In this document: positions 1 to 64,000 of the stretch, piece by piece
Layout of the letters: the number at the start of each line of letters is the position of its first letter
How positions within the stretch are numbered: position 1 is the stretch's first letter
Assembly: GCA_965222115.1 (NCBI GenBank)
Contig: CBDCTJ010000001.1
Location: 128,001-192,000, forward strand
Origin: Planctomycetota bacterium
Lineage (GTDB): Bacteria; Planctomycetota; PLA2; JAEUHO01
Reading direction: 5' to 3'
DNA: 64,000 nt
Program-made: the position numbers and the translations under genes
Notes under the pieces: model-generated
Databases searched by the model: none
Seen by the model: only the letters and a program-made list of their open reading frames with translations
What the model was told of the DNA's origin: nothing

Positions 1-507
1 GGTCGCCGTCACGCCGCGAAGTGCTTCGGGCACATAGAACCTGCCGCCAACCATTCGCAACGCATCCGAAATCGGTGCCTTATCCAGGGTAAGCGTGACG
101 TTGCCAATCGATGTGAAATCGTACTCGTCGGCGTCATCAACGACTTCGACGGTCGGATGTCCCGCAACCCGTAACTTCAATGACCGAATGGTTCGCCGCA
201 CCTCGGCATCTTCATGCTTCACGGCCGCATCAAGGAGTCCCGCGCGCTCTAACTTGGACGCATTCGTACGCAACTTCGTGCGCGCAGCCTCTCGGGTCTC
301 AAAGTCTTCTGACGTTAGATCGCGAATCCACTGCTGGAACTGAGACTTCAGGGCATCGTCTACCGAAGCACTTTCCTTCGCATGAAGCGACGACGTACAG
401 AACATAGTGGTGCCAAGGAGAAGGCACAACCATACGATCCATGACCACGCAGAACGGGGGCGACGCAACGATGCGTGACCCTCAAACCGCGAAACAAGAT
501 GCCGCAT
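1..507 (-). CDS. Exported hypothetical protein with HEAT-like helix pair (3'-truncated by window edge)
   Basis: Manually translated; absent from the ORF track because it has no stop. ATG at 507 just after the fusA stop, open to base 1: MRHLVSRF...WSWIVWLCLLLGTTMFC (signal/TM)...WIRDLTSEDFETREAARTKL...HEDAEVRR (HEAT-like). Confidence 0.7.
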   Translation of the reverse strand, partial: MRHLVSRFEGHASLRRPRSAWSWIVWLCLLLGTTMFCTSSLHAKESASVDDALKSQFQQWIRDLTSEDFETREAARTKLRTNASKLERAGLLDAAVKHEDAEVRRTIRSLKLRVAGHPTVEVVDDADEYDFTSIGNVTLTLDKAPISDALRMVGGRFYVPEALRGVTAT

Positions 508-510
508 GGA

Positions 511-2541
511 CTACGTCGCGACGCTTTCTTTCTTCCCGGCCGCGATAATCCCCTTGGCAACATGGGCGGGTACGACGTCGTAGTGATCCAGCGAGAATGT
601 GTAGTCGCCCTCACCCGCCGTAATCGAACGCAACTCGGTGCTGTACTGCATGATTTCGGCAAGTGGCACCATGGCCTCGATCGTCGCAATGTCTCCTTCT
701 TGCGACATGCTCGCGATGCGTCCGCGGCGGCTATTGAGATCGCCGGAAATGTCGCCCATGTAGCGCGCCGGAACCTCAATGGCCACTTTCATGATGGGTT
801 CAAGCAACGCTGGCTTGGCGCCGGAGACCGCCTCACGAAATGCTGCGCCCCCCGCGAGCTTGAACGAAAACTCGTCGCTGTCCACATCATGGAACTTGCC
901 AAAGAACACGGTGGCTTGCACATCAATAAACGGATAGCCCGCAATCACGCCTTTGGCACATGTCTCGACAATGCCCTTCTCGACGGCTGGGATGTACTGG
1001 CGCGGAATCGCGCCGCCCACGACCTCATCCACAAACTTGAATTTCTCGCCGCGCGGCAAAGGTTCGACTCGCAAATGGACCTCGGCAAACTGTCCACGTC
1101 CACCCGATTGCTTTTTGTGTCGGTAGCTCGCTTCGTTCTTTCCGGTAACCGTTTCGAAATAGGGCACCCGCGGTACGCGCGTGTTGGCTTCAACTTTTTT
1201 GCGCGCCAAGCGCTTGAGCATAATGTCGAGATGCAGCGTGCTAAGGCCGCGAATCACAAACTCGCCGGTGGCCTCTTCGCGCTCGGCAATGAACGTCATG
1301 TCAGCGTCGGCAAGCTTCTGCAGCTCAGGTGCAATCTTGGTCTCATCGGCGCGGTTCTTGGGTTCGACCGCCAACGTAACCTTGGGATAGGGCGTAAGCA
1401 TGGGTCCGAAGGTCCACGACGCATTGCCGTCATGAACGGTGTCACCGATCTGAATGTCGTCCACTTTGGCAACCGCCACCAAGTCGCCGTAGCCCGCAGA
1501 GGAAACCGCGGTCATGTCCTTGCCGTGCACGTTCAAAAGGTCGCCAATGCGCTCCGTTTTGCCGGTGCGTGTCACCACAAATTGCGACTTGGACGCAAGG
1601 GAACCACTCCAAACGCGCAAATACGCGACTTTCCCCACGTGTGGATCCACGTGAATCTTCCAGACTTGCGCCGAAAATGGGCCGTCGGCCTTCACCTCGA
1701 CGTCGTTGTCGCCATCGGTGGCCTTGCGAATCACGGTACCCGTGCGCTTCAGCGGCGGTGGGCAGTCGGCGACGATGAAATCCAGCAACTTCTTTTGTCC
1801 CACGTCCTTGTCGGAAGAGACGTGGAGGATCGGCACGATATTGCCTTGACGAAGCGCGCGCGGAAATACGTCGGCGAGTTCTTTCTTATCCACTTCGCCC
1901 GATTCGAAATAGCGCTCAAGCAACTCGTCGTCACACTCGACAACCCGGTCGGTTGTTTGCTGGGCAAAGTCGGCGGCCTGCGCCTTTAGATTGTCGGGCT
2001 GATCTTCGGCGAATACGTCATGAACGGATGAAGCGCTGCCGCCAAAAGCGTTGGGCAGGTTGAGAGGAACGGCGCGTTCACCCAACGCCTCTTGAATGCC
2101 TGCATACAACGTATCGGGGTCAATGTTCTCCCCCTCCACGCGATTGATGACGATGAAACACGCTAGCCCTTGGTCACGCGCCGCACGAAACAGACGGCGC
2201 GTCGCCACCGCTACACCATCATGAGCATTTACTACGAGCAGCGCGGTCTCGGCAGCGGCCATGGCACTAATCGCTTCACCGGCAAAGTCGAGCGCCCCGG
2301 GCGTGTCGATGAATCGTAGGTTGTGGCCGTTCCACTCAAGGTTGACGGGCGTGGCGAGCAAACTCTGCTCGCGCTCCTTCTCGTCGTCGTCCCAGTCGGT
2401 AACGGTGTTCTTTTCCTGGATCGTTCCCCGTCGCGTGGTGACCTTGGCTTTGTGGAGCAGCGCTTCGACCAATGTTGTCTTTCCCGCACCGCCCGCTCCG
2501 ATGACAACGACGTTACGTATTTGTTCGGGGTGATGAGCCAT
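511..2541 (-). CDS. fusA: Elongation factor G paralogue (EF-G2-like)
   Basis: IRNVVVIG, GAGGAGKTT P-loop, DTPG, HKKQSGGRGQF, HDVDSDEFSF, LLEPIMKV, GDLNSRRGRI, YSTELRSIT; 676 aa. Confidence 0.93.
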   Translation of the reverse strand: MAHHPEQIRNVVVIGAGGAGKTTLVEALLHKAKVTTRRGTIQEKNTVTDWDDDEKEREQSLLATPVNLEWNGHNLRFIDTPGALDFAGEAISAMAAAETALLVVNAHDGVAVATRRLFRAARDQGLACFIVINRVEGENIDPDTLYAGIQEALGERAVPLNLPNAFGGSASSVHDVFAEDQPDNLKAQAADFAQQTTDRVVECDDELLERYFESGEVDKKELADVFPRALRQGNIVPILHVSSDKDVGQKKLLDFIVADCPPPLKRTGTVIRKATDGDNDVEVKADGPFSAQVWKIHVDPHVGKVAYLRVWSGSLASKSQFVVTRTGKTERIGDLLNVHGKDMTAVSSAGYGDLVAVAKVDDIQIGDTVHDGNASWTFGPMLTPYPKVTLAVEPKNRADETKIAPELQKLADADMTFIAEREEATGEFVIRGLSTLHLDIMLKRLARKKVEANTRVPRVPYFETVTGKNEASYRHKKQSGGRGQFAEVHLRVEPLPRGEKFKFVDEVVGGAIPRQYIPAVEKGIVETCAKGVIAGYPFIDVQATVFFGKFHDVDSDEFSFKLAGGAAFREAVSGAKPALLEPIMKVAIEVPARYMGDISGDLNSRRGRIASMSQEGDIATIEAMVPLAEIMQYSTELRSITAGEGDYTFSLDHYDVVPAHVAKGIIAAGKKESVAT

Positions 2542-2728
2542 GTGTGTCTCCCGGGCCGCGATTGGGTAGGACTTGGATACCCCACGGGGGGGTAGCGGTC
2601 AATCCAAGCACGCTCGCTTTGTGACCTAGCGGTCAGAACATGAATCCTGTGCGCCGCCAATTCCGTCTCTACACTCACATGGCGAGGCAAGGCGCCCCGC
2701 TTGTTCATCCACAGGCCCTGAGACGTTC

Positions 2729-4804
2729 ATGAGCCCCTCGCCGCGTCCAACTGCTGCCACGTCCCCGCCAGCGCCAAACGGGCGCAAGAAGAACAAGGAC
2801 AAGATTGGCGCCGATCGCTATGTCCGCAATATGCGGGACGTACTGAAGTTTGCGCGCCCCCATTGGAAACCCATTGCGCTCGCCTTCCTGCTGATGGCCG
2901 TGCAGTCCTTTGCCAGCATGGCGCGGCTGGTCATGGTGGTGCCCATTGCCACACGCGTGCTGGGCGTGGACCCCTCAGCCAACGAGTCGCCCGCTACCGC
3001 GCCGACAGACGAAGCCGACCAGGATGCCGTGAGCACCGTTCGTCTCATGCAGAAAAAGGGCGGCCGCTTTACTCGCATCCTGGATGACATCGTCGATGCG
3101 GTCAACGCCCATACGGCGCCAATGATCCCCGACCACTGGACCGATCCGCCCGACGCCATGAAGGACGACTCGCAAGCGTCGCGGGACGCCTATCGAGCCG
3201 GTGCAAAGGATCGCTACGCCACGCTCTTTACCGTGCTCCTTGTGTTCTTGCTACTCACCGCGCTCATGTGTGTGGCCACGTTTGGTCAATCGTATCTCGC
3301 CATGAAGGCGCAACTTCACATACTGATGGATGTTCGCGAGTCGCTCGTACGGAAACTGCTGCGGCAGCCCACGTCGTTTTTCGACTCGCGCAATACGGGC
3401 GATTTGGCGCAGCGCGCCCTCGGCGATGTCGAAGGCTATCGCGGCGGGCTCATGTTGATGTTGCATGCACTCCCCAAGTGCTTCTTTGACCTGGCCAGTG
3501 CACTGTTCATTCTTGCGGCCCTGTCGTGGAAACTTCTGCTGGTTTGCTTCATCGCAATTCCGCTACTCATCCCGATGCGCAACCTGAGCCGCAAGACGCT
3601 CAAACGCGCCCACCGCCGTCAACAAGTCACCTCAAATCTCTATCGCGCGATGCTGCAGCTTTTCGCCGGTGTTCGGACCGTAAAGGCCTATGCCACGGAG
3701 GAAAAGCACGCGCGCGAGTTTCGCGCCACCGATGAAGTGGTCACGCAGAAGGCACTCAAGCTTCAACGCACCAAGAGCACCGCCAATGCGCTGATTGGAT
3801 TTATCAACAACGCGCTGGCCATGGCGCTCACGGTGGGCGGGGGCTGGCTCATCATGCGTGGCCACCTCGATGTTTCGCCTGTCGAACTCCTTGTATTCCT
3901 CATGTTGATGGCCAATCTCTACCAGCCGCTCAAACGTCTGGTGCGTCACAACAACGGCCTGTTGGAGTCGATGGCCAGCATCGAGCGGACGACTGAATAC
4001 TTGAATCTTCCCGATGGCATGGCGGATCGCCCGGGAGCCCAGACCTTTGGCGGTGTTCAGGATCACATTCGTTTTCGCGATGTGCACTTTGCCTATGCCG
4101 GACACGACGGCGTCTTGCACGACATCAATTTCGAGATTCCGCGGGGGCAAACCGTTGCGCTCGTGGGTGCTTCGGGTTCTGGCAAGTCCACCATTTGCGA
4201 TCTTTTGGCGCGCTACTACGAACCCACGCAAGGCGCCATTGAGATTGATGGCGTAGACGTTCGAGATCTCACACGCAAGAGCTTCCTCGATCGTCTCGCG
4301 ATTGTTACGCAGGACGCGTTTCTCTTTGACGCGTCGGTCGCAAGCAACATTCGCGAGGGACGCGACGAAGCAGGTCGAACCGAGATCGAGGCTGCGGCAA
4401 AGGCTGCGAGCATTCACGACCAGATCACGTCCTTTGAGCGTGGCTACAACGAAGAGGTGGGCGAGGACGGCGGGCGATTGTCAGGCGGTCAGCGACAGCG
4501 CGTGACCATCGCCCGCGCCTTGGTTCGCGATCCGCAGATTCTTGTGCTCGACGAAGCCACGTCCAATCTCGACACCGAAAGCGAACGCGCCGTGCAACTG
4601 GCGCTCGACGAATTGCGTGCGGGCCGTACTACGCTTGTTGTTGCCCACCGTCTAAGCACCGTTCGAAGCGCCGATATGATTCTCGTGCTCGACGAAGGAC
4701 ATATTGTGGAACGCGGCACGCACGAGGAACTCATCGCCAAGGGTGGCCGCTACGCCTCGCTCGTTCATCTGCAAGACATCTCAAGTAGTTCGGCGACGAG
4801 CTGA
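2729..4804 (+). CDS. ABC exporter, fused TMD+NBD (MsbA-like lipid A flippase family)
   Basis: TM helices, then [34 protein letters not shown]; adjacent to LPS genes. Confidence 0.88.
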   Translation: MSPSPRPTAATSPPAPNGRKKNKDKIGADRYVRNMRDVLKFARPHWKPIALAFLLMAVQSFASMARLVMVVPIATRVLGVDPSANESPATAPTDEADQDAVSTVRLMQKKGGRFTRILDDIVDAVNAHTAPMIPDHWTDPPDAMKDDSQASRDAYRAGAKDRYATLFTVLLVFLLLTALMCVATFGQSYLAMKAQLHILMDVRESLVRKLLRQPTSFFDSRNTGDLAQRALGDVEGYRGGLMLMLHALPKCFFDLASALFILAALSWKLLLVCFIAIPLLIPMRNLSRKTLKRAHRRQQVTSNLYRAMLQLFAGVRTVKAYATEEKHAREFRATDEVVTQKALKLQRTKSTANALIGFINNALAMALTVGGGWLIMRGHLDVSPVELLVFLMLMANLYQPLKRLVRHNNGLLESMASIERTTEYLNLPDGMADRPGAQTFGGVQDHIRFRDVHFAYAGHDGVLHDINFEIPRGQTVALVGASGSGKSTICDLLARYYEPTQGAIEIDGVDVRDLTRKSFLDRLAIVTQDAFLFDASVASNIREGRDEAGRTEIEAAAKAASIHDQITSFERGYNEEVGEDGGRLSGGQRQRVTIARALVRDPQILVLDEATSNLDTESERAVQLALDELRAGRTTLVVAHRLSTVRSADMILVLDEGHIVERGTHEELIAKGGRYASLVHLQDISSSSATS

Positions 4805-4821
4805 CCGCAATCTAGCCCGGG

Positions 4822-5631
4822 TTAGTCTGGGTCTTGGACGAGTCCACGCACGCAGCGCGCAGGCTTCTTTCGCCGGTAGTATTCACGATTGACGGTGCGA
4901 TTGGCGCTCTTACGACGCCATAGGGGATGGAGATGAAACACGATAGACGATAGAAACATCAACTTCACGCGGGGCCGAGGTCGCATGGCCATGGCGCGTG
5001 TTCGCAGATCACTGTCTTCGTACCCCCACCCCTCATAGGCTTCGTCGAAGCCGTTTACCGCCTCCAGTAGCGAGCGATCGAACGCCATATTGGCGCCCAA
5101 CACTTTGGGTCGGTTGGGGCGCCGCAACGCCATACCCACCCGACTCTTGCGCAGCTTCTCATTGAGGTCCTTGCGTGCATCGTCGGAGACCCAGGTCTCA
5201 AACAAACCCGCATCCACAGCCGCGGCGTCCAGACGACGCGTTTCGTCCTTTGTGAGCCATGCTACGCCGCCCACATGAAAGCTACGCGCTTCGTGTTGTT
5301 CTAGGTGCTCTGCAACGAAAGTGGCGCGGGGCAAACAGTCGGCGTCGGAAAACACCAAGAGTTGTTCATCGCCCGCCCGACGGAGGGCTTCATTGAGGAT
5401 GCGCGCTTTCCGAAACCCTTGATCGGCTTGCCAGACATAAGAAAGCTCAATACCACGCTGCTCGGCATCGGGCATCGCAGCTTCAACAATCTCACGCGTC
5501 CCGTCGCTGCTCCCGTCGTCGGCCACACACAGCGAAAAATCGGTCGACGTTTGACGAAAGTAGGCGCGCAGCACGAGCTGCAAAAAGGGCCCCTGGTTGT
5601 AGGTGGCGAGCACAACGCGTGCGCGGGGCAT
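4822..5631 (-). CDS. Glycosyltransferase family 2
   Basis: VVLATYNQ, ADDGSSDG, FSDADC, GFDEAYEGWGYEDSD; start set to ATG 5631. Confidence 0.88.
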   Translation of the reverse strand: MPRARVVLATYNQGPFLQLVLRAYFRQTSTDFSLCVADDGSSDGTREIVEAAMPDAEQRGIELSYVWQADQGFRKARILNEALRRAGDEQLLVFSDADCLPRATFVAEHLEQHEARSFHVGGVAWLTKDETRRLDAAAVDAGLFETWVSDDARKDLNEKLRKSRVGMALRRPNRPKVLGANMAFDRSLLEAVNGFDEAYEGWGYEDSDLRTRAMAMRPRPRVKLMFLSSIVFHLHPLWRRKSANRTVNREYYRRKKPARCVRGLVQDPD

Positions 5632-5747
5632 GAGCACACTCCTAACCCGGACTTTTCTGAACGGCCGCAAACCGCATACGCACGAAATCGTATTGGTGCG
5701 CCCATGCTACCCTTGCGCGAACGCGGTACTGGAATTACGTCTTGAGC

Positions 5748-6509
5748 ATGGATTTCGAAGTTCTGGGTTCATCAGGTCGTCCGGTTCGCGGTACATGGCA
5801 CGGTCACAAAGACGCCCCCTCGGTGTTGGTGCTGCACGGATTCAAAGGCTTTCGTTCGTGGGGGTTTTTTCCGTGGCTTTGCGACGAATTCGCAAGCGCT
5901 GGATGGCGCGCGTTACGGATCGACTTTTCGCATAACGGAGTCGAAGAGAGAGACTTTGATCGGCTCGACCTGTTCATGCTCGATACCCCCACCCGCCATC
6001 AGGAAGACCTACGCGCCGTTGCCAAGTCGATCGAGGGGCCATTCGCAATCCTGGGCCACAGCCGCGGTGGCGGCGACGCGATCCTGTTCGCGGCATCCGA
6101 GCCGCGCGTGACGCGTGTTGTTACGTTGGCATCGGTGGCGACAACTGCATGGCGACCGCCCGACGTGGAAGAGAATCTGCGTACCCTTGGGTACTACCCC
6201 GTCCCGAACGCACGCACCAAACAAACCATGCCCGTCGCGCGACACGCCATCGAAGACGGTAGTCGTCATTCCATTGAAGACGCCGCGAGACAGATGCACG
6301 CGCCACTGCTCCTCATTCACGGCACCGAGGACGAATCGGTGCCCCCATCGGCGTCAGAACAAGTCGCAACCTGGCATCGCAATGCCAATCTCAAGTTGAT
6401 TGAGGGTGCGGGACACACGTTTGGAGCCGTGCATCCCTGGCGAGGTCCTACACACTGGCTCGAGGAGGCCTCGCGGTTGACCACGAGGTTTCTTCTCGAT
6501 GCGATGTGA
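5748..6509 (+). CDS. Alpha/beta hydrolase
   Basis: LHGFKG, GHSRGG nucleophile elbow, IHGTEDESV (Asp), GAGHTF (His). Confidence 0.88.
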   Translation: MDFEVLGSSGRPVRGTWHGHKDAPSVLVLHGFKGFRSWGFFPWLCDEFASAGWRALRIDFSHNGVEERDFDRLDLFMLDTPTRHQEDLRAVAKSIEGPFAILGHSRGGGDAILFAASEPRVTRVVTLASVATTAWRPPDVEENLRTLGYYPVPNARTKQTMPVARHAIEDGSRHSIEDAARQMHAPLLLIHGTEDESVPPSASEQVATWHRNANLKLIEGAGHTFGAVHPWRGPTHWLEEASRLTTRFLLDAM

Positions 6510-6553
6510 ATCGCTGAGTAAACGGACGGACACCATGCGCATGGTCGCACACG

Positions 6554-7549
6554 CTAAAAGCGGCAAACGAAGTATCGAGCCCAGTTCTTGCCGGGAAATT
6601 CGCGTTCGCCTGCCCATGCGGTTTCCGTGCCGCCGCCACGCGGTGGGCAATCGGGGATCGGAACTTTGATGACGGTTGTTTGCAATTCTTGAAGCGGGTA
6701 AAGAATGACGGCCACATACTCACCGGGACCTGGCACGTATCCATCACCGTTGGCTATGGCGTCGTCAATGATGGCCTGGGCCAATCCTAGGTCCGGCAGA
6801 ATGCCACCGCCCAAGGTCCAATCGCCATCGTCAATCACGCCCCATAGCGCCGCCTGAATCTCATCTCGACCCGCACCCCACGAACTGTAGTCCTGATTGA
6901 GAATGTAGTTGAGCACATCGAGATTCTCGGGACGATCAACCGCGCCCAGAGCCTCTGGCGAATAGCTACCGACCATCGTCACGTCCTCGGTGCATCCGCC
7001 GAGCCCGCGCTCCATATCAATGCACCAGCCTTCATAGGTTCCGTTGTAGGCACCGGCGTCCGACAGGGTGATGTCGGTAAATGAGTTCTGGCCGGGGAAT
7101 TCAAAGCACGCTTGCACTACGCCGGCAGGGAGAATCAAGTCGGCGATGCAATCCTGAGGGGCGCTGCCGTCATGCGAGACGACGGCGTGTGCAGCGATGA
7201 CAAGATCTCCCTTGGGAAACGCATCACATGGAAATCGAACAATGTGATACGCACCATCCACGACTTGCTTGTAGTGGAAACGACCGGGAATTGGTCCTCC
7301 GCGATTCTGTGGGATCGCCCTTAGCGTTCCTGCGACGGCAAGGTGGACTTCTTTCAACTCCCACCCCCCGACGGTTCGGTAGGTGGCAAACAGGTAGCCA
7401 CCGCCTTTCCACACGCTGACTGTGCCTACATTGGAATGTTGGCCGGCCCAGAGGGTTGCCGAGCATGCGTCGTTTGCTTGCGCCCTACCGAGAGGTAACG
7501 CACACATAAGTAGTAGGGCAAATCCAGTAGCTAAAAAACCACGAACCAT
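6554..7549 (-). CDS. Secreted protein with putative thioester (Cys-Gln, TQXA-like) domain
   Basis: ATG 7549 preceded by GGAG; signal peptide MVRGFLATGFALLLMCALPLGRAQA; GWCID, IQAALW and QTTVI motifs. The upstream ORF extension overlaps the next gene and was discarded. Confidence 0.7.
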   Translation of the reverse strand: MVRGFLATGFALLLMCALPLGRAQANDACSATLWAGQHSNVGTVSVWKGGGYLFATYRTVGGWELKEVHLAVAGTLRAIPQNRGGPIPGRFHYKQVVDGAYHIVRFPCDAFPKGDLVIAAHAVVSHDGSAPQDCIADLILPAGVVQACFEFPGQNSFTDITLSDAGAYNGTYEGWCIDMERGLGGCTEDVTMVGSYSPEALGAVDRPENLDVLNYILNQDYSSWGAGRDEIQAALWGVIDDGDWTLGGGILPDLGLAQAIIDDAIANGDGYVPGPGEYVAVILYPLQELQTTVIKVPIPDCPPRGGGTETAWAGEREFPGKNWARYFVCRF

Positions 7550-7603
7550 GGATTGGTCTCCAAAGTTGTTATCGTTGTTGCTGACAGTCGATCGGACGAA
7601 GAT

Positions 7604-7619
7604 TGCAATTGCCGTTCCT
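7604..7619 (-). promoter_or_regulatory. Candidate sigma-54 (-24/-12) promoter
   Basis: Minus strand AGGAACGGCAATTGCA = GG-N10-GC with TTGC, about 55 nt upstream of ATG 7549. Confidence 0.35.
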
Positions 7620-7766
7620 GTGTCCAAGTGCGCGAAGTAGGCAGCTAATGGACAGATTTCGCAACACCGATCCTCCCGACGTCCCAAATTGTGAACACGT
7701 GCAAGACGAAGACTATGCGACTGTGTGCACTCGATCCAATCGCACCGCAGGTAGGTGCGGCTGCGA

Positions 7767-8891
7767 TCAGCTTGGCATGTCAAGCGCGTGAAGAACGGCG
7801 GTCGCAAACGCTTCGGGAGAGAAGCGATCGGAAGCGCGAGCTTTGGCCGCCGCGCCCGCTGCGCGGCACCACGCCTGGTGTTGAATGCAATGACGCATCG
7901 CAGACGAGAGCCCTTCGAACGATTCATCGAACACCCAGCCGGCTTTCTGGTGATCAACAAGATCGGGCAGCATACCGCGACTCATAACGATGCCAGGAAC
8001 CCCAAGTGCCATACCCTCACGAATCGCTCGACAGGTTGGATCCGAGCCCGGCACGAGAAACAACTGTGCGTCGAAGTCGGCAATCGTTGCTGCGTAGTCT
8101 CCGCCGCGCTTGTAACCAGCGAACACAACGTGGCTATCGAGTCCACGTGACTTGACCGGCTCAAAGCCAACTTCGGCTTGGTAGGTACCGCGCCCGAGTA
8201 CAACGACGCGAAACTCGTGCCCCTCCGTTTTAAGCACCTCAACGGCGTCCCAAAGCAGCTCAAAGCGCCGGTGACGTTGCATACGAGCAACAATGCCAAA
8301 AATGAACTCGTCGGTCGATAGGCCAAGTGCCCGCCGCCCGGTTCCCTTGCGTCCTTTGGCCGCCTGCTGCAGCGAACGCATATCCAGGGGAATGGGCGCC
8401 ACGACGACGCGCCGCGCACCCGCATCTGTAGCGGCTCGTGCGGCACGATCCGAAAACGTCACAACGGCCGTGGCATGACGAAACGCGCGGCGAAGGGAAG
8501 CGCTGGGTGGCGTTTGACCATCGGCAAACCAGAGCGCCACGTGGCGCGTGCCCGGACGTCGGCGTACCGCCCGCGACGCAAGCCGATGATCGTTCTTGAG
8601 TGTGCTCACAACGACTTCGATTTGGTGGTTTGCTAGCGCACGAGTCAACGCCGACACATCGCGCAAGTCGCGCAGGGGCGATGAGTGTTTGTGCAAGGTC
8701 GCGCCCGTATCGATCCACGTGAGTCCTCGCGCGCGCGCTGCATGTTGTGCGGCGTCGCGCTCGCCTGCGGGCGTCTCGCCCGTAGCAACCACCACGTCAT
8801 GCCCGGCGTCACGCAGCGCGCGCGCGCCATCGAGCGCAGGCTCCACCGGCCCGGTTCGCTTCCAGTTGCTTATAGTGACGAGAATCTTCAC
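7767..8891 (-). CDS. Glycosyltransferase family 4
   Basis: MKILVT, GHDVVV, GIVARMQRHRR, REGMALGVPGI (EAMA-like), GT-B layout. Confidence 0.85.
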   Translation of the reverse strand: MKILVTISNWKRTGPVEPALDGARALRDAGHDVVVATGETPAGERDAAQHAARARGLTWIDTGATLHKHSSPLRDLRDVSALTRALANHQIEVVVSTLKNDHRLASRAVRRRPGTRHVALWFADGQTPPSASLRRAFRHATAVVTFSDRAARAATDAGARRVVVAPIPLDMRSLQQAAKGRKGTGRRALGLSTDEFIFGIVARMQRHRRFELLWDAVEVLKTEGHEFRVVVLGRGTYQAEVGFEPVKSRGLDSHVVFAGYKRGGDYAATIADFDAQLFLVPGSDPTCRAIREGMALGVPGIVMSRGMLPDLVDHQKAGWVFDESFEGLSSAMRHCIQHQAWCRAAGAAAKARASDRFSPEAFATAVLHALDMPS

Positions 8892-8905
8892 GTGGACGTC
8901 TCACG

Positions 8906-10522
8906 CTACTCAATCGGTTCGTCAATGACCACGATCTTCCGATCAAGCGCCTCTTGCACTCGGCGCGCATAGTCGCGCTCCAACGATCGCGAGCGTGTAA
9001 GCCCCGAAACGTGCGCATAGTCGCGAAACCAACGCAATCGATCGCACTTGGTGACCGAAATGGGGATGGAGGCCGCGAGCTGCGCGAGATTCTTAATGCG
9101 ACGCCGCGTGTCCACGGGCTCATCGAAGAATCGGCAGTGATCGGTGTCGATGAGGTGAAACGAAAAGGCGCCTCGATTGGCCTGCACAAGAATGTTCACG
9201 CCCTTGAGGTCGCCGTGATAAATCCCACGCGCATGGAGATTCCCCACCCACGCCGCCGATGCGCGCAGCAAGCGCGCGCGATCCTCGCTACGTGTGTTTA
9301 GGAACATTTCGCGTGCGAGATGGTCAAGTCGCCGACAGTCGACGAGTTCATCGTAGAGCGTGTAGGTGTGACCGCGGGTCTGAACAATGGCAAGCGGACG
9401 CGCTGTCCCTACACCTTCATTCATCAGCCGATGAGCGTTTCGGTAGCCGCTTTGATCTAAGCGGGGAACTAGCCGGTGACGCAGGCCGCGCCATCCACCG
9501 CCCGCGAGCGCCTCTTTGACAACGATGCCGTCCACGCGACTCACGCGGGATCGTTCACTTTGCTTCAGTAGTTTGCCCGCCGCGTGAGCAACGACATGTC
9601 GATGTGTATCTATCGCATACTCAATGGCTTCGGGGTCTACATCACGGCGGCGCGCGCCCGTGCCCAGCGGTACGTCACGGGTGTAGATTGTACTATCCAC
9701 CATACAACGCCGCGCGCGACTCTTTCGGCGCACGGCGCGAAGCCGACGCATGTCGCGCATAACGTGCTCGACCCAAAGCGACCGCTGCTCCTCATCGGGT
9801 TCATACGCTTGAAGCCACGACCGGAGTGTGGACTCGGACGAGGGTGGCGTCATGTAGGCGTGTAGGTAGGCGAGGGATCGCACGCGCCCGCGCCGTGAAA
9901 CAGTTTGTCCGAGGCGCACGCGGTGGAGATCCACAAGTCGCAAGCGACACGCTTCACCCGGCCCCGGTCCGGCGAGCACATTTCCCGGATGAAGATCTCG
10001 ATGATCAAAGCCCAAGTCGTGCATCGTGCGTATGAGTCGAGCAACGCGGGCGTCCAACCGTTTCGCTTGCTCCGGCGGTTGATCGGCTCGAGTCGTTGCA
10101 AGATCGCGAAGTCCGTCCTCGAAGCGCGCGAGAAAAAAGGAGCGCCCCAATAGGCGCATTCGCCGTTCTTCGCCCATCGCCAGCGCCTCCGGCACGGGCA
10201 GTCCCGCCCCGGCGAGATACCGCGCGGCGTCCCACTCCATGCGACTTCGTCCGCGAGCGACGAGATGCCGAAGTGCGCGCAGCCGGCGCGGGCGCTTGTG
10301 AAACTTGAGCAACACGGCACCAAGACCGTCGGCGAGCACGCGCGCGGTCACTCGGCTCATGCTCTCGCGAAGCACCGTTCCACCACGCGCGAAGGCTTCG
10401 GGATCGGGAACGACGCGTGTATGCACCACGGACTCGGCGCGGGGCACACTTGCTACGGCGAATCCACCAACATGCGCGGCGGTGACGTCATGGCGTGGCA
10501 TTGGCCGCCGGGTGTTGGGCAT
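8906..10522 (-). CDS. Lipopolysaccharide kinase (Kdo/WaaP/InaA family), two tandem kinase domains
   Basis: HRDLHPGNVL...LVDLH and HGDLKGVNIL...LIDTD; KNLAQL and DRLRWFRDY typical of WaaP-like C-lobes. Confidence 0.82.
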   Translation of the reverse strand: MPNTRRPMPRHDVTAAHVGGFAVASVPRAESVVHTRVVPDPEAFARGGTVLRESMSRVTARVLADGLGAVLLKFHKRPRRLRALRHLVARGRSRMEWDAARYLAGAGLPVPEALAMGEERRMRLLGRSFFLARFEDGLRDLATTRADQPPEQAKRLDARVARLIRTMHDLGFDHRDLHPGNVLAGPGPGEACRLRLVDLHRVRLGQTVSRRGRVRSLAYLHAYMTPPSSESTLRSWLQAYEPDEEQRSLWVEHVMRDMRRLRAVRRKSRARRCMVDSTIYTRDVPLGTGARRRDVDPEAIEYAIDTHRHVVAHAAGKLLKQSERSRVSRVDGIVVKEALAGGGWRGLRHRLVPRLDQSGYRNAHRLMNEGVGTARPLAIVQTRGHTYTLYDELVDCRRLDHLAREMFLNTRSEDRARLLRASAAWVGNLHARGIYHGDLKGVNILVQANRGAFSFHLIDTDHCRFFDEPVDTRRRIKNLAQLAASIPISVTKCDRLRWFRDYAHVSGLTRSRSLERDYARRVQEALDRKIVVIDEPIE

Positions 10523-11366
10523 TGTGTTGCCGTAGATTCCAAAGCTTGGCGTATTTCAAAAACACGCCGTAGCTATCCAAGATCGCAAGGACCAACCCGC
10601 GGCCGCCGTCGAGAAAGCCCGCGCGCAGGACGTACATACGAAAGAAACGGAAAGCGGGCCGTAAGCAAATGTCCCACCATCGGGCGCGCTTGCCACGCTT
10701 GTACTTTTCATTGGCCGCAACAGTGCTAAATCGATTCGTCTTGTCGAGGTAGTCCTCCATGGACCGCCACGTGTAGTGCTCCAAGTTTCCGTCGCGCACA
10801 CGCTTAACGGTGCACGCCGTTTCGACGCGGTCATGGGGATCGATACCGCCCCACGCAGCGTGCCCGCGATGAAACAAACGCGTGCGCCACTCGGGATACC
10901 AACCGCCGTGTTTGATCCAGCCGCCCAAAAAGAAAACCTTGCGTGTGACGGCAAAGGCCAATGGTTTGGTGCCGCCGTCGGCAAGGCCGGTGGTGCCGTC
11001 GTCGGCAAGACACGTGGCGCGCAAAGCCAAGAGCGCATCGCGCAGTTCATCGTCGACACGTTCATCGGCATCGAGTGAAAAGATCCAGTCGTGGGTGGCC
11101 GCCTCGGCAGCGCGCTGCTTCTGCTTCACCCAGCCCGGCCAGTCGGTCTCGATGACGCGCGCACCCAGCTCTCGGCACAGTGCCTGCGTACCATCGGTGC
11201 TTCCCGAGTCGAGCACCACCACTTCGTCGCACCATGAAACGCTTTCAATGCAGCGGCGAATTCGATCCACCTCATTCATGGCGATAATGCACGCCGAGAC
11301 GGGCACATGCGTAGACGCCGTGGAACGCGAGGGCGCGGAGGAAGTCGTCATGGTTGCCTGCGTCAT
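10488..11366 (-). CDS. Glycosyltransferase family 2 (KdtX/WaaE-like LPS core glycosyltransferase)
   Basis: VSACIIAMNE, DSGSTDGT, FSLDADER, HGGWYP, GFLDGGRG, FLKYAKLW. Confidence 0.88.
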   Translation of the reverse strand: MTQATMTTSSAPSRSTASTHVPVSACIIAMNEVDRIRRCIESVSWCDEVVVLDSGSTDGTQALCRELGARVIETDWPGWVKQKQRAAEAATHDWIFSLDADERVDDELRDALLALRATCLADDGTTGLADGGTKPLAFAVTRKVFFLGGWIKHGGWYPEWRTRLFHRGHAAWGGIDPHDRVETACTVKRVRDGNLEHYTWRSMEDYLDKTNRFSTVAANEKYKRGKRARWWDICLRPAFRFFRMYVLRAGFLDGGRGLVLAILDSYGVFLKYAKLWNLRQHNAQHPAANATP

Positions 11367-11370
11367 ACCG

Positions 11371-12294
11371 TCAAGGAGCCCCATCGATTGGTTCGGAACC
11401 GGCAGCTTGCACTTGATTGACGGAGGCGTCGGGCTTGAGCTGGCCCGTGAGCATCCACCAAAACTCGCGCAGGGGCATGGTACGGCCAAGCGCGCGCCAA
11501 ATGCGAACCCACCACTCCCGCGCCGCCTTTCGATCGCCAGCGTAGCCCTCGAGGAAACGAAGTCCCAAGCGTGGCCCAACGGCTAAGCCTCGCAGGCGAT
11601 GTTTTTCAATCGAGCGGGCCAGGCGCGCAAGATCCTGCAGGCGCTCCGCACCCGTGAGCGGCCGTTCGAACGCGCGGGATTTATCGAAATCGAGCACGCG
11701 GAGCGAGCCATCCGACGTGAGGATGAGATTCTTGGGGTGCAGATCGCCATGACGGACGCCGGCATCATGGACCATGCGCACGACCTCGCCGGCACGGATC
11801 GGCACCACCCGGTCCTTCGAGGACGCTACGCGAATCGAACGACGGAGCCAGGCATCGAGGTCAATCGCACCTGAACACTCGCGCGTCAATAGATGGCCAC
11901 GCCACTTCGCCCCCCGACGGTGAATGACACAGGCCACGGCTTCCACAACCGGCACGCCGGCACCCATCAGTTGGCGGTGGAGTACGAGCTCACGCAACGG
12001 ACGCCACGCACCCGCAAAGTAGGTCCCGCGAAACCTGCGAAGCAGACCGCCCTTTGAATACGTACGAACGAGCAGCGGTCCATCCGGCGATTGAATGCGA
12101 CGAAGGGGGACGCGCCCCGATGCCTGGGCGCGAGGCAACGACTCGGGTCGCGATGCGACGGCGCGCGCCGCGACTTCACACGACGGTTCAAAGACGAGCA
12201 CCTCGCGCCCGTCGCATCGCATACGCAGATCGCGCGGCACGCTGTAGCGGGCTCGAATGGACCGCTCTAGCTCGGAATCGGGGTCGGCCACCAT
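11371..12294 (-). CDS. Kdo kinase-like (KdkA/WaaP family) LPS kinase
   Basis: VRTYSKGGLL (KdkA RHYxRGG-like), GVPVVE, HGDLHPKNLIL, LDFDK, LARLARSIEK. Confidence 0.8.
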   Translation of the reverse strand: MVADPDSELERSIRARYSVPRDLRMRCDGREVLVFEPSCEVAARAVASRPESLPRAQASGRVPLRRIQSPDGPLLVRTYSKGGLLRRFRGTYFAGAWRPLRELVLHRQLMGAGVPVVEAVACVIHRRGAKWRGHLLTRECSGAIDLDAWLRRSIRVASSKDRVVPIRAGEVVRMVHDAGVRHGDLHPKNLILTSDGSLRVLDFDKSRAFERPLTGAERLQDLARLARSIEKHRLRGLAVGPRLGLRFLEGYAGDRKAAREWWVRIWRALGRTMPLREFWWMLTGQLKPDASVNQVQAAGSEPIDGAP

Positions 12295-12357
12295 GCCTGG
12301 ATTATTCAGGAATCCCCACCGTTGCGGCCCACAATCTTGATCTGCAGCGCCGGAAGA

Positions 12358-14271
12358 CTATTTCTTCTTTTCAGCGTTCTCTTTGAGCTCATCGAGGAGG
12401 TCTTCGGCGTCGGGGTCGTCGCCCCCTGCGGCAAGATACTTCTTGAGATGCTTCATCGCGGTCTCCTCGTCCTTGAGTCGGTCGAGGTAGAGGTAGGCAA
12501 GCGCAAGTCGCAGATCTTTTTCATCGGCCTTGATCTTGAGCGCTTCCTCAATCGCCTTGGCGGCGTCTTCCCACTTGCTCGTCTGTGCATAGGAATAGCC
12601 AAGGCCACGCCAACCGAAGAACGACTTGGGATCCTGAGCAATTCCCTTCTTGTACCAGTCGATGGCCTTCTTGAATTTCTTCTGGAAGTAGAAGTTGTCG
12701 CCTAGCCAGACCATGATCTTGGCATCTTTGGGCTTGAGCTTATGTGCACGCTCAAGCAGCTTTGCCGCCTTGGGAAAAGCACCCTGCGCCTCGTAGTCAA
12801 ACGCACAGTTGACAATCGCGCGCATGTTTTCGGCGTGCTCTTTCTCGCGCAAAATCTTCTCGTAGATTTTGATGGCCTCCCCGTATTTGGCCTGCGCGTC
12901 GTACGTAGCGCCCAAGTTGAGACGCGCATCAACGTAGGACTCGTCCAAGTCAATCGCGCGGCGAAACTGCACCTGCGCTTCCGACACGCGCCCCTGCTTG
13001 AGCAATGTAAAGCCGAGCCCATTTAGCATGATGGGGCTATCGGGAAGAATGTGGGTGAGCGCCTTGTAGTTCTGCATGGCCTCTTTGAACTTCTTCTCAC
13101 GCTCCAGCACCCAGGCAAGACCAAAGAGTGCGTGCACATCCTCTTTGTTCTTCGCCAAAACCTTCTTGTAGAGCACCGTGGCGGCCTTGTAGGCCTTCTC
13201 ATCCTCGGCCTTGGCCGTAATGTCGGCGACGGCCAGTAAGACGACACGGGCCTCGGGCGCAATCCGGGTCGCACCATCGAGACTCTTCAGTGCATCCTTC
13301 TGCTTACCTTGCGCTACAATGGCTTCCGCGCGCACAAGAAACGCTGCCACGAACGATGGCCGGAGTGTGAGCACGGTCTGCGCGTGCTTTTCCGCGGCCT
13401 TGAATTCGCCCTCGTCCAAGTCCAACCGGGCAAGCAGGAGGCGGGCCTTCCAGTCCTCGGCATTCGCTGCAAGCAGAAGGCCGATTTGTTCACGGGCCTT
13501 CTTGCGCTTGGTGGCGCCAATTTTGGGTTCAGCCTTCCAAAGAGCCTCTGCATAGGCCAAGGCAATATCGGTGCGCCCTGCAGGCGCGAGGGCCACAGCC
13601 CGCTCGTATTGCTTGAGTGCGTCGGACGTATCACCGTTTGCAAGGAGGGCAACTGCATATTCGACAATGACATCGGCGTTGCTCGACTTCTTGGCGAACT
13701 CCTTGAACTTTGGTAGCCGTTCTTCGACGGGATCCAAGCGCAGACGATGCAGTTTGAGGGACGCTTCCTTGGGAAAGTCCTTTACAAGCACGTCGTAGTC
13801 TTCTTTGAGGTTTGCTCGTTCCCCTTCGCCCCCCGCTTGAAGGGAGGCGGCTTGGTAGCGTACGTGGGCTACATAGGACTTGTAGTTGGCTTCAATCGCT
13901 TCCCAATAGAGATTGGCTGCCGCCTCGAATTTGCACTCTTCGAGTGCGACTTCCGCCTCTTCGAACTTCCGCTTGAAGGCCGCTTCGTCAACCGTACGCC
14001 CATCCTCGCCCTCCCCTTCGACACCCGCATCATCGGCCTTGGGTTTAGCCGGAGGCTCTTTTACGCCCGTATCAGCGTCTTCTGCTCGCACGGGCCCAGG
14101 CACCACCAGCCCAATGACGAGGGCGGTCAGCAGGATGTGGGCCAACGAACGCCACCCGTAGCGACGCTTCGATGCATTGGTGCAGGGCGCAGACGAATAA
14201 GAAATACTCTTCGTGAAGAACGTACATGGTCGAAGCCTCAAGTAGCCCCAACCATCACGACCGTTTGCCAT
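12358..14271 (-). CDS. Exported tetratricopeptide-repeat protein
   Basis: Signal-like LAHILLTALVIGLVVPGPVRA, then many TPRs (e.g. LNGLGFTLLKQGRVSEAQVQFRRAIDLD, RLNLGATYDAQAKYGEAIKIY). True start probably downstream of 14271. Confidence 0.85.
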   Translation of the reverse strand: MANGRDGWGYLRLRPCTFFTKSISYSSAPCTNASKRRYGWRSLAHILLTALVIGLVVPGPVRAEDADTGVKEPPAKPKADDAGVEGEGEDGRTVDEAAFKRKFEEAEVALEECKFEAAANLYWEAIEANYKSYVAHVRYQAASLQAGGEGERANLKEDYDVLVKDFPKEASLKLHRLRLDPVEERLPKFKEFAKKSSNADVIVEYAVALLANGDTSDALKQYERAVALAPAGRTDIALAYAEALWKAEPKIGATKRKKAREQIGLLLAANAEDWKARLLLARLDLDEGEFKAAEKHAQTVLTLRPSFVAAFLVRAEAIVAQGKQKDALKSLDGATRIAPEARVVLLAVADITAKAEDEKAYKAATVLYKKVLAKNKEDVHALFGLAWVLEREKKFKEAMQNYKALTHILPDSPIMLNGLGFTLLKQGRVSEAQVQFRRAIDLDESYVDARLNLGATYDAQAKYGEAIKIYEKILREKEHAENMRAIVNCAFDYEAQGAFPKAAKLLERAHKLKPKDAKIMVWLGDNFYFQKKFKKAIDWYKKGIAQDPKSFFGWRGLGYSYAQTSKWEDAAKAIEEALKIKADEKDLRLALAYLYLDRLKDEETAMKHLKKYLAAGGDDPDAEDLLDELKENAEKKK

Positions 14272-14354
14272 CGATGGCCAGGGGGATTTAGTTCGGTGCG
14301 GATGGGTCGTTGACCACCTGAAAGGGTGAGCGCTTGCTACGTGTAGGGTGTCGC

Positions 14355-14760
14355 TTACTCCGCCGGACGATCGGCAACCGCGTCGCCCGCCTCTTGCTCG
14401 CGCTCATTTGCAAGCCAGGCTTCTTGACCCTTCTTGCGATCTTCTTCCATCAATCGATCGCGGCGGGCTTTGATCATGGCGAGCCGCTCTTCTTTGCGCC
14501 TGTAGTTCTTGCCACTCCTTGGCAGATCGTCCGGACCCATTCCTGCCCTGATTTCCGCGATTGCCCCGGCCACCCATGGATCCACGACCACCCATGGCGC
14601 CGCGCCCGCCGCGCCCTCCTCTACCGCCTCGACCTCCTCGACCGCCGCGGCCGCCTCCGCGCCCGCCCCCGCGGGGCTGTGCCATGCTTTGGATGGGCGA
14701 GGACATCATGAGGGCGGCCATGGTTACGAGAAATAGCAACGCGTATTTGATGTGCTTCAT
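14355..14760 (-). CDS. Small exported RGG/Gly-Arg-rich protein, apparently frameshifted near 14500
   Basis: Signal peptide MKHIKYALLFLVTMAALMMSSPIQSMAQ, RGG tract, then the charged helical reading continues in another frame (RKEERLAMIKARRDRLMEEDRKKGQEAW...AE*). Confidence 0.6.
14555..14673 (-). repeat. Degenerate tandem repeat encoding RGG/GGRG
   Basis: RGGG-RGGG-(RGG)5-RG-AM-GGRG-SM-GGRG-N-RG; ccatgggtgg occurs twice on the minus strand. Confidence 0.8.
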
Positions 14761-14830
14761 GGGTTCTTACCTTGGTTGATGAAATCGGTCGATTACTGAG
14801 TCGATGGCGCTCTCACGCCAAGCGCGCGTG

Positions 14831-15973
14831 TCAATCCTTGAGAAGTTCAGGCTTCTTTCTAATCAGGTCGTTCATCTTTTTAATGGCACGACTCCTGGTT
14901 TCGGGCTTGGCCTTGGGCTTATAGCCAAAGTTCTTGCCAAGCAGCCCTTTGATAATGGCGATGCCAAGCGTGCGAACCTCGACATCATCATGGTACAGCA
15001 ACTCCATGGACGGTCGCACGGCCTTGCGGGTTCCCGTGCCGAGCGCCTTGGCAATGGCCTTGCGCTCTTCTTCGGAGCCCTCTTTGTCCCGTAGGCGGCC
15101 AATCAGCGCCTCCATGGCGGCTTCGTCGCCCGCCGCGTGGTTCTCGAGCAGGGACTGGGCCCCCTCGGAGACCCCCTTGACGGGTCCAACGATGGGCTTG
15201 GCCGTTCGGAGCGCCACGCCGTTGGCCTTCAGCCACTTGGGATTGAGTTTGCCCGTAATGGTTATGTTATCCACAAACATACGCGCCTTGATCGCATAGA
15301 AGCCGACGAACACATGCTTGAGTTTGGGTCCCAGGCACTTGCCCTTGAGCGACACGCCGGGGACTTCCATGCGCAACTTGCTCTTTTCCCAACCAAACAT
15401 GAATGGAACGGTTTGTCCGGGAACGACGGGTTTGTCTTTGGGAGGCATCCGGCGACTGATGTAACGAAAGCCAATGTACTCCGAAGGACTCCCGGGTTCC
15501 GTCCACTGATCGCCAAACTGAATAATGCTGTGCTGGCCGCCCGCTTTCTTGTCCCACTTGTGAAAGTAATGCTCGGCAAGCGTAAATGACACATAGTCGT
15601 TGGTGCCGCTGACCGGAGCCATGTAGGCGCCCACGTCCTTCTTGGCATCGGGTGTGAGCTGAGCTTCGATGTGGACGTCGCCTGTCCATTGGGCTTTGTG
15701 GCGCGACCCAATGGTCCCGTGCAATTCCAGGCGCGAGTCAAACCAATCTGCCCCGTCCCCTTTCTTTGGCACCAAGGGGAAGGGAATGAACGACTCCCAA
15801 TCGGCTATCTGTTCTTTGCTCTTGAAGTCATAGGAAAGCGTGACGACGCCCTTCTCAAGGGCAACCACACGCCCCTTGAAAAACTCATCAAGTGCAACGT
15901 CGCTGCCCTTGCCCAGCGCGGTCGTGGGTATCCACCCGACGAGACAGGCGATGAAGGCCACGCGGACCGCCAT
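14831..15973 (-). CDS. Exported hypothetical protein, beta-rich N-domain and C-terminal HEAT-like repeats
   Basis: Signal MAVRVAFIACLVGWIPTTALG; C-terminal ALIGRLRD...ERKAIAKALG...LLYHDDVEVRTLG; strong coding codon bias. Confidence 0.7.
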   Translation of the reverse strand: MAVRVAFIACLVGWIPTTALGKGSDVALDEFFKGRVVALEKGVVTLSYDFKSKEQIADWESFIPFPLVPKKGDGADWFDSRLELHGTIGSRHKAQWTGDVHIEAQLTPDAKKDVGAYMAPVSGTNDYVSFTLAEHYFHKWDKKAGGQHSIIQFGDQWTEPGSPSEYIGFRYISRRMPPKDKPVVPGQTVPFMFGWEKSKLRMEVPGVSLKGKCLGPKLKHVFVGFYAIKARMFVDNITITGKLNPKWLKANGVALRTAKPIVGPVKGVSEGAQSLLENHAAGDEAAMEALIGRLRDKEGSEEERKAIAKALGTGTRKAVRPSMELLYHDDVEVRTLGIAIIKGLLGKNFGYKPKAKPETRSRAIKKMNDLIRKKPELLKD

Positions 15974-16328
15974 CCAAATGCCGGCTCGCACGGAACACCG
16001 GGCGGCATAAGCGCCGCTGCTGTTACTGGCGCCGCTGCGGTTGTTAAAATTACGCAAGGGGATACGCGGCGTCGATTCGAATCGATGTGATTGCAAGCCG
16101 ATCTCCTACCTTGGAGCGTAGAGGAACCTATCGGTCTGACGATCTAACCCTTCGAGACGCCCAAGGTAACGGGCAAAATCTATGCTTAGGGGCGAATCAG
16201 GGGCACAAAGGCCCGCAATCTTGGAGCACCCGCACGATTCCCCAAGACGTCAATCTCCAATTCGGAAATCGTGTTACCAGACACGGAATGATCCCTCCCC
16301 CGGCGTCGTGCGGACTACGATTGGGCGA

Positions 16329-17510
16329 ATGGCCGCGCGCGCATCGACCCCGCCTCCTCGACGGCGCTGGAAGCCCCCGACGGAGCGTCCGCCGCGCATC
16401 CTCATTGTTCGACTTTCCGCCATTGGCGACGTCGTCCATGCGCTGCCTGTTGCGCGCGCGATTCGTTTGCGGTGGCCCGACGCGCACATTGGTTGGGCAG
16501 TGGAGGACCGCGCCGCCGACCTATTGACCATGAGCCCCGATGTTGACGCATGCCATGTGTTTCGACGTCGCCCCATGGCGAATGCACTTCGACGCGGCAC
16601 GTTGATTTCGGCGGGCACGATGGCACGCAGATTTGTACGCAATATGCGAAGCGCGGCCTACGACGTGGCCCTCGATCTCCAGGGCAATCTCAAGTCGGGC
16701 ATGGTGATGCGTTCCAGCGGCGCTCAGCGGCGATTCGGTTGGGATCGATCGATTGCCAAGGAGGCCAATCAGATTTTCGCGCACCATCACGTGCGCCCCA
16801 CACCCAACGTAAAGCATAAGGCGTTGCGAAACCTCTCCATGCTGAGTCATGTTTTGGGCGAACCCATTGACTATCACCAGCCCCATCTCACGCCATCCGA
16901 ACAGCATGAACAGGAGGCTCGCTCGCTCATGGCAGCGTTGCCGTTGCGATGTACTGCGCACGTCATTTTGCACCCCGGAACAAGTGGCTTTGGATCCTTT
17001 AAGCGCTGGCCGAACGATCGTTGGGCTGCATTGGCGCGACGACTTCATCGCGAAGGCTATGACGTACTACTCAGTCATACAAAAGCAGAGCGCACGCTCA
17101 TCGAAGCCATTGAGTCGGGTGCGCCGCATTCGATTCCAATGGCGCCGCCGTCTATCGGTGCGTTGGCGGTGCTTGCGCGAGGCGCGTCGTTATTTGTTGC
17201 ATCCGACACCGGGCCGTTGCACCTCGCTGCGCTCATGAATGCGCCGGTCTTAGGTCTCTATGGTCCAAAAGATCCAGGGGTGTACGGCCCGTTTGGATCC
17301 GACAAAGAAGGCGCATTCAATCTGCTCCCCACGCAGGTGCAGAGCGACGTCGCGTGTCGCCCGTGCCGCCTACGGGTCTGCGGGAATCCCATCTGCATGA
17401 ACACCTTGTCACCGGATAGCGTCTTCGAACATTGTTTGAAAATTCTATCGACCGAAAGCCCATCGCGAGCCAACGGCTCGTCTATGCCGACGCCGCTTCA
17501 CTTGTCGTAG
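16329..17510 (+). CDS. LPS heptosyltransferase, glycosyltransferase family 9 (WaaC/WaaF-like)
   Basis: ILIVRLSAIGDVVHALP, DLQGNLKS, HPGTS...KRWP, DTGPLHLAA, LYGP, CRPC. Confidence 0.92.
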   Translation: MAARASTPPPRRRWKPPTERPPRILIVRLSAIGDVVHALPVARAIRLRWPDAHIGWAVEDRAADLLTMSPDVDACHVFRRRPMANALRRGTLISAGTMARRFVRNMRSAAYDVALDLQGNLKSGMVMRSSGAQRRFGWDRSIAKEANQIFAHHHVRPTPNVKHKALRNLSMLSHVLGEPIDYHQPHLTPSEQHEQEARSLMAALPLRCTAHVILHPGTSGFGSFKRWPNDRWAALARRLHREGYDVLLSHTKAERTLIEAIESGAPHSIPMAPPSIGALAVLARGASLFVASDTGPLHLAALMNAPVLGLYGPKDPGVYGPFGSDKEGAFNLLPTQVQSDVACRPCRLRVCGNPICMNTLSPDSVFEHCLKILSTESPSRANGSSMPTPLHLS

Positions 17511-17931
17511 CCTCCGATTTGGGTTCCAAACACAGCGTTACATTTCGTTTTCCAAGCTGAATCGAATAGGTGCGTTCAAAGCAGTCATACAGCACGACGC
17601 GATCGATGCGATGCCCATTCACGAATGTTCCGTTGGGACTCAGATTCTCCAGTTCCACCATGTCACGCGCAAGAAAGGTAATCTTAAGGTGCTTTCGACT
17701 TACGGACGCGAACTCGGGTTGCTTGCGCAACTTCGCACGCGCCGCCCGATCAAGGTCCAAGTACGCTGACGACTTCTTAAGCGACCACTCGCAGTGCCTG
17801 CTGCGGCCGCAAATCACCGATTCTCCGGGACGAATGGTGATGCATTGGTCGGCACTGAGCGTGCTTGTGCCGCGTAAGGTGAGCGCGGCGTCGCGCCGGT
17901 ACCCACGTGTTTGGCGTTTTACTTCAATCAT
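17482..17931 (-). CDS. FHA domain protein
   Basis: VICGRS, SVSRKH, ENLSPNGTFVNG. Confidence 0.85.
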   Translation of the reverse strand: MIEVKRQTRGYRRDAALTLRGTSTLSADQCITIRPGESVICGRSRHCEWSLKKSSAYLDLDRAARAKLRKQPEFASVSRKHLKITFLARDMVELENLSPNGTFVNGHRIDRVVLYDCFERTYSIQLGKRNVTLCLEPKSEATTSEAASA

Positions 17932-17992
17932 TGAGGATTCAACCTGCAAGCGGGGTGCCGATCGACGAGTTGGGAGCAAGCGTCAATCCATG

Positions 17993-20900
17993 TCATTTGG
18001 GAAGGCCTGCCTTTCGCCGGGCCGTCTTGCGCCAGGCGTCGAGAATCACGCCCTGCACGCGCACACTTTCTACTTTGATGGGCGTCCAACTGAGGAGTTG
18101 CAGCATGCCGCTTGCAAGCGCGGCACGCATCTGGGCATCGGACAGATTGCTCCCGGTGCCAATGCGCGCCCACTTGGGGTTCGTTCGTTCGGCAATCAAC
18201 TTGCCGTCAACAAAGAGGGCCAATCGAGCACGGTCGCGCTCGACTCGAACGACATAGGCCTGGCGACGTGGCATAAAGGCGAAAAGTCGCGGGTGCTTCT
18301 TGTTCGCCGCCTTACTTGCCCATTTCTCGTAGTTGGCCCCCCGACCCTGTCGCGGCCAGTCCCACCCTTCCAACGGAAACATGCGACCGAATGTCTTGCC
18401 GCCCGATTCGTGAAAGGCCACACCGCGGCCCAAGCCGTAGTAGTTGTGATCCGGTAGCGCAGGGCCGTCTGGATCCGGTTTCGCTCGATCCGGAAAACTA
18501 CCTTGTAGCGACATGGGATCGGCCGAGCACACCGCGACGCGGACGCCATCGATATCAAAGGCCAAAATGGTTGAGGGCACGGGAAACGAAATCTTCGCCT
18601 CCAGCGTCACGGGTTGTGCCGCGTCGAAGTACATGGGGAGCGAAAGGGGACGGTCGCGAACCGGTTCATCCCACCCTTTATTGAGATGCAATAACTTGGG
18701 TCGTGGGCCGCGTTGCGGCCCCGTGGTCACGCCGGGTTGACGCTCGAGTACGCCGTGTCCATGAATAAAGTTCTGCAACTGCGTGGGTGTATCAAAGTCG
18801 AATAAGAACTCGTGAACATCGTGTCCTCCACGCTCGGCTCGCGCTATGCGTCTAGGCTGGGACCCGGGCACGAGCGTCTGCAATTCATCGCGACCCAAAA
18901 ACTTGCCGCACTCGCGCATACGCCTCTCAAGCTTCTCCCGGCGTTTGGCCACCACCTCCGTGAAGTGCGAAGGCTCGCGCGGATTCATCAACTGCTTGAG
19001 GTAGTACAGCGCGTCGTGCCAACGTGCCTGCGCGAAAAAGCTCTCGGCCGAGTCCTCCAACTTGATGGCCAAGTCTTCCCGACGACGTTGCATCGCTTCA
19101 AGGACCTGTAACTTGCGTCGCAGAACATCTACCCATCCAGGCATCTGATCGGATTCAGGAAACAGGAGCATGGCGTCTCGGTAGCGCTCGATCTGCGGAC
19201 GGATGTCTTTGTTGGTTTCGGACGCTACAGGCGCAAGCGCGGCGACTTGCGCAAACGAGACCGCAAGCTGATCGAGGCGAGCGCGCGCGACTCTGGCCCA
19301 TCCCAAGAGGTGATCCAGCGCAATATCGCGAATGGAGTAACCCGGGTCCGCCTCGCGAGACCGCGACGAAGACAACCAAAATCGCTGCTTGTCTAAGTCT
19401 ACGCGCCGAACGTTCCAATACTTAGGCTGAGGCATAGCCGCTTGCTCAACGCCTCGCCACCGAATCTTTGCGACACGAGCCCTTTTCTTCTGGCGCTCGG
19501 CGAGGTAGCGGAGGCCTGCATCTTGGAGTTGCTCTACCACCAAGACCGTGCGTTTGACTTGATCGTTAACGGTGACGTAGGCCGCATCACCGGCGTGACG
19601 GGCAATCAACGCTCGCAGTGCCACCGCGTCATGCTGTTGCAATGCGGCAAGTGCACGATCCCAATAGGATCGCATACGTGCTTGCTCACTCTTCTTAAAG
19701 CTCTTCTGCCGCGTCATCAGACGATCGGCCCACTGCTCGGCCTTGCTGCCTAGATCGGGCCAACGCGCCGTTCGATCCGCGCGTTGTGCAAATCGTTGAA
19801 CGCGGACCGACACGCGATGAATGGCATCTGTGTCTTCGGAAGGCAAGGCGGTTTCGGCGCCACGCTTGAGATCGCTCCAAAGACCTCGTACCGCGCCGTC
19901 CATCTCGCTAGAGACCCGATCGGTAACTTTACGAAGCGCGCCCCGTCGCCCCACAAACCACTCAACGGGCAATCGGTACGACGACGCGGCCAAGGCCTTG
20001 CTCGCCTGCTGACAAATCGACGCCAAGCTCGCCGCACGCTCTTCCCAATCGAGCTCGAGTTTGTGCAGATCCAACGTCGACAACTCTCGCCCCGTGCCCA
20101 CCATTCGTCGTTTGAGCGCGGGGCCCGTAAACGCACTCACGGCGCCAGAGAGCGCACGATGCATCGCAGAGACGTGACGCTGTGCCTGCTGCGCCGAAAC
20201 GAGCGCGGTCTTCCACGCCTTGGTCTCGACATACTCCGATGCCTGCTGCTTGTCGCCATGCGGTCGCTGCATGCGCGCAACATGTTGTTCCCAGTGCCGC
20301 GCGTAGGTACTCATTTCATCGGGAACCGTATTCTTGAGCTTCTTAACTTCTCGTTCCCACATGGACGACGACGCATCCCGTATCTGCTTGGTCAGCGTAT
20401 CGACGCGCTTGAGAACGGGCGCATTGAACCGGTCCAGTTTCTTGCTAAAGGTGGTGAGTTCGGACAATGCCGATGCGAATTTCCAGGCCTTTTGATGGGC
20501 CGCCACGCGCGGGATCAACGCCTCAAGGGCCGTCATTTCCTTGACGGCGGTCGCCAGTCGGCGGACGCGCTCCTCGATATCGTCATCGGGCGTAACGTCC
20601 TTTCCGGCCTGTTCACGCCACGCCACAACCTGCGATCGCGCGCGCTTCACCCGGTTCAGTTTGTCGTTAAGGGCACCCAACGAGTCGTCCATCTTGATCT
20701 CGTTGCGTGGGTCCAACACATCGGACCGTGCACTTTCTAGCATTGCGCGGGCCTGCGTCTTGGTGCGCCGCTCCGACACCTTGTACAGGGTGAAACCAAT
20801 CGCTGCGGCCACCATCGCCCCAATGGCCACGCGACGACCCCAGGTGCGTACCCGTTGACGAAGTAGATAACCTTCCCAGTTGCCGGTGAACCCTTCCGGG

Positions 20901-21952
20901 ACAATGGTTCGACCGTCCACGATGCGATCGATGTCTTGCACCACATGGAGCGGCGTCTTGTGACGAAGACTCGCATCCTTCAACATCATGCGTTCAATGA
21001 GATAGCTGACCTCCGAGCCGACCCGTGAGTTGTGAACCCGGGGCGGCACCGGTTGCTCATAGAGCACCTTGGTAATGATCTCGGCGAGCGTACGCCCGTC
21101 GAACGGTGGCTTGCTCGTGACCATGGCATACAGCGTGGCGCCCAAGCTATAGATATCACTGCGCGTATCGGCTTTGCTGGGATCCTCGGCCTGCTCCGGT
21201 GAGATAAACTGTGGCGTGCCCACGGTGGCGCCATGTTGCGTGAGTCCCAGGTCGATCGGCCCCTTCGCGAGACCGAGGTCCATGAGCTTGGGAACGCCAC
21301 GCTTGGATATGAGCACGTTGCCGGGCTTGACATCGCGGTGCACCACGCCCATGCGCCGCGCCTTTTCCAGAGCGTCGGCAAGCGCGCGCGTAATGCGAAG
21401 CGCCTCGACGATCTCAAGCGGGCCCTCGCGCTTGATGCGCTCTTTGAGTGTTTCCCCCTCCACGTACTCCATGACGTAGTAGGGGAATCCGCTCGCCTCA
21501 CCGGCGTCAATCACGCGAACAATGTTGGGGTGGTCCAAACTTGCAAGAAGTTTGGCTTCTTCTCGCAGACGAGCAATCTGCGTCTTGTCTTCGGCGTGCT
21601 CCCGGTGCAACACTTTGATGGCAACCATGCGATGCAACGCGCGATGAACAGCCTTGTAGACGGTTCCCATAGCACCGGAACCCAGCTTCTCAACAAGCCG
21701 GTACCCGGGAATCTGTGCTTGCCGACCGCCCGGTTCAATGACGCCATACACGCGCCGTGCTTGATCTTCGGTCATCCATCCACGCTTGACCAAGATTACG
21801 GCGAGCCGTTCTTCGATGAGCAAGTCCTCGGCCATGCGCTTTTGCACGGTGAGGCCTTGGGTTACTTGTTCGTCCTTGATGAATCCAAGTCGCTGCGCTT
21901 CCTGCGCAAACAAGAAGTCCTCGTCGCGTACGGTCATCGGTCGAGGATCCAT
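17993..21952 (-). CDS. Hanks-type Ser/Thr protein kinase, single TM, large extracytoplasmic region
   Basis: LGSGAMGTVY, VAIK, HRDVKPGN, DLGLAK, GTPQFISPEQ, DIYSLG; TM VAIGAMVAAAIGFTLY; 1319 aa. Confidence 0.95.
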   Translation of the reverse strand: MDPRPMTVRDEDFLFAQEAQRLGFIKDEQVTQGLTVQKRMAEDLLIEERLAVILVKRGWMTEDQARRVYGVIEPGGRQAQIPGYRLVEKLGSGAMGTVYKAVHRALHRMVAIKVLHREHAEDKTQIARLREEAKLLASLDHPNIVRVIDAGEASGFPYYVMEYVEGETLKERIKREGPLEIVEALRITRALADALEKARRMGVVHRDVKPGNVLISKRGVPKLMDLGLAKGPIDLGLTQHGATVGTPQFISPEQAEDPSKADTRSDIYSLGATLYAMVTSKPPFDGRTLAEIITKVLYEQPVPPRVHNSRVGSEVSYLIERMMLKDASLRHKTPLHVVQDIDRIVDGRTIVPEGFTGNWEGYLLRQRVRTWGRRVAIGAMVAAAIGFTLYKVSERRTKTQARAMLESARSDVLDPRNEIKMDDSLGALNDKLNRVKRARSQVVAWREQAGKDVTPDDDIEERVRRLATAVKEMTALEALIPRVAAHQKAWKFASALSELTTFSKKLDRFNAPVLKRVDTLTKQIRDASSSMWEREVKKLKNTVPDEMSTYARHWEQHVARMQRPHGDKQQASEYVETKAWKTALVSAQQAQRHVSAMHRALSGAVSAFTGPALKRRMVGTGRELSTLDLHKLELDWEERAASLASICQQASKALAASSYRLPVEWFVGRRGALRKVTDRVSSEMDGAVRGLWSDLKRGAETALPSEDTDAIHRVSVRVQRFAQRADRTARWPDLGSKAEQWADRLMTRQKSFKKSEQARMRSYWDRALAALQQHDAVALRALIARHAGDAAYVTVNDQVKRTVLVVEQLQDAGLRYLAERQKKRARVAKIRWRGVEQAAMPQPKYWNVRRVDLDKQRFWLSSSRSREADPGYSIRDIALDHLLGWARVARARLDQLAVSFAQVAALAPVASETNKDIRPQIERYRDAMLLFPESDQMPGWVDVLRRKLQVLEAMQRRREDLAIKLEDSAESFFAQARWHDALYYLKQLMNPREPSHFTEVVAKRREKLERRMRECGKFLGRDELQTLVPGSQPRRIARAERGGHDVHEFLFDFDTPTQLQNFIHGHGVLERQPGVTTGPQRGPRPKLLHLNKGWDEPVRDRPLSLPMYFDAAQPVTLEAKISFPVPSTILAFDIDGVRVAVCSADPMSLQGSFPDRAKPDPDGPALPDHNYYGLGRGVAFHESGGKTFGRMFPLEGWDWPRQGRGANYEKWASKAANKKHPRLFAFMPRRQAYVVRVERDRARLALFVDGKLIAERTNPKWARIGTGSNLSDAQMRAALASGMLQLLSWTPIKVESVRVQGVILDAWRKTARRKAGLPK

Positions 21953-23802
21953 GCCGGGTCCACGTCCCAGGTGGGCGGTGGCCGACGCCCGCGCTCGCGC
22001 ACGAAGTGAAGCCGAGAGAAGTAGGGAAATGCCGCCAGGTAGCGCTTGAGGTAGCGTTCGGGCTGCTGCTTGATCTGTCGTTGCCCCTCCTTGCTTGGCA
22101 CGATGGAGTCGAGTCGAAACAACTTATGCACGCGATCGTTGACGCGGCGAACGGCCACATCAACGATGTCGTTGGACAGGAGTGCGTGTGGGCACGTCAC
22201 GCTCGCTTCGATGTTGCGAAGATGTCGATACTCAAGGGGGTAAACCTGAGCGCTGGTCAATCGCCGCTTCTGTGCTGCTAGGAGTTTCGCCATCACGGAC
22301 GTGAACGCTGCGTCACGGTCAAAGACTTTCTTGGTGGCGTACTCAAGCGACTCGACTATTTGAACGCGCGTTTCAATGTTTGGAATGCGCTCCGCGTGAA
22401 GTGCGCGCAGCAGGCCAATGGCGGCATACCACCGCGGGTCCCACGTTTTGGAAGGTGTGGGACGACGCGATTCCGTGCGCAACCAGTCCAAACACGCACC
22501 AATGCCTGTTTTGGTACCACTTTGTCCGGCGCGCAGCAAGGCAAGCGCCAGCGTGGGCTCTTTGACGACTGCGGGAACGTCACGCGCACGGGCAATCAGT
22601 TCTTTCTCAAGCCAAGGGGCACGGCAAAATAGGAGCGCTTGCGACGCCGCACGGGCCACTTCAAGCTCCGATGTGGGTGCCAACGCTAACTCGTAAAGCG
22701 ACCGCCACTCGTCATCGCCCAAGTTGTTTCGCACGGTAAGCGCACCGCGAGAAAACACGGCCTCGGCGCCCTCTTCGGGCTTACGTATGTTCACGCTCCG
22801 GGTGAGCACCGACATAATCTTCTTGACGGATGCGGGATCGCGCGTCCAGGGCGGGGGTACATCATGAACGGCGCAAAGTCCCAGCGATAGGCACGCGGCC
22901 GCCACGACGGATTGTTGATGTTCTCGGTGAATATTGGCCAAAAACGCATCCGGCGAGGCCGCACGAAGCATGGCACTCGTCACCATACGCGTCTGCGTGC
23001 GAGCGGTTGTCTCGTCCTTTGCCGGCGGTTTGGCACCAAAGGCCGACTCAATTTTGGATCCACCGATCTTTGCTAGTGCCAACATCGAAGCGACCGATAC
23101 GAACTCAAACGGGTCCGATGTGAGCTGCAGCAATTTCGTGCGCGCGCGTTCAAGCCGCTCTTTGGCCGCCCACCGTGCGCGAGCAGGTCCCGGCACAGGC
23201 CCGTCGCCGTCACCCGAAATGCGCGACACCCGTGACGTGCCGTCGGTCCATGGAAAGCAACCGAGCGCCAACCCGGCAAACGCAATTCGATGCGGATCGC
23301 TACCGGTGTCTGACAAAAGCTTCACCATCTCGCTGAGCGCAATACGCGTCTCGGGCGATGGACCGCAGGTGTCGCGAAAGGCGCCAATGGTAAGGAGTGC
23401 ATTCCACGCATGTGTACGGGACGCAGCTCCAGAAAAGAGCGTGGCACGTAGGGCGGGCATGGACACGAGCCCGTAGCGAAAGATCAAGCGGTCGCGGGCC
23501 AGGACGACTTTGTTTAGGTCCGCGAATGAACCATCAATTTGATCCACGACCTCAGCGTGTGTAGGCGGGTCGTAAACTTCCGGTTCGGTGAACACGATCG
23601 CCTTGGGCAAAGGCTCCAGATCACGGTCGCGATTGATCTCCTCGGCGGCAAGCAGGCTCGGCACGAGGACAACGAGCAGCGCTATGCGTGCGCAGAGTCG
23701 AAGACGGGAACATCCAGTTCGGACAAAGCGACGACGTCGACCCCGACGGGGCACGAAAGCAAAGCGCTCGGCGGAATCGCTGGCCTTATCCATAGCACGC
23801 AC
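21934..23802 (-). CDS. Exported all-helical (HEAT/ARM-like) hypothetical protein
   Basis: Signal-like IALLVVLVPSLLAA; repeats such as AFAGLALG, ASMLALAKIG, AACLSLG, AASQAL; overlaps the kinase start. Confidence 0.7.
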   Translation of the reverse strand: MRAMDKASDSAERFAFVPRRGRRRRFVRTGCSRLRLCARIALLVVLVPSLLAAEEINRDRDLEPLPKAIVFTEPEVYDPPTHAEVVDQIDGSFADLNKVVLARDRLIFRYGLVSMPALRATLFSGAASRTHAWNALLTIGAFRDTCGPSPETRIALSEMVKLLSDTGSDPHRIAFAGLALGCFPWTDGTSRVSRISGDGDGPVPGPARARWAAKERLERARTKLLQLTSDPFEFVSVASMLALAKIGGSKIESAFGAKPPAKDETTARTQTRMVTSAMLRAASPDAFLANIHREHQQSVVAAACLSLGLCAVHDVPPPWTRDPASVKKIMSVLTRSVNIRKPEEGAEAVFSRGALTVRNNLGDDEWRSLYELALAPTSELEVARAASQALLFCRAPWLEKELIARARDVPAVVKEPTLALALLRAGQSGTKTGIGACLDWLRTESRRPTPSKTWDPRWYAAIGLLRALHAERIPNIETRVQIVESLEYATKKVFDRDAAFTSVMAKLLAAQKRRLTSAQVYPLEYRHLRNIEASVTCPHALLSNDIVDVAVRRVNDRVHKLFRLDSIVPSKEGQRQIKQQPERYLKRYLAAFPYFSRLHFVRERGRRPPPTWDVDPAWILDR

Positions 23803-23907
23803 GGGTTAAGTCTATCGCCTGCGCCCACCAACCGGACGCCTACCCGGGCAAATCGCCACAAAGTCGCCGTTTCGCCCCAAACAAGGGGCGATCAGGCGCC
23901 GATTGCA

Positions 23908-25908
23908 CTACTTGTGCTGCAGGTCACGCAGTTCGACGTCGGTGTCGCCGGGAAGGGAAAAATCGACGGATTGGTGGCCGCTACGTGCCGTGTAGTCGCC
24001 GGGTGGCATCCACGAAAACACGGCGACGCCTTCCGCGGCTCGAACCATGCGATGAAAGCCAGGGTTCTTGACCGGATCCTTTGGCAAGACCATTGTCATA
24101 GTATCGCCACCGCGCACGGTGACTTCGTAGAGCTTGGAGATGCGAAGGCGAACGTTGTTTCTTCCGGCCTTTAGTAAGACCGACTCCGTGTGGATCTTTG
24201 ACTGCGTGGGGCCCATGCCTGTTGTCTGAATCGATACAGCGAACTTCACGTTTCCGGGCTGAATGGAAGGAATGGTGACGCGCCCTTCGCTGTCGCATGT
24301 ATGCCTCGCGCCCGACATCGCAGGCTCATCCCTGTACACGCAAAGAACTTCGTTTGTCAGCCCCAACGCCTCTATACCTTCAACGACGATGGATGCCGTG
24401 GCGACCTCGCGAAAATGAACCTCAATCTCCTGGCCCGCGATCCGATCCACGCTGACGTGCTTCGTGCCATAGGACTTCGTGCGCACGGAAAACGTGTACG
24501 CTCCCTCCCCGGGCGGAGCACTTACGCCAAATGCGGGCATTACGAGCTGGCGACCATCCACCGCATGCGTCGCAAGGGCGCCACCCGATCGAGTCTGTCC
24601 ATCGCTCTTGTACAGCGTGGTAAACGTAGCCGAGGGGATGTGTGTTCCTGCGGGCCCACGCACAACCAACGTGACATATCGTGATGAATCCAATTGCGGA
24701 ACGCGGAGCGTATGGCGTTGCAAGCCAGGTCGGACGGAGACGATTTCAAATCCCTCAACGATCTGGCCGTCGCTATGCAGATGCACGTGCCTCCCGCGCA
24801 CAACCCCAAGGGCAATTCGCTCGCAGCCGGGGTTCACAATTTCGAACTCGTATTCGTTCTTTGCGTTGATGGGGCGCTCTGCTCGCTGCCCATATGCTTT
24901 CAACTTCGCTTTCGTGATACTGGACGTACCGCCCTTGACTGAATCGCGTAGGGGCGTCCACAACAGACTCGCGTCGCTGTACTCGCCCTTTGGAAACGTG
25001 ACTTGAACGACCAGAACGGGCGTGTGCGTGAGCGTCAGTTGAAGTTCGGTCGTCTCTCCTTCCGAGATCATCACATCCTTCGCCGAAGCAGTGAATTCAC
25101 TGTGTGCGCCGGCCTTCACTTCCACCCGGTAGAGTCCGGGTTGCACATCTAGGATGTTGTTCGTGGCCCTCCATTGCACGCCGAGATGCTCGTTTGCCGA
25201 GATAAACTTTACCGACGCATGCTTCTGTGCGTGCCCACGCGGCCACGCAAGTCGCAGATGACATGCCGTTCGTTTGATCGCCGTGAAGTTGACCACCGAG
25301 CCGGCCGTAACAACGGCGTGCTGTCTCCGTTTTATTCGCCACTCGTCCGAGGACGCGCGAATGTCATAGTTGGCATCAATTACTCGATCGAACTGGAACG
25401 ATCCGTCTTCGGCCGTTGTCGTCTCGACACGATTTACCGTTGTCCAGCGATCGTACCCAAGGGTCCACTCAAGCCGTGCAACGAGACGCTCCACATCTCC
25501 TTGAATCTCGGGATTGTCCTTGCGTTCCCACGTCCACTGAGGGACAGCCGAGATGATGACGCCGGATACGCCCACGCCTGCTTCGGTGTGTACCATCCCC
25601 GTGATCGTCCCGTCTCCCACCTCCGGCTCCGGATCGGGCAAGTTGAGAACGAGCTTACGTATGGCCGAGCGTTCCGGGGGCTCAGGTTCGCCTGCTTCCC
25701 TTGCATCAGACTGTGCACGCTTTAGAACAACCTGTGGCGGCCGATTGGCACGCACCTCGACGTCCGGCCTCGTCTCCTCATCCGTTTCGATCTCGCAAGC
25801 TGGCGTTGAACTTGACGATGTGCCGACTACGTAGCCTCCTGCAAATGCCGCAACCGCAATCAACCCACTCACTAATAGAATTGCGTATCCATTCACTTCG
25901 GTGCGCAT
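23908..25908 (-). CDS. Membrane-anchored protein with carboxypeptidase-regulatory-like (prealbumin/CnaB-type) repeats
   Basis: N-terminal TM; GTITGMVHTEAGVGVSGV, TTTAEDGSFQF...YDIRA, DSEGRVTIPSIQPG, AEGVAVFSWMPPGDY. Confidence 0.72.
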   Translation of the reverse strand: MRTEVNGYAILLVSGLIAVAAFAGGYVVGTSSSSTPACEIETDEETRPDVEVRANRPPQVVLKRAQSDAREAGEPEPPERSAIRKLVLNLPDPEPEVGDGTITGMVHTEAGVGVSGVIISAVPQWTWERKDNPEIQGDVERLVARLEWTLGYDRWTTVNRVETTTAEDGSFQFDRVIDANYDIRASSDEWRIKRRQHAVVTAGSVVNFTAIKRTACHLRLAWPRGHAQKHASVKFISANEHLGVQWRATNNILDVQPGLYRVEVKAGAHSEFTASAKDVMISEGETTELQLTLTHTPVLVVQVTFPKGEYSDASLLWTPLRDSVKGGTSSITKAKLKAYGQRAERPINAKNEYEFEIVNPGCERIALGVVRGRHVHLHSDGQIVEGFEIVSVRPGLQRHTLRVPQLDSSRYVTLVVRGPAGTHIPSATFTTLYKSDGQTRSGGALATHAVDGRQLVMPAFGVSAPPGEGAYTFSVRTKSYGTKHVSVDRIAGQEIEVHFREVATASIVVEGIEALGLTNEVLCVYRDEPAMSGARHTCDSEGRVTIPSIQPGNVKFAVSIQTTGMGPTQSKIHTESVLLKAGRNNVRLRISKLYEVTVRGGDTMTMVLPKDPVKNPGFHRMVRAAEGVAVFSWMPPGDYTARSGHQSVDFSLPGDTDVELRDLQHK

Positions 25909-26052
25909 GGTGAAGCTCCCGGGACAGTGTACCGGCAAGGCATGGACAGCGCAGGCAGGACGAGGATACGAAGAACTCTTCTTGTTCTTGGATACGGGTG
26001 AGGCGAAAGATTCAGATTCGGAAACGGGGGCTGCTGGGGCAAGCCGGGGAGA

Positions 26053-27585
26053 CTACTTGATAAGAAAACCCGCTTCGACATACGCACGCCACTTGCGATC
26101 CAGTTTGCGGTAGTCAAAGCCGTAGGCTTCTTGGAGGGCGTCTTCTTCGGGCTTGTCGCGGACTTTGCTCAAGTCGATGAACTTCTTGAACTTCTCGGGA
26201 CTTAAGCGCGTCAAGTATTCCACCACACTCCACGCCTTGGCAAGTTGGGGATAGCGGAAGTTGGCTTGACCAAACTTTGCAATTCTACGCAGCGGCGAGT
26301 CGCTTCCCTCGGCGACCGCCAGCTTGAGGGCGTCGCGCCACTTGGCGGTGTCGCTCCATTTGAGAATCTCGCCTTCGCCGCCCCCCACCACGCTGTCTTC
26401 TCCGCGGCCCAAGGTGAACGTGGAACTGTAACCAATCGATTGCATTTCGAGGTGATAAGCGAAGCCCTGAAGCAACCACTGGGATGGAAACTTGTAGTTC
26501 ATCTTATAGCGCGTGAGCAAGACGTTCGAATAGCTGTGAACCACGTTGCTCACAAACGTCTTGTCCGTGTTCGGAAACTGATACACGCAAACCAAATTCG
26601 GATCCTGCGCCCACCAAAATGTGTGCTGGCGTTTGACGGCGTCGCCCCATCCAGGAATCAGCTTGTTGGCCTTCACTCGCTTTTGAAACCAATCGGCAAA
26701 CGCTCCGTAGGGTTCCGACTTTTCAAAGAGCATCAAGAATGCGCGCTCGGAACCGTCGTCCGGCAAGTCTTCCGCCGTGGGTCGTAATATCCTGCGAAAC
26801 ACGGTAAACGCTTTCTCCGCTGCTTCCGCCACGCGTTCAGCCATAGATCCGGGAATGCGATACACCACGTCCACGTGACCCGACCAGCGATAGCCATATT
26901 CAAGCCGACTTCCGAACTTGGCTTCTTTGACAAACTTCTTACCGGCCTCTTCCCCCACGCGCACCCACTTGCCTTCGTGCTTCTTGTAGCCGCGCCGTTC
27001 ATGCCACTCGTCGTCGGTGACCCAGGTGTCGCCATCTTTGCGCATGCCCTTTTGGCGTGCGTCGCGCTCTTCGGGTGTGACCCATTCGCCCTTGTACTCC
27101 ACAAGACCCTTCGCCTTGTACTCCTCAACCTTAGCCGCTTCGTCCGCTTGTTTCTTCTCCTCGGGCGACATCCACTTGCCATCAATCTTGATGTGGCCTA
27201 GATATTTTCGCGCGCGCACATCCTTGGGTTTGATCTTGATGATCTGCTCCAGGATCTCATTGAGTTCGCTCTCAAATCCCGCCGACTTTGCCCAGCGATG
27301 AAGCTTCCACAGCGCCTTGACATCGTTCTTTGCTTGCCCGGCGCGGTAGGCGAGTTGTTTGCGCAGCGGGGGCACGCTTTCATCGATGCGCTTCACGTTG
27401 TCGCGTGACACGGTCTTCACACCATCGAATGTGGTTTCGATGACGATCTCTGCGTCGCCTTGCTTGGTGATCTCCCCCTCATACACGGTGCCATCTTTGG
27501 TTTCCACAACGTCGGCGCGCGCGTCGACAAGGAACGGAATCGAGGCAACGAGCGCAAGGGCGAAGAGACGTGGACGATAGCGCAT
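26053..27585 (-). CDS. Exported protein, DUF1570/peptidase-MA-like C-domain with degenerate Zn site
   Basis: Signal peptide; DVVETKDGTVYEGEI; four G-x-x-x-x-G-x-W repeats; VVHSYSN...PSQWLLQGFAYHLE...AWSVVEYL. Confidence 0.65.
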   Translation of the reverse strand: MRYRPRLFALALVASIPFLVDARADVVETKDGTVYEGEITKQGDAEIVIETTFDGVKTVSRDNVKRIDESVPPLRKQLAYRAGQAKNDVKALWKLHRWAKSAGFESELNEILEQIIKIKPKDVRARKYLGHIKIDGKWMSPEEKKQADEAAKVEEYKAKGLVEYKGEWVTPEERDARQKGMRKDGDTWVTDDEWHERRGYKKHEGKWVRVGEEAGKKFVKEAKFGSRLEYGYRWSGHVDVVYRIPGSMAERVAEAAEKAFTVFRRILRPTAEDLPDDGSERAFLMLFEKSEPYGAFADWFQKRVKANKLIPGWGDAVKRQHTFWWAQDPNLVCVYQFPNTDKTFVSNVVHSYSNVLLTRYKMNYKFPSQWLLQGFAYHLEMQSIGYSSTFTLGRGEDSVVGGGEGEILKWSDTAKWRDALKLAVAEGSDSPLRRIAKFGQANFRYPQLAKAWSVVEYLTRLSPEKFKKFIDLSKVRDKPEEDALQEAYGFDYRKLDRKWRAYVEAGFLIK

Positions 27586-27617
27586 GAGGCCTCCCGGCAC
27601 GCGGTCAGGGCAGTATG

Positions 27618-29348
27618 TTACGCCGCGCCGCGGCCCTTCGGGGTGCGATGAAGCGAGTCGCGAAGTATCACGCGTACTGATTCGGCAATTATCAGCACTT
27701 CCAGTAACAAAAAGAGACTACCGAATCCGAATACGACCCAGTCAGGCTGGGCCTTTCGCCACTCCTCCGCAAGCCGAAGACAGGCTGCCCACGTGGTCAT
27801 GAATATCAGGAACATCATGGGCAACGCGATCGGTAGTGAGGGCCGCTTCTTCCGACGGAGATAGATCCAAAGTGTGAGCAGCGTAATGCCGCCAATCAAT
27901 TGGTTGGTCGTACCAAAGATGGGCCACAAGAGAAATCCGCCGCTGCCCATGCCGCGCCCCGGTGCGCGAACACCGAGTGCCAGAATGCCCGCGGGCACAA
28001 TCGCCACCGCCGCGGCCACGAAACGGTTCTTCAGTACGCCGATCTTGAGGGGCACGGCAAGTTCAGACAGGCAAAAGCGCTGAATCCGTGCGGCGGTGTC
28101 GAGCGTTGTTGCGGCGAAACTAATCACAATCACGGCCACCACGGTCTTGGCAAGTGGAGGCGCCGACGCGGCACCCACGAAGGGCTCCACGAGCGGCGAG
28201 ATGAACGTGGACGCGCCCAGCACAAAGTTTCCGATACCGCCGCGCTGCGCCTTCTCCCACGTGTCGTAGTGGCTGTGCCACGCATCGCCGAGTCCAGCGG
28301 TCACGGCAAGTACAGCGATCATCGCCAAGAGACCTTCGCCCAACATGCCGCCATACCCAATCGCACGTGCATCCCGCATGCAGTTGAGTTGTTTGGAAGT
28401 CGTGCCACTCGCGACGAGTCCATGAAATCCGCTGATCGCGCCGCAGGCAATGGTGATAAAGAGCAAAGGAAGGAGTGACGGCGTTCCGGGTGGCACGTTG
28501 GTGTTGAACTCGGGAGCGGTAATCGTTGGATTGACTATTACAAGTCCCAACAACAACGCCGCCAAGCCGATGAACAGCTGGTGGGAATTGATATAGTCCC
28601 GGGGCTGCAACAAGATGCGCACCGGCAAGACCGAGGCAATGTATGAATAGGCCAGCAGAAAGAGAATCCACGTGGGTATCGGTGAATTGGCGATTTGCAT
28701 GGACGCGGGCAACTGGCCGGCCTCGGGCATCTGTGCTGAGATAAATATGGCCACGTAAAGCAGTACGACCGCAATGATCGAAGGCCACAACAGGCCGGTC
28801 TTACGGCGGTAGAGCAAGAAGCCGATCACCAACGCAATTGCAATCTCAATGTTGACCGGCCACACCGATGCTGGCTGATTGGTGAACAGAAACGCAATCA
28901 ACCAGGCGAAGACGGCGATGACGACCCACGTGAGAAGAACGATGATCAGCAAGAACCAAATGCGCGCGCGCGAGCCGAGAATGGTCCCGGCGAGATCGCC
29001 CATCGTGCGACCGCCCTTTTTGGCCGACAGGCAGAGCGCACCGTAGTCGTGAACTGCGCCAATGAAAATCGTCCCAATCACGACCCATAGCAACGCCGGC
29101 ACCCATCCCCAGATCACCGCAATCGCAGGCCCCACTATGGGCGCGGCGCCGGCCACCGAACAAAAATGGTGTCCAAAAAGCACATGCTTGTTGCAGGGAA
29201 CAAAGTCAACGCCGTCCGCGTGGGTGTGGGCGGGTGTGGGATCGTCGTTGTCCATCTCAAAGACGCGACGCTCGATCCAGCGCGCATAAAATTTGATCGC
29301 CAACACAAATGCGATGATCGTCGTAAGTGCTACCCATACCGCTGGCAT
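27618..29348 (-). CDS. cstA: Carbon starvation protein A family peptide/pyruvate transporter
   Basis: TPAHTHADGVDFVP, LFGHHFCSVAGAAPIVGP, LLQPRDYINS, FITIACGAISGFH, GYGGMLGEG, WPIFGTTNQL. Confidence 0.95.
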   Translation of the reverse strand: MPAVWVALTTIIAFVLAIKFYARWIERRVFEMDNDDPTPAHTHADGVDFVPCNKHVLFGHHFCSVAGAAPIVGPAIAVIWGWVPALLWVVIGTIFIGAVHDYGALCLSAKKGGRTMGDLAGTILGSRARIWFLLIIVLLTWVVIAVFAWLIAFLFTNQPASVWPVNIEIAIALVIGFLLYRRKTGLLWPSIIAVVLLYVAIFISAQMPEAGQLPASMQIANSPIPTWILFLLAYSYIASVLPVRILLQPRDYINSHQLFIGLAALLLGLVIVNPTITAPEFNTNVPPGTPSLLPLLFITIACGAISGFHGLVASGTTSKQLNCMRDARAIGYGGMLGEGLLAMIAVLAVTAGLGDAWHSHYDTWEKAQRGGIGNFVLGASTFISPLVEPFVGAASAPPLAKTVVAVIVISFAATTLDTAARIQRFCLSELAVPLKIGVLKNRFVAAAVAIVPAGILALGVRAPGRGMGSGGFLLWPIFGTTNQLIGGITLLTLWIYLRRKKRPSLPIALPMMFLIFMTTWAACLRLAEEWRKAQPDWVVFGFGSLFLLLEVLIIAESVRVILRDSLHRTPKGRGAA

Positions 29349-29474
29349 TCGCACACCCTAGCGCAAGCACACTCGTTCTAAAAACGAGTCCTATGCAGGC
29401 CGAGGTCGGATACGATGCGCCCGCAATCCATTGGTTAGGTTCCAGGCCGTTGGTCAGGTTCCAGGAGACTTCAA

Positions 29475-30545
29475 ATGCACATGCCCCGGCGTTGCTGGCT
29501 CATATTTGTGACGACTGCCGTTGTTTCGACGGCGTTGTTGGTTGACGCAACACGAATACGCGCCGCGACGCCCATCGGCGGCCTGGCGGTCGCGGCGAGT
29601 CCCGATGGCAAGCACGTGATTGCGGCCGGAGACAATCGCGTGTTCTACGAGATCGATGCCGCTACGCTGAAGGTCAAGCGCCGCGTTCTCTTTGGTCGCC
29701 CGGTAGTCAAAATGGCGTTTTCGGGGGACGGCAAGCGACTCATCGTCGAGAGTACGAACGCCATTTCGCTCGTCGATCCGGCCACGCTAAAGCCCACGCG
29801 CACGATTGAAAACGCTGACTACTTGTCGGTGGCCCCGCAGGTGGGGCTAGCGGCTTACCGAACGCGATCACGGCCGGCCTCCGTACGAGTCATCAATCTC
29901 GCAACGGGAAAGGATGTCGCGGCAATCGAATATGAAGTGAGGGCCGGTTTGACGGCCATTGGCTTGAGCCCCGATGGCAAACGACTCTTGATCTTCGGAT
30001 CGGGCAAGAAGGACGACGCCGAGAAGGAAGTTCCGCGCAAAGATCGCCCCAAGGACCTCAAGGGTGCCGCGCGCACGGAATACAACCACAAACACGACGG
30101 GCGCATGGCGCCATTTCGCATTGTGGACGTGACCACGGGCAAGAACATCCTGCGCGGAAAGTCGTGGATCTGCCCCGGGGGCGGCACACAGGTCACATGG
30201 GCAGGCCCCGAGGCGTTTGTTTCTACCTATGGCAACGACAACGTGCGCGTGGCCAAAGACGGCACCATCCACTACTTCGCCATGGCCAACAGCTACAACT
30301 ACGGCATGGGATCGAGCGTATCGGGCGACGCGCTGCTCGCGGGCGGCCTGCGGAGAGGATCGCGGACCGCACTACCGAGCCTCAAGGCCACTACGTTTGA
30401 ACTGAAATCGGTGCCAGGGTTTCCCGAGTACTGGAAGAGCTTTTCGTTCAATTCGTCCGGCGTGGGCTTCGGAACCACGTCAGCATTTCGGTTGGCACGC
30501 ATTAGCGCGGACGGAAAGATCGAACAGGTCGCGTTCGTCCACTAG
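29475..30545 (+). CDS. Exported beta-propeller (WD40/YVTN-like) protein
   Basis: Signal peptide; AASPDGK, AFSGDGK, LSPDGK, DAATLK/DPATLK/NLATGK/DVTTGK blade motifs. Confidence 0.78.
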   Translation: MHMPRRCWLIFVTTAVVSTALLVDATRIRAATPIGGLAVAASPDGKHVIAAGDNRVFYEIDAATLKVKRRVLFGRPVVKMAFSGDGKRLIVESTNAISLVDPATLKPTRTIENADYLSVAPQVGLAAYRTRSRPASVRVINLATGKDVAAIEYEVRAGLTAIGLSPDGKRLLIFGSGKKDDAEKEVPRKDRPKDLKGAARTEYNHKHDGRMAPFRIVDVTTGKNILRGKSWICPGGGTQVTWAGPEAFVSTYGNDNVRVAKDGTIHYFAMANSYNYGMGSSVSGDALLAGGLRRGSRTALPSLKATTFELKSVPGFPEYWKSFSFNSSGVGFGTTSAFRLARISADGKIEQVAFVH

Positions 30546-30613
30546 CGGGCGAGCATTGTTAGCCCGCAATCAATCTCGCCGTAGCGTAGGCGCGTCTACG
30601 CGAGGCCCCTCCG

Positions 30614-31267
30614 ATGCATGCTCCATTTCCCATCGCGATCATCGATTCCGTCGCGCGCTGGGATGAAGATGTGTTCCGCGCCGTCAATGCCTTTGCGCGC
30701 GAGAACCGCGGCAGCGAGTTTGATTATCTCATGCGCGCCGCGAGTGAATGGGGCTCGGGGTATACGGTTGTACTAGTCGCCGCGGCGGTTGGGCTCGCAA
30801 GTCGTACGTCCGCGTCCTTGCACGCGCGCATGCGGCGAATCATTGTCGCCGAAATACTTGTCGCGTTCGTCGTTCGTTGGCTCAAGAACAGTATTGGGCG
30901 CAAGCGCCCCCGGGGAGCCCTTGCGGCCTCGTTTGCCGGCGGTTCGTTGGTGCCCATCTTCGATCTAAAGGCCACCGTTGCATCGATGCCGTCGGGCCAC
31001 GCCGCGACGATCTGGTGCCTGGCGGTATTGCTCATCGCGTTTTCGAATGCGCTCCCCACCAGGTGGCGCTGGTTCTTCGGCGGTTGGGCTGTGGTGATCG
31101 CAAGCGTGGGTTCGTATGCGCGAATCTACGCGGGAGTCCATTATCCGTTGGACGTGATTGCCGGTGCGGCGCTTGGCGTCGCCATTGCCCTGTTGGTGCT
31201 TTGGGGCTTGAATCGCCTCGGTCGACGAATTGCAGAAGAACACCCGCGGCGAGAGCCGGTGGCATGA
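30614..31267 (+). CDS. PAP2 family phosphatase
   Basis: K-x6-RP (KNSIGRKRP), SMPSGH, RIYAGVHYPLDV. Confidence 0.9.
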   Translation: MHAPFPIAIIDSVARWDEDVFRAVNAFARENRGSEFDYLMRAASEWGSGYTVVLVAAAVGLASRTSASLHARMRRIIVAEILVAFVVRWLKNSIGRKRPRGALAASFAGGSLVPIFDLKATVASMPSGHAATIWCLAVLLIAFSNALPTRWRWFFGGWAVVIASVGSYARIYAGVHYPLDVIAGAALGVAIALLVLWGLNRLGRRIAEEHPRREPVA

Positions 31268-32946
31268 GTCGCACAGTCTGGTTGGTGCTCCTGGGCCTTG
31301 TGGCCGTGGCGATGGCTTCCGGACTGGGGTCATTGGGTCTCGTCGACTATGACGAGGCCGTCTATGCGCAGGTGTCGTGGGAGATGGCCGAGCGCGGCGA
31401 TCTTATTCACCCCACGTTGCAGGGCGAGGGCTGGTACGAAAAGCCGCCCTTTGTGTATTGGACACAAATAGCCGGTTACGCCGTGCTGGGCAAGAACGAG
31501 TGGGCGGTGCGCATCCTCAATGTGCTCGGCGCACTTTTGGGCGCCGTCTTTCTTGCTTGGACCGTCGGCGCGTCATTTGGCGAACGCCGTGCCCAGTGGG
31601 CAAGCTTAATGTTTTTGACCTCGGCGTTCACGCTTGGGTTGTCGCAACTTGCGCTGACCGACATGTGGCTCACCACGTGGCTCGTGCTTGCCGTCGGATC
31701 GACCCTGCGAGCCATTCATCCATGGGAACAAGGGGGAAAAGTCCACAAGGGGTGGTGGGCACTGGCCTCAGTTGCTTGCGGCCTCGCGATGCTTACAAAG
31801 GGCGCGATCGGACTGCTCCTTCCTGCCGGCGCGCTGTTCTTTTATCTGGTTGCAACCAAACGGCTGCACTTCATTCGACAGGCCGGACTCATTGCTTGGG
31901 GACTCGCCCTCGCGGTGGGCATTGGCTTCTCGTGGTACCTCCTGCTTGGAATCACAGCCGAGGGCGGGTTCGCGTTCATGGGCGAACTCTTCATGGAACA
32001 CCACGTGGGCCGTTTCCTTAATCCCATGCAGGGGCACAAGGGTTCCCTCTTCTTCTACGTCCCGATCGTATTGCTAGGACTTGTCCCGTGGCTTCCGTAC
32101 GTCCTTGGCGGCATGAACACCAAACTTCGGTCGCGGCTAAATCCAGATGCGCAACGAACGCTCCTCTTGTTCGGCATCTTTGCGGGCTTGACGTTCGTGT
32201 TTTTCAGCGTGGCTGCCACGAAGCTTCCCAACTACGTGGCGCCCGTCTTTCCTGCCCTCTCGTTGTTCGGCGCCGTCCTACTCGACGACGAGCGAAAACA
32301 CGCGGAACGCAATGAATCGCCGCGCACGTGGCTTTACAAGGGTCAAATCCTTGCGTTGCTTGTCGTGGCCGCGCTTGCCATGTGTCATGTCTCGCTCACC
32401 GAATGGGCGCAGACCGATCCCCATCGCAGAGCACTCCGCGAGCTACCGGGTCTGGCACAGCCGTTTGACGCGGGCGCGGGCCCCTACGCGTTGGGTGGCC
32501 TCGCGATGCTCATTGCCGGACTGGTGTATTGGCTGTGGAAGCAGATTCAGCCGCGCATGGTAGCGGTCGTATTGGCCCTGGGTTCGGCTGCAATCTTAGC
32601 CACCTGCGCGCACATGGTGTTCCCCAGATACGACCGACACTTTCAAGCACCACTTCGATACTTAGCCACCCATGCGGCTACCTCAACCGGACCGGACGAA
32701 CGCATTCTCATGCTCGGCATACGCCATCGACCAAGCATGCTGTTTTATGGCACACGTGGCACGGAGTACTTCAGCGTGAAGCACCCCGAGAAACTTAAGG
32801 CCGCCCTTGCCGAATCCGCCCCGCGAGTGGGCATTGTGCGAACGCGCGAAGAGGTTCAACTCGTGGATGTTGCGACCGTGCAACGTCTCCAGTCGAGTGG
32901 TGGCTGGTCGCTCGTACGTGTATCGTCACTGCCGGATACGAAGTAA
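31264..32946 (+). CDS. ArnT/PMT-family (GT-C) glycosyltransferase
   Basis: ATGA overlap with the PAP2 stop; DYDEAVYAQVSWEM, YEKPPFVYW, LTKG, KLPNY; many TMs. Confidence 0.88.
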   Translation: MSRTVWLVLLGLVAVAMASGLGSLGLVDYDEAVYAQVSWEMAERGDLIHPTLQGEGWYEKPPFVYWTQIAGYAVLGKNEWAVRILNVLGALLGAVFLAWTVGASFGERRAQWASLMFLTSAFTLGLSQLALTDMWLTTWLVLAVGSTLRAIHPWEQGGKVHKGWWALASVACGLAMLTKGAIGLLLPAGALFFYLVATKRLHFIRQAGLIAWGLALAVGIGFSWYLLLGITAEGGFAFMGELFMEHHVGRFLNPMQGHKGSLFFYVPIVLLGLVPWLPYVLGGMNTKLRSRLNPDAQRTLLLFGIFAGLTFVFFSVAATKLPNYVAPVFPALSLFGAVLLDDERKHAERNESPRTWLYKGQILALLVVAALAMCHVSLTEWAQTDPHRRALRELPGLAQPFDAGAGPYALGGLAMLIAGLVYWLWKQIQPRMVAVVLALGSAAILATCAHMVFPRYDRHFQAPLRYLATHAATSTGPDERILMLGIRHRPSMLFYGTRGTEYFSVKHPEKLKAALAESAPRVGIVRTREEVQLVDVATVQRLQSSGGWSLVRVSSLPDTK

Positions 32947-33018
32947 CGCTAGCAGCCGGGGAACCTACGTTCGGATCGGGATTCACGAAGCGTGTGGCAG
33001 CGGTGAAGCAGGCCCTCG

Positions 33019-33948
33019 TCAATCGTCGAAATCCTGGCGTATGAGCTTGTACACGTCCTCGAACGGTTCTTCGTGAGATAGATCCAAGAAACGCACCACA
33101 CCCGTCTCGGCCAACGCGGCCATCGCCTTGAACTCTCGCGCCATGATGGCTTTGTCATCTAGCGCCAGGCGAAAGGAGTGTCTAAGTAGCTCGATTAGTG
33201 CATCGCCCGCATTGCACGGATGTATGCGAGATGCCGACGCTTCAGGGCGAACGACATAGATGCGTCCAATGCGCGTGAATCCATCGCTAAACCGAATGTG
33301 GGGAACATCTTCTGGTATGAAGCGACGTTTGTCTGCGTAATCGGACACCCGCCTATCTTTGGCAACCGGTGGCAAGAGGCGCGCCGCGTCTCGCGGCCAA
33401 AGACGAATTCCCTGGTAGGTAGCGAGTGCGCTCCAAACGCCGTTCCGCTCTCGGACAACAAGCGAGTCATCCCCGAGATGTTCAAAGCCGCGCAGCGCGA
33501 AATTGAGCGCCAGTGTCGACTTCCCTGCGCCCGTCTCGCCGAGGAAAATGATCGTTCGTCCCTTGGAGGCCACGGCACTCCCATGGACCAAATGTCTTCC
33601 ATGCAATGTAAGAGCGCGGGGTATTGCGTTGTCCAGGAGATAGTGCTCCATCGTGATCGCCGAACAACTCGGCGCCGTCTTGACCACCATGCCGCTTCCA
33701 TTGCGCTTTATGTCTGCGAATAGTTCATTCCACACGACAAGCTTGTACGAATCGTGGGTGCTATGAATGGTAAAGGAGGACGTCTCATCCTCTTCGTCTT
33801 CATAGATGCATGCGCCACCGGGTGACGCCCCATCCCATGTATCGCCACGACGGATATCCAGTAGCGCCTGGCCGTTATCCGCGGTGGGCAAGACATCCGA
33901 TGCGTCCGACATCGAGACGACGATGTCTCCGAATTTGTAGCGCCTCAC
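33019..33948 (-). CDS. HPr-kinase-related P-loop kinase (lasso-peptide kinase-like)
   Basis: LVHGSAV, GETGAGKST, LGDD, IRLWP, DKRR; GTG start 10 nt after the methyltransferase stop. Confidence 0.85.
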   Translation of the reverse strand: MRRYKFGDIVVSMSDASDVLPTADNGQALLDIRRGDTWDGASPGGACIYEDEEDETSSFTIHSTHDSYKLVVWNELFADIKRNGSGMVVKTAPSCSAITMEHYLLDNAIPRALTLHGRHLVHGSAVASKGRTIIFLGETGAGKSTLALNFALRGFEHLGDDSLVVRERNGVWSALATYQGIRLWPRDAARLLPPVAKDRRVSDYADKRRFIPEDVPHIRFSDGFTRIGRIYVVRPEASASRIHPCNAGDALIELLRHSFRLALDDKAIMAREFKAMAALAETGVVRFLDLSHEEPFEDVYKLIRQDFDD

Positions 33949-33958
33949 TGCAGAAACC

Positions 33959-35104
33959 CTACTCGGCGTACTTTTCCGCCAACTCTCGAACGAACTGGAG
34001 AGCTGCGTCGCGTGACGGATAGGACTTGGGCGACATTGATTGGACGACGTCGGCAATCTCTTCCGTACTTCCTGTTCCGTCCATCTTGCCAAGTGCCTCG
34101 CGTGCCGTACGGCCTTTAGGGGTCAATGTAGGCCGATAGCCGGATGCATGCTTGCGGGCCATGTCCGCGTTGAACGTCTCTCCCAAGAACTCGGATTGCC
34201 TCATGGTAATGTCCTTGCGACCTGTGCCTCGAACGCTCGCACGCCAAGTCCATATGTATCCGTCGTGCGTTCGCGAACCGCGGAAGCCTATCGTCAATTC
34301 GTCGCCACGGCGCAACTCAACCGCGTCCCGCAGCGGAAAATAGGCTCTTCCGTAGGCGGGCACAGGCATGCCCGGCGAGTTTCGCATTTGAATGTTTTCC
34401 GTGAGATCAGATTCAAACCAGACCTGAGCGGCATCCACCGTTACCGGCCGATGTGCGGTCCAGGTGGCCTGCCCATGAAAGTCCTGCTTAGGTTCTTCGC
34501 GGTATTCAAGTGTTGCCCAATGCCGTGCGGGAAGCACGACCTCTTCGGCTTCGACACATTGCTTCTGCCAGCTATGGACCATCGTTTCGACAAGCGCGGC
34601 CACGTCGATGCCAAAGTCCCAGTCGCCCCAAGGCCGCATGTGATTCGTCCACGTATCGGGTGCGTAAACGGGAGCCACAAACATGCGGTCCCTGAGCGCG
34701 ATCACGGCGGCATCGCTTGTCACAAGTCGGGTCCGGGCGTCGTGTACCGACTGCCAATTGGCTCCATGGTGGGGCATGGTGCCGCGCATATCGGATAAGA
34801 GCACGCTCCCTTGCTCTGGCAAGTCGACGTTGGTTGAAACGTCATGAATCGTGGTTACGCGATCGGCGAATCCCTCCTTCTTGATCAGTTGCTTCGCCAA
34901 TGAAATCGACGCCCTGTCCGACTCAATGGCGTACACATGTTTTGCGCCCGCACGACAGGCCAAGATCGTGAAAAAACCGGTCCCGGACCCAAGCTCCACA
35001 ACGACATCCCCAGCGCCCACCACTTCGTCGATGGCGTCGGCGTACGCAGGTGCGCGTACGGGATCGATCATCGTTCCATAAGCACGTATCGAATATCCAC
35101 TCAT
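33959..35104 (-). CDS. SAM-dependent methyltransferase with protein-arginine-methyltransferase (PRMT)-like fold
   Basis: MIDPVRAPAY, VVELGSGTG, VYAIE, LLSDMRG, VWFESDL, NSPG...YFPL; GGAG RBS. Confidence 0.85.
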   Translation of the reverse strand: MSGYSIRAYGTMIDPVRAPAYADAIDEVVGAGDVVVELGSGTGFFTILACRAGAKHVYAIESDRASISLAKQLIKKEGFADRVTTIHDVSTNVDLPEQGSVLLSDMRGTMPHHGANWQSVHDARTRLVTSDAAVIALRDRMFVAPVYAPDTWTNHMRPWGDWDFGIDVAALVETMVHSWQKQCVEAEEVVLPARHWATLEYREEPKQDFHGQATWTAHRPVTVDAAQVWFESDLTENIQMRNSPGMPVPAYGRAYFPLRDAVELRRGDELTIGFRGSRTHDGYIWTWRASVRGTGRKDITMRQSEFLGETFNADMARKHASGYRPTLTPKGRTAREALGKMDGTGSTEEIADVVQSMSPKSYPSRDAALQFVRELAEKYAE

Positions 35105-35216
35105 GACGACTCCATCGAATGACGCAAAGAAGCCTTGCGATCAACTCGACCACGACGAAACGGGTGCGCGGGTCATAGAACGGGCAACCGCAAGCACGCG
35201 AAATTTGTCTTGCGAC

Positions 35217-35510
35217 CTAGGAGCCCGGCTCAGCAACGAGCAATCCCTTTTCAAGGAGCTGCTCGACAAGGGCATGAATATCCCCGTTCGCTCGGTCGCG
35301 TTCAACATCAAACTCGCTCGTAAGCTCGTCCAGTGTCCGGGCAATCGAACCGTGTTCGCTTATAGAAGTCCAAATAAACGTACCCACTTCATTGAGGCCG
35401 AAGTACGTCCCAGAGGCGAGGTCTACGAGCACCGACTCTTCCTCGGAGAACGAACGAAAGAGCACATCGGGGGAGACGCGAACGTCTCGAGTTGTCTTGG
35501 ATGCGGTCAT
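35217..35510 (-). CDS. PqqD family RiPP recognition element (lasso B1-like)
   Basis: ESVLVDLASGTYFGLNEVGTFIW...LTSEFDVERDRANGDIHALVEQLLEKGLL; 97 aa. Confidence 0.93.
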   Translation of the reverse strand: MTASKTTRDVRVSPDVLFRSFSEEESVLVDLASGTYFGLNEVGTFIWTSISEHGSIARTLDELTSEFDVERDRANGDIHALVEQLLEKGLLVAEPGS

Positions 35511-35833
35511 AGGTCTGTCCCATCCCCCAAAATTGAGAACAACGATGAATCGCCGGTTGCATTCAACATGGGGAGCTTGCCCGAGGCAACCTCATGTCGC
35601 TCGAATACTCAAACTAGAGGAATTCGACCGGCCAATTGGACGGTCTACGAGGCGAAGCGCCTAAACATCCGCGTTCGAGCGGCACTACCTCTGAATTCGA
35701 CCTTGGCGGCTTCCGAACTGCCTTACAGACGGGCGCACAGTTGCACCGCACATCGAGGAATCCCTCGCCCATGAAGGGTCCGTACGTAGCATTTATGAGC
35801 CCCGTCACGGGGTGCGGAGCTCTGGGAGGAGTC

Positions 35834-36961
35834 ATGGTTCGGATCGCGCTCACAATCCTCGCTGCAATGTTGATCTCGGGATGCGCAGCCCCATTTCTTC
35901 AACGTCCGCAGGCGGCTGACGACTGCCCCTCCTGCCAGCCCGCCTTGAGCGACGAGATCGCAAAGTCGGCATTCGCACACACGGCCGAACCCGATTCCGG
36001 CGACACCTACTACGGCGCCGGCGGGCACCTGATCCCCAGCATCGGCGCGTCGATTCACGGTGGCCGCGTCATTCGTCGCACCAAGGACTGGACACTGGCG
36101 CTTGAAGCCGAGTTGATGGGCCATTTCATTGACGACGAGGCGTTCGTGGACGACGGCAACCCGGCTGCGGACCCCTTCATTCAACTCAAGACGGGTGTGA
36201 AGTTTCGCTCCAACCCCTCGGGCTTTCGCCACTGGACGGCACGAGCCGGTCTCACCTACTTTTACGCGGGGAAAGACCCCAATATTGTCCAGGACGAGGG
36301 CAGCTACCTCGGCGTCTACGGCGGAATTGGTTACGAGACGGACATTACCCAAAACATCACGGTGGGCCCGGAGCTGAGCCTCACGGTCGCATCCAAAGCC
36401 GACGAAATCGACTTCAGTCATGGCGTCGTGCCAACGCTTTCGTGGCGCGTGACGTGGTGGCCGGGTGGAAACGGATGCTCCCTTGACCGCTGGCGCAAGC
36501 CCGGCGAACTCTACATGGACCTTGCGGCAATGGCACTGCCGTCCATAGGCGGCGGTTTCGGTTTCGGCCAGGTGTTCTCGCGCGAAGACGGTAAAACGTG
36601 GTCCTTTGAAGCCTTGGCGGGTCTCCAGTCGCTCGACGACGGCACGCTTTGGGCCGACTCCGATGGAGAGTTTGGTCAGTTCCGTGGCGGCGTCAAGGTT
36701 GCGTTTGCCGACCGGGGCATGGGCCACTGGGTCGGCCGCGCGGGGCTCGCCTTCTTAAGAAACACGGGCGAGATTCAGGGCTTTTCCGACACCGGCGACT
36801 ACTTCGGTGGCTATGTAGGCATCGGCTACGAGTTTGAAATCAATAAGTGGCTCACGATGGGTCCCGAGATCTCTCTCACCGTGGCCGACAAGGAAGGCCT
36901 CAGCGACATCGACATTGAGGTGCTGCCGCAGTTCCTCTGGCACGTCATCATCAAGTTCTAG
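35834..36961 (+). CDS. Outer-membrane beta-barrel lipoprotein with two tandem barrel domains
   Basis: GGAGGAG RBS; lipobox ISGC; duplicated PSIG...G-Y-G-Y-GIGYE...GPE...W; C-terminal Phe. Confidence 0.72.
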   Translation: MVRIALTILAAMLISGCAAPFLQRPQAADDCPSCQPALSDEIAKSAFAHTAEPDSGDTYYGAGGHLIPSIGASIHGGRVIRRTKDWTLALEAELMGHFIDDEAFVDDGNPAADPFIQLKTGVKFRSNPSGFRHWTARAGLTYFYAGKDPNIVQDEGSYLGVYGGIGYETDITQNITVGPELSLTVASKADEIDFSHGVVPTLSWRVTWWPGGNGCSLDRWRKPGELYMDLAAMALPSIGGGFGFGQVFSREDGKTWSFEALAGLQSLDDGTLWADSDGEFGQFRGGVKVAFADRGMGHWVGRAGLAFLRNTGEIQGFSDTGDYFGGYVGIGYEFEINKWLTMGPEISLTVADKEGLSDIDIEVLPQFLWHVIIKF

Positions 36962-36980
36962 ACCGCGCAAAGACTCCTGG

Positions 36981-38117
36981 ATGGCACGTATCCTGCAGGT
37001 CTGCAACACGGAATTCTACCTCCGTGGTTTCCTAATGCCTCTCGTTCATGGCCTTCGAGATCGCGGACACGACGTGGAGGCGGTGTGTGGCACCACGAGT
37101 GATAAGACGATCGAAGGCGTGCAAGTCCATTCGTTTTCATTTCCGCAATCACCGAACCCCTTGACGTTCTTTCGTTGTATTCGACGATTCCGTACATTCC
37201 TAAGGCAACATCGCTACAACGTAGTCAACGCGCACAATCGCAATGCGAGCATCGTAGCGCGCATCGCCGCATGGATGGAGCCTGTTCCACACAACATCTA
37301 CACGGCACACGGATTCTATTTCCATGACAATCAGTCGCGTGCAGCGTACGAAATGACTGTGCTTCTTGAGCGCGCGCTTTCGTGGACCAACACGCACACA
37401 TTCAGCCAGAGCCGAGAGGACCTCGATCGACTGGCGCGACGAGGCGCGTCCCTGATCCGCCGATCGCATTGGATTGGCAACGGGATCGATCAAGCGCGAT
37501 TCGAACGTCGCAGAGGCAAACGTGAAGCAGAGGCGAGCCTTGGCCTCGAACCGGACGTGTTTCGGATCGCGACGGTTGGACGCATCGTGCGTGGCAAGGG
37601 ACTCGAGGATCTCGTTGGCGTGCTACCCAGGCTTCGCGATCGCATCCCAAACGCCCGCCTGTTGATCATTGGCGGCAACATCGATCTAGACATCGAGCCC
37701 TGGGCCGAGGAGCTCTTCGCTTCTATCGACGCACGGGGACTACGTGAGTACGTACACGTCACGGGGCTCACGGATCGTGTGCCGGACTACTTGGAGGCGT
37801 CCGATGTGTACGTGTCGCCTTCCCGCCGCGAGGGCATTTCTCGATCCATGCTTGAAGCCATGTCGTTGCCACTCCCCGTCATCGCGACGCGCGTACGTGG
37901 CGCGCGCGAGGTCCTTCGACATGGGGAGAATGGCCTGCTGTACTCGCCGGGAGACTTGAAGGCGCTCGCCCAACGAATCGGGTCGTTGGCGTCAAACGCT
38001 CGACTCCGCGACGATCTCATGAAGGCGGCTAGACTGACGGTTGAGCGCACCTATACGCAAACCGCCTATGTTGAACGCCAGATCCGCGCCATTGATGAGA
38101 TTCTCCCAATCGCTTGA
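36981..38117 (+). CDS. Glycosyltransferase family 4
   Basis: IYTAHGFYF, IGNGID, VGRIVRGKG, PSRREGISRSMLEAM, HGENGLL. Confidence 0.92.
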   Translation: MARILQVCNTEFYLRGFLMPLVHGLRDRGHDVEAVCGTTSDKTIEGVQVHSFSFPQSPNPLTFFRCIRRFRTFLRQHRYNVVNAHNRNASIVARIAAWMEPVPHNIYTAHGFYFHDNQSRAAYEMTVLLERALSWTNTHTFSQSREDLDRLARRGASLIRRSHWIGNGIDQARFERRRGKREAEASLGLEPDVFRIATVGRIVRGKGLEDLVGVLPRLRDRIPNARLLIIGGNIDLDIEPWAEELFASIDARGLREYVHVTGLTDRVPDYLEASDVYVSPSRREGISRSMLEAMSLPLPVIATRVRGAREVLRHGENGLLYSPGDLKALAQRIGSLASNARLRDDLMKAARLTVERTYTQTAYVERQIRAIDEILPIA

Positions 38118-38160
38118 TTCCCCGGGGATTCCGGCACTGAGAACTAGCTACCCACCAGAA

Positions 38161-38190
38161 ATGCGCGGGCGGACAAAGCCACCCGCGCAT
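38161..38190. terminator. Hairpin between convergent genes (possible bidirectional terminator)
   Basis: ATGCGCGGG...CCCGCGCAT inverted repeat between the stops at 38117 and 38248; no clear U-tract. Confidence 0.5.
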
Positions 38191-38247
38191 GTAGATACGT
38201 GATGTCACTACGCGCAGCGTAGCGCGCGAGACAGCTGATTGTTCAGC

Positions 38248-39414
38248 CTAGAAGTGCCAAGTGACGTGCCACTTGAGCATGGGGAATGAGGCGTCATCAC
38301 CACCGTGGGAAATGTTGGTTCCATAGACGAACGCAACTTCCGGCCCGGTCGAGATGTTGTCGGTGATGAACCAATCGAATCCGATGCCGGCATAGGCGCC
38401 GAGGTAGGAACCGTCGTTATCCACTGAGACCGTGTCCCAGCTAATGCGAATCGGTTCGCCGGTAAACTCAAACAACGTGGCGCCAGCGCGCACGAACGGA
38501 CGGAACGCGGAGTTTTTGTTTCCAAAAGCAAACTTGGCACCAAGGCGCAACGCCCAGAACTTCCCTGTCTCGGGCTCCTCCAGGATTTCCTCCCAGAGAT
38601 CTTGGTACGTGGTACTTACCTCAAGGGAAGTCGTTGCTCCGAAGTAGGTGCCAATCTCCTTACCCACGGTGATGCTGCCACCAATACCGGGGGAAATCTC
38701 GAACGCGCCCTCGACATACCACTTGTCGCAACAGCTCTTGCACGCGCAGACGGGCTTCTTCTTGCAGCACGTCTTCTTCTTGCATGCGCCACAAGCTGCT
38801 GCGGGCGAGGTGCGCGGGGCTACACCGCGGTCACTGCGCATAATGGTGGTACCGGCGATGGGCGCAGGCGTCACGTAGGGTTGCGCCATTGGCGTTGCGT
38901 AAGGCGTTGCCGGGTAGGCCGATGCGTAACCCGTAGCCGGCGCGGGTGAATAGGGCACGACCGGGGCAGGAGCGTAGTACGGAGCAGGAGTCGGGGTATA
39001 GGGAACCACAGGAACCGGCTCGCTGTAGGGGATGCTCTCGCTTGGCATAGGTACCGTTTCGGTGTACGGCGCCGGCATGCCATTCGAAGCTCCCTCAGCA
39101 GGGGGAAGTGGCACCGGCTCACCGGCCGGAGGTGCGTCTTCCGTAGCAAGTCGACTTACGTCATTCGAGGGTGCGACAACAACACCTTCCGTAGTCACGC
39201 CGGTCGTTGTGGCGTTCGCGGAACCCATCGCGCCGGTCGAATCCGCAGACGGCGCATTGATCGTCGCGAGTGCGTTGCCCTGTGCAGGCAATACGCCGTA
39301 GTCCAAGTCGGAACCGGAACCAAAGATGGCCCCCGATCGCTCGACACTCGATGCGCAGGCCGAAAGTCCAATGGCCGCCGCGAAGCACGCGCAAAGCGCT
39401 ACTGTGCGAATCAT
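38248..39414 (-). CDS. Outer-membrane beta-barrel lipoprotein with Pro/Tyr-rich linker and Cys/Lys-rich motif
   Basis: Lipobox LSAC; PY/PAP-rich stretch; CGACKKKTCCKKKPVCACKSCC; barrel GSYLGAYAGIGFDW...GPE...WHVTWHF; GGAGG RBS. Confidence 0.72.
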   Translation of the reverse strand: MIRTVALCACFAAAIGLSACASSVERSGAIFGSGSDLDYGVLPAQGNALATINAPSADSTGAMGSANATTTGVTTEGVVVAPSNDVSRLATEDAPPAGEPVPLPPAEGASNGMPAPYTETVPMPSESIPYSEPVPVVPYTPTPAPYYAPAPVVPYSPAPATGYASAYPATPYATPMAQPYVTPAPIAGTTIMRSDRGVAPRTSPAAACGACKKKTCCKKKPVCACKSCCDKWYVEGAFEISPGIGGSITVGKEIGTYFGATTSLEVSTTYQDLWEEILEEPETGKFWALRLGAKFAFGNKNSAFRPFVRAGATLFEFTGEPIRISWDTVSVDNDGSYLGAYAGIGFDWFITDNISTGPEVAFVYGTNISHGGDDASFPMLKWHVTWHF

Positions 39415-39607
39415 GTTCACCCTCCCTCAAGATGCACGCCGCCCTCCTGGGACGTACCCTCGTGTGAATCGTCTAAGCTAGTTGAGTCGGTTGAAATGAT
39501 CCATTCATGCGCCCGCTGCTTCACAAGAAACGAGAAGGGAGGCGGCCGCCAGAGCTCATCGAATACGCTTACGTAGCGTGCTGTTCGGCTTGCTCATTGG
39601 TATCTCG

Positions 39608-40042
39608 TTAGCCCAGCTTTCCCAACCGAGTGTGACGACCCGGTCCCTCACCAACCGTTGGCGTTCCGTCAACCTCAACCCACGCATGGGCGCCAAAGTC
39701 CTGTTTCTTCCCACTTGCTGCGATATGAATCTCACTCGATACACCTGCCTGCGCATAGAGCGCCCGTGCGCCGAGGGCTTGCGGCAAACAAGACGCGCGC
39801 GGGACAAAGCGCGGCGTGGACGAAACGGCGGATTCGATCTCGGGTGGAGGCACACGAGACGATGCACGTAACTGGGGCGTGTACGCCGCCCCTCGACCCA
39901 AGAGCGCCAACGTCTTCTTGGTGCCGACCACGTTCAAGCTCATGCGGGCCGCGGCCACCCAAACAATAGCCCAAAATCGGATCTGGCCTCGTCGAATGCT
40001 GCGGGGACGTCGGGTGACAGGAAAGCGCACGGTTGCCCTCAC
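39608..40042 (-). CDS. Lasso peptide biosynthesis B2 protein (transglutaminase-like leader peptidase)
   Basis: SCLPQAL (Cys), AHAWVE (His/Glu), VGE; 144 aa. Confidence 0.88.
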   Translation of the reverse strand: MRATVRFPVTRRPRSIRRGQIRFWAIVWVAAARMSLNVVGTKKTLALLGRGAAYTPQLRASSRVPPPEIESAVSSTPRFVPRASCLPQALGARALYAQAGVSSEIHIAASGKKQDFGAHAWVEVDGTPTVGEGPGRHTRLGKLG

Positions 40043-40078
40043 GGTGAGCGCCGCGTCATGAGTAGAGGATTACCTACC

Positions 40079-41839
40079 TCAAGCCAGCGGAACGTCATCG
40101 AACGGACCCTTCACGACGCGAACATGTCCGCGCTCTACGAGTAGACACCGATCGGCCGAGTTAAGAGTGCTTCGTCGGTGCGCAATGATGAACGTCGTTC
40201 GCCCCTCCATGAGCCGCTTCAGCGCGCCCAAGATTTCACGTTCCGTATCGACGTCGAGAGCACTCGTCGGTTCGTCGAGTATCAGTATCGGGGCATCGCG
40301 CAAGAACGCGCGCGCAATTGCAACGCGCTGCCGCTCGCCGCCGGAGAGCTTCACGCCACGCTCGCCAACCTGCGTGTCATATCCCTCGGGCATCGCTGAG
40401 ATAAACGCATGCGCGGAAGCGCGCCGGGCGGCATCTTCAACTTGTTCGCGGGAGGCATGTACATCGCCGACGATGATGTTGTCCACAATCGAACCGGAAA
40501 ACAGAACCGGGTCTTGTTGAACAATGGCGAACTGTCTCCTGAGATCTGCAAGAGCAATCGATCGAATGTCGACGCCATCCAGACTCACACTGCCCGAAAG
40601 AGGATCGTAAAACCGCGGAAGAAGCGAGAGCAATGTGCTCTTCCCCGATCCGGTGCGCCCGGCCACGCCCACGCAACTCCCGGCGGGAATCTCCGCGCTC
40701 ACGGCGTCAAGGACATGCCGCCCGTCTCCGTAACCAAAACGCACATCGCGCAGTGAGACATCGCCGCGGGCCCGATCGAGCCTTTTTGGATGCACCGCAT
40801 CTAAAATCTCCGGTTCTTCGTCGAATACGTCATAGACCCGGCTCACGCGAGCCAAAGCGCTTTGCAGATCGGCTACGCTTGCGCCAAGTGCTCGAATCGG
40901 TGCGTAGAGTTGAGACAGATACGTAAGCGCCATTAAGAGCTCGCCCAAAGTGATTTTGCCCTGCAACACGTGGCGCGTCCCTACGACCAATACTAGCGCG
41001 CCCCCTATAGCTGCGGCCATGCCCATGAGGAAGCCAAGTGCGTTTCGCGCGCGTACGGCCCCCATTTGATCATTGATGGCCGAGCGGTTCTTCTCGATGT
41101 GTGCCGCCTGCTGACGGGACTCCAGTCCATAGGCCTTTACCACGCGGATCGCGTTCAAAGATTCTGACACGATCGAAAGCGCAGCACTGTCGCTCTCATG
41201 CGCGGTCCGCCATCTACGCCTGAGCGCCCGCCGAAACATCTCCACCAAAACGAATACAACGGGCGCCCCGAGCAACGCAATGCCCACGAGCGTCGCATCG
41301 ATCTGCGCAGTAACGATTAGCAACAGCACGACCTTGGCCAGAAGAGGCATCATGGTGAGCATGCCTTCCATGACAACACTCTGAATGGCATACACATCAA
41401 CTTGCGCGCGATAGAGCAGATCCGAAGTTTTGTTGCGCTGATGAAACGCGAGCGACAAACGCTGCAAGTGGCCCAGAAGTTTCGCGCGAAAGTTCCGCAC
41501 GAGGTGCTCACTCGTCCATGAGTAATAAACCCAGTAGAAGTAGCGCCTCACGAGCGTAACGATCGCGATCACCACTAGCCCTACCGCGCAGAGGTAAAGC
41601 AACGCCTCTCCGTCCTGGGTCCACGACGTGAGAAGCCAGTTGGTGAGGTAGTCGGGTGCCGGCTCATCCCCAATCACACAGTCAACGACGATTTGAAGCG
41701 GAATTGGAAACAGTAGCGCCAGGGGCGCCGCGAGCAGCCCAAGCACCAACAACGCCGCCAAGTGTTTCCAAAGCGGACGCGCCTCACGAAAGAGCCGGCG
41801 ATAGAGTGTCCAGTCACCAAGGCGTGTGTATGGAGACAT
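40079..41839 (-). CDS. ABC exporter, fused TMD+NBD
   Basis: GRTGSGKST, LSGGERQR, ILDEPTSALD, IAHR; directly upstream of and co-oriented with B2. Confidence 0.92.
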   Translation of the reverse strand: MSPYTRLGDWTLYRRLFREARPLWKHLAALLVLGLLAAPLALLFPIPLQIVVDCVIGDEPAPDYLTNWLLTSWTQDGEALLYLCAVGLVVIAIVTLVRRYFYWVYYSWTSEHLVRNFRAKLLGHLQRLSLAFHQRNKTSDLLYRAQVDVYAIQSVVMEGMLTMMPLLAKVVLLLIVTAQIDATLVGIALLGAPVVFVLVEMFRRALRRRWRTAHESDSAALSIVSESLNAIRVVKAYGLESRQQAAHIEKNRSAINDQMGAVRARNALGFLMGMAAAIGGALVLVVGTRHVLQGKITLGELLMALTYLSQLYAPIRALGASVADLQSALARVSRVYDVFDEEPEILDAVHPKRLDRARGDVSLRDVRFGYGDGRHVLDAVSAEIPAGSCVGVAGRTGSGKSTLLSLLPRFYDPLSGSVSLDGVDIRSIALADLRRQFAIVQQDPVLFSGSIVDNIIVGDVHASREQVEDAARRASAHAFISAMPEGYDTQVGERGVKLSGGERQRVAIARAFLRDAPILILDEPTSALDVDTEREILGALKRLMEGRTTFIIAHRRSTLNSADRCLLVERGHVRVVKGPFDDVPLA

Positions 41840-42138
41840 GGAGCCGTCGTGTCCCTAAGAACCTGGGAAACCAACATACGTCAACGAGCCAGATCAACCA
41901 CGCCCTGTCCCGCTTGGAATCGCCTCCACGTTCGAGTACGCCCAAGATCACCATCCCCCCGGAACCGTTGACTTGACAGGGCGCGAGCATTTGCGATAGC
42001 CGGTCGCGACCGGGCATCACCGCCGCTTGTCTTGACTTCGGCGACATACTCGGAATCGATTGGAGGCGGAGGGGAACGGGCGGTGAAACATGTAACCGGC
42101 GCGGGTCGTTTCGTACACCCGCATTTGCGCACCCGGCA

Positions 42139-42969
42139 TTGATCGGTGGAGCTAGAGTGTTCCCTGTGACGGAAGGTCCCGAAATTCAATCCATGCTCCT
42201 GGGACGCAATTACCAGGACGGCGACGCGCGCGTGACGTGGAATTCTCGGTGTGGGCGGGCAGACGCTGCCCTCGCTCGCGGGCACGTCAAGCCGGAGAAC
42301 GAGGACGCGCTCCTGGTTCGATTTCGTGATGATACGTGGCTGGCGCTGGTTGCCGACGGCCATTTGGGACACGCCGCCAGCCACGAACTGACCGAGGCGT
42401 TTGCGCGGGCACCTGCGGGGATTACGGGCTCGCCGATGGCACTGGGGCACTTCATCGAAGAGACGCTCCATGGCGCGACACCCCAGCCGGAGGCAGGCAC
42501 TACCCTCACCGTGTGCGCATTGGACATGCGACGACGCGAGCTCTTTGGTTACTCGTGGGGCGACTCGACGGCGGCGATCCTTCGTTCCGGCAAACGTCCC
42601 CGTGTGCTGACCAACAAAAATGGCAACTTCATTCGACTAGACGAATCGATACCGCCTCCACGCCCACAAACGTTTTCATGCCGCATACCCTTTGAGAGCA
42701 CGTTGCTGCTCTACACGGACGGCGTTGACGAATGCCACTACCGGCATCCCGGATCTTCGATCCGCATTCATCACATTCAGAATATCTACGAACGAGCGCG
42801 GGCTTCATCGTCGTCAATGGCTGAACAACTCTTGGACGCAGCACTCGATGGTCTGTCGGGTATGCCGGGCGGCGAAGACAACATTGCCATCCTCTCGATC
42901 ACGCCCGATCAGCGTGCCAAGACGGGCGCGGGTGCTACGCCTGAACGATTCGTGCCCGTGGGTCCTTAA
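42139..42969 (+). CDS. PP2C/PPM family Ser/Thr phosphatase
   Basis: ENEDAL, VADGHLG, GTTL, WGDS, YTDGV, EDNIA; start uncertain. Confidence 0.85.
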   Translation: MIGGARVFPVTEGPEIQSMLLGRNYQDGDARVTWNSRCGRADAALARGHVKPENEDALLVRFRDDTWLALVADGHLGHAASHELTEAFARAPAGITGSPMALGHFIEETLHGATPQPEAGTTLTVCALDMRRRELFGYSWGDSTAAILRSGKRPRVLTNKNGNFIRLDESIPPPRPQTFSCRIPFESTLLLYTDGVDECHYRHPGSSIRIHHIQNIYERARASSSSMAEQLLDAALDGLSGMPGGEDNIAILSITPDQRAKTGAGATPERFVPVGP

Positions 42970-44266
42970 TGCTTCGCATCGCGCCGCGGGTATCCACGAC
43001 CAACTGTGCGTATTGCGCTATCGCCTCATAGTCAAGCGTGCTGTGATTGGTTGAAATCACCACCACGTCGTAGGTTGCGAGCGACTCCGGCGTACAGGCC
43101 ACCGACTTCATGCCCGCGATCTCGGGGTGTTCCCGCATGTCCGGCACTTCGTCCACCAACGGGTCATGGAAGTCCACATGCGCGCCACCGGCTTTGAACA
43201 GTTCGATCAGGTGTGCCGAAGGCGTCTCGCGCACATCATCCACATCGGGCTTATACGCCAGACCCAAGATGAGCACGCGACTTCCCCGGAGCGGCTTCTC
43301 GTCGTGATTCAGGGCTTCAACCACGCGCTGCTTCACCCACTGGGGCATGCGCGTATTGACTTCACCGGCCAACTCAATAAAGCGCGTATGTTGGCCATAC
43401 TCACGCGCCTTCCACGTGAGATAGAACGGATCGATAGGAATGCAGTGCCCGCCGAGGCCCGGACCGGGCCAAAACGCCTGAAATCCAAACGGCTTCGTGC
43501 TCGCGGCCTCGATCACTTTCCACACATCGATGCCCATGGGCGTGAGCACCGTCTTCATTTCGTTGGCAAGCGCAATATTGACCGCGCGGTAGATGTTCTC
43601 AAACAGCTTGGCGGCCTCTGCGACTTCGCAGCTCTCCACGCGTATCGCCTCTTTCACTGCGCAGCCATAGAGCGCGGTAGCCAGCTCGCCGCACGTCTCG
43701 GTGAACCCCCCTACGAGCTTGGGAATGGTCTGCGTGTTGTGACTCTGGCGACCCGGATCTTCCCGCTCGGGCGAATAGGCCAAGAAGTAGTCACTGCCCG
43801 CCTCGAAACCCGATTGATCGAGAATCGGCTTCATGACGCCCGTCGTGGTCCCGGGATAGGTCGTGCTCTCAAGGCTCACGAGCTGCCCGGGCCGAAGGAC
43901 GTCTCGAATCGTCTCGCAGGTGGCCTCTACGTAACTCAGGTCGGGTTCTTGATGCTTTCCCAGGGGTGTGGGCACGCAGAGGATGAGCGCGTCGGCCGTA
44001 GAGAGCGCCGCCTGGCCCGACGTGGCGGCAAAGCTCTCGTGCTCGCTCATCGCGCGAACGAAGTCCTCGCCCAAGTGCTTGAGGTAATTCTCCCCGCGCC
44101 GCAGGGCGTCGATCTTGGCCGGATCCACATCGAATCCGAGCACGGGAAACCCCGCGTCGAAGAAGGCACGAAGCAGCGGTAGCCCCACATACCCGAGCCC
44201 CAATACGCCCACGGTTGCAGTTCGATTTTGAATCTTCTCTCGAAGTTGTTTGGCATTCTCGTTCAC
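42935..44266 (-). CDS. UDP-N-acetylhexosamine 6-dehydrogenase (WbpA/WecC-like)
   Basis: [56 protein letters not shown]. Confidence 0.93.
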
Positions 44267-44388
44267 GGGGCGGGAGTATAGGGCCGGTGTCGAGCGCCCA
44301 AGAAAAAGCGCTCACCGAAATATCGGATCAAAACGTTTTCAGGTGCGACTACGTAATTGACGTAGGGCAGCAAAAGGGAAATGACCAC

Positions 44389-45462
44389 GTGGCTGGTGAC
44401 GTTCAAAATCCATCGACTCGCTACGCAACGGTCCAGCGCGACCTACGTGCGAGTCCCACACACTGGCTCGTCACCGGCTGTGCCGGGTTCATCGGCTCGA
44501 ATCTCATTGAGCGACTACTGCGACTGAATCAGCACGTGGTGGGACTCGACAATCTTTCGACGGGCTACCAGCACAATCTCGACGAGGTCCAATCCCTCGT
44601 GAGCGACGAGCAATGGTCGCGTTTCCGATTCATCCGCGGCGACATTCGAGACATCGACGTATGCCGCGATGCCACCAAGGGCGTCACGCACGTCTTGCAC
44701 CAGGCCGCCCTCGGCAGTGTCCCTCGCAGCCTTGAAGACCCCATAACGACCAACGCGTCCAATATCGACGGCTTCCTGAACATGCTCGTCGCCGCGCGCG
44801 ACGAGGGCGTATCGAGCTTTGTCTACGCCGCCAGTAGCTCCACCTATGGCGACCACCCCGCGCTCCCCAAGACCGAAGCCCAAATCGGCAATCCCCTCTC
44901 CCCCTACGCCGTCACCAAATACGTAAACGAGCTCTATGCCGACGTGTTCGCCCGCTGCTACGACTTCCCCTGCATCGGCCTACGCTACTTCAACGTCTTC
45001 GGGCCCCGCCAAGACCCAAACGGCGCCTACGCCGCCGTCATCCCCAAGTGGACCGCCGCCATGATCAACGGCGACGACGTCTTCATCAACGGCGACGGCG
45101 AGACCAGCCGCGACTTCTGCTTCATCGACAACGCCGTCCAAGCCAACCTCCTCGCCGCCACCGCCAAGGCGAAGGCACGTAATCAGGTCTACAATGTCGC
45201 AGTCGGCGACAGGACCACGCTCAATGAGCTCTATGAGGCGCTCAAGGACGCTCTTTCAACTCACGGTATTGAAGTCAGTAAGCCGCCCATCCACCGCGAG
45301 TTTCGCCCGGGCGACGTGCGGCATTCGCAGGCGGAAGTCAGCAAGGCAGAGAGGTTGCTTGGGTATGAGCCGAGTCATCGGATTGGAGAGGGTATTGGGG
45401 AGGCGATGGGGTGGTATGTTTCATCCTCTGTAGCAAGTGAATCGGCAGCGGCAACATCGTAG
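44389..45462 (+). CDS. UDP-GlcNAc(A) 4-epimerase (WbpP/TviC-like SDR)
   Basis: [50 protein letters not shown]; GTG start at 44389. Confidence 0.93.
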
Positions 45463-45531
45463 GTGCCGATGAGAAAGCGCGAAAACCCGATGACCGATTC
45501 CGGGCAACGCACGCCAAGACGATAGAGTTAC

Positions 45532-46413
45532 ATGATGACTATTCGCAGAAAAGTCGGAAACGTCCTGCGGACGCTCTTGTTGCCGCCTGCGCGACTACTC
45601 CGAGCAATGCATGTTCGACTTCCTGAGCGAGTCTATCGACACTTGCACTCGACTGGTCCGTTCAGCACGCGTCTCCCATGCGGAAACCGCGTAGTTTTGA
45701 TGTCATGGGGTAACAAGGTCGAAAATCAGATCTATTGGAAAGGGGCATTGGGACACGAACCGGCGGCCATGTCCCGTTGGCTGACGCTATCGCGCCATGC
45801 ACGTTGCATACTAGATATTGGGGCCAACACTGGTGTATTCGCATTTTTCGCGAAAGCTACAAATCCTAACGCAGAAGTATTCGCATTCGAACCCATCCCG
45901 CGCATCGCGCAGAGGATACAGGAGAACCGAACTGTCTCAGGACTGGATGTATTGGTGTGCAAGACTGCTGTCGCGAATCAATCCGGCACGGTTTCGATCC
46001 ACGATCCAGGCGGAGAAAACGCATACAGCGCCTCACTCGACGCGAGCTTCCTAAGTAGCGCTACGACCGCAATTGAAGTACCTGTGACTTCGGTAGATGC
46101 GTTTTGTATGTCGCGCGACCTTACCCCGGACTTGATGAAGATCGATGTCGAAGGCGTTGAATCGGAAGTCCTACTAGGAGCGGCGTCGACTTTGCGAACG
46201 GCGCGGCCGTCAGTCATTTGTGAATGGCAAGGTGGCTCTGAATCGCACGCAGAAGTAGCGAAAATGCTTCGAGATTTAGGCTACACGTTGCTTAGCGATG
46301 AAGGTATGCCGTTACGGGCACTTGAGCATCGGAGAGGCCACGAAGATCGAAACGTCTTGTTCATACCGCAAGAGAGAGAAGACCGAATCAAAGTAATTAA
46401 CCACATGGGTTAG
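45532..46413 (+). CDS. FkbM family methyltransferase
   Basis: ILDIGANTG, AFEP, MKIDVEGVESEVL. Confidence 0.9.
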   Translation: MMTIRRKVGNVLRTLLLPPARLLRAMHVRLPERVYRHLHSTGPFSTRLPCGNRVVLMSWGNKVENQIYWKGALGHEPAAMSRWLTLSRHARCILDIGANTGVFAFFAKATNPNAEVFAFEPIPRIAQRIQENRTVSGLDVLVCKTAVANQSGTVSIHDPGGENAYSASLDASFLSSATTAIEVPVTSVDAFCMSRDLTPDLMKIDVEGVESEVLLGAASTLRTARPSVICEWQGGSESHAEVAKMLRDLGYTLLSDEGMPLRALEHRRGHEDRNVLFIPQEREDRIKVINHMG

Positions 46414-48302
46414 CGAATGAATCCCCTTCGCTTGAGTGTGGAAAAGATCATGCCTGCGGCATCCTCCACCGAAATTTCGTGTATTGGTATGTCGACATCC
46501 GGCGACGTTGGTGGTTCATACGGTGCAGTAACCCCGGTAAAATTTTCGATCTCGCCAGAGCGAGCGCGCTCATACAACCCTTCGTCGTCACGCTGCTCAC
46601 ACACCTCCAGAGGAGCCGAACAGTAGATTTCGATAAACTTCGTGTCTCCGATCACCGTTCGTATATACGCGCGGTCGTCTGAGAACGGTGAAACGAATGA
46701 CGCTATGGCTATAACTCCGGCGTCGTTCAAGAGCTTTGCAATGCCGGCTGCGCGACGAAGGTTCTCTGTCCGATCATCTGCGGAGTAGCCAAGGTCTACA
46801 TTGACCGTCTCGCGCAGCGACGGTCCATTCACGACGAAGCACGTCTTTCCTGCCTCCACAAGTCTCTCTTCTAACGCATAGGCGACCGAGGCCTTGCCTG
46901 ATCTGGGTAGCCCAGTGATCCAGACTGTCACCGCACGCTGATTTAGCACCTCTTCGCGCCTAGCCGTAGAAACGCGCGACCGCGTCAGCTTAGACTGCTT
47001 GTAGGTGTCTTTGTCGTGAGTTGCGCGCGTACCAACAATCATGCCGCATGCCACCGTAGCGTTGGTCATCCTGTCAATCATGACGAATGAGCCAGTGCGA
47101 CGATTCTTCTTGTACGTATCATGCGCTATGGCTCGTGTACACGTTATCGACACTCGAGCGATTTCATTCAACGCGATTCCACTTCCCTGCATCCGATGAA
47201 GTGAATTTGGGTCAAGTCGATATCGTATCGACGACACGAATCCGGTGACCTTTTCGCTTGCAAGTCGTATCCAATACCCTCTTTCCTGATCTAACGAATC
47301 TGATGACATCCACACCACCATTGCGTCGAAATCGTGCGATAGCTTCGGCACATTTCCTGGGTGAACAATCATGTCACCACGACTCAAGTCGATTTGATCT
47401 TCTAGTTGCACTGTCACGGCCATAGGCGGGAACGCTTCTTGAAGATCCCCTTCATGAGTGCTAATCGACGCGATTCGAGTCCGCATCCTTGATGGCAATG
47501 CCATGACGTCGTCACCACGACGCAAAATGCCGGAGGCAAGAGAACCAGCGAAACCTCTAAAGCTGGAATTTGGGCGGAGCACATACTGCACCGGAAAACG
47601 TAGATCGATGAGGTTGCGGTCAGACGCCACGTGTACGCGTTCTAGATAGTCCAAGAGCGGACTTCCCTGGTACCACGGCATGCGGCTGCTTCGGCTTACG
47701 ACGTTGTCTCCTTGTAACGCAGACACCGGGATAAATTGAACGTCTGTAAACTCCAACTTCGCTGCAAAGTCCGAAAATTCGTGCCGAATCTGGTCATATA
47801 CACGCTCATCCCAATTCACAGTATCCATCTTGTTGATCGCCACAGCAACGTGGCGGATGCCAAGCAGCGAAACAACGAAACTGTGCCTTCGAGTCTGTTC
47901 TAGCACTCCAGCACTTGCGTCAATTAGAATGACAGCTAAGTCGCATGACGATGCTCCGGTTGCCATATTTCGAGTGTACTGGGCATGTCCAGGTGCGTCC
48001 GCAATGATAAATTTTCGTTTGGGCGTGCTGAAGTAGCGGTACGCCACGTCAATCGTTATTCCCTGTTCTCGTTCAGCGCTAAGCCCGTCAGTCAGCAGTG
48101 AGAGATCCAGCATGCGTTCGTCACCAACACTTCCTTTGGCGCTATCTCGTTCCAATGCACTAAGCTGGTCCTCATAAATGCCCTTGGAGTCATATAGGAG
48201 TCGCCCGATTAGCGTGCTCTTGCCATCATCAACGCTCCCGGCTGCCAGAAACCGGAGCAGGTCCTTGCGAGCATTAAGCTCGAGGTACTCGCGAAAATGC
48301 AC
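46410..48302 (-). CDS. cysNC: Sulfate adenylyltransferase subunit 1 fused to APS kinase domain
   Basis: GSVDDGKSTLIGRLL, EREQGITIDVAYRYF, DAPGH, NKMD; C-terminal CysC domain. GTG start overlaps the cysD TAG (TAGTG). Confidence 0.95.
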   Translation of the reverse strand: MHFREYLELNARKDLLRFLAAGSVDDGKSTLIGRLLYDSKGIYEDQLSALERDSAKGSVGDERMLDLSLLTDGLSAEREQGITIDVAYRYFSTPKRKFIIADAPGHAQYTRNMATGASSCDLAVILIDASAGVLEQTRRHSFVVSLLGIRHVAVAINKMDTVNWDERVYDQIRHEFSDFAAKLEFTDVQFIPVSALQGDNVVSRSSRMPWYQGSPLLDYLERVHVASDRNLIDLRFPVQYVLRPNSSFRGFAGSLASGILRRGDDVMALPSRMRTRIASISTHEGDLQEAFPPMAVTVQLEDQIDLSRGDMIVHPGNVPKLSHDFDAMVVWMSSDSLDQERGYWIRLASEKVTGFVSSIRYRLDPNSLHRMQGSGIALNEIARVSITCTRAIAHDTYKKNRRTGSFVMIDRMTNATVACGMIVGTRATHDKDTYKQSKLTRSRVSTARREEVLNQRAVTVWITGLPRSGKASVAYALEERLVEAGKTCFVVNGPSLRETVNVDLGYSADDRTENLRRAAGIAKLLNDAGVIAIASFVSPFSDDRAYIRTVIGDTKFIEIYCSAPLEVCEQRDDEGLYERARSGEIENFTGVTAPYEPPTSPDVDIPIHEISVEDAAGMIFSTLKRRGFIR

Positions 48303-49216
48303 TAGAAGTATCCCTCACGCTTCTTCTGCTCCATAGCACCAGACTCTTCATGGTCAATGACTCTTCCAGATCGCTCAGAGTGTGACGCTGAAATCATCTC
48401 TTCGACGATTTCTTCGACGGAAGTTGCACTGCTTTCGACTGCACCCGTCAATGGGTAGCAACCCAGCGTGCGGAACCTGACGCGGCGATGCTGCGGAGCT
48501 TCCCCCGCCTTGAGTCTCATGCGATCGTCATCCACCAAGATAAGATTTCCTCCACGTTCCACGACCGGTCTCTTAGCCGCAAAGTAGAGCGGCACTACAG
48601 GAATCTGCTCTGTATAGATGTAGAGCCACACGTCGAGCTCGGTCCAGTTTGAAAGTGGGAAGACTCGGATGCTCTCACCAGGCTTGACCTCTGTGTTGTA
48701 CAACTGCCAGAGCTCGGGTCGTTGATTCTTGGGATCCCATTGATGGAATCTGTCTCGAAAGGAAAAGATGCGTTCTTTGGCGCGGGACGTTTCCTCGTCG
48801 CGCCTAGCCCCGCCAAACGCAGCATCAAACCCGTGGGTACTAAGTGCCTGCTTCAGCGCCTCTGTCTTCATTACCCTCGTGTAGTTAGAGGAGCCATGGT
48901 CAAAAGGATTGATACCCTCACGAACACCATCCGTGTTCTTGTGGACAATTAGCTTCACGCCCAGGTGGTCACACGTCTTGTCACGGAAATCGATCATCTC
49001 CTTGAACTTCCATGTCGTATCAACATGAAGAAGTGGAAACGGTAGTGGCGCGGGATGAAACGCTTTCTGTGCCAACCGGAGCATGACAGAAGAGTCTTTC
49101 CCCACTGAATACATCAATACCGGATTGGAAAACTCCGCAGCGACCTCGCGCATGATGTAGATGCTCTCGGCCTCAAGCTGCTGCAGATGACTAAGTACAT
49201 ACTTGGTTACAGGCAT
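48302..49216 (-). CDS. cysD: Sulfate adenylyltransferase subunit 2
   Basis: [40 protein letters not shown]. Confidence 0.97.
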
Positions 49217-49227
49217 CTTGACATCTA

Positions 49228-49842
49228 CTACTTAATTCGATCAATCGCGAGTTGAACGACGTCGTACAACTGCGACACGCATTCAGATACACTGTGCTTG
49301 GCGGTGTCTAACGCAAGCGCCGGTGACTTAGGTACTTCGTAGGGGGCCGACACGCCAGTGAACTCCTCGATTTCGCCGGTTCGTGCGAGAGAGTACAATC
49401 CCTTCGGGTCCCGCGCCTCACACTGTTCAACCGTAGCTCTCACGAAAACTTCAAGGAATCGTTTAGGCCCCGAAGCTTGTCGAGCTGCTTCTCTGCCTTT
49501 CGCGTAAGGAGAAATGCAGGCCACGAGCACGACTACGCCCGCATCCGCAAATAACGCCGCTACCTCCCCCAGTCGTCGAACATTCTCTTCTCGGTCCAGC
49601 GGTGAAAAGCCAAGATCACTATTCAGCCCGTGACGGACGTTGTCTCCATCGAGACGATACGTCAGGACGTTGCTCTGGTGCAGGCGCTCCTCCAGACCGT
49701 TCGCCAAGGTGGACTTTCCTGATCCCGACAATCCAGTAAGCCAAACCACGAGCCCAGCCTGGCTAAGCATAGTTTCGCGATTCTCTCGCTCAACGGAACC
49801 GGCCGACCACTCGACACGATTCCTCTTGTCAGATGTCGTCAT
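49228..49842 (-). CDS. cysC: Adenylyl-sulfate kinase
   Basis: [38 protein letters not shown]. Confidence 0.96.
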
Positions 49843-50232
49843 GCCGATCGCGCCCAATCTGTCCTCGAAGTCGCCAACTAGACATGGAATGTACTAGCTC
49901 CTGCTCAGCCTCTCATCCTTTGGCGCCACTTGAACTCTCGTCCAATTCGACTCCCCGCGCCTGGTATACGAGTCGAACGTCGCCACTGCAGCAATTTTCC
50001 GCCCCAAAAACGGGAAAGAACCACGAGCACAATGCCGCAACTCTGCGTCGGCCCTGCGCCGGGCTCCGTTTGAAATCTTCTCTACTACCTGATCCGATTC
50101 ACTCGCTGCGAGGTGCGTCCCTTCGAAATCGTCATCGTCGACGTGAACAGACCACGCCTACGGATCAATTTCTTAGTCCATCGCCCCTCGCTTCGGTATC
50201 GAATCACTCGCAACGAGCTTTCCAAACAAAAC

Positions 50233-51138
50233 TTAGCTCATCTTAAGCCAATTGGGGAGTAGTCGGCCGGTGACCTGCTCGAGCTTTCGCCGATCGGGTT
50301 CTAGCTTTTTGGCGATTGTCTTTGCCAATTCACGCGGAATTTCCTCGACACTGGCCCTTGCCATATTCGCCGCCTTGAGCCTTCTCCCTAAGTGGAGGCG
50401 ATCCCGTTTAAGCGCGCGCCGCAGCAATCTCGCAGAGGCTAGGACGATGGGACCAGGACGCTGAGTGATCCGAGCAATGGATTTGGAACGGCTACTTCGA
50501 GCAGCGTGAATCTTGGGGAACTCAGTACGGCCTCCATCCTGCAAGTCGAGGAAATTGAGAATCGCAAGGTATTCGCTCCGCGCGTCCGTGGTCCATCGGT
50601 CAAACCATACGATGTGGACCTGTTCGCGGGGAACATGGCGATACAAACGCTCAACTTGTTCGCCGAACGAGGCCACTGCGGCATAGTTTAGGAATGACGA
50701 CTCAAGGCATGTCTTTGGAATGTCTCTGCCAAACTTCCGTTCTTCCCACGCCACCCAGGCTTCGGCAAAAGAAGAATACACTTCGTTCTGTCCATAGAGT
50801 AACTCGTTGTGATAAGACGGCAAGAATGAGAGTGGTGGTCGAAGAAAAGCCAAGACTCTCGAGCTAGAATTGTGCTCGATGAGTCGTTGTACGGCGACAT
50901 CCGAGTATAGGTACATGACGGAGCACTCGCCCTCATACGCATATTTACTTGATTGGGGAAACAACTCTAGGTAAGAATCCCAGTCCCTGTACCAGCGAAA
51001 TCGGTCGTGGTCGAAGTTGAAGAAGTGAGGTTCTTTCGGTCCTGAAAAGAAGATTTCAGAATGGTCCGCTAGATATGTACGCCATGCGGTTGTTCCTGAC
51101 TTAGGAGCGCCCACGAGAAACAGGTTGGGCTTTCTCAT
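50233..51138 (-). CDS. Sulfotransferase (Sulfotransfer_1/3 type)
   Basis: PNLFLVGAPKSGTT PAPS loop, KEPHFF, LRPP...S. Confidence 0.88.
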   Translation of the reverse strand: MRKPNLFLVGAPKSGTTAWRTYLADHSEIFFSGPKEPHFFNFDHDRFRWYRDWDSYLELFPQSSKYAYEGECSVMYLYSDVAVQRLIEHNSSSRVLAFLRPPLSFLPSYHNELLYGQNEVYSSFAEAWVAWEERKFGRDIPKTCLESSFLNYAAVASFGEQVERLYRHVPREQVHIVWFDRWTTDARSEYLAILNFLDLQDGGRTEFPKIHAARSSRSKSIARITQRPGPIVLASARLLRRALKRDRLHLGRRLKAANMARASVEEIPRELAKTIAKKLEPDRRKLEQVTGRLLPNWLKMS

Positions 51139-51359
51139 CTTTGCCTCCTTCATCCGAAGTGCGGACGCCAAATCCAGAACCACGACCAAGAATATGTCGG
51201 TCTCACAAGTCCCGCCCAGCTTCTTGAGTCGGAATCTAGAGTTCTTGGCAACACCGCTCGTGATACTACAGTCTTGTCGGGAGTATAGTTGTTCACGCGG
51301 CGCTGTGAGGGGGCTCTTTGGTGCGCCCCGTCAATCAAACTAGCCGCACAGGCCCAGAA

Positions 51360-52658
51360 ATGAAGATGACCCACTCCACTACCATTCGCGTTGTGGCCAA
51401 TCTTGGCGCAAAGGTATTCGCGGTCCTGTGCCGACTGCTAACTGCAATTCTCCTGGGTCGGTGGCTAGGACCAGCGGGATACGGGCTCTATGCGATCGGC
51501 GTCAGTGTCTTGCGTATAGGAGCGATACCCGCGGGTGTTGGACAAGAAGGGCTCCTGGTGCGCGTAGTTTCGCTCGTCGGGACCGGTGAACCCGCCTATT
51601 CGCGCGCGCGTGAAATAGGCGCGCTGTGGGGAAGCGCCATGGGGATCGTCGTAACTTGCTCCACCGGAGTCGTTGTGGCTGGCTTGGCCGCAGTTTCTCT
51701 CAGCTCCGAACCGAGCCCAGGAGTCTACATAGCTGCGATTGCTGCAATCCCCTTGGTCTCTCTGTCCGCAGCTCAACAAGGACTACTACGGGGCCTGAAC
51801 CACGTAGTTCAGGCCGCGATTCCGCGCCTAGTCGTAGCGCCAGCGATAACTCTAATACTCATTCTTATAGTTCGGTCACAAAATCCCCAACCCATGCTGG
51901 GAGTGATCTGCGTGGGGATAGGCGGTCTCGCTTCTTGCTCATGCGCAGCCATACTTGTGATGCGAACAGGTCAAGTCCGTTCGCCCAGTATTGACAGACA
52001 AACATGGAAGCGACTTGTTCGAGAAGGCGCGCCTTTCATGGTCATTGCCGGACTTGGCGTGATTGCCAGACAAATCGACATTCTGTGTCTTGCGTCTATT
52101 CGAGGCGAGACAGAAACGGGGCTCTACAGTGCTGCCTCCAGGTTGTCCGCCTTACCAATATTCACCCTTGGCGCAATCAATGCAGTTATCTCGCCCAAGC
52201 TTGCTCGCTTGCACGAGAATGGCCAACAAGATCGACTGCAGAGGCTAGTGACAAAAGCCATGTGGGCTATCTCGGCATCCACAACACTTTCGACGATAGG
52301 CCTCCTACTATTCGCTCCATTTGTCTTCTCGCTATTTGGTGCCGGATTCGAGACATCGATGCCGATTCTGGTGGTCCTCGTAGCAGGTGCAGCGATCAAC
52401 AGTCTTTGCGGACCGTGTGGGACGCTAATGCTCATGGCGGGACATCAACGTGTAGTAACAAAGACGTTCACCTATACCTGCCTAGGAAACTTGGCCATGA
52501 ACTTGCTCCTGGTCCCAATCTACGGCGCAATTGGTGCGGCAATCGCTACGGGGGCGACTCAAGTTGCCTGGAACGTTGCACTTACCGCACTGTGTCGATC
52601 AAGATTAGGAATAGATCCGAGTCTTGCAGTACTCTTGAAACCACCCCGAACCGGTTAG
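51360..52658 (+). CDS. wzx: Polysaccharide flippase (Wzx/MOP family)
   Basis: LGRWLGPAGYGLY, GLYSAASRL, LNLLLVP-like MNLLLVPIYGAIGAAIAT; many TMs. Confidence 0.85.
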   Translation: MKMTHSTTIRVVANLGAKVFAVLCRLLTAILLGRWLGPAGYGLYAIGVSVLRIGAIPAGVGQEGLLVRVVSLVGTGEPAYSRAREIGALWGSAMGIVVTCSTGVVVAGLAAVSLSSEPSPGVYIAAIAAIPLVSLSAAQQGLLRGLNHVVQAAIPRLVVAPAITLILILIVRSQNPQPMLGVICVGIGGLASCSCAAILVMRTGQVRSPSIDRQTWKRLVREGAPFMVIAGLGVIARQIDILCLASIRGETETGLYSAASRLSALPIFTLGAINAVISPKLARLHENGQQDRLQRLVTKAMWAISASTTLSTIGLLLFAPFVFSLFGAGFETSMPILVVLVAGAAINSLCGPCGTLMLMAGHQRVVTKTFTYTCLGNLAMNLLLVPIYGAIGAAIATGATQVAWNVALTALCRSRLGIDPSLAVLLKPPRTG

Positions 52659-52853
52659 AAGCGTGTCCCGAGCAAGTCAAGAGAATGTGGAAGAATATTG
52701 CATGACTGGAATCCACGTTCGACAATCAAGGGTGACGGAGTTCATCACTCACCTTACTCGTCAAATTTTGCAAGGACCCAGACACGCGACAAAGGAGACC
52801 AATTGTGTACTCAGCGGACAGTAAGCTAGACGGGAAACTGAGACAGACACCAC

Positions 52854-52912
52854 TGAGTTGACCCGTCTTCGGTACAGGCTGGATCGATGTCCACGAAAAC
52901 GGGTCAACTCCA
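52854..52912. repeat. Imperfect inverted repeat with TG...CA ends (IS-end/MITE remnant or terminator)
   Basis: TGAGTTGACCCGTCTTCG ... CGAAAACGGGTCAACTCCA; 12-bp perfect core GAGTTGACCCGT/ACGGGTCAACTC. Confidence 0.55.
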
Positions 52913-52928
52913 CGATCTTGTAGTCGTC

Positions 52929-53810
52929 TCAGGCGGGAGATTGGTGCTCTCGCGCCAAGCGTGTCAAATACGCGCCATAAGGCGAATCTCCGAGTTCTGA
53001 CGCTAGGGCGCGCAGTTGTGCGCGATCGATGAGTCTCTGATCGAACGCAGTCTCTTCGAGACACCCCACCGCTAGTCCCTGTCTCCGCTCAATGACTTGT
53101 ATGAAATTGCCCGCCTGGAGCAACGCATCGTGAGTACCTGTGTCTAGCCAAGCAACACCGCGCCCAAGCCGACTGACATGCAGCGCGCCTCGTTCCAAGT
53201 AGACCTGATTGACATCGGTAATCTCAAGCTCTCCACGCGCGGATGGCGTGAGTTGGCGCGCAATCTCGACTACTTCTGAGTCGTAGAAATAGAGCCCGGT
53301 GATGGCCCAGGGAGATGTTGGACAATTGGGCTTCTCCTCAATCTTAGCGGCATGACCGGATTCGTCAAAGTCGACCACTCCGTAGCGCTCTGGATCATGG
53401 ACTCGGGAAGCGAATACTCGAGCGCCCTCATTGTGCTTGCCAGCCTGAGACAGTTGTGCACGCAGGCCTCCGCCATAGAACAAGTTGTCGCCAAGAACGA
53501 GGGCCACGCCCTGCCCCGCAAGAAACGACTCGCCCAATAGAAACGCTTGGGCGATTCCCTCGGGCCTGGGCTGCACTTTGTACTCAAATCGTATGCCTAA
53601 GCGCGACCCGTCCCCAAGCAGTCGCTCGAGTAGTGGTGTGTCGTGCGGTGTGCTGATGACAAGAATGTCTCGAATTCCGGCCATCATCAGGCAGTTGATT
53701 GGGTAGTAGATAAGTGGCTTGTTGTAGACCGGCAGCAACTGCTTACAGACCCCGTGTGTGACTGGCGCCAAACGAGTGCCTGCGCCTCCAGCAAGTACAA
53801 TACCTTTCAT
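52929..53810 (-). CDS. rmlA: Glucose-1-phosphate thymidylyltransferase
   Basis: GIVLAGGAGTRL, KQLLPVYNKP, LGDNLFYG, EEKP, SARGELEITD, WLDTGTH. Confidence 0.96.
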   Translation of the reverse strand: MKGIVLAGGAGTRLAPVTHGVCKQLLPVYNKPLIYYPINCLMMAGIRDILVISTPHDTPLLERLLGDGSRLGIRFEYKVQPRPEGIAQAFLLGESFLAGQGVALVLGDNLFYGGGLRAQLSQAGKHNEGARVFASRVHDPERYGVVDFDESGHAAKIEEKPNCPTSPWAITGLYFYDSEVVEIARQLTPSARGELEITDVNQVYLERGALHVSRLGRGVAWLDTGTHDALLQAGNFIQVIERRQGLAVGCLEETAFDQRLIDRAQLRALASELGDSPYGAYLTRLAREHQSPA

Positions 53811-53903
53811 TGACCCAAATGACTCCTGTCCTCAGTGCTGACCGGCGGAATGGTACCTGGGCAGCGTTGCGCGACAAACGACGGACGGGGAGAAGTAGAA
53901 ACC

Positions 53904-54935
53904 ATGAAGAACGACGTGGCGAATCTCAACTCTATTCTGGTTACCGGGTCTGCGGGCTTTATCGGCAACGCGGTAGTACGGAGGCTCTTAGCTCAGACGC
54001 CTGATTCGCGTGTGGTCTCATTGGATGCACTAACCTACGCCGGACACGAAGCAAATCTAACGGACCTTCCTCACGCCGAGCGTCACACCCTTGTTCGGGG
54101 CGACATTTCAGATGACAGCCACGTACGTGGCGTCTTCCAGAAGTACAGGCCGAGCGCCATCATCAACGTTGCCGCCGAAACACACGTGGATCAAAGTAAT
54201 GTGGACGCGCGGCCCTTCGCGCGCACCAATGTATTGGGCACCCAAGTGCTTCTTGAGCACGCACGGAGCGCCGGCATACCACTGGTTCACGTTTCGACTG
54301 ACGAGGTTTACGGAAGCCTGCCTGCTCCCGAGAAGGCCGTCCCAAGTACACCGCTCAACCCAACCAACCCTTACGCCGCTAGCAAAGCAGCGGGCGATTT
54401 GATGGCACTGTCGGCGTTCAAGACGCATGGTCAAGACGTTCGCATCACACGCTGCACGAATAACTTCGGACCCCGCCAAACGCCGGAGAAGTTGATTCCA
54501 CTCATGACGCTGCGGGCAATGGCGGGCGAAACGCTGCCCGTGTACGGCGATGGTCTTCAGGTACGTGACTGGATCCACGTTGACGATCACGCGGCGGGAA
54601 TCATCGCAGCGCTATTCGCGGGTCGAGCCGGACAGGTCTACCACTTCACGGCCGATGAGCCCCGCAACAACCTCGACGTTGTAGGCGCGATCATCAAACA
54701 TACGGGCGCAAAGCAGTCTCAAATTGTTCACGTTGAAGACCGCCCCGCTCATGACCGACGGTACGCAATTGAAGACGATGCCACGCGCTCAGAACTCGAC
54801 TGGTCACCGCACATCGGATTCGACCAGGGGTTGGCTGAAACAGTAGCTTGGTACAAAACGAACACTGAATGGTGTCAACTAGTTGGGTGCGATGACCCTC
54901 CAAAATTGTTGAAGCGTAACTGTGCCTCTGGCTAG
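53904..54935 (+). CDS. rmlB: dTDP-glucose 4,6-dehydratase
   Basis: TGSAGFIG, DALTYAG, AAETHVD, STDEVYG, PYAASK, PEKLIP, RDWIHV, DRPAHDRRY. Confidence 0.94.
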   Translation: MKNDVANLNSILVTGSAGFIGNAVVRRLLAQTPDSRVVSLDALTYAGHEANLTDLPHAERHTLVRGDISDDSHVRGVFQKYRPSAIINVAAETHVDQSNVDARPFARTNVLGTQVLLEHARSAGIPLVHVSTDEVYGSLPAPEKAVPSTPLNPTNPYAASKAAGDLMALSAFKTHGQDVRITRCTNNFGPRQTPEKLIPLMTLRAMAGETLPVYGDGLQVRDWIHVDDHAAGIIAALFAGRAGQVYHFTADEPRNNLDVVGAIIKHTGAKQSQIVHVEDRPAHDRRYAIEDDATRSELDWSPHIGFDQGLAETVAWYKTNTEWCQLVGCDDPPKLLKRNCASG

Positions 54936-55083
54936 CGTGCGTAGCGTATGGTCGCCTCCAAAGCGAAGAGGGGATTCACCGCCAACTTTGTCAACCCCAG
55001 ACTGCGTAAACATGACGAAACTCGGTATTCATCAATGTAGGCAGATCTACATACAACCATGCGTTAACGTCAAAAGTCCTCCT

Positions 55084-55869
55084 TCAAACCGGACTTCTTC
55101 TGCGCGCCCAAAGTATGACTGATCCGAGGCAAACGTAGTACCCCCATGTCGCGAGAACCGGTAGCTCGTTGCTCAAGATGAAAATCAGCGCAACAGCAGG
55201 AGTCACAACAACGTAATTGCCGAGCATAAAGCTCGGGCGCTTCCGTTCAGGGATAAACAGCCTGCCCTTGCCATCTTGGTAGGTCAGAAGGCGGGGAAAC
55301 GAAAATAGGAGCGCACCTACTGCGAGGACCGTTGGCTCACTCTGAGACGTGCCAGCTAGCAGTATTGGTACAGCGAATCTCATGACAGACAACTGAAAGA
55401 ACGAAGTCATCTTAAACTCTTCACGCGACAGCGCATTGTGCACAAGGATTGCAGCTGCGAGTAGTCCAAGTATGCCCCAGTAGCCGGGGGTCACAAGAGA
55501 GTCTAGACATATCGCAATGCCGACGACTGCCAAGAGCCGAATCAATGCAAACAGAAAATAGAAAGGTTTCTGATAGTCGATCTCTATGCGCCGCCTCGGC
55601 GTAGAGTCGTGGCGTAGGCCCCAAGTATCGTTGATTATATATCCAATTTCATAGACCGAAATGAACGCGGCATAGCCAGCGAAGTAGCGCCAAACCACCT
55701 CGTTCCAGCCCATGGAATCGTTTCCGGCGGTCAGAATGAGGCCAGGGATCCAAAGCGTGGCAGCATTGAAACCAAATCCCCGTGCTCCTCGCATCCGAGA
55801 GAAGAATGCATACAGGAAAGGAACTAGCAGGAGGTAGTGATTGTCTCTAGTAATGAATGACTTTGGCAT
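55084..55869 (-). CDS. Hypothetical integral membrane protein
   Basis: Several hydrophobic segments; YEIGYIINDT resembles a UbiA-like Y-x-x-N-D motif; overlaps the upstream HAD gene. Confidence 0.65.
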   Translation of the reverse strand: MPKSFITRDNHYLLLVPFLYAFFSRMRGARGFGFNAATLWIPGLILTAGNDSMGWNEVVWRYFAGYAAFISVYEIGYIINDTWGLRHDSTPRRRIEIDYQKPFYFLFALIRLLAVVGIAICLDSLVTPGYWGILGLLAAAILVHNALSREEFKMTSFFQLSVMRFAVPILLAGTSQSEPTVLAVGALLFSFPRLLTYQDGKGRLFIPERKRPSFMLGNYVVVTPAVALIFILSNELPVLATWGYYVCLGSVILWARRRSPV

Positions 55870-56500
55870 CCCAGCACCTCATCCACGGCTTCATTGCGCC
55901 CTTGACCACTAGCCAAGTTTCATCGGCAGCGCCTGCGAGATCACTATCACTGCGGTTATCAGTAATTACAGCAAGTGAGCGTCTTTCAGCAGTGACCGCA
56001 TGCAGGGCTGAGAGCTTTGATCCAGTTAGGTCTCGGGCGAGCCGGCCAGCGCAACGTTCGCCTTCAAATTCAAGAGTCGACGCAATCGCATCGATACCCA
56101 GTAGCTCGCCAACTGCATGTACAACAACATCGAGACTATTGGAAACCAGCATTGGGGACCATCCGCATGCCGTCGCTCGGGCCAGCCATGTACGTACGGG
56201 TTCGATTCGCCGTACCTCCTCAAGGTGTCGGGCGTAGTCTCGAGATGCCGAAACAAGCATCTGACGAGTTGTTCCGCGAAGACAGAGTATGTAGTTTTCA
56301 CGGAAGAGGTCGCGACGCAAGAGTCTACCAAGTGCAATCACACCATTTCTAGCGACGCTCCTCCTAAGTAGTTCGAGGACTCTGAAGCGCGCTCCAAGTG
56401 ATACACGTTTGCTGAGAAAGCGAACGAACCCTGCCGTGGTGTTCTCGTCGTAGAGCGTCCCACAAACATCGACGGCCAATATCTTCGTGGGCATGATCAT
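55847..56500 (-). CDS. HAD-superfamily hydrolase (SerB-like)
   Basis: AVDVCGTL (motif I), LVSNS (II), K, TDNRSD (IV). Confidence 0.8.
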   Translation of the reverse strand: MIMPTKILAVDVCGTLYDENTTAGFVRFLSKRVSLGARFRVLELLRRSVARNGVIALGRLLRRDLFRENYILCLRGTTRQMLVSASRDYARHLEEVRRIEPVRTWLARATACGWSPMLVSNSLDVVVHAVGELLGIDAIASTLEFEGERCAGRLARDLTGSKLSALHAVTAERRSLAVITDNRSDSDLAGAADETWLVVKGAMKPWMRCWDAKVIHY

Positions 56501-57753
56501 AGCGCCTCATTGAAGCTGCGGTAGATGCCGTCGTAAGCCCTAATTGCGCGAGTCAGCGAAAATCTATCTCGGCTTGACGACTTGATTTCATCTCGCGAGG
56601 TCGCGATGCTGCCGACAAGAGCGGCACAACGCAAGATCTCAGAAGAACTATCGTCCCGCAAAACGGCGCCGTTCATGCCCTCGCTGAGAATCTGATTGAT
56701 GTCCCCAATACCGGTGTTTGACACGACCGGTAGACCACACGCCAAATATTCGCCTAACTTGGTAGCCGATACACCAAGACTAGAGCCCGTACGGATAACA
56801 AAAGATAATCCGACATCGGAGGCACTTAGCAGTTGGGGAACATCCGCATGGGGCACTCGGACGCAAGTCACCTCAGACGGGTGGAGCTGAATGCCGAATC
56901 TGGCAGCGCGCGTAGCGTGGGAGGCCGCATCGTGGTTGCCGACAAACAAGAGCCGCCCCTTCCCGGCGCCACTGCGCACCGCGTCAAAGAACCGATACAC
57001 CAGATCTATTCGATAGACCTCACTCGCTGAACCGAGCCAGGTCACGACCGGTTCATCTTCGCTTACGTTCAACTCCGCTCGCCTCCTAGCACGTGCTTCT
57101 GGATCAAACGTAAAATGCGCCTGATCGACGCAACACGGGATTACTGAGACTGGGGCACCGCGATAGGCAGCGTGCGATTCTACGACTTCCTTAGCATCTT
57201 CAGTGAGTACAACGATTGCTGCAGATTGCTCGAGCCCCATACTTTCCAGTTTTCGGAAGTACCGGATAATCGCTCGCGTAAGGGGTCTAGCTGGATTCCA
57301 AATTCCGCTTTCGACTCGTTGATCTATCCAAAATCCGCGCATGTCAAACAGGAGAGGCAAAGACTCCCTCTTCGACACCCGTAGCGCCGATGAGAGTGGC
57401 ATGTAGCTCCGACAATGAATGAGATCTGGTCGCTCTTGCGCCACTAGCCTGGCCAGCCGGCGGCGCAATCGGCAAGGAACTAGAAATCGGTCAATTGCGC
57501 CCCAAACCCCATTACGACGAGTGATGGCTGCGAGTTCAATACCTTGGGATTCAATGTCCGAGATTGCACTCGTCGAAGCCAATGCGCGATGCGATTCAAC
57601 AGTGAGGGCACGGACTTGATGTCCAAGATTGGCGAGCCCATCGAGATAAGGCAATACCTGCGAACGCCCGATGCCATCCAAGATTCCATTGTTGCTTACA
57701 AATATCGACCGAGCAGGACGGCGAACATAGCCACGAAAGGAGTCTCTAGACAT
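56497..57753 (-). CDS. Glycosyltransferase family 4
   Basis: SQVLPYL, HCRSY, FDMRGFW, IPCCVD, TKLGEYLACGLPVV. Confidence 0.9.
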   Translation of the reverse strand: MSRDSFRGYVRRPARSIFVSNNGILDGIGRSQVLPYLDGLANLGHQVRALTVESHRALASTSAISDIESQGIELAAITRRNGVWGAIDRFLVPCRLRRRLARLVAQERPDLIHCRSYMPLSSALRVSKRESLPLLFDMRGFWIDQRVESGIWNPARPLTRAIIRYFRKLESMGLEQSAAIVVLTEDAKEVVESHAAYRGAPVSVIPCCVDQAHFTFDPEARARRRAELNVSEDEPVVTWLGSASEVYRIDLVYRFFDAVRSGAGKGRLLFVGNHDAASHATRAARFGIQLHPSEVTCVRVPHADVPQLLSASDVGLSFVIRTGSSLGVSATKLGEYLACGLPVVSNTGIGDINQILSEGMNGAVLRDDSSSEILRCAALVGSIATSRDEIKSSSRDRFSLTRAIRAYDGIYRSFNEAL

Positions 57754-58731
57754 CCGAGCCCCTCTCGCAGTTAGCTCGCCAGCGATCTAGTTCACCTGGA
57801 CTGAGAAAAGAGCGGACTATCCAGTGCTGCGCCATCCTAAAGGCACTCTTTTGTACTCTGCATCCGCTGAAACTTGCTGTTGGCATTAATTGGCATCCGA
57901 TCGGTGTGAACGGCAGGACTGGTTTGCAAATCCACAGTTTCGCGCTCGTCAGTGTCAGATGCGACGCGCATTCCTTACTTGTCCTCATGTCTCCTGTTCT
58001 AGTTGCAGGACACCCGACAAATCTACTTCAGCCAGTGACGTGCCACCTATATATAACTCCGCCTTGAACGACGAGTACAGAACCTGGCCATTCGCGCATC
58101 TCTATGCTCCCAATCGGTCAGACAACGATCACGCCAAGTTTGCCCGGGCGAGCCCAATGTGTTCTCGTCTCGGTAACCGATTGGGCGATCTTACATTTGA
58201 CTTCCAGAGTCTAATAAGATGGCGGGCCCGAGATTTCCGCTTAGAGCGATCAGCCCTGAGGTCGCGCGGCCATTGCCACAAATGCGCGCCAGCGCCACAA
58301 CTGACTGTCGAACCGCTGTTCCCTGTAGAGAGACTCTGAACGGATGGGAATTGGACGGACGTATTTTGGCCGAACAACCGCGGAGTATGGACGGTGTGTT
58401 CTACGCTCTAGAGTACCGGAATCTAGCCGAACACATCGATCCCCCTGGAGTCGAGCAGCAAGTACTTGAAGTACTAAAAGTACTAACCCATACATCCCTT
58501 GTCGCGAGTCACTGTGCTGACGGGGTGTCCTGAGGTCCGGCTGAACACTTAGAGCCGCTCTCATTCTCGAATCCGTTGTTGCGGTTCTCGCTCGGGAGCG
58601 AGTAGTGGACTAGGATTTGACTGACGAGCAAATTACAGGGATCTACAATCTCGCTGTGAACTGCCAAGATGGCACTAGGGCGTAATGGTCCATTTTGCAC
58701 AACTTCGAGCCGTTAGGACAAAGGGATAAAG

Positions 58732-59970
58732 ATGTTTATCGACGCGCTAGTCGCCACTGCAATCTGCGCGTTAGGGACCGCGATATGGCTAGCACTTTCG
58801 AGTCGTTGGCGCAATAAGATTGGCACAGGTGCGACGGCAGTGTTCGTGATCGCACTAATTCTTCGCCTAGCACTGGCAGTAATTTACTCGGCAGGCGCTG
58901 AATACGAGATGGGGCTGACGAAGGACGGATTCGGCTATGATCGAGACGGATGGAGCATAGCCAAGTCATGGCAGGGCTTGGCACCACCTGTCGATCGACC
59001 GCTTCGTGATCACGCCTACTACAATGTGGTCGCCGCTGTTTACTACGTATTCGGGCACATTCCGCTTGCCGCAAAAGCGATTAACTGCTTGGCGGGAGCC
59101 CTCGTTGCCATCACTGTTCTGTCGATTGCGTACAGCGTATATGGAAATCGACGGCTCGCGCTGGTCGCAGGAGCCATTACGGCATGTATGCCCTCCTTCG
59201 TTCATTGGTCATCACTGTTGATCAAGGACGCATTAGCCACACTAGCGGTACTTGCGATCGTACATGGGACCATGCGCATTCGGCACTACGGCTTAAACGT
59301 GCCGGGGATTCTGCAGGTGGGTGTAGGACTCCTCACTGTCGTCGGCCTTCGGGCATATCTTGTACCGATACTTTCGATTTGCGTTGTCATCGCACTGATG
59401 ACATTCCCCCTTCGTTCTCGCAAGAGCGTCCACTTCGCGAACGGTGCGCTAGCAGCGACAGCCGTTCTTCTGCTTGCCTTCACTGTGGGTGGGGGGTGGT
59501 TCGGCATGGAGATCTTGGAAGAAGAAGAGCTAACGAATATAGAACGAATCGCTCACTTACGAAACAAGTTGGGTCGAGGGCAGGGTGGCTTTGGCAGCGG
59601 GGATAATTTCTCAACCATACCTGAGCAGATCGCTTCTGTAGGGCGCGGAATCGGATACTTCTTCGTCGGAATTAATGTGCTGAATCCAACGAGCGGCCGA
59701 CAACTTGCAGCGTTACCAGAGGCCATCGCGGCGCTCGCGCTCCTACCGTTTGTATTGGTTGGGATTTGGCGCACCCTCCGTTACCGAATGCGCCAGGCGA
59801 TTCCGGCCCTAGGTGTTGGCATTGCAGTAATGCTGGCCTACAGCACTGTAACAACGAACGCAGGACCTCTTTATCGGTGGCGGATGCAGGTGCTTCCCAT
59901 TTTTATCATGTTTGGAGTTGCGGGAGTGATGCGTTCGTGGATCAAAAGTAGCGAGGAGAACACTTCATGA
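58732..59970 (+). CDS. Polytopic membrane protein (GT-C/Wzy-like, polysaccharide locus)
   Basis: About 10 TM segments; DGFGYD, KDAL, RAYL, RWRMQVLP; AAGGGA RBS. Confidence 0.65.
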   Translation: MFIDALVATAICALGTAIWLALSSRWRNKIGTGATAVFVIALILRLALAVIYSAGAEYEMGLTKDGFGYDRDGWSIAKSWQGLAPPVDRPLRDHAYYNVVAAVYYVFGHIPLAAKAINCLAGALVAITVLSIAYSVYGNRRLALVAGAITACMPSFVHWSSLLIKDALATLAVLAIVHGTMRIRHYGLNVPGILQVGVGLLTVVGLRAYLVPILSICVVIALMTFPLRSRKSVHFANGALAATAVLLLAFTVGGGWFGMEILEEEELTNIERIAHLRNKLGRGQGGFGSGDNFSTIPEQIASVGRGIGYFFVGINVLNPTSGRQLAALPEAIAALALLPFVLVGIWRTLRYRMRQAIPALGVGIAVMLAYSTVTTNAGPLYRWRMQVLPIFIMFGVAGVMRSWIKSSEENTS

Positions 59971-60250
59971 CGTATGCCTGCACGCGTCGGCAAGGCCTGC
60001 CCAAGCTCAAGAAAGATCAGCGTGGCGAGAGTACTTCGCGTCGGGCGAACTCGCGGCTCTTCGAATTTGATCGGAGTGAACTCGTGGTAGTGTCTGGGGC
60101 GAATTTCGAAGGCCCACTCACGGATTTCGCAAGGCAAGTCTTCGAGATTTCAGCGACGGTCGCGCGGGCCACAATCGAGCTAACGCCCGCGACATTGAGG
60201 TATGGAGTGGTCAACTGTGGGACTAGAGTCTGGAGCGATGGGAATCACAG

Positions 60251-61006
60251 ATGAGTGAGAGTTTCGACGACACGCACTCTGCAAATCTCTCAACTCTCAC
60301 TGTGCAAGACAAGTTTGAGATACGTGTCAAAGACACTCTGTTTGGGGCCCCAGTACCTAGGTGGGTCTATCGCACTCTATGGCGAGGAGGGGATCCAGTT
60401 GTCGCCCAGTTTCACGAGCACCATGCCATTTTCGTTCATATACCGAAGACTGCCGGGAGCAGCGTGGCAAATGCCCTCTTTGGGAGTCAGGTGGGCCATC
60501 GCCCAATCCGTCGCCACCTTGCTTACCACCCAGTCCTAGTTAGGTCCTACTTCAAATTTGCATTCGTCAGGAACCCATGGGACCGACTACACTCTGCATA
60601 CAAATACTTCGCAAACTCGGTTGGATCTAGAGCGCATCGCGATCATCGCTGGGCAAATGAGCATATCGCTCCTTTCGGCTCGTTTCTAGAATTCGTATCT
60701 GCGCTGGACAGACCCTCGTTCGCCAAACGAGTCAGACGCTACTCTCACTTTCGAGATCAGTTGGACTGGGTCGTCGATCCACGCACGGGTGAAGTCGCCC
60801 TGGATTTCATAGGTAGATTCGAGTCACTTGCCGAGGATTTCGCGGAAATTTGCCGTCGACTTGAGGTAGACGTAGCGCTCCCGCACCGGAGGCCGAGTGG
60901 AGGCGGCGACTATCGATCCGAGTACGACGCACATTCAATAGAGATCATCCGCAAGGTCTATGTACGAGACATCGACGCCTTTGGCTACGACTTCGCGGAT
61001 TACTAG
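60251..61006 (+). CDS. Sulfotransferase family 2
   Basis: FVHIPKTAGSSV, FAFVRNPWDRLHSAY, DFIGRFESLAEDF, DIDAFGY. Confidence 0.9.
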   Translation: MSESFDDTHSANLSTLTVQDKFEIRVKDTLFGAPVPRWVYRTLWRGGDPVVAQFHEHHAIFVHIPKTAGSSVANALFGSQVGHRPIRRHLAYHPVLVRSYFKFAFVRNPWDRLHSAYKYFANSVGSRAHRDHRWANEHIAPFGSFLEFVSALDRPSFAKRVRRYSHFRDQLDWVVDPRTGEVALDFIGRFESLAEDFAEICRRLEVDVALPHRRPSGGGDYRSEYDAHSIEIIRKVYVRDIDAFGYDFADY

Positions 61007-61301
61007 TCGCCATAGCGTCACCCGTCCCCCATCCTCTGACGATTGGGCGTACCTACGAAGCTTGATTGGGGACTCGAAATTAATCGAAATCTTCTGCTCC
61101 GCGCCGGTTGAAGTGTGTGAACAACGTGACGACGAGAGATTGTATACGCACGAGCCGGCGAGATTACTAATTTTTGAGGAATAAGTGCGCCCTACTAACC
61201 GCCGACATCGCCGGATGTCAACATACCCACTCATGAAATCAGCAATAGTGAAGCAGCCGAGAAGAGTATGTACGATGCTTGCGCGGCGAGGATTCACTTG
61301 A
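61007..61301 (+). pseudogene. Decayed remnant of a cysNC 3' end (APS kinase C-terminus)
   Basis: SDDWAYLRSLIGDSKLIEIFCSAPVEVCEQRDDERLY...EITNF...APY*PPTSPDVNIPTHEIS...RRGF* aligns to the cysNC C-terminus (46410-46710) with frameshifts and a stop. Confidence 0.88.
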
Positions 61302-61348
61302 CTTTTTCACAGAAACAGCAGACCAATCAGAATTATGGAACGCACGTT

Positions 61349-62569
61349 TCAATCCTCGGCGCTGCCCCCTCGTCGAAAAAGTAGTCGCCAAGCGTAGTAT
61401 CGCCATTGTGTCAGTGCGGGAGCTCGATCATCACGAGCGAAGATGGCGCCCACAGTTTTGCGAGCTCGTCTCCTCCGCCTGTCACGCCAGTCACCGAGCA
61501 GCCGCAACTGAGAGTGTCCCATCCGAAATCTAGCAAATTGACGCTGCCACCACGCTGCTAGTGAACGAACGAAGAAGCGCCAGCGAACACCGTCTTCCTG
61601 ATGCTCTTCGTACTTTTGGCTATTCGATAGTAACGAAGCCAACGTACAAAACTGACTATATATGGGGTCAACGCCAGAGGCGCTCGCAAGTCCAAACCAC
61701 AGGCATGGGCGCGGGTTGACTTCAATGAGTTTCCATCTGCCGGTCCTACTATCGCGCTTCCACTCGGTACCGCAGACGCCCTCATACCCGATCGCTTCCA
61801 GGAATCGAGCACTCTCCGCAACGACTTCGTCTACGCGCTCACTAATCACAACCGCAGCAGACCCGAATCCGACTGGATGCTGATGAATCTTGCGGGCAGA
61901 AAACGAGGAGCAGACGCCCTCCTTGCGTTCCCTGTGAATCGCGCAAACCACGATTTCGGACTCAGGCCCGGGGACGACTTCTTGAAACAAGAAATCGTCG
62001 ATCTCTCCAACCTCACGCATCAACCGATGCAATTCACTCTCTCCATTCACCCCGATGACCTTCTTCCCATCGAGCCTCGATGCCCATCTGTGTATCGACT
62101 TCGGCTTCGCTACCAACGGAAATTCTATAGATCGCCCGGAATCCAACTCGCGACGAAGCTGTGTCGAGGTCCAGGTCTTCGGCCTAGGAACTCCGTGTCT
62201 ATCGCAGAGCGCTTTCAGACTTTCCTTATTCATCAGCGAAAGCGCATTGCCATCCGAATAACAGGTTGCGAGCTCAAAGACTTCAACAAGCGCTTTGTGA
62301 TGGCGAGCCACAAACTCAACATAGAAGTCGCTTGTCGGAATTACAACGGGTCGACTCTCGTAACCCAGAAACCGAGAGACCAGATAGCTGCACAGTGCCG
62401 CGTCGTGCAACCCTCTCGTATCTAAGACGCGGCAGTACTTGCTTGCTCCTCCCACGGTAAAGCGACGTTCGTCCACACCAAATAGGATGGCACCATGCCT
62501 TCCAAGCTCACGTACGACTGCAAGTCCAGTGGGTGACAGCCCCAGGACAACTCCGACTGAGCTCATCAT
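61349..62569 (-). CDS. ATP-grasp carboxylate-amine ligase (D-aspartate ligase-like)
   Basis: GLAVVRELGRHG, PTSD, FPLVAKP, FQEVVPG, TEWKRD, IEVNPR. Confidence 0.85.
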   Translation of the reverse strand: MMSSVGVVLGLSPTGLAVVRELGRHGAILFGVDERRFTVGGASKYCRVLDTRGLHDAALCSYLVSRFLGYESRPVVIPTSDFYVEFVARHHKALVEVFELATCYSDGNALSLMNKESLKALCDRHGVPRPKTWTSTQLRRELDSGRSIEFPLVAKPKSIHRWASRLDGKKVIGVNGESELHRLMREVGEIDDFLFQEVVPGPESEIVVCAIHRERKEGVCSSFSARKIHQHPVGFGSAAVVISERVDEVVAESARFLEAIGYEGVCGTEWKRDSRTGRWKLIEVNPRPCLWFGLASASGVDPIYSQFCTLASLLSNSQKYEEHQEDGVRWRFFVRSLAAWWQRQFARFRMGHSQLRLLGDWRDRRRRRARKTVGAIFARDDRAPALTQWRYYAWRLLFRRGGSAED

Positions 62570-63532
62570 CTATTCCTGAGAACGTTTGACGCGGAGCAGC
62601 GCGTCCTTCAATCGCACCACCCCCCGCAGATCTTTGAGCCAGTAGATATCTAGCGATCCTCGAAGAATGCCCTCCAGTATCTGATCGGAGTCGCCCGTTT
62701 CTACTACATTTCTACACAACTCCAAGGCTGGCGTTCCCTGTACGTTCTTGCCCGCTCGCGTAGAAAAGGCAACGCGGTATCCAACGTCTCGAAGCATCGA
62801 CGTGTGTTCATTTCGATAGGCGCCTGATGGATACGCCCAAGCGTCTACCGCGCGACCGATTCGATCTTCAATCAACTCTTTCGAAATCTTCAGCTCTGTA
62901 AGGCACTCGCGATCCGTCAACTCAGTGAATTTTCTGTGAGTCATTCCATGTGATCCTATGGAGATACCTTGATCGGCAAGCTCTCTCACTTGACTCCAAT
63001 TCATAAGCCGCGACTCTGCAGCGCTTAGACCATATCGTACATCGTGCGGGAGCTGTGCTTGAGATTCGACAAGCCCGGCCGTAACGAACACTGTAGCTGG
63101 CATGGACATGGCTCTCAACGCAGGCCATGCCTCGGTATAGTTATCTAGGTACCCATCGTCAAACGTGATGAGAAGCTCGTGATCTCCACAATGAATGGCG
63201 CCTGAGACTACTTGGATATCTTCAAGCGAAATCACTCGGTACTTTGAGCGACGGATTGCATCTAGGTGGGACTGGAATCGCGCAGGCGATACTCTAAGAG
63301 GTTGGCGTTCATGGAGGTTTACGCGGTGGTACATTAGTGCTCGAACGCCACATACATCGCGTGATCTTTGCATCCTACTGGCTCTGATCAAGAGTAGCCG
63401 CATGAAGCGCTTGACTCGCTTCTCCCAGTGAAAGTCTCTAATGGAGGAATGGTCCTGAGCAGAAGCCATGAGGTAGTTACCGAGTCTCCAAGCATTTTGA
63501 GAGATGTACAACCGCTGGGCCGTGTTTGGCAC
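62570..63532 (-). CDS. Polysaccharide deacetylase (CE4/NodB)
   Basis: LMYHRV, ITFDDGYLDNY, IGSHGMTH, AYPSG; true start probably downstream of 63532. Confidence 0.9.
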   Translation of the reverse strand: MPNTAQRLYISQNAWRLGNYLMASAQDHSSIRDFHWEKRVKRFMRLLLIRASRMQRSRDVCGVRALMYHRVNLHERQPLRVSPARFQSHLDAIRRSKYRVISLEDIQVVSGAIHCGDHELLITFDDGYLDNYTEAWPALRAMSMPATVFVTAGLVESQAQLPHDVRYGLSAAESRLMNWSQVRELADQGISIGSHGMTHRKFTELTDRECLTELKISKELIEDRIGRAVDAWAYPSGAYRNEHTSMLRDVGYRVAFSTRAGKNVQGTPALELCRNVVETGDSDQILEGILRGSLDIYWLKDLRGVVRLKDALLRVKRSQE

Positions 63533-63552
63533 AATGGAAACAGAAGTGGAAC

Positions 63553-64000
63553 TCAGGTCGAGGTTCGATCCAGCTCATCGTAGAGCGACAGTAGCGTATC
63601 GACGTACCTGGCGGGATCGTGGTTACGTTTGGCATTTTCGCGTCCCGCAAACCCCATGCGTACGCGGAGTTCTTTGCTCGTGACTAACTCTTTAAGCCGA
63701 GCGGCGAGCGCAGACACGCTCCCGGGCTCAACGAGGAAGCCTTCTACTCCATCACTTATGAGCTCCGGAATGCCGCCCGTGTGGCTCGCTACTATTGGAA
63801 TCCCAAACGCCATCGCCTCCACCACGGCGATTCCTAGCCCCTCGCTCATCGAAGGAAACGCGAATATGTCATATGAACTCAACCAATAGGTTACGTCCAT
63901 CTGTGATCCAGCGAACTGGACACTTTGCTCAAGCCCTAGGTCCCGAACTTGACGTTCAAGCACCGGCCGACGCGCCCCCTCACCTACTATGGCGAGACGC
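63553..64000 (-). CDS. Glycosyltransferase family 4, C-terminal part (5'-truncated)
   Basis: PSMSEGLGIAVVEAMAFGIPIVASHTGGIPE; frame open to the window end. Confidence 0.9.
   Translation of the reverse strand, partial: RLAIVGEGARRPVLERQVRDLGLEQSVQFAGSQMDVTYWLSSYDIFAFPSMSEGLGIAVVEAMAFGIPIVASHTGGIPELISDGVEGFLVEPGSVSALAARLKELVTSKELRVRMGFAGRENAKRNHDPARYVDTLLSLYDELDRTST

Follow-up and report, generated by a model that had tools for sequence, protein, structure and literature searches.

The window (the whole 64-kb stretch of DNA that was analyzed) contains two minus-strand cassettes, one in which an ABC exporter gene is followed by a B2 leader peptidase gene and one that runs from a PqqD-type RRE gene through a methyltransferase gene to a kinase gene (Table 1). 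Two paralogous beta-barrel lipoprotein genes and a GT4 glycosyltransferase gene lie between the cassettes. Family matches and gene coordinates bear out the gene identities and the two-cassette split proposed in an earlier note on this DNA; its placing of the lipoprotein and GT4 genes between minus-strand cassettes also stands, with the correction that lipoprotein 1 and the GT4 gene are on the plus strand.

Table 1. Positions and characteristics of the genes at the locus (window coordinates).
Feature	Position	Strand	Characteristics
HPrK-like peptide kinase	33019..33948	-	309 aa from GTG 33948; alternative start ATG 33912
PRMT-homologous SAM methyltransferase	33959..35104	-	C-terminal three-helix tail, residues about 325-381
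PqqD-type RRE (lasso B1)	35217..35510	-	Pfam PqqD (PF05402), E 9e-18
Beta-barrel outer-membrane lipoprotein 1	about 35834..36961	+	Pfam OMP_b-brl; lipobox LISGC
GT4 glycosyltransferase	about 36981..38117	+	Pfam Glycos_transf_1, E 7e-34
Beta-barrel outer-membrane lipoprotein 2	38248..39420	-	Paralogue of lipoprotein 1
Lasso B2 leader peptidase (transglutaminase-like cysteine protease)	39608..40042	-	NCBIfam NF033537, Pfam Transglut_core3
MsbA-like ABC exporter	40079..41839	-	Generic exporter match; 36 nt upstream of B2

The lipoprotein/GT4 block is an insert between the cassettes and lies outside the lasso family. No relatives of lipoprotein 1 were found in the 80 loci searched, and counterparts of the lipoproteins, the GT4, and the PP2C were not found in related loci. 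In lipoprotein 1, a domain of roughly 160 aa occurs twice in tandem, and the N-terminal half of lipoprotein 2 is Pro/Tyr/Ala-rich and then Cys/Lys-rich. The best NCBIfam match of the GT4 is the glycosyltransferase of the PEP-CTERM/XrtA system (TIGR03088), under its cutoff. The surroundings represent a cell-envelope sugar locus with GT4, TviB/TviC-like, and ArnT-like genes. GC content varies little (0.58-0.61) between 30 and 46 kb, and the composition matches that of the flanks.

Genes for leader recognition, leader removal, and tailoring

Judged from their sequences, the genes of the two cassettes are those for leader recognition (RRE), leader removal (B2), and tailoring (kinase and methyltransferase) of a lasso pathway, with the ABC exporter probably as its export gene. 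The methyltransferase, kinase, RRE, and B2 genes are free of frameshifts and internal stops. Gene starts are closely coupled, and the methyltransferase has a good ribosome-binding site, with GGAG located 7 nt ahead of its ATG.

The best NCBIfam matches of the RRE are lasso PqqD chaperones, under their cutoffs; against an RRE profile of related loci, with the window left out, it reached 73 bits (positions 14-100 of 106), and it keeps six of seven family-conserved positions. B2 scored 62 bits against the NCBIfam model lasso_biosyn_B2 (NF033537; cutoff 33) and 48 bits against a family profile built without the window (positions 8-131 of 163). Its catalytic C85 and H119, which are invariant in 18 sequences, are among the 10 of 12 family-conserved positions retained. 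The ABC exporter matched a profile of lasso-locus ABC proteins with 360 bits, and the other ABC protein of the window (2729-4804) did so with 343 bits; its sequence thus does not mark the exporter as a lasso-locus ABC in particular, and adjacency alone ties it to the lasso system.

The kinase probably starts at GTG 33948, 10 nt past the methyltransferase stop. A start at TTG 34092 gives the longest ORF but overlaps the methyltransferase gene, and GTG 33948 was preferred. The match to Pfam Hpr_kinase_C is weak (24 bits, under the cutoff of 33.3), whereas a profile of kinases from related loci only, with the window left out, yielded 168 bits over positions 61-302 of 321. The structural model (pLDDT 92) has PEP carboxykinase and HPrK/P as fold matches. 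The family-invariant residues H122, G142, K143, and D161 are present; among 27 kinases from cyclase loci, H122, K143, and D161 never vary, and at least 85% have D160. Thirteen of 18 family-conserved positions are kept, including the His-Lys-Asp-Asp motif named in the available excerpts of PMC9266682. By motif and fold, the window kinase falls with those of PadeK/ThcoK/SyanK-type lasso clusters.

An HprK-related kinase and a PqqD-family chaperone likewise occur together in the "HPr-rel-A system" of NCBIfam, but the window proteins score far under the respective cutoffs (29.7 versus 200 bits for the kinase against TIGR04352, HprK_rel_A; 21 versus 35 bits for the RRE against TIGR04353, PqqD). The HPr-rel-A system is associated with exopolysaccharide loci; our literature search found no paper on it.

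The methyltransferase is a class I SAM enzyme homologous to protein arginine methyltransferases. A search of the PDB with the family profile retrieved PRMT7/8/2/1 (E 4e-59), and Foldseek matched the AlphaFold model (pLDDT 91) to PRMT6/PRMT1/Hmt1/PRMT8 (E about 4e-24, TM up to 0.86); both identify a Rossmann SAM domain and a PRMT beta-barrel. The protein scored 379 bits against a family profile built without the window (positions 9-388 of 389) and keeps 43 of 44 family-conserved positions. Homology to PRMT1/2/6/7/8 in sequence and fold extends over about 290 residues and includes motif I. In contrast to these enzymes, the double-E loop is absent: the family profile reads sDlrG where PRMT2 has SEWMG, so that the first Glu is replaced by Asp and the following Met by Arg, and the second Glu is unconserved. 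Across 23 family members, Asp105 never varies, and Arg107 and Gly108 are each kept in at least 90%. Because the double-E loop is replaced by this invariant D-x-R-G, the target of the enzyme need not be arginine. A C-terminal helical tail is added, which hhalign matched to an RRE alignment at a probability of 47% (E 2e-4).

SAM-dependent tailoring in lasso clusters is also carried out by the C-terminal O-methyltransferases StspM/LasF and the PIMT-type LihM/TceM; unlike these, the enzyme described here is homologous to PRMTs and combines a Rossmann domain with the PRMT beta-barrel and a helical tail. A PRMT-type lasso methyltransferase is not mentioned in the available excerpts of reviews from 2021, 2022, and 2026, and none was found by a full-text literature search. 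Among 5.8 billion proteins, no relative of the window methyltransferase exceeded 39% identity.

Of the components expected of a lasso cluster, the window holds a PqqD-type RRE (B1) and a B2 with catalytic Cys and His, whereas an Asn-synthetase-like cyclase and a precursor with YxxPxL, Thr at -2, and a ring-closing acidic residue were not found within it. Both absences had been pointed out in the earlier note and are confirmed here. For the cyclase, no Asn_synthase was present among the 50 long ORFs of the window, a profile of cyclases from 26 related loci gave nothing at E<=1e-3 against the six-frame translation of the 64 kb, and tblastn with 26 cyclases returned scattered noise (best E 0.06) and no cyclase fragments. 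For the precursor, profile searches of the whole window gave best E values of 4.8 and 9.2. The leader regex had a single match in the window, which was off-frame and spurious, and small intergenic ORFs were inspected and were unconvincing. Six-frame searches of the 64 kb also found no nucleotidyltransferase, and no substrate candidate gene was found in the window.

A recurrent lasso cluster family

Relatives of the methyltransferase in other genomes, 41 loci of one clade, were used for comparison. The window enzyme lies inside this lasso-associated clade of 41 rows (SH-aLRT 99). The recurring cluster comprises RRE, B2, cyclase, precursor, methyltransferase, kinase, nucleotidyltransferase, and ABC genes. 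A kinase is present in 30 of the 41 loci, as is a precursor; cyclase, RRE, B2, and nucleotidyltransferase genes occur in 28, 25, 21, and 18 loci, respectively. Where at least 5 kb were available on both sides (n=22), 18 loci have a kinase and 17 a cyclase, and 17 of the 18 kinase-bearing loci carry the cyclase in cis. Cyclases of related loci match Pfam Asn_synthase; the NCBIfam lasso cyclase model was the best match in eight of 10 tested, with L004 and L015 above the cutoff. Precursors of the family have a YxxPxLxxxGxxxxxT leader, a regex recognized canonical lasso leaders in 22 of the 29 loci with a cyclase, and 29 of 34 precursor cores of relatives have Ser/Thr within the last four residues.

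The window shares a PqqD-type B1, B2, HPr-kinase-like kinase, and ABC exporter with split-B clusters of the paeninodin/SyanK type. The related loci also resemble this type in their YxxPxL...T leader and the Ser/Thr in the C-terminal region, as far as described in the excerpts of PMC9266682. The window differs from it in having no cyclase or precursor in 64 kb, in the separation of its cassettes by envelope genes, and in the added PRMT-type methyltransferase. As in pseudomycoidin-type clusters (kinase plus PsmN), the kinase of related loci is paired with a nucleotidyltransferase (PF14907; 18 of 41 loci), which does not imply homology of PF14907 and PsmN; the window lacks it. The role of the PsmN nucleotidyltransferase is treated in the excerpted parts of PMC9266682 and PMC8498205.

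Partial sets occur repeatedly. L016 combines precursor, kinase, methyltransferase, and ABC genes, with RRE, B2, and cyclase not in reach; in L030, kinase, methyltransferase, ABC, and nucleotidyltransferase genes occur together, with a precursor 10 kb off at the locus edge; and L013, L004, L010, and L015 lack RRE and B2 but contain cyclase, precursor, methyltransferase, and kinase genes. Such complementary sets in different genomes show that the family is often split. The cyclase-less loci are scattered on the methyltransferase tree (eight changes for nine rows) and form no clade; most are on cut-off contigs or, like L016 and L030, contain a lasso precursor, which makes them dependent on a cyclase.

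Complete and partial sets alike recur beside polysaccharide export genes. L030 and L016 adjoin Wza/Wzc-type genes, but the cyclase-bearing canonical loci L004, L010, and L061 have such neighbors as well, so that this neighborhood is no marker of the cyclase-less state. L007 has the order kinase, methyltransferase, RRE, B2, followed by ORFs similar to the nucleotide-sugar dehydrogenase and epimerase of the window; the ORF directly after B2, before the dehydrogenase-like ORF, is by eye what we take to be a MarR-type regulator. This contig of 5.8 kb is cut inside the kinase, and a cyclase may therefore lie upstream.

Present state and possible function of the locus

Taken by itself the window offers a modest result, an intact yet incomplete set whose status hinges on the rest of the genome. 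We infer, with roughly even confidence, a broken-up lasso cluster that still works, with its cyclase and precursor(s) encoded elsewhere in the genome, which is probably that of a planctomycete; its two operon-like pieces would now lie on either side of the inserted lipoprotein/GT4 block. Completion in trans, one of the options in the earlier note, is favored because homologous genes normally occur in complete clusters, as the cis cyclases of well-flanked loci illustrate, and because other genomes contain complementary partial sets. Several observations weigh against it: the 34 kb left and 29 kb right of the methyltransferase contain no cyclase, precursor, or nucleotidyltransferase gene, the branch of the methyltransferase is long (1.09 versus a median of 0.31) and no relative comes above 39% identity, the ABC exporter is of no specific lasso-locus type, and five of the 18 conserved kinase positions are changed, albeit conservatively. 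The distance free of these genes exceeds that of every relative examined, where the flanks reached only 10 kb.

The same long branch, together with the missing cyclase and precursor, the broken canonical gene order, and the lack of a close relative within the same lineage, would also suit a relic that lost cyclase, precursor, and nucleotidyltransferase when the lipoprotein/GT4 genes were inserted, and whose remaining genes are intact but functionless and heading for decay. We consider this rather unlikely, since the four family genes retain open frames and catalytic residues, gene starts are still translationally coupled and a ribosome-binding site is well preserved, no leftover pieces of a cyclase point to a recent deletion, and the composition equals that of the flanks. 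It is extremely improbable that the split arose from chimeric joining during metagenome assembly. The contig is evidently of metagenomic type, and a single contig carries the proteins of the window, but such an artefact would take two separate joins, the genes are complete and normally spaced at both junctions, and GC content is even across them.

It is improbable that the genes have been re-used without a cyclase, to make a linear phosphorylated and methylated peptide or to modify an envelope protein or glycoconjugate in connection with the polysaccharide locus. The intact tailoring and peptidase genes and the recurrence of the gene family beside polysaccharide genes (in the window, L007, L030, and L016) agree with such a pathway, as does the action of these kinases on linear precursors described in the excerpts of PMC9266682. 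However, recurrence gives no support to the new pathway that the earlier note had envisaged: the cyclase-less loci are scattered and mostly cut off or precursor-bearing. In addition, no candidate substrate gene was found in the locus or its vicinity, the precursors of L016 and L030 are of the ordinary lasso kind, polysaccharide-export neighbors are shared by L004, L010, and L061, L007 is truncated, and the lipoproteins, GT4, and PP2C are without counterparts in related loci. Quite doubtful, too, is a cyclase-independent, leader-guided modification and export serving the envelope polysaccharide, in which the altered active site would methylate a group other than arginine, e.g., a phosphate or carboxylate that the neighboring kinase would make accessible.

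For the broken-up cluster completed in trans, a pathway can be proposed by analogy with characterized kinase-bearing lasso pathways. The RRE would bind the YxxPxL...T leader, the kinase would phosphorylate the still linear precursor at a Ser/Thr close to its C-terminus (the excerpts of PMC9266682 and PMC8498205 describe kinases acting on linear precursors), and the methyltransferase would add a methyl group somewhere on the peptide. B2 would then remove the leader, the trans-encoded cyclase would close the ring, and the ABC exporter would export the product.

The cluster family is recurrent, occurs in at least six phyla, and is apparently undescribed in the literature searched. Its signature tailoring enzyme is a PRMT homologue whose substrate pocket has been remodeled and whose gene nearly always adjoins that of the HPrK-like kinase, which points to a lasso modification new to that literature. 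Scattering is part of the family: some sets lack RRE and B2, others lack a cyclase, and a precursor can lie 10 kb off; because the biosynthetic genes are often scattered, mining tools anchored on the cyclase would miss or truncate such clusters. What is new is the type of methyltransferase and the repeated occurrence next to polysaccharide loci, and these recurring neighbors hint at a link between the peptide and the cell envelope.

Gene content of the locus

Mechanical ORF calls, scanned with Pfam and NCBIfam, place the RRE (a PqqD-type leader-recognition protein), the methyltransferase and an HPrK-like kinase in one cassette and the ABC exporter and the leader peptidase B2 in another. The earlier note had drawn this layout correctly, with one amendment: one of the two beta-barrel lipoproteins and the GT4 lie on the plus strand in the ORF map. 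The plus-strand lipoprotein carries the barrel domain twice and the minus-strand one once, the latter behind an N-terminal half composed of a long Pro/Tyr/Ala/Val-rich stretch and a Cys/Lys-rich run. Neither has relatives among the best 80 of 297 methyltransferase loci. Promoter and terminator sites between 32.8 and 42.4 kb are no commoner than in shuffled sequence, so operon limits are drawn from spacing only. Co-folding of B2 with the RRE, with an alignment for each, gave a score of 0.00, taken as evidence neither way. A 196-aa ORF beside the exporter was rejected as a gene, being Arg-rich, off-frame in appearance, without family match and overlapping the gene of a PP2C-type phosphatase, which has no counterpart in the related loci (best 80 of 297).

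Features of the window, with positions and strands
Feature	Position	Strand	Remarks
Unrelated ABC	2729-4804		
1319-aa Ser/Thr kinase and adjoining FHA protein	17482-21952	minus	12 kb to the left
HPrK-like kinase	likely start GTG 33948	minus	10 nt past methyltransferase stop
Methyltransferase, 381 aa	33959-35104	minus	GGAG ahead of ATG
PqqD/RRE	35217-35510	minus	E 9e-18
Second beta-barrel lipoprotein	~35834-36961	plus	
GT4	~36981-38117	plus	starts 20 nt after plus-strand lipoprotein
Beta-barrel lipoprotein	38248-39420	minus	
Lasso B2 peptidase	39608-40042	minus	NF033537, 62 bits (cutoff 33); 36 nt downstream of ABC
MsbA-like ABC exporter	40079-41839	minus	
196-aa ORF	41881-42471	minus	rejected as a gene
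PP2C-type phosphatase	42193-42969	plus	divergent from ABC exporter
Sulfated-polysaccharide gene set	46410-63963		GC 0.53-0.55, 0.58-0.63 to its left
Weak ATP-grasp-like ORF	61349-62569		adjoins polysaccharide deacetylase

Family profiles were rebuilt without the window sequences, since first versions containing them inflated the scores. Against the rebuilt profiles the methyltransferase scored 379 bits (positions 9-388 of 389), the kinase 168, the RRE 73 and B2 48. Most family-conserved residues are kept: 43 of 44 in the methyltransferase, 6 of 7 in the RRE, 10 of 12 in B2 (Cys and His included) and 13 of 18 in the kinase (including the His, the P-loop Lys and two Asp). A lasso-locus ABC profile free of window sequences gave 360 bits for the exporter next to B2 versus 343 bits for the unrelated ABC; because the two score alike, the profile does not mark the exporter as specific to lasso loci, and the gene is tied to the system by adjacency only.

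Profiles for the ring-closing Asn_synthase-type cyclase and for the nucleotidyltransferase, built without any window sequence, found no match in the six-frame translation of the 64 kb, and tblastn of the window with 26 cyclases and 12 nucleotidyltransferases returned evenly scattered noise only. Neither the leader regex nor either precursor profile recovered a credible precursor in the window, and the small ORFs of six intergenic gaps, among them one of 20 aa that stops where the RRE starts, have no lasso-leader motif and no convincing ribosome-binding site. These searches bear out the earlier note, which saw no cyclase in the 64 kb and no precursor in the intergenic gaps that it translated. 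Family-less long ORFs were rejected as cyclase substitutes, the only candidate being the weak ATP-grasp-like match 20 kb off.

The PRMT-type methyltransferase and its lasso family

The methyltransferase METHYLTRANSFERASE of the window is a true PRMT homologue. Its family profile matched PRMT7, 8, 2, 1 and 6 in the PDB (E down to 4e-59) across the Rossmann and beta-barrel domains, and its AlphaFold model (pLDDT 91) retrieved PRMT6, PRMT1, Hmt1 and PRMT8 in Foldseek (E ~4e-24, TM up to 0.86). The PRMT double-E loop is lost in the family, which has S-D-x-R-G where PRMT2 has SEWMG; among 23 family sequences D105 is invariant, R107 and G108 are conserved in at least 90%, and the second Glu is unconserved. 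With this loop absent, arginine is no obvious substrate. Past residue 325 the protein continues in a three-helix tail, which hhalign matches weakly to the helical part of RREs (probability 47%, E 2e-4). In the model this tail has its three helices but no beta-sheet; it was rejected as an RRE and is called RRE-like here. Two distant relatives have, in place of the tail, an extra N-terminal domain that looks RRE-like by eye. Relatives are few: a search of 5.8 billion proteins gave 39, the closest of them sharing 39% identity, and the nearest Atlas clusters bear the automatic names 'L11 methyltransferase family' or 'class I SAM methyltransferase'.

Scanning species-representative genomes with the methyltransferase alignment gave 297 stretches, the best 80 of which were examined as loci (numbered with L) with flanks of at most 10 kb; their ORFs were called mechanically and clustered, and the clusters were named by Pfam, NCBIfam and home-made local profiles. 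The window genome is not among these representatives, where its best match has 38% identity. A methyltransferase tree of 78 sequences, made with a quick search after dropping the short matches L061, L069 and L080, has two clades (SH-aLRT 99%) of 37 and 41 rows, the window lying in the larger. The 37-row clade consists mostly of methyltransferases without RiPP neighbours and includes 19 Nitrospirota/Nitrospinota loci (L034-L037, L039, L040, L042-L044, L046-L052, L056, L060 and L062). Their PRMT-like methyltransferase is short (~317 aa) and lacks the helical tail; its recurrent neighbours, each in 9-16 loci, include an MFS transporter gene and housekeeping-type genes for an NAD-dependent DNA ligase and tryptophan synthesis, and no RiPP genes.

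The window's clade is a lasso family with a kinase, a nucleotidyltransferase and PRMT-type tailoring, with the cyclase encoded in cis in six phyla. Its 41 loci (40 tree rows plus L061, from the best 80 of 297 stretches) contain kinase (30), cyclase (28), RRE (25), B2 (21), PF14907 nucleotidyltransferase (18), ABC (16) and precursor (30) genes; the precursor profiles were trained on the same ORFs, and their own match counts describe the training set only. Where the methyltransferase has at least 5 kb on each side (n=22), the kinase is present in 18 and the cyclase in 17. The usual order is RRE-B2-cyclase-precursor-methyltransferase-kinase-nucleotidyltransferase(-ABC) or kinase-methyltransferase-RRE-B2-cyclase. 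The lasso cyclase model NF033535 was the top NCBIfam match for 8 of 10 Asn-synthase-type proteins tested (L004 and L015 above cutoff); the exceptions are a divergent L027 protein and a second L015 protein, an ordinary EPS-type amidotransferase. The leader regex recognises precursors at 22 of 29 cyclase loci. Among 34 parsed precursors, 29 have their first acidic core residue at position 8-10, 29 a Ser/Thr among the last four residues and 29 a Lys/Arg among the last six.

Tandem precursor genes, two or three per cluster with related cores, occur in L008 (9487-9942), L012 (11146-11884) and L064 (163-1807). In L061 (9986-11153), a cluster otherwise complete, the methyltransferase gene occupies two different frames (9986-10651 and 10551-11153), which a frameshift or an error in sequencing would explain. 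The Acidobacteriota locus L072 (9863-19183), which has the other clade's methyltransferase, encodes two RREs, B2, a nucleotidyltransferase, a kinase, a GT41/TPR protein, a 2OG-Fe oxygenase and two ORFs without family, with no cyclase within 10 kb.

Loci without a cyclase and their surroundings

The earlier note had asked whether the gene set recurs without a cyclase. In the methyltransferase survey such loci are scattered on the tree: the 9 rows that have associated genes but lack a cyclase take 8 changes, which is no better than with shuffled labels (as low in 153 of 500 shuffles). Most are short contigs. L007, the locus most like the window, has kinase, methyltransferase, RRE and B2 on a contig of 5.8 kb that breaks off within the kinase; directly after B2 follows an ORF that we take, by eye, to be a MarR-type regulator, and further on come ORFs resembling first the nucleotide-sugar dehydrogenase and then the epimerase of the window. 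L030 carries genes for a kinase, a methyltransferase, an ABC and a nucleotidyltransferase, and at its edge, 10 kb off, encodes a bona fide lasso precursor; at L016 a precursor, a kinase, a methyltransferase and an ABC are encoded, but RRE, B2 and cyclase are missing. L013 (7068-11444, with 10 kb of flank each way), L004, L010 and L015 show the converse of the window's set: they encode the cyclase and precursor along with methyltransferase and kinase, with RRE and B2 not in reach. Together, the informative cases speak for scattering and not for a new pathway.

The window locus lies within a large envelope-polysaccharide region with GT2, GT9, Kdo/WaaP-type kinases, an ArnT-like transferase, TviB/TviC-like enzymes, sulfate activation genes, sulfotransferases and a flippase. 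The window's EF-G has relatives of about 70% identity that are named Planctomycetota, and a planctomycete is hence the probable source. The region's right-hand sulfated-polysaccharide set comprises a CysN/APS-kinase fusion, a PAPS_reduct-family protein, a second APS kinase, three sulfotransferase-family genes, a flippase, a nucleotidyl transferase (PF00483), a dehydratase, a GT4, the polysaccharide deacetylase and the ATP-grasp-like ORF. Polysaccharide export genes (initiating transferase, EpsL-like porin, Wza, Wzc) adjoin both complete (L004, L010, L061) and partial (L007, L016, L030) loci; the window-type neighbourhood thus recurs but is no mark of the cyclase-less state. In L015 the EPS-type amidotransferase stands next to the lasso gene set.

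Possible completion of the gene set and the proposed pathway

Completion in trans, by a cyclase and precursor encoded elsewhere in the genome, has in our judgement about an even chance of being correct. That the locus is instead a relic seems rather unlikely; its family genes are free of frameshifts and internal stops and are not visibly decaying, decay being what the earlier note had named as evidence against its proposal. Re-use of the genes independently of a cyclase is less probable still, and it is hard to believe that the split is an artefact of assembly; a small share of the probability is given to none of these.

Lasso HPrK-like kinases act ahead of B2 and the cyclase, placing a phosphate on the C-terminal Ser of the linear precursor, and this phosphate is in turn decorated by the nucleotidyltransferase PsmN; the lasso methyltransferases described in the same sources belong to the StspM/LasF or PIMT types (PMC9266682; PMC8498205). 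Passages of a 2026 review on methylation and on kinases do not mention a PRMT-type enzyme. Literature searches found no article on 'HprK-related kinase' or the TIGR accessions, nothing relevant on lasso peptides with arginine methyltransferases and only incidental mentions of lasso peptides with PEP-CTERM. For a window set completed in trans, the RRE, kinase and methyltransferase would act on the linear precursor and B2 would remove the leader; ring closure would need a cyclase from outside the window, and the ABC exporter would export the product.

Follow-up and report, generated by a model that had tools for sequence, protein, structure and literature searches.

The window, a 64,000-nucleotide stretch of a Planctomycetota bacterium genome, carries a gene for a SAM-dependent methyltransferase (M) that has the fold of the protein arginine methyltransferases (PRMTs), with its SAM-binding residues kept and its arginine-binding residues replaced. 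To our knowledge, PRMTs are held to act on arginine alone and to be all but confined to eukaryotes. Members of the M family are nearly always found beside a peptide kinase in lasso peptide clusters, and they therefore probably place an undescribed methyl mark on a small ribosomal peptide. We see about an even prospect that M is an active non-arginine PRMT-fold methyltransferase of a widespread, uncharacterised kinase-type lasso pathway, acting on an anionic oxygen. The gene and the regions of its product that carry the argument are:

33959-35104, minus strand: gene for the PRMT-fold SAM-dependent methyltransferase M, 381 amino acids, ATG start, one open reading frame at exactly these coordinates
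34700-35104, minus strand: Rossmann, SAM-binding half, about residues 1-135, with the alpha-Y residues M12..D14..R17..Y21, motif I G39-x-G41-x-G43 and the post-I acid E61
34772-34795, minus strand: altered double-E loop, residues 104-111, S-D-M-R-G-T-M-P against S-E-W-M-G...E in PRMTs (HMMER alignment to PRMT6)
34217-34699, minus strand: beta-barrel of the PRMT type, interrupted by a helical arm, about residues 136-296 (DSSP of the model)
34349-34360, minus strand: equivalent of the THW loop, P-A-Y-G, residues 249-252, with His changed to a small or aliphatic residue and Trp to Tyr
33962-34216, minus strand: extra C-terminal helical domain, residues 297-381 (PRMT alignments stop near residue 309)

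All six strings on which the initial annotation of this DNA relied lie in the translation of this reading frame, for which no strand had been given: MIDPVRAPAY (residues 12-21), VVELGSGTG, VYAIE, LLSDMRG (residues 102-108), VWFESDL and NSPGMPVPAYGRAYFPL. It also foresaw automatic naming as PrmA, and relatives do bear the name '50S ribosomal protein L11 methyltransferase'. Pfam PrmA (PF06325) matches the protein with 25.8 bits against a cut-off of 22, over residues 24-85 only (profile positions 154-215 of 296), and the NCBIfam model TIGR00406 (prmA) reaches 22.1 bits against a cut-off of 183.15, over residues 24-89 only. The generic methyltransferase and PrmA matches from Pfam fall within residues 24-100, and the window protein gave no full-length match to a PrmA model that takes in the N-terminal L11-binding domain. 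The family is large, with 667 clusters at 50% identity (E≤1e-30), and one metagenome scan yielded at least 484 relatives. A single copy of the gene is found in the genome as assembled, at about 90% completeness; scanning the genome contigs with the single methyltransferase protein found no relative. In our literature search, neither the family itself nor any PRMT-like enzyme from a lasso or RiPP cluster turned up in a paper.

A phmmer search against all PDB chains returned 95 distinct sequences at E≤1; among the matches listed (60), all belong to the PRMT family, led by PRMT7 (4c4a_A, E 7.9e-17) and PRMT6 (E 1.6e-13). Chance cannot account for a sequence resemblance to PRMTs of this degree. 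An AlphaFold2 model built on 136 relatives (pLDDT 96.2, pTM 0.90) has PRMTs as its best Foldseek matches throughout, for instance PRMT6 4y2h_B with E 3.7e-26 over 323 columns. In an all-against VIA structure search over 48,161 chains, the first 15 are all PRMTs, with Z scores of 24.9-32.6 and 283-306 residues aligned in the model range 1-309; the alignments to PRMT2, PRMT3, CARM1 and PRMT6 span model residues 1-306 or 1-309. Behind the PRMTs come Trm5 (Z 12.9) and PrmA (Z 12.6 and 12.4), the latter over about 140 residues of the Rossmann part alone. As PRMTs alone match over both the Rossmann half and the beta-barrel, the barrel is present and PrmA, with its lower Z scores, is not the better match. 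The complete two-domain PRMT architecture that had been read from motifs is thus upheld by Foldseek and by the structure search of the predicted model, and PF22528 (PRMT_C) matches are present in relatives.

Conservation was assessed by column counts over an alignment of 136 relatives, with 80 metagenome relatives as a second set. The SAM motifs are strongly kept: M12 in 130, D14 in 120, R17 in 134, Y21 in 119, G39 in 136, G41 in 135 and G43 in 134 of the 136, with Glu (110) or Asp (26) at position 61. The alpha-Y Arg, the GxGxG motif and the post-I acid are all present and align to their counterparts in PRMT6 and PRMT7. PRMTs hold the guanidinium of arginine between two glutamates. In the PRMT6 alignment, S-D-M-R-G of the window protein lies over S-E-W-M-G, and G114 lies over the second Glu. 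The first-Glu site, position 105, is Asp in 133 relatives and Glu in 3; position 106 is Leu, Met, Ile or Val; and position 107, which is Met in PRMTs, is Arg in 119 and His in 15, a pattern repeated in the metagenome relatives (Arg 73, His 7 of 80). Around them, G108 (132/136) and P111 (136/136) are conserved. The column aligned with the second Glu varies (Gly 49, Gln 25, Glu 17, Asp 9), so that the pair of invariant glutamates is not found. Nor is a THW loop: the window protein has P-A-Y, with Tyr251 in 128 of the 136 relatives and Ile (61) or Val (56) at position 250, and the metagenome relatives have Tyr (77) or Phe (3 of 80) at position 251. The family has therefore exchanged the W-M that follows the first Glu in PRMTs for [LMIV]-[RH], and THW for [IV]-Y.

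These counts bear out what had been proposed from the single protein, namely a double-E loop with Glu changed to Asp, no evident second Glu, and PAY in place of THW. The retention of SAM-binding residues alongside the loss of arginine-binding ones runs through the family, and the pocket changes are a conserved trait and not the quirk of one copy. In another lasso-linked subfamily, Asp likewise replaces the first Glu but the Arg takes the place of the THW Trp, which suggests that a pocket of Asp plus Arg is what selection favours. Other related bacterial subfamilies, separate from that of the window, keep E..E and H/N-W. When Arg and His at position 107 were compared with the type of core tail in the linked precursors, no link was visible.

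The C-terminal domain has a weaker affiliation. Modelled alone by AlphaFold2 (pLDDT 86), it forms four helices, of which the last three make a bundle, and no sheet. PqqD-like RiPP recognition elements (RREs) are winged helices with a three-stranded sheet and three helices. Alignment of the domain to PqqD proteins with hhalign gave a probability of 52.7% and E 1.4e-4 over 43 columns, covering the helical half only; Pfam PqqD matched 2 of 17 domain sequences, with a best E of only 0.059. In the VIA search the domain ranked PqqD 3g2b_A first of 48,161 chains (Z 6.2), but helical proteins of no relation to it scored practically the same (Z 6.1), while the lasso B1 6jx3_B and TbiB1 5v1u_A scored Z 5.3 and 4.9. 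Foldseek with this domain returned nothing at E<1. The domain is possibly half of a PqqD-like leader-binding module, its likeness to an RRE being weak.

The genes around M place it among lasso biosynthesis functions:

35217-35510, minus strand: PqqD-family RiPP recognition protein (lasso B1), 97 amino acids, Pfam PqqD 9.1e-18, upstream of M in the same operon
33019-33948, minus strand: HprK-related peptide kinase (K), Hpr_kinase_C 2.8e-5 and TIGR04352 3.2e-7, both below cut-off
39608-40042, minus strand: lasso leader peptidase B2 (transglutaminase-like), 144 amino acids, NF033537 62.1 bits against a cut-off of 33, Pfam Transglut_core3 4.7e-15
40079-41839, minus strand: ABC exporter (fused permease and ATPase), ABC_membrane 3.2e-35, ABC_tran 6e-31, 36 nt upstream of B2

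The order in the window operon is B1-M-K, with M between the PqqD protein and the kinase, and B2 and the exporter lie 4.5 kb upstream. The best NCBIfam models for B1 are lasso PqqD chaperones, below their cut-offs. The start of the kinase is uncertain (GTG at 33948 or ATG at 33912, with the mechanical reading frame running from a TTG at 34092); it carries the full catalytic motif H170-x14-G-x2-G-x-G-K-S-x15-D-D, with the spacing of BsfK as given in the available portion of PMC10368454. From its position alone, the exporter is likely the lasso 'D' transporter. The window as a whole is a polysaccharide/LPS locus with glycosyltransferases, sulfate activation genes and sulfotransferases. A 20-amino-acid reading frame at 35507-35569 (minus strand), whose end makes an ATGA overlap with the PqqD start, was considered as a precursor and rejected; it is probably a chance frame, as it has no counterpart in any of 18 genome loci. 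When 32800-36000 was scanned for promoters and terminators, nothing promoter-like appeared, and there were two terminator-like sites where 3.4 would be expected.

The rest of the pathway was sought across this genome. The searches of the roughly 90% complete assembly found one PqqD protein, one strong kinase match, one B2, one NTP_transf_5 protein (N) and two cyclase-like Asn synthases. Two precursor matches emerged as well, with E-values of 4.9e-5 and 0.0037, and each has a cyclase or N as its neighbour. The precursors are A1 (C1:200707-200853) and A2 (C1:206232-206375). The precursors, cyclases and N lie 38-44 kb from the window genes, in the same polysaccharide super-locus. Being single copies in the genome as searched, the B1, B2, K and M of the window are the sole ones found that could process both precursors. 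Against the lasso reading, the operon here is atypical, with B1-M-K and not K-M, and polysaccharide genes separate the precursors from M; in this genome a glycan-related role is conceivable.

Across the family the linkage is tighter, and the canonical gene order runs B1 (PqqD)-B2-C (cyclase)-A (precursor)-K (HprK-like kinase)-M-N (NTP_transf_5); L066 and L070 are compact examples, with two precursor genes (B1-B2-C-A-A-K-M-N). Among 18 genome loci of the same phylum, 17 have the HprK-like kinase, 17 a PqqD protein and 14 NTP_transf_5. All 33 metagenome loci of at least 7 kb have the kinase, which in 31 of them stands immediately upstream of M. A lasso precursor is present at 30 of these loci, a cyclase at 29, PqqD at 21 and N at 19, and a single-sequence search of low sensitivity picked up B2 at 14. 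Precursor, B1, B2 and cyclase thus all accompany M at the level of the family, and the window itself has B1 and B2. Most metagenome loci are compact lasso operons with no glycan genes between the parts. N is absent from 14 of the 33, including L057, L072, L103 and L132, which have full flanks, and M therefore does not depend on N. The precursors share an invariant Y..P.L...G.....T leader, and Asp or Glu stands at core position 7-10 in 53 of 53 cores. A Tat-type peptide occurs in none of 80 metagenome loci of the window's subfamily. None of six longer relatives inspected for a fusion of kinase and methyltransferase proved to be one. Of the longer relatives, P0132 has a PhyH-like domain and P0180 a domain resembling FkbM.

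Which group receives the methyl was approached through a residue census of 53 unique cores of the linked precursors, an argument that assumes the same kind of acceptor in all members and each neighbouring precursor to be a substrate. Arg and His are each found in 16 cores, Met in 31 and Lys in 45; the features that all cores share are Ser/Thr (53/53), the C-terminal carboxylate and the backbone, and no others. Two cores have no Lys, Arg or His, and one has no Lys, Arg, His, Asn or Gln; their methyltransferases keep the standard pocket. Met was rejected as a universal acceptor on its count of 31, and a spare Asp or Glu was rejected as well, as in 32 of 53 cores the single acidic residue is the ring former. 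The peptide substrate with an acceptor other than Arg that the initial annotation proposed fits the lasso/RiPP gene context and the scarcity of Arg. That annotation had noted neither this operon setting, nor the kinase partner, nor the additional helical domain at the C-terminus. Of the acceptors it named, His and Lys are mostly disfavoured as universal ones. The macrolactam of a lasso peptide consumes the core N-terminus, which removes that candidate too, whereas a backbone nitrogen would still be available.

In the mechanism that we favour, the PqqD protein would hold the precursor by its YxxPxL...G.....T leader, the kinase would phosphorylate a core Ser or Thr, and M would move one methyl from SAM to the same peptide. 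The favoured acceptor would be either the C-terminal alpha-carboxylate, with a methyl ester like that of lassomycin as the product, or the kinase-made phosphate, yielding a methyl phosphate. Arg/His107 and Tyr251, oriented by Asp105, would bind the anion where PRMTs hold the guanidinium. In this genome the pathway would be split, with B1, M and K in one window operon and the precursors, cyclases and N distant. That the substrate is a peptide we infer with high confidence, and for a peptide substrate O-methylation of an anion is slightly favoured. The version in which the methyl caps a kinase-made Ser/Thr phosphate of a lasso peptide, to give a methyl phosphodiester, is tentative; it draws on the kinase being present in 33 of 33 loci and adjacent in 31, on the Arg/His plus Tyr pocket, and on Ser/Thr as the sole universal side-chain type. 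We know of no methyl phosphodiester in ribosomal peptides. For the binding of a cationic or NH donor group, one would expect just such a near-invariant Asp in place of the first Glu; it counts against O-methylation and leaves room for N-methylation.

A lasso-tailoring N-methyltransferase is the alternative to be taken most seriously, although we consider it doubtful. M would then modify the Lys epsilon-amine of a C-terminal [K]-[T/S] tail, or a backbone or side-chain amide, with Asp105 binding the nitrogen and Arg107 binding a neighbouring phospho-Thr or the C-terminal carboxylate. PRMT-fold enzymes and PrmA, the nearest bacterial neighbour by Rossmann similarity, are N-methyltransferases, and besides the frequency of Lys in the cores (45/53), Lys or Arg stands within the last six residues in 46, [K/R]-[S/T] near the end in 36 and 'KT' within the last five in 28. 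Eight cores, however, have no Lys, and the two without Lys, Arg or His are served by methyltransferases with the same pocket. A [K/R/M]-[S/T] pair lies within the last five residues of 41 of 53 tails, and this swapping of Lys, Arg and Met before the tail Ser/Thr speaks more for a role in recognition than for one as acceptor; a pocket with Arg or His would also be an unusual place for a cationic amine. Retained methylation of protein or peptide arginine, with Asp105 in place of the first Glu, appears very improbable. The PRMT fold and SAM site would allow it, Asp is able to bind guanidinium, and precursor A1 of this genome has two Arg in its core. Yet the second Glu and the His-Trp of THW are gone family-wide, the bacterial subfamilies that keep E..E and H/N-W form separate groups, and 37 of the 53 cores, that of precursor A2 of this genome among them, contain no Arg at all, which makes Arg an unlikely acceptor.

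M might also act on a sugar and not on the peptide chain, either on a hexose-type group possibly added by the NTP_transf_5 protein or on a unit of the surface polysaccharide of this locus. The glycosyltransferases, sulfate activation and sulfotransferases of the window suit this idea, Asp, Arg and Tyr are generally common in sugar binding, and NTP_transf_5 accompanies M in 14 of 18 genome and 19 of 33 metagenome loci; PsmN-type proteins put hexoses on phospho-Ser, according to the available part of PMC9266682. We nevertheless think it unlikely, since several loci with full flanks have K and M without N, since the strongest linkage is to the precursor (30/33) and the kinase (33/33), and since most metagenome loci are compact with glycan genes absent between the parts. 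Still more remote is the idea that M has lost its catalysis and would serve only to dock the precursor or kinase, as a scaffold or chaperone. The heavily altered substrate pocket invites such a role, and the extra helical domain could mediate docking. Against it, the SAM motifs are 81-100% conserved in the 136 relatives (E61 is Glu in 81% and Glu or Asp in 100%) and the new pocket residues are nearly invariant; conservation of both points to selection on catalysis. O-methylation of a lasso peptide, our preferred reading, would in its methyl phosphodiester form make M, if true, the first known PRMT-fold enzyme to methylate oxygen and not arginine nitrogen. Should the activity be confirmed, a much-studied natural product class would gain a new tailoring reaction and perhaps a new modification, the PRMT scaffold would be seen re-aimed at another acceptor, and a common error of annotation, the name 'L11 methyltransferase', would be put right. 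Operons with the canonical order B1-B2-C-A-K-M-N are ready candidates for heterologous expression.

Type I PRMTs (PRMT2, PRMT3, CARM1, PRMT6 and PRMT1; e.g. PDB 9qca, 2fyt, 5is8 and 5lv4) share with the window protein the two-domain fold, at Z 31.7-32.6 over 294-306 aligned residues and 17-21% sequence identity, as well as the alpha-Y M..D..R...Y residues, motif I and the post-I acid. Unlike them, the window protein begins 11 residues before the alpha-Y helix, with no preceding stretch, and adds an 85-residue helical domain that has no counterpart in solved PRMTs. It also differs from eukaryotic PRMTs in being bacterial and encoded in a RiPP operon, with likely substrates that mostly have no Arg. 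The likeness to PrmA is that of two class I Rossmann methyltransferases; PrmA has no beta-barrel, and the context of the window gene is a lasso operon and not a ribosomal one.

SAM-dependent tailoring of lasso peptides is already represented by LasF/StspM and LihM/TceM, in common with the role proposed for M. StspM methylates the lasso C-terminal carboxylate to a methyl ester on the linear precursor, in the portions of PMC8498205 and PMC9266682 available to us, and this acceptor is one of our two favoured ones; LihM and TceM are PIMT homologues whose methylation of Asp leads to aspartimide. Both families are unrelated to that of M: the available part of PMC9266682 has StspM modelled on mitomycin 7-O-methyltransferase and LihM as a PIMT homologue. 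The Pfam matches of the window protein at E≤0.01 include no small-molecule O-methyltransferase or PCMT family. The distant relative P0178 has a sub-threshold PCMT match in its Rossmann part (19.9 bits against a cut-off of 20.3). Linkage to a kinase, as at the M loci, is not described for StspM- and LihM-type clusters in the portions of the sources used here.

Sister methyltransferase subfamilies lie in cassettes of PqqD, HprK-related kinase and NTP_transf_5 without a cyclase, beside small Tat-signal-like peptides, unlike the lasso-linked subfamily of the window. We liken these cassettes to the HPr-rel-A system (TIGR04352/TIGR04353) and to the 'linear polyphosphorylated peptides' known from Bacillota; the text of the paper on the latter (PMC13381572) does not contain the word 'methyl'. 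For the tight linkage of K and M, a purely functional analogy is offered by WbdD of E. coli O9a, which phosphorylates first and then methylates that phosphate (PMC3482155, in the part available). WbdD differs in its glycan substrate, its eukaryotic-type kinase domain, its different methyltransferase domain and its single fused chain. Among the closest pathways are the kinase-type lasso clusters for paeninodin (PadeK), pseudomycoidin (PsmK/PsmN) and the bsf peptide of Bradymonas sediminis (BsfA/B1/B2/C/D/K/N), in which B1 and B2 are split as they are here. The extracts consulted on these systems give them the same HprK-like H..GxxGxGKS..DD motif and spacing and a nucleotidyltransferase-like N, and in the bsf system B1 stimulates the kinase (PMC10368454, in part). 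Those extracts describe no methyltransferase gene in the PadeK, Psm and bsf clusters, whereas in the family analysed here M is inserted beside K.

The methyltransferase gene proposed in the initial annotation, whose protein we call M, matches an entry of the ORF listing exactly, and all six motif strings quoted for it are found in its translation.

33959..35104, minus strand: M gene, ATG start, 381 aa

The likeness to PRMTs is borne out by database matches. Searching all PDB chains with phmmer, 95 distinct sequences match M at E<=1; the best 60 of these 95 are all PRMT-family, led by PRMT7 (7.9e-17) and PRMT6 (1.6e-13), followed by CARM1 and PRMT1, 8, 2, 3 and 9. Pfam covers the Rossmann part only, with generic methyltransferase models at E about 6e-6 and PrmA over residues 24-85 at 25.8 bits, slightly above its cut-off of 22, and all NCBIfam models fall far short of their cut-offs (TIGR00406 prmA, 22.1 bits vs 183).

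An AlphaFold2 model of M, built on 136 relatives, reached a pLDDT of 96.2 and a pTM of 0.90. Its best PDB matches by Foldseek are all PRMTs, among them PRMT6 (4y2h_B, E 3.7e-26, TM 0.67, 323 columns) and PRMT2 and T. brucei PRMT1 (TM 0.69-0.70). Among 48,161 representative chains, 15 PRMTs head the structural ranking (Z 24.9-32.6, 283-306 residues aligned, model residues 1-309), and a gap in Z separates them from Trm5 (12.9) and PrmA 1ufk (12.6) and 3grz (12.4), each aligned over ~140 residues. Since the beta-barrel is present in the model and PrmA and small-molecule enzymes match worse, the predicted PRMT architecture stands.

The acceptor site is where M departs from PRMTs. The PRMT6 alignment pairs S-E-W-M-G with S-D-M-R-G of M, and the second Glu of the double-E loop with G114. 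A phmmer search of 1.84 billion representative proteins returned 6,810 matches at E<=1e-3, of which 667 reach E<=1e-30. The best 150 are almost all full length (~380 aa), and an alignment of 136 taken from them gave the column counts listed here.

Residue counts in the alignment of 136 relatives of M (numbering of M)
M12: 130/136
D14: 120/136
R17: 134/136
Y21: 119/136
G39, G41, G43: 136, 135 and 134 of 136
E61: 110 E, 26 D of 136
D105 (PRMT first Glu): 133 D, 3 E of 136
Position 106 (PRMT Trp): L 99, M 15, I 14, V 8 of 136
R107 (PRMT Met): 119 R, 15 H of 136
G108: 132/136
P111: 136/136
Second-Glu column: G 49, Q 25, E 17, D 9 of 136
Position 250 (His of THW): I 61, V 56 of 136
Y251 (Trp of THW): 128/136

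The rewired double-E and THW residues noticed in the single sequence thus prove to be replaced family-wide. Because the cofactor contacts are conserved while the acceptor site is replaced, M looks, on these alignments, like an active but re-aimed enzyme.

Other bacterial PRMT-like groups retain E...E and H/N-W, including short forms of ~320 aa, forms of ~400 aa with a PqqD-like N-terminal extension and actinobacterial forms of ~295 aa. Among these, P0018-P0028 (~400 aa, E...E and H/S-W kept, N-terminal extension PqqD-like in look) are candidate true RiPP arginine methyltransferases. In the Tat-peptide sister subfamily of M, the first double-E position is still Glu and the THW site reads L-W-G-Q. 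Fused forms also occur: in P0132 the PRMT-like part is followed by a PhyH-like dioxygenase domain, and in P0180 it is preceded by an FkbM-like methyltransferase region. In a quick IQ-TREE phylogeny each motif/context group forms one branch (support 97 for the D-x-R-G group of the window, 99 for a second lasso group, 95 for the Tat-peptide group), with weak deep nodes (support 58); as the groups were defined partly by motifs, the tree can show no more than that the motifs characterise clades. One Tat-peptide locus, L049, is absent from both motif table and tree.

The gene neighbourhood of M points to lasso peptides.

35217-35510, minus strand: PqqD-family protein, upstream of M (Pfam 9.1e-18; best NCBIfam models lasso PqqD chaperones)

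Downstream, an HprK-related kinase gene starts 10-46 nt past the M stop, and its motif H170-x14-G-x2-G-x-G-K-S-x15-D-D has spacing identical to the catalytic motif of the lasso kinase BsfK (H148/G163/G166/G168/K169/S170/D186/D187) as given in the excerpted text of PMC10368454. A lasso B2 peptidase (NF033537, 62.1 bits, cut-off 33) and an ABC exporter lie ~4.5 kb upstream on the same strand; no lasso cyclase was found within the 64-kb window. Two outer-membrane beta-barrel-like proteins (PF13505), at 38248-39420 (-) and 35636-36961 (+), separate the PqqD-M-kinase operon from B2, the former with a long Pro/Ala/Tyr-rich region and a Cys/Lys-rich stretch ahead of its barrel. A 20-aa ORF at 35507-35569 (-), its stop overlapping the PqqD start codon (ATGA), is probably due to chance, since it has no counterpart among 18 related loci. 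Neither Pfam nor NCBIfam gave a match for a 196-aa ORF upstream of the exporter (41881-42471, -).

The remainder of the window is taken up by a cell-surface polysaccharide locus, with glycosyltransferases, UDP-sugar enzymes, sulfate activation, sulfotransferases and a flippase. At 46410-51189 and 60251-61006, a CysN/C-like fusion, a CysD-like protein and a second APS kinase adjoin two sulfotransferase-family genes, which suggests that the surface polysaccharide is sulfated. Separately, a Ser/Thr protein kinase of 1,319 aa and, after it, a small protein with an FHA domain (17482-21952, -) lie upstream of large proteins without family match (21934-27600).

The missing pathway components were located by whole-genome searches of the 4.55-Mb assembly, which is about 90% complete. 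A precursor HMM gave two matches (E 4.9e-5 and 0.0037; next above 0.1), 9-15 kb past the right edge of the window and 38-44 kb from M.

C1:200707-200853 and C1:206232-206375: precursor matches on the contig of the window, beside a cyclase and beside NTP_transf_5

The searches also turned up a single copy each of PqqD, B2 and NTP_transf_5 and a single strong HprK-like kinase, along with two Asn synthases. Among NCBIfam models these two score highest with the lasso cyclase (178 and 197 bits, both short of its 525-bit cut-off). Because no second B1 (PqqD), B2 or strong kinase copy was found in the ~90% complete assembly, the window genes would be the only candidates found to serve the two precursors. 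At C1:200707-207628, the precursors, cyclase-like Asn synthases, NTP_transf_5 and a GT2 glycosyltransferase are interleaved, so the lasso pathway is dispersed within a polysaccharide super-locus. This stretch adjoins genes for a Wzc-type tyrosine kinase, a WecA-like initiating transferase and a sigma-54 activator.

A profile search of 401 same-phylum genomes found an M homologue (E<=1e-20) in 55, including that of the window. We analysed 18 full-length loci, ~8 kb each side where the contig allowed (five under 8.5 kb), using HMMs from the window's neighbours and their counterparts; counted over kin, which are not independent samples, HprK-like kinase occurs in 17/18, PqqD in 17/18, NTP_transf_5 (PF14907) in 14/18 and an Asn-synthase-type cyclase in 8/18. 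L047 is the only locus in which none of the four was found. All-against-all comparison of small ORFs in these loci yielded two candidate-substrate families. Lasso precursors occur in 8/18 loci, directly upstream of the M gene in four, and the motif Y..P.L...G.....T is invariant across ten aligned precursors. The second family consists of small peptides marked by a Tat-signal-like motif, S-[KR]-R-[DE]-F-L-K-K; they occur in 8/18, within a cassette of PqqD, HprK-related kinase (TIGR04352 E 2e-21, below cut-off), methyltransferase, peptide and NTP_transf_5 that has no cyclase.

Tat-type peptides: L036 7793-8029(-), L037 3999-4220(+), L041, L042, L048 (two), L049 (two); also L038, L040

The tails of these peptides are short and rich in Lys/Pro, Asn/Gly or Met. 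When metagenomes were scanned with 12 D-L-R-G sequences, at least 599 stretches matched, at least 484 of them encoding relatives, and 80 loci were kept; in high-GC loci, genes were called by HMM on six-frame pieces.

Genes in metagenome loci (all 80; the 33 of >=7 kb), counted over kin; contig ends often truncate the loci below 7 kb
Kinase: 60/80; 33/33
Lasso precursor: 48/80; 30/33
Cyclase: 42/80; 29/33
PqqD: 30/80; 21/33
NTP_transf_5: 29/80; 19/33
B2: 18/80; 14/33 (too low, as detected by single-sequence search)
Tat-type peptide: 0/80; 0/33

The usual order, on one strand, is B1-B2-C-A-K-M-N (PqqD protein, leader peptidase, cyclase, precursor, kinase, M, NTP_transf_5), of which the B1-M-K order of the window is a rearranged version. 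Directly upstream of M stands the kinase in 31/33 loci of >=7 kb and the precursor in the other two.

M residues 297-381 lie outside the PRMT match. Modelled alone, they form four helices and nothing else, the last three a bundle (pLDDT 86). Profile-profile comparison aligned 43 columns with the helical half of PqqD proteins (probability 52.7%, E 1.4e-4), and an all-chain structural search placed PqqD 3g2b_A first (Z 6.2, rmsd 2.2 Å, 49 residues), on a par with unrelated helical proteins (Z 6.1); lasso B1 6jx3_B (Z 5.3) ranked 18 and TbiB1 5v1u_A (Z 4.9) ranked 30. Pfam matched 2/17 sequences of the domain (E 0.059), and Foldseek gave no match at E<1. That the domain is half of a leader-binding module is a lead rather than a finding.

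The substrate of M is very probably a lasso precursor or peptide. We compared 53 unique cores from D-x-R-G-pocket loci (48 metagenomic and 5 genomic, two of the latter belonging to the genome of the window). All 53 have D/E at core position 7-10, the single acidic residue and ring former in 32/53, and all contain Ser or Thr; Asn or Gln is present in 46/53, Met in 31/53, Arg in 16/53 and His in 16/53. Lys is present in 45/53, [K/R/M]-[S/T] stands in the last five residues of 41/53 and 'KT' in those of 28/53, and the main rival reading has M N-methylating a tail Lys. K, R and H are all missing from two cores, one of which also lacks N and Q, and yet the methyltransferases of these cores have the usual pocket, S-D-L-R-G-V-L-P and x-V-Y-G. 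Should all members of the subfamily share one kind of acceptor, it is none of Arg, His, Lys, Met and a spare Asp/Glu; Ser/Thr, with or without a phosphate, the C-terminal carboxylate and the backbone are then left.

By general enzyme chemistry, a pocket of Arg/His and Tyr, with Asp possibly orienting the Arg, would suit an anionic oxygen. The second lasso-linked subfamily (L035, L039, L043, L044, L045, L046, P0015) also has Asp at the first-Glu position, with no Arg at +2 and an Arg exactly at the PRMT THW-Trp site (x-D-R-x-N), as though the pocket Arg had moved there, which strengthens the idea that the Asp and Arg pair matters. M would then O-methylate the tail carboxylate or a kinase-made phosphate, a proposal whose chances we regard overall as evenly balanced.

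Both favoured acceptors have precedents. The lassomycin-type C-terminal methyl ester is made on the linear precursor by StspM, an enzyme unrelated to M, according to the excerpted texts of PMC8498205 and PMC9266682, and WbdD phosphorylates and then methylates the same phosphate (PMC3482155, abstract). Our literature search turned up no report of PRMT-like enzymes in RiPP clusters, although supplementary cluster tables could list such genes. Likewise, in the excerpted accounts of three kinase-type clusters (paeninodin, pseudomycoidin, bsf), K and N are named and no methyltransferase is, with the same proviso for supplementary tables, and 'methyl' is absent from the text of the paper on linear polyphosphorylated peptides (PMC13381572). 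The passages seen of reviews from 2021, 2022 and 2026 describe only C-terminal O-methylation (LasF/StspM) and PIMT-type Asp methylation of lasso peptides. Judged from its sequence and gene context, M is a real, uncharacterised enzyme that is part of a known class of system, lasso-peptide tailoring.
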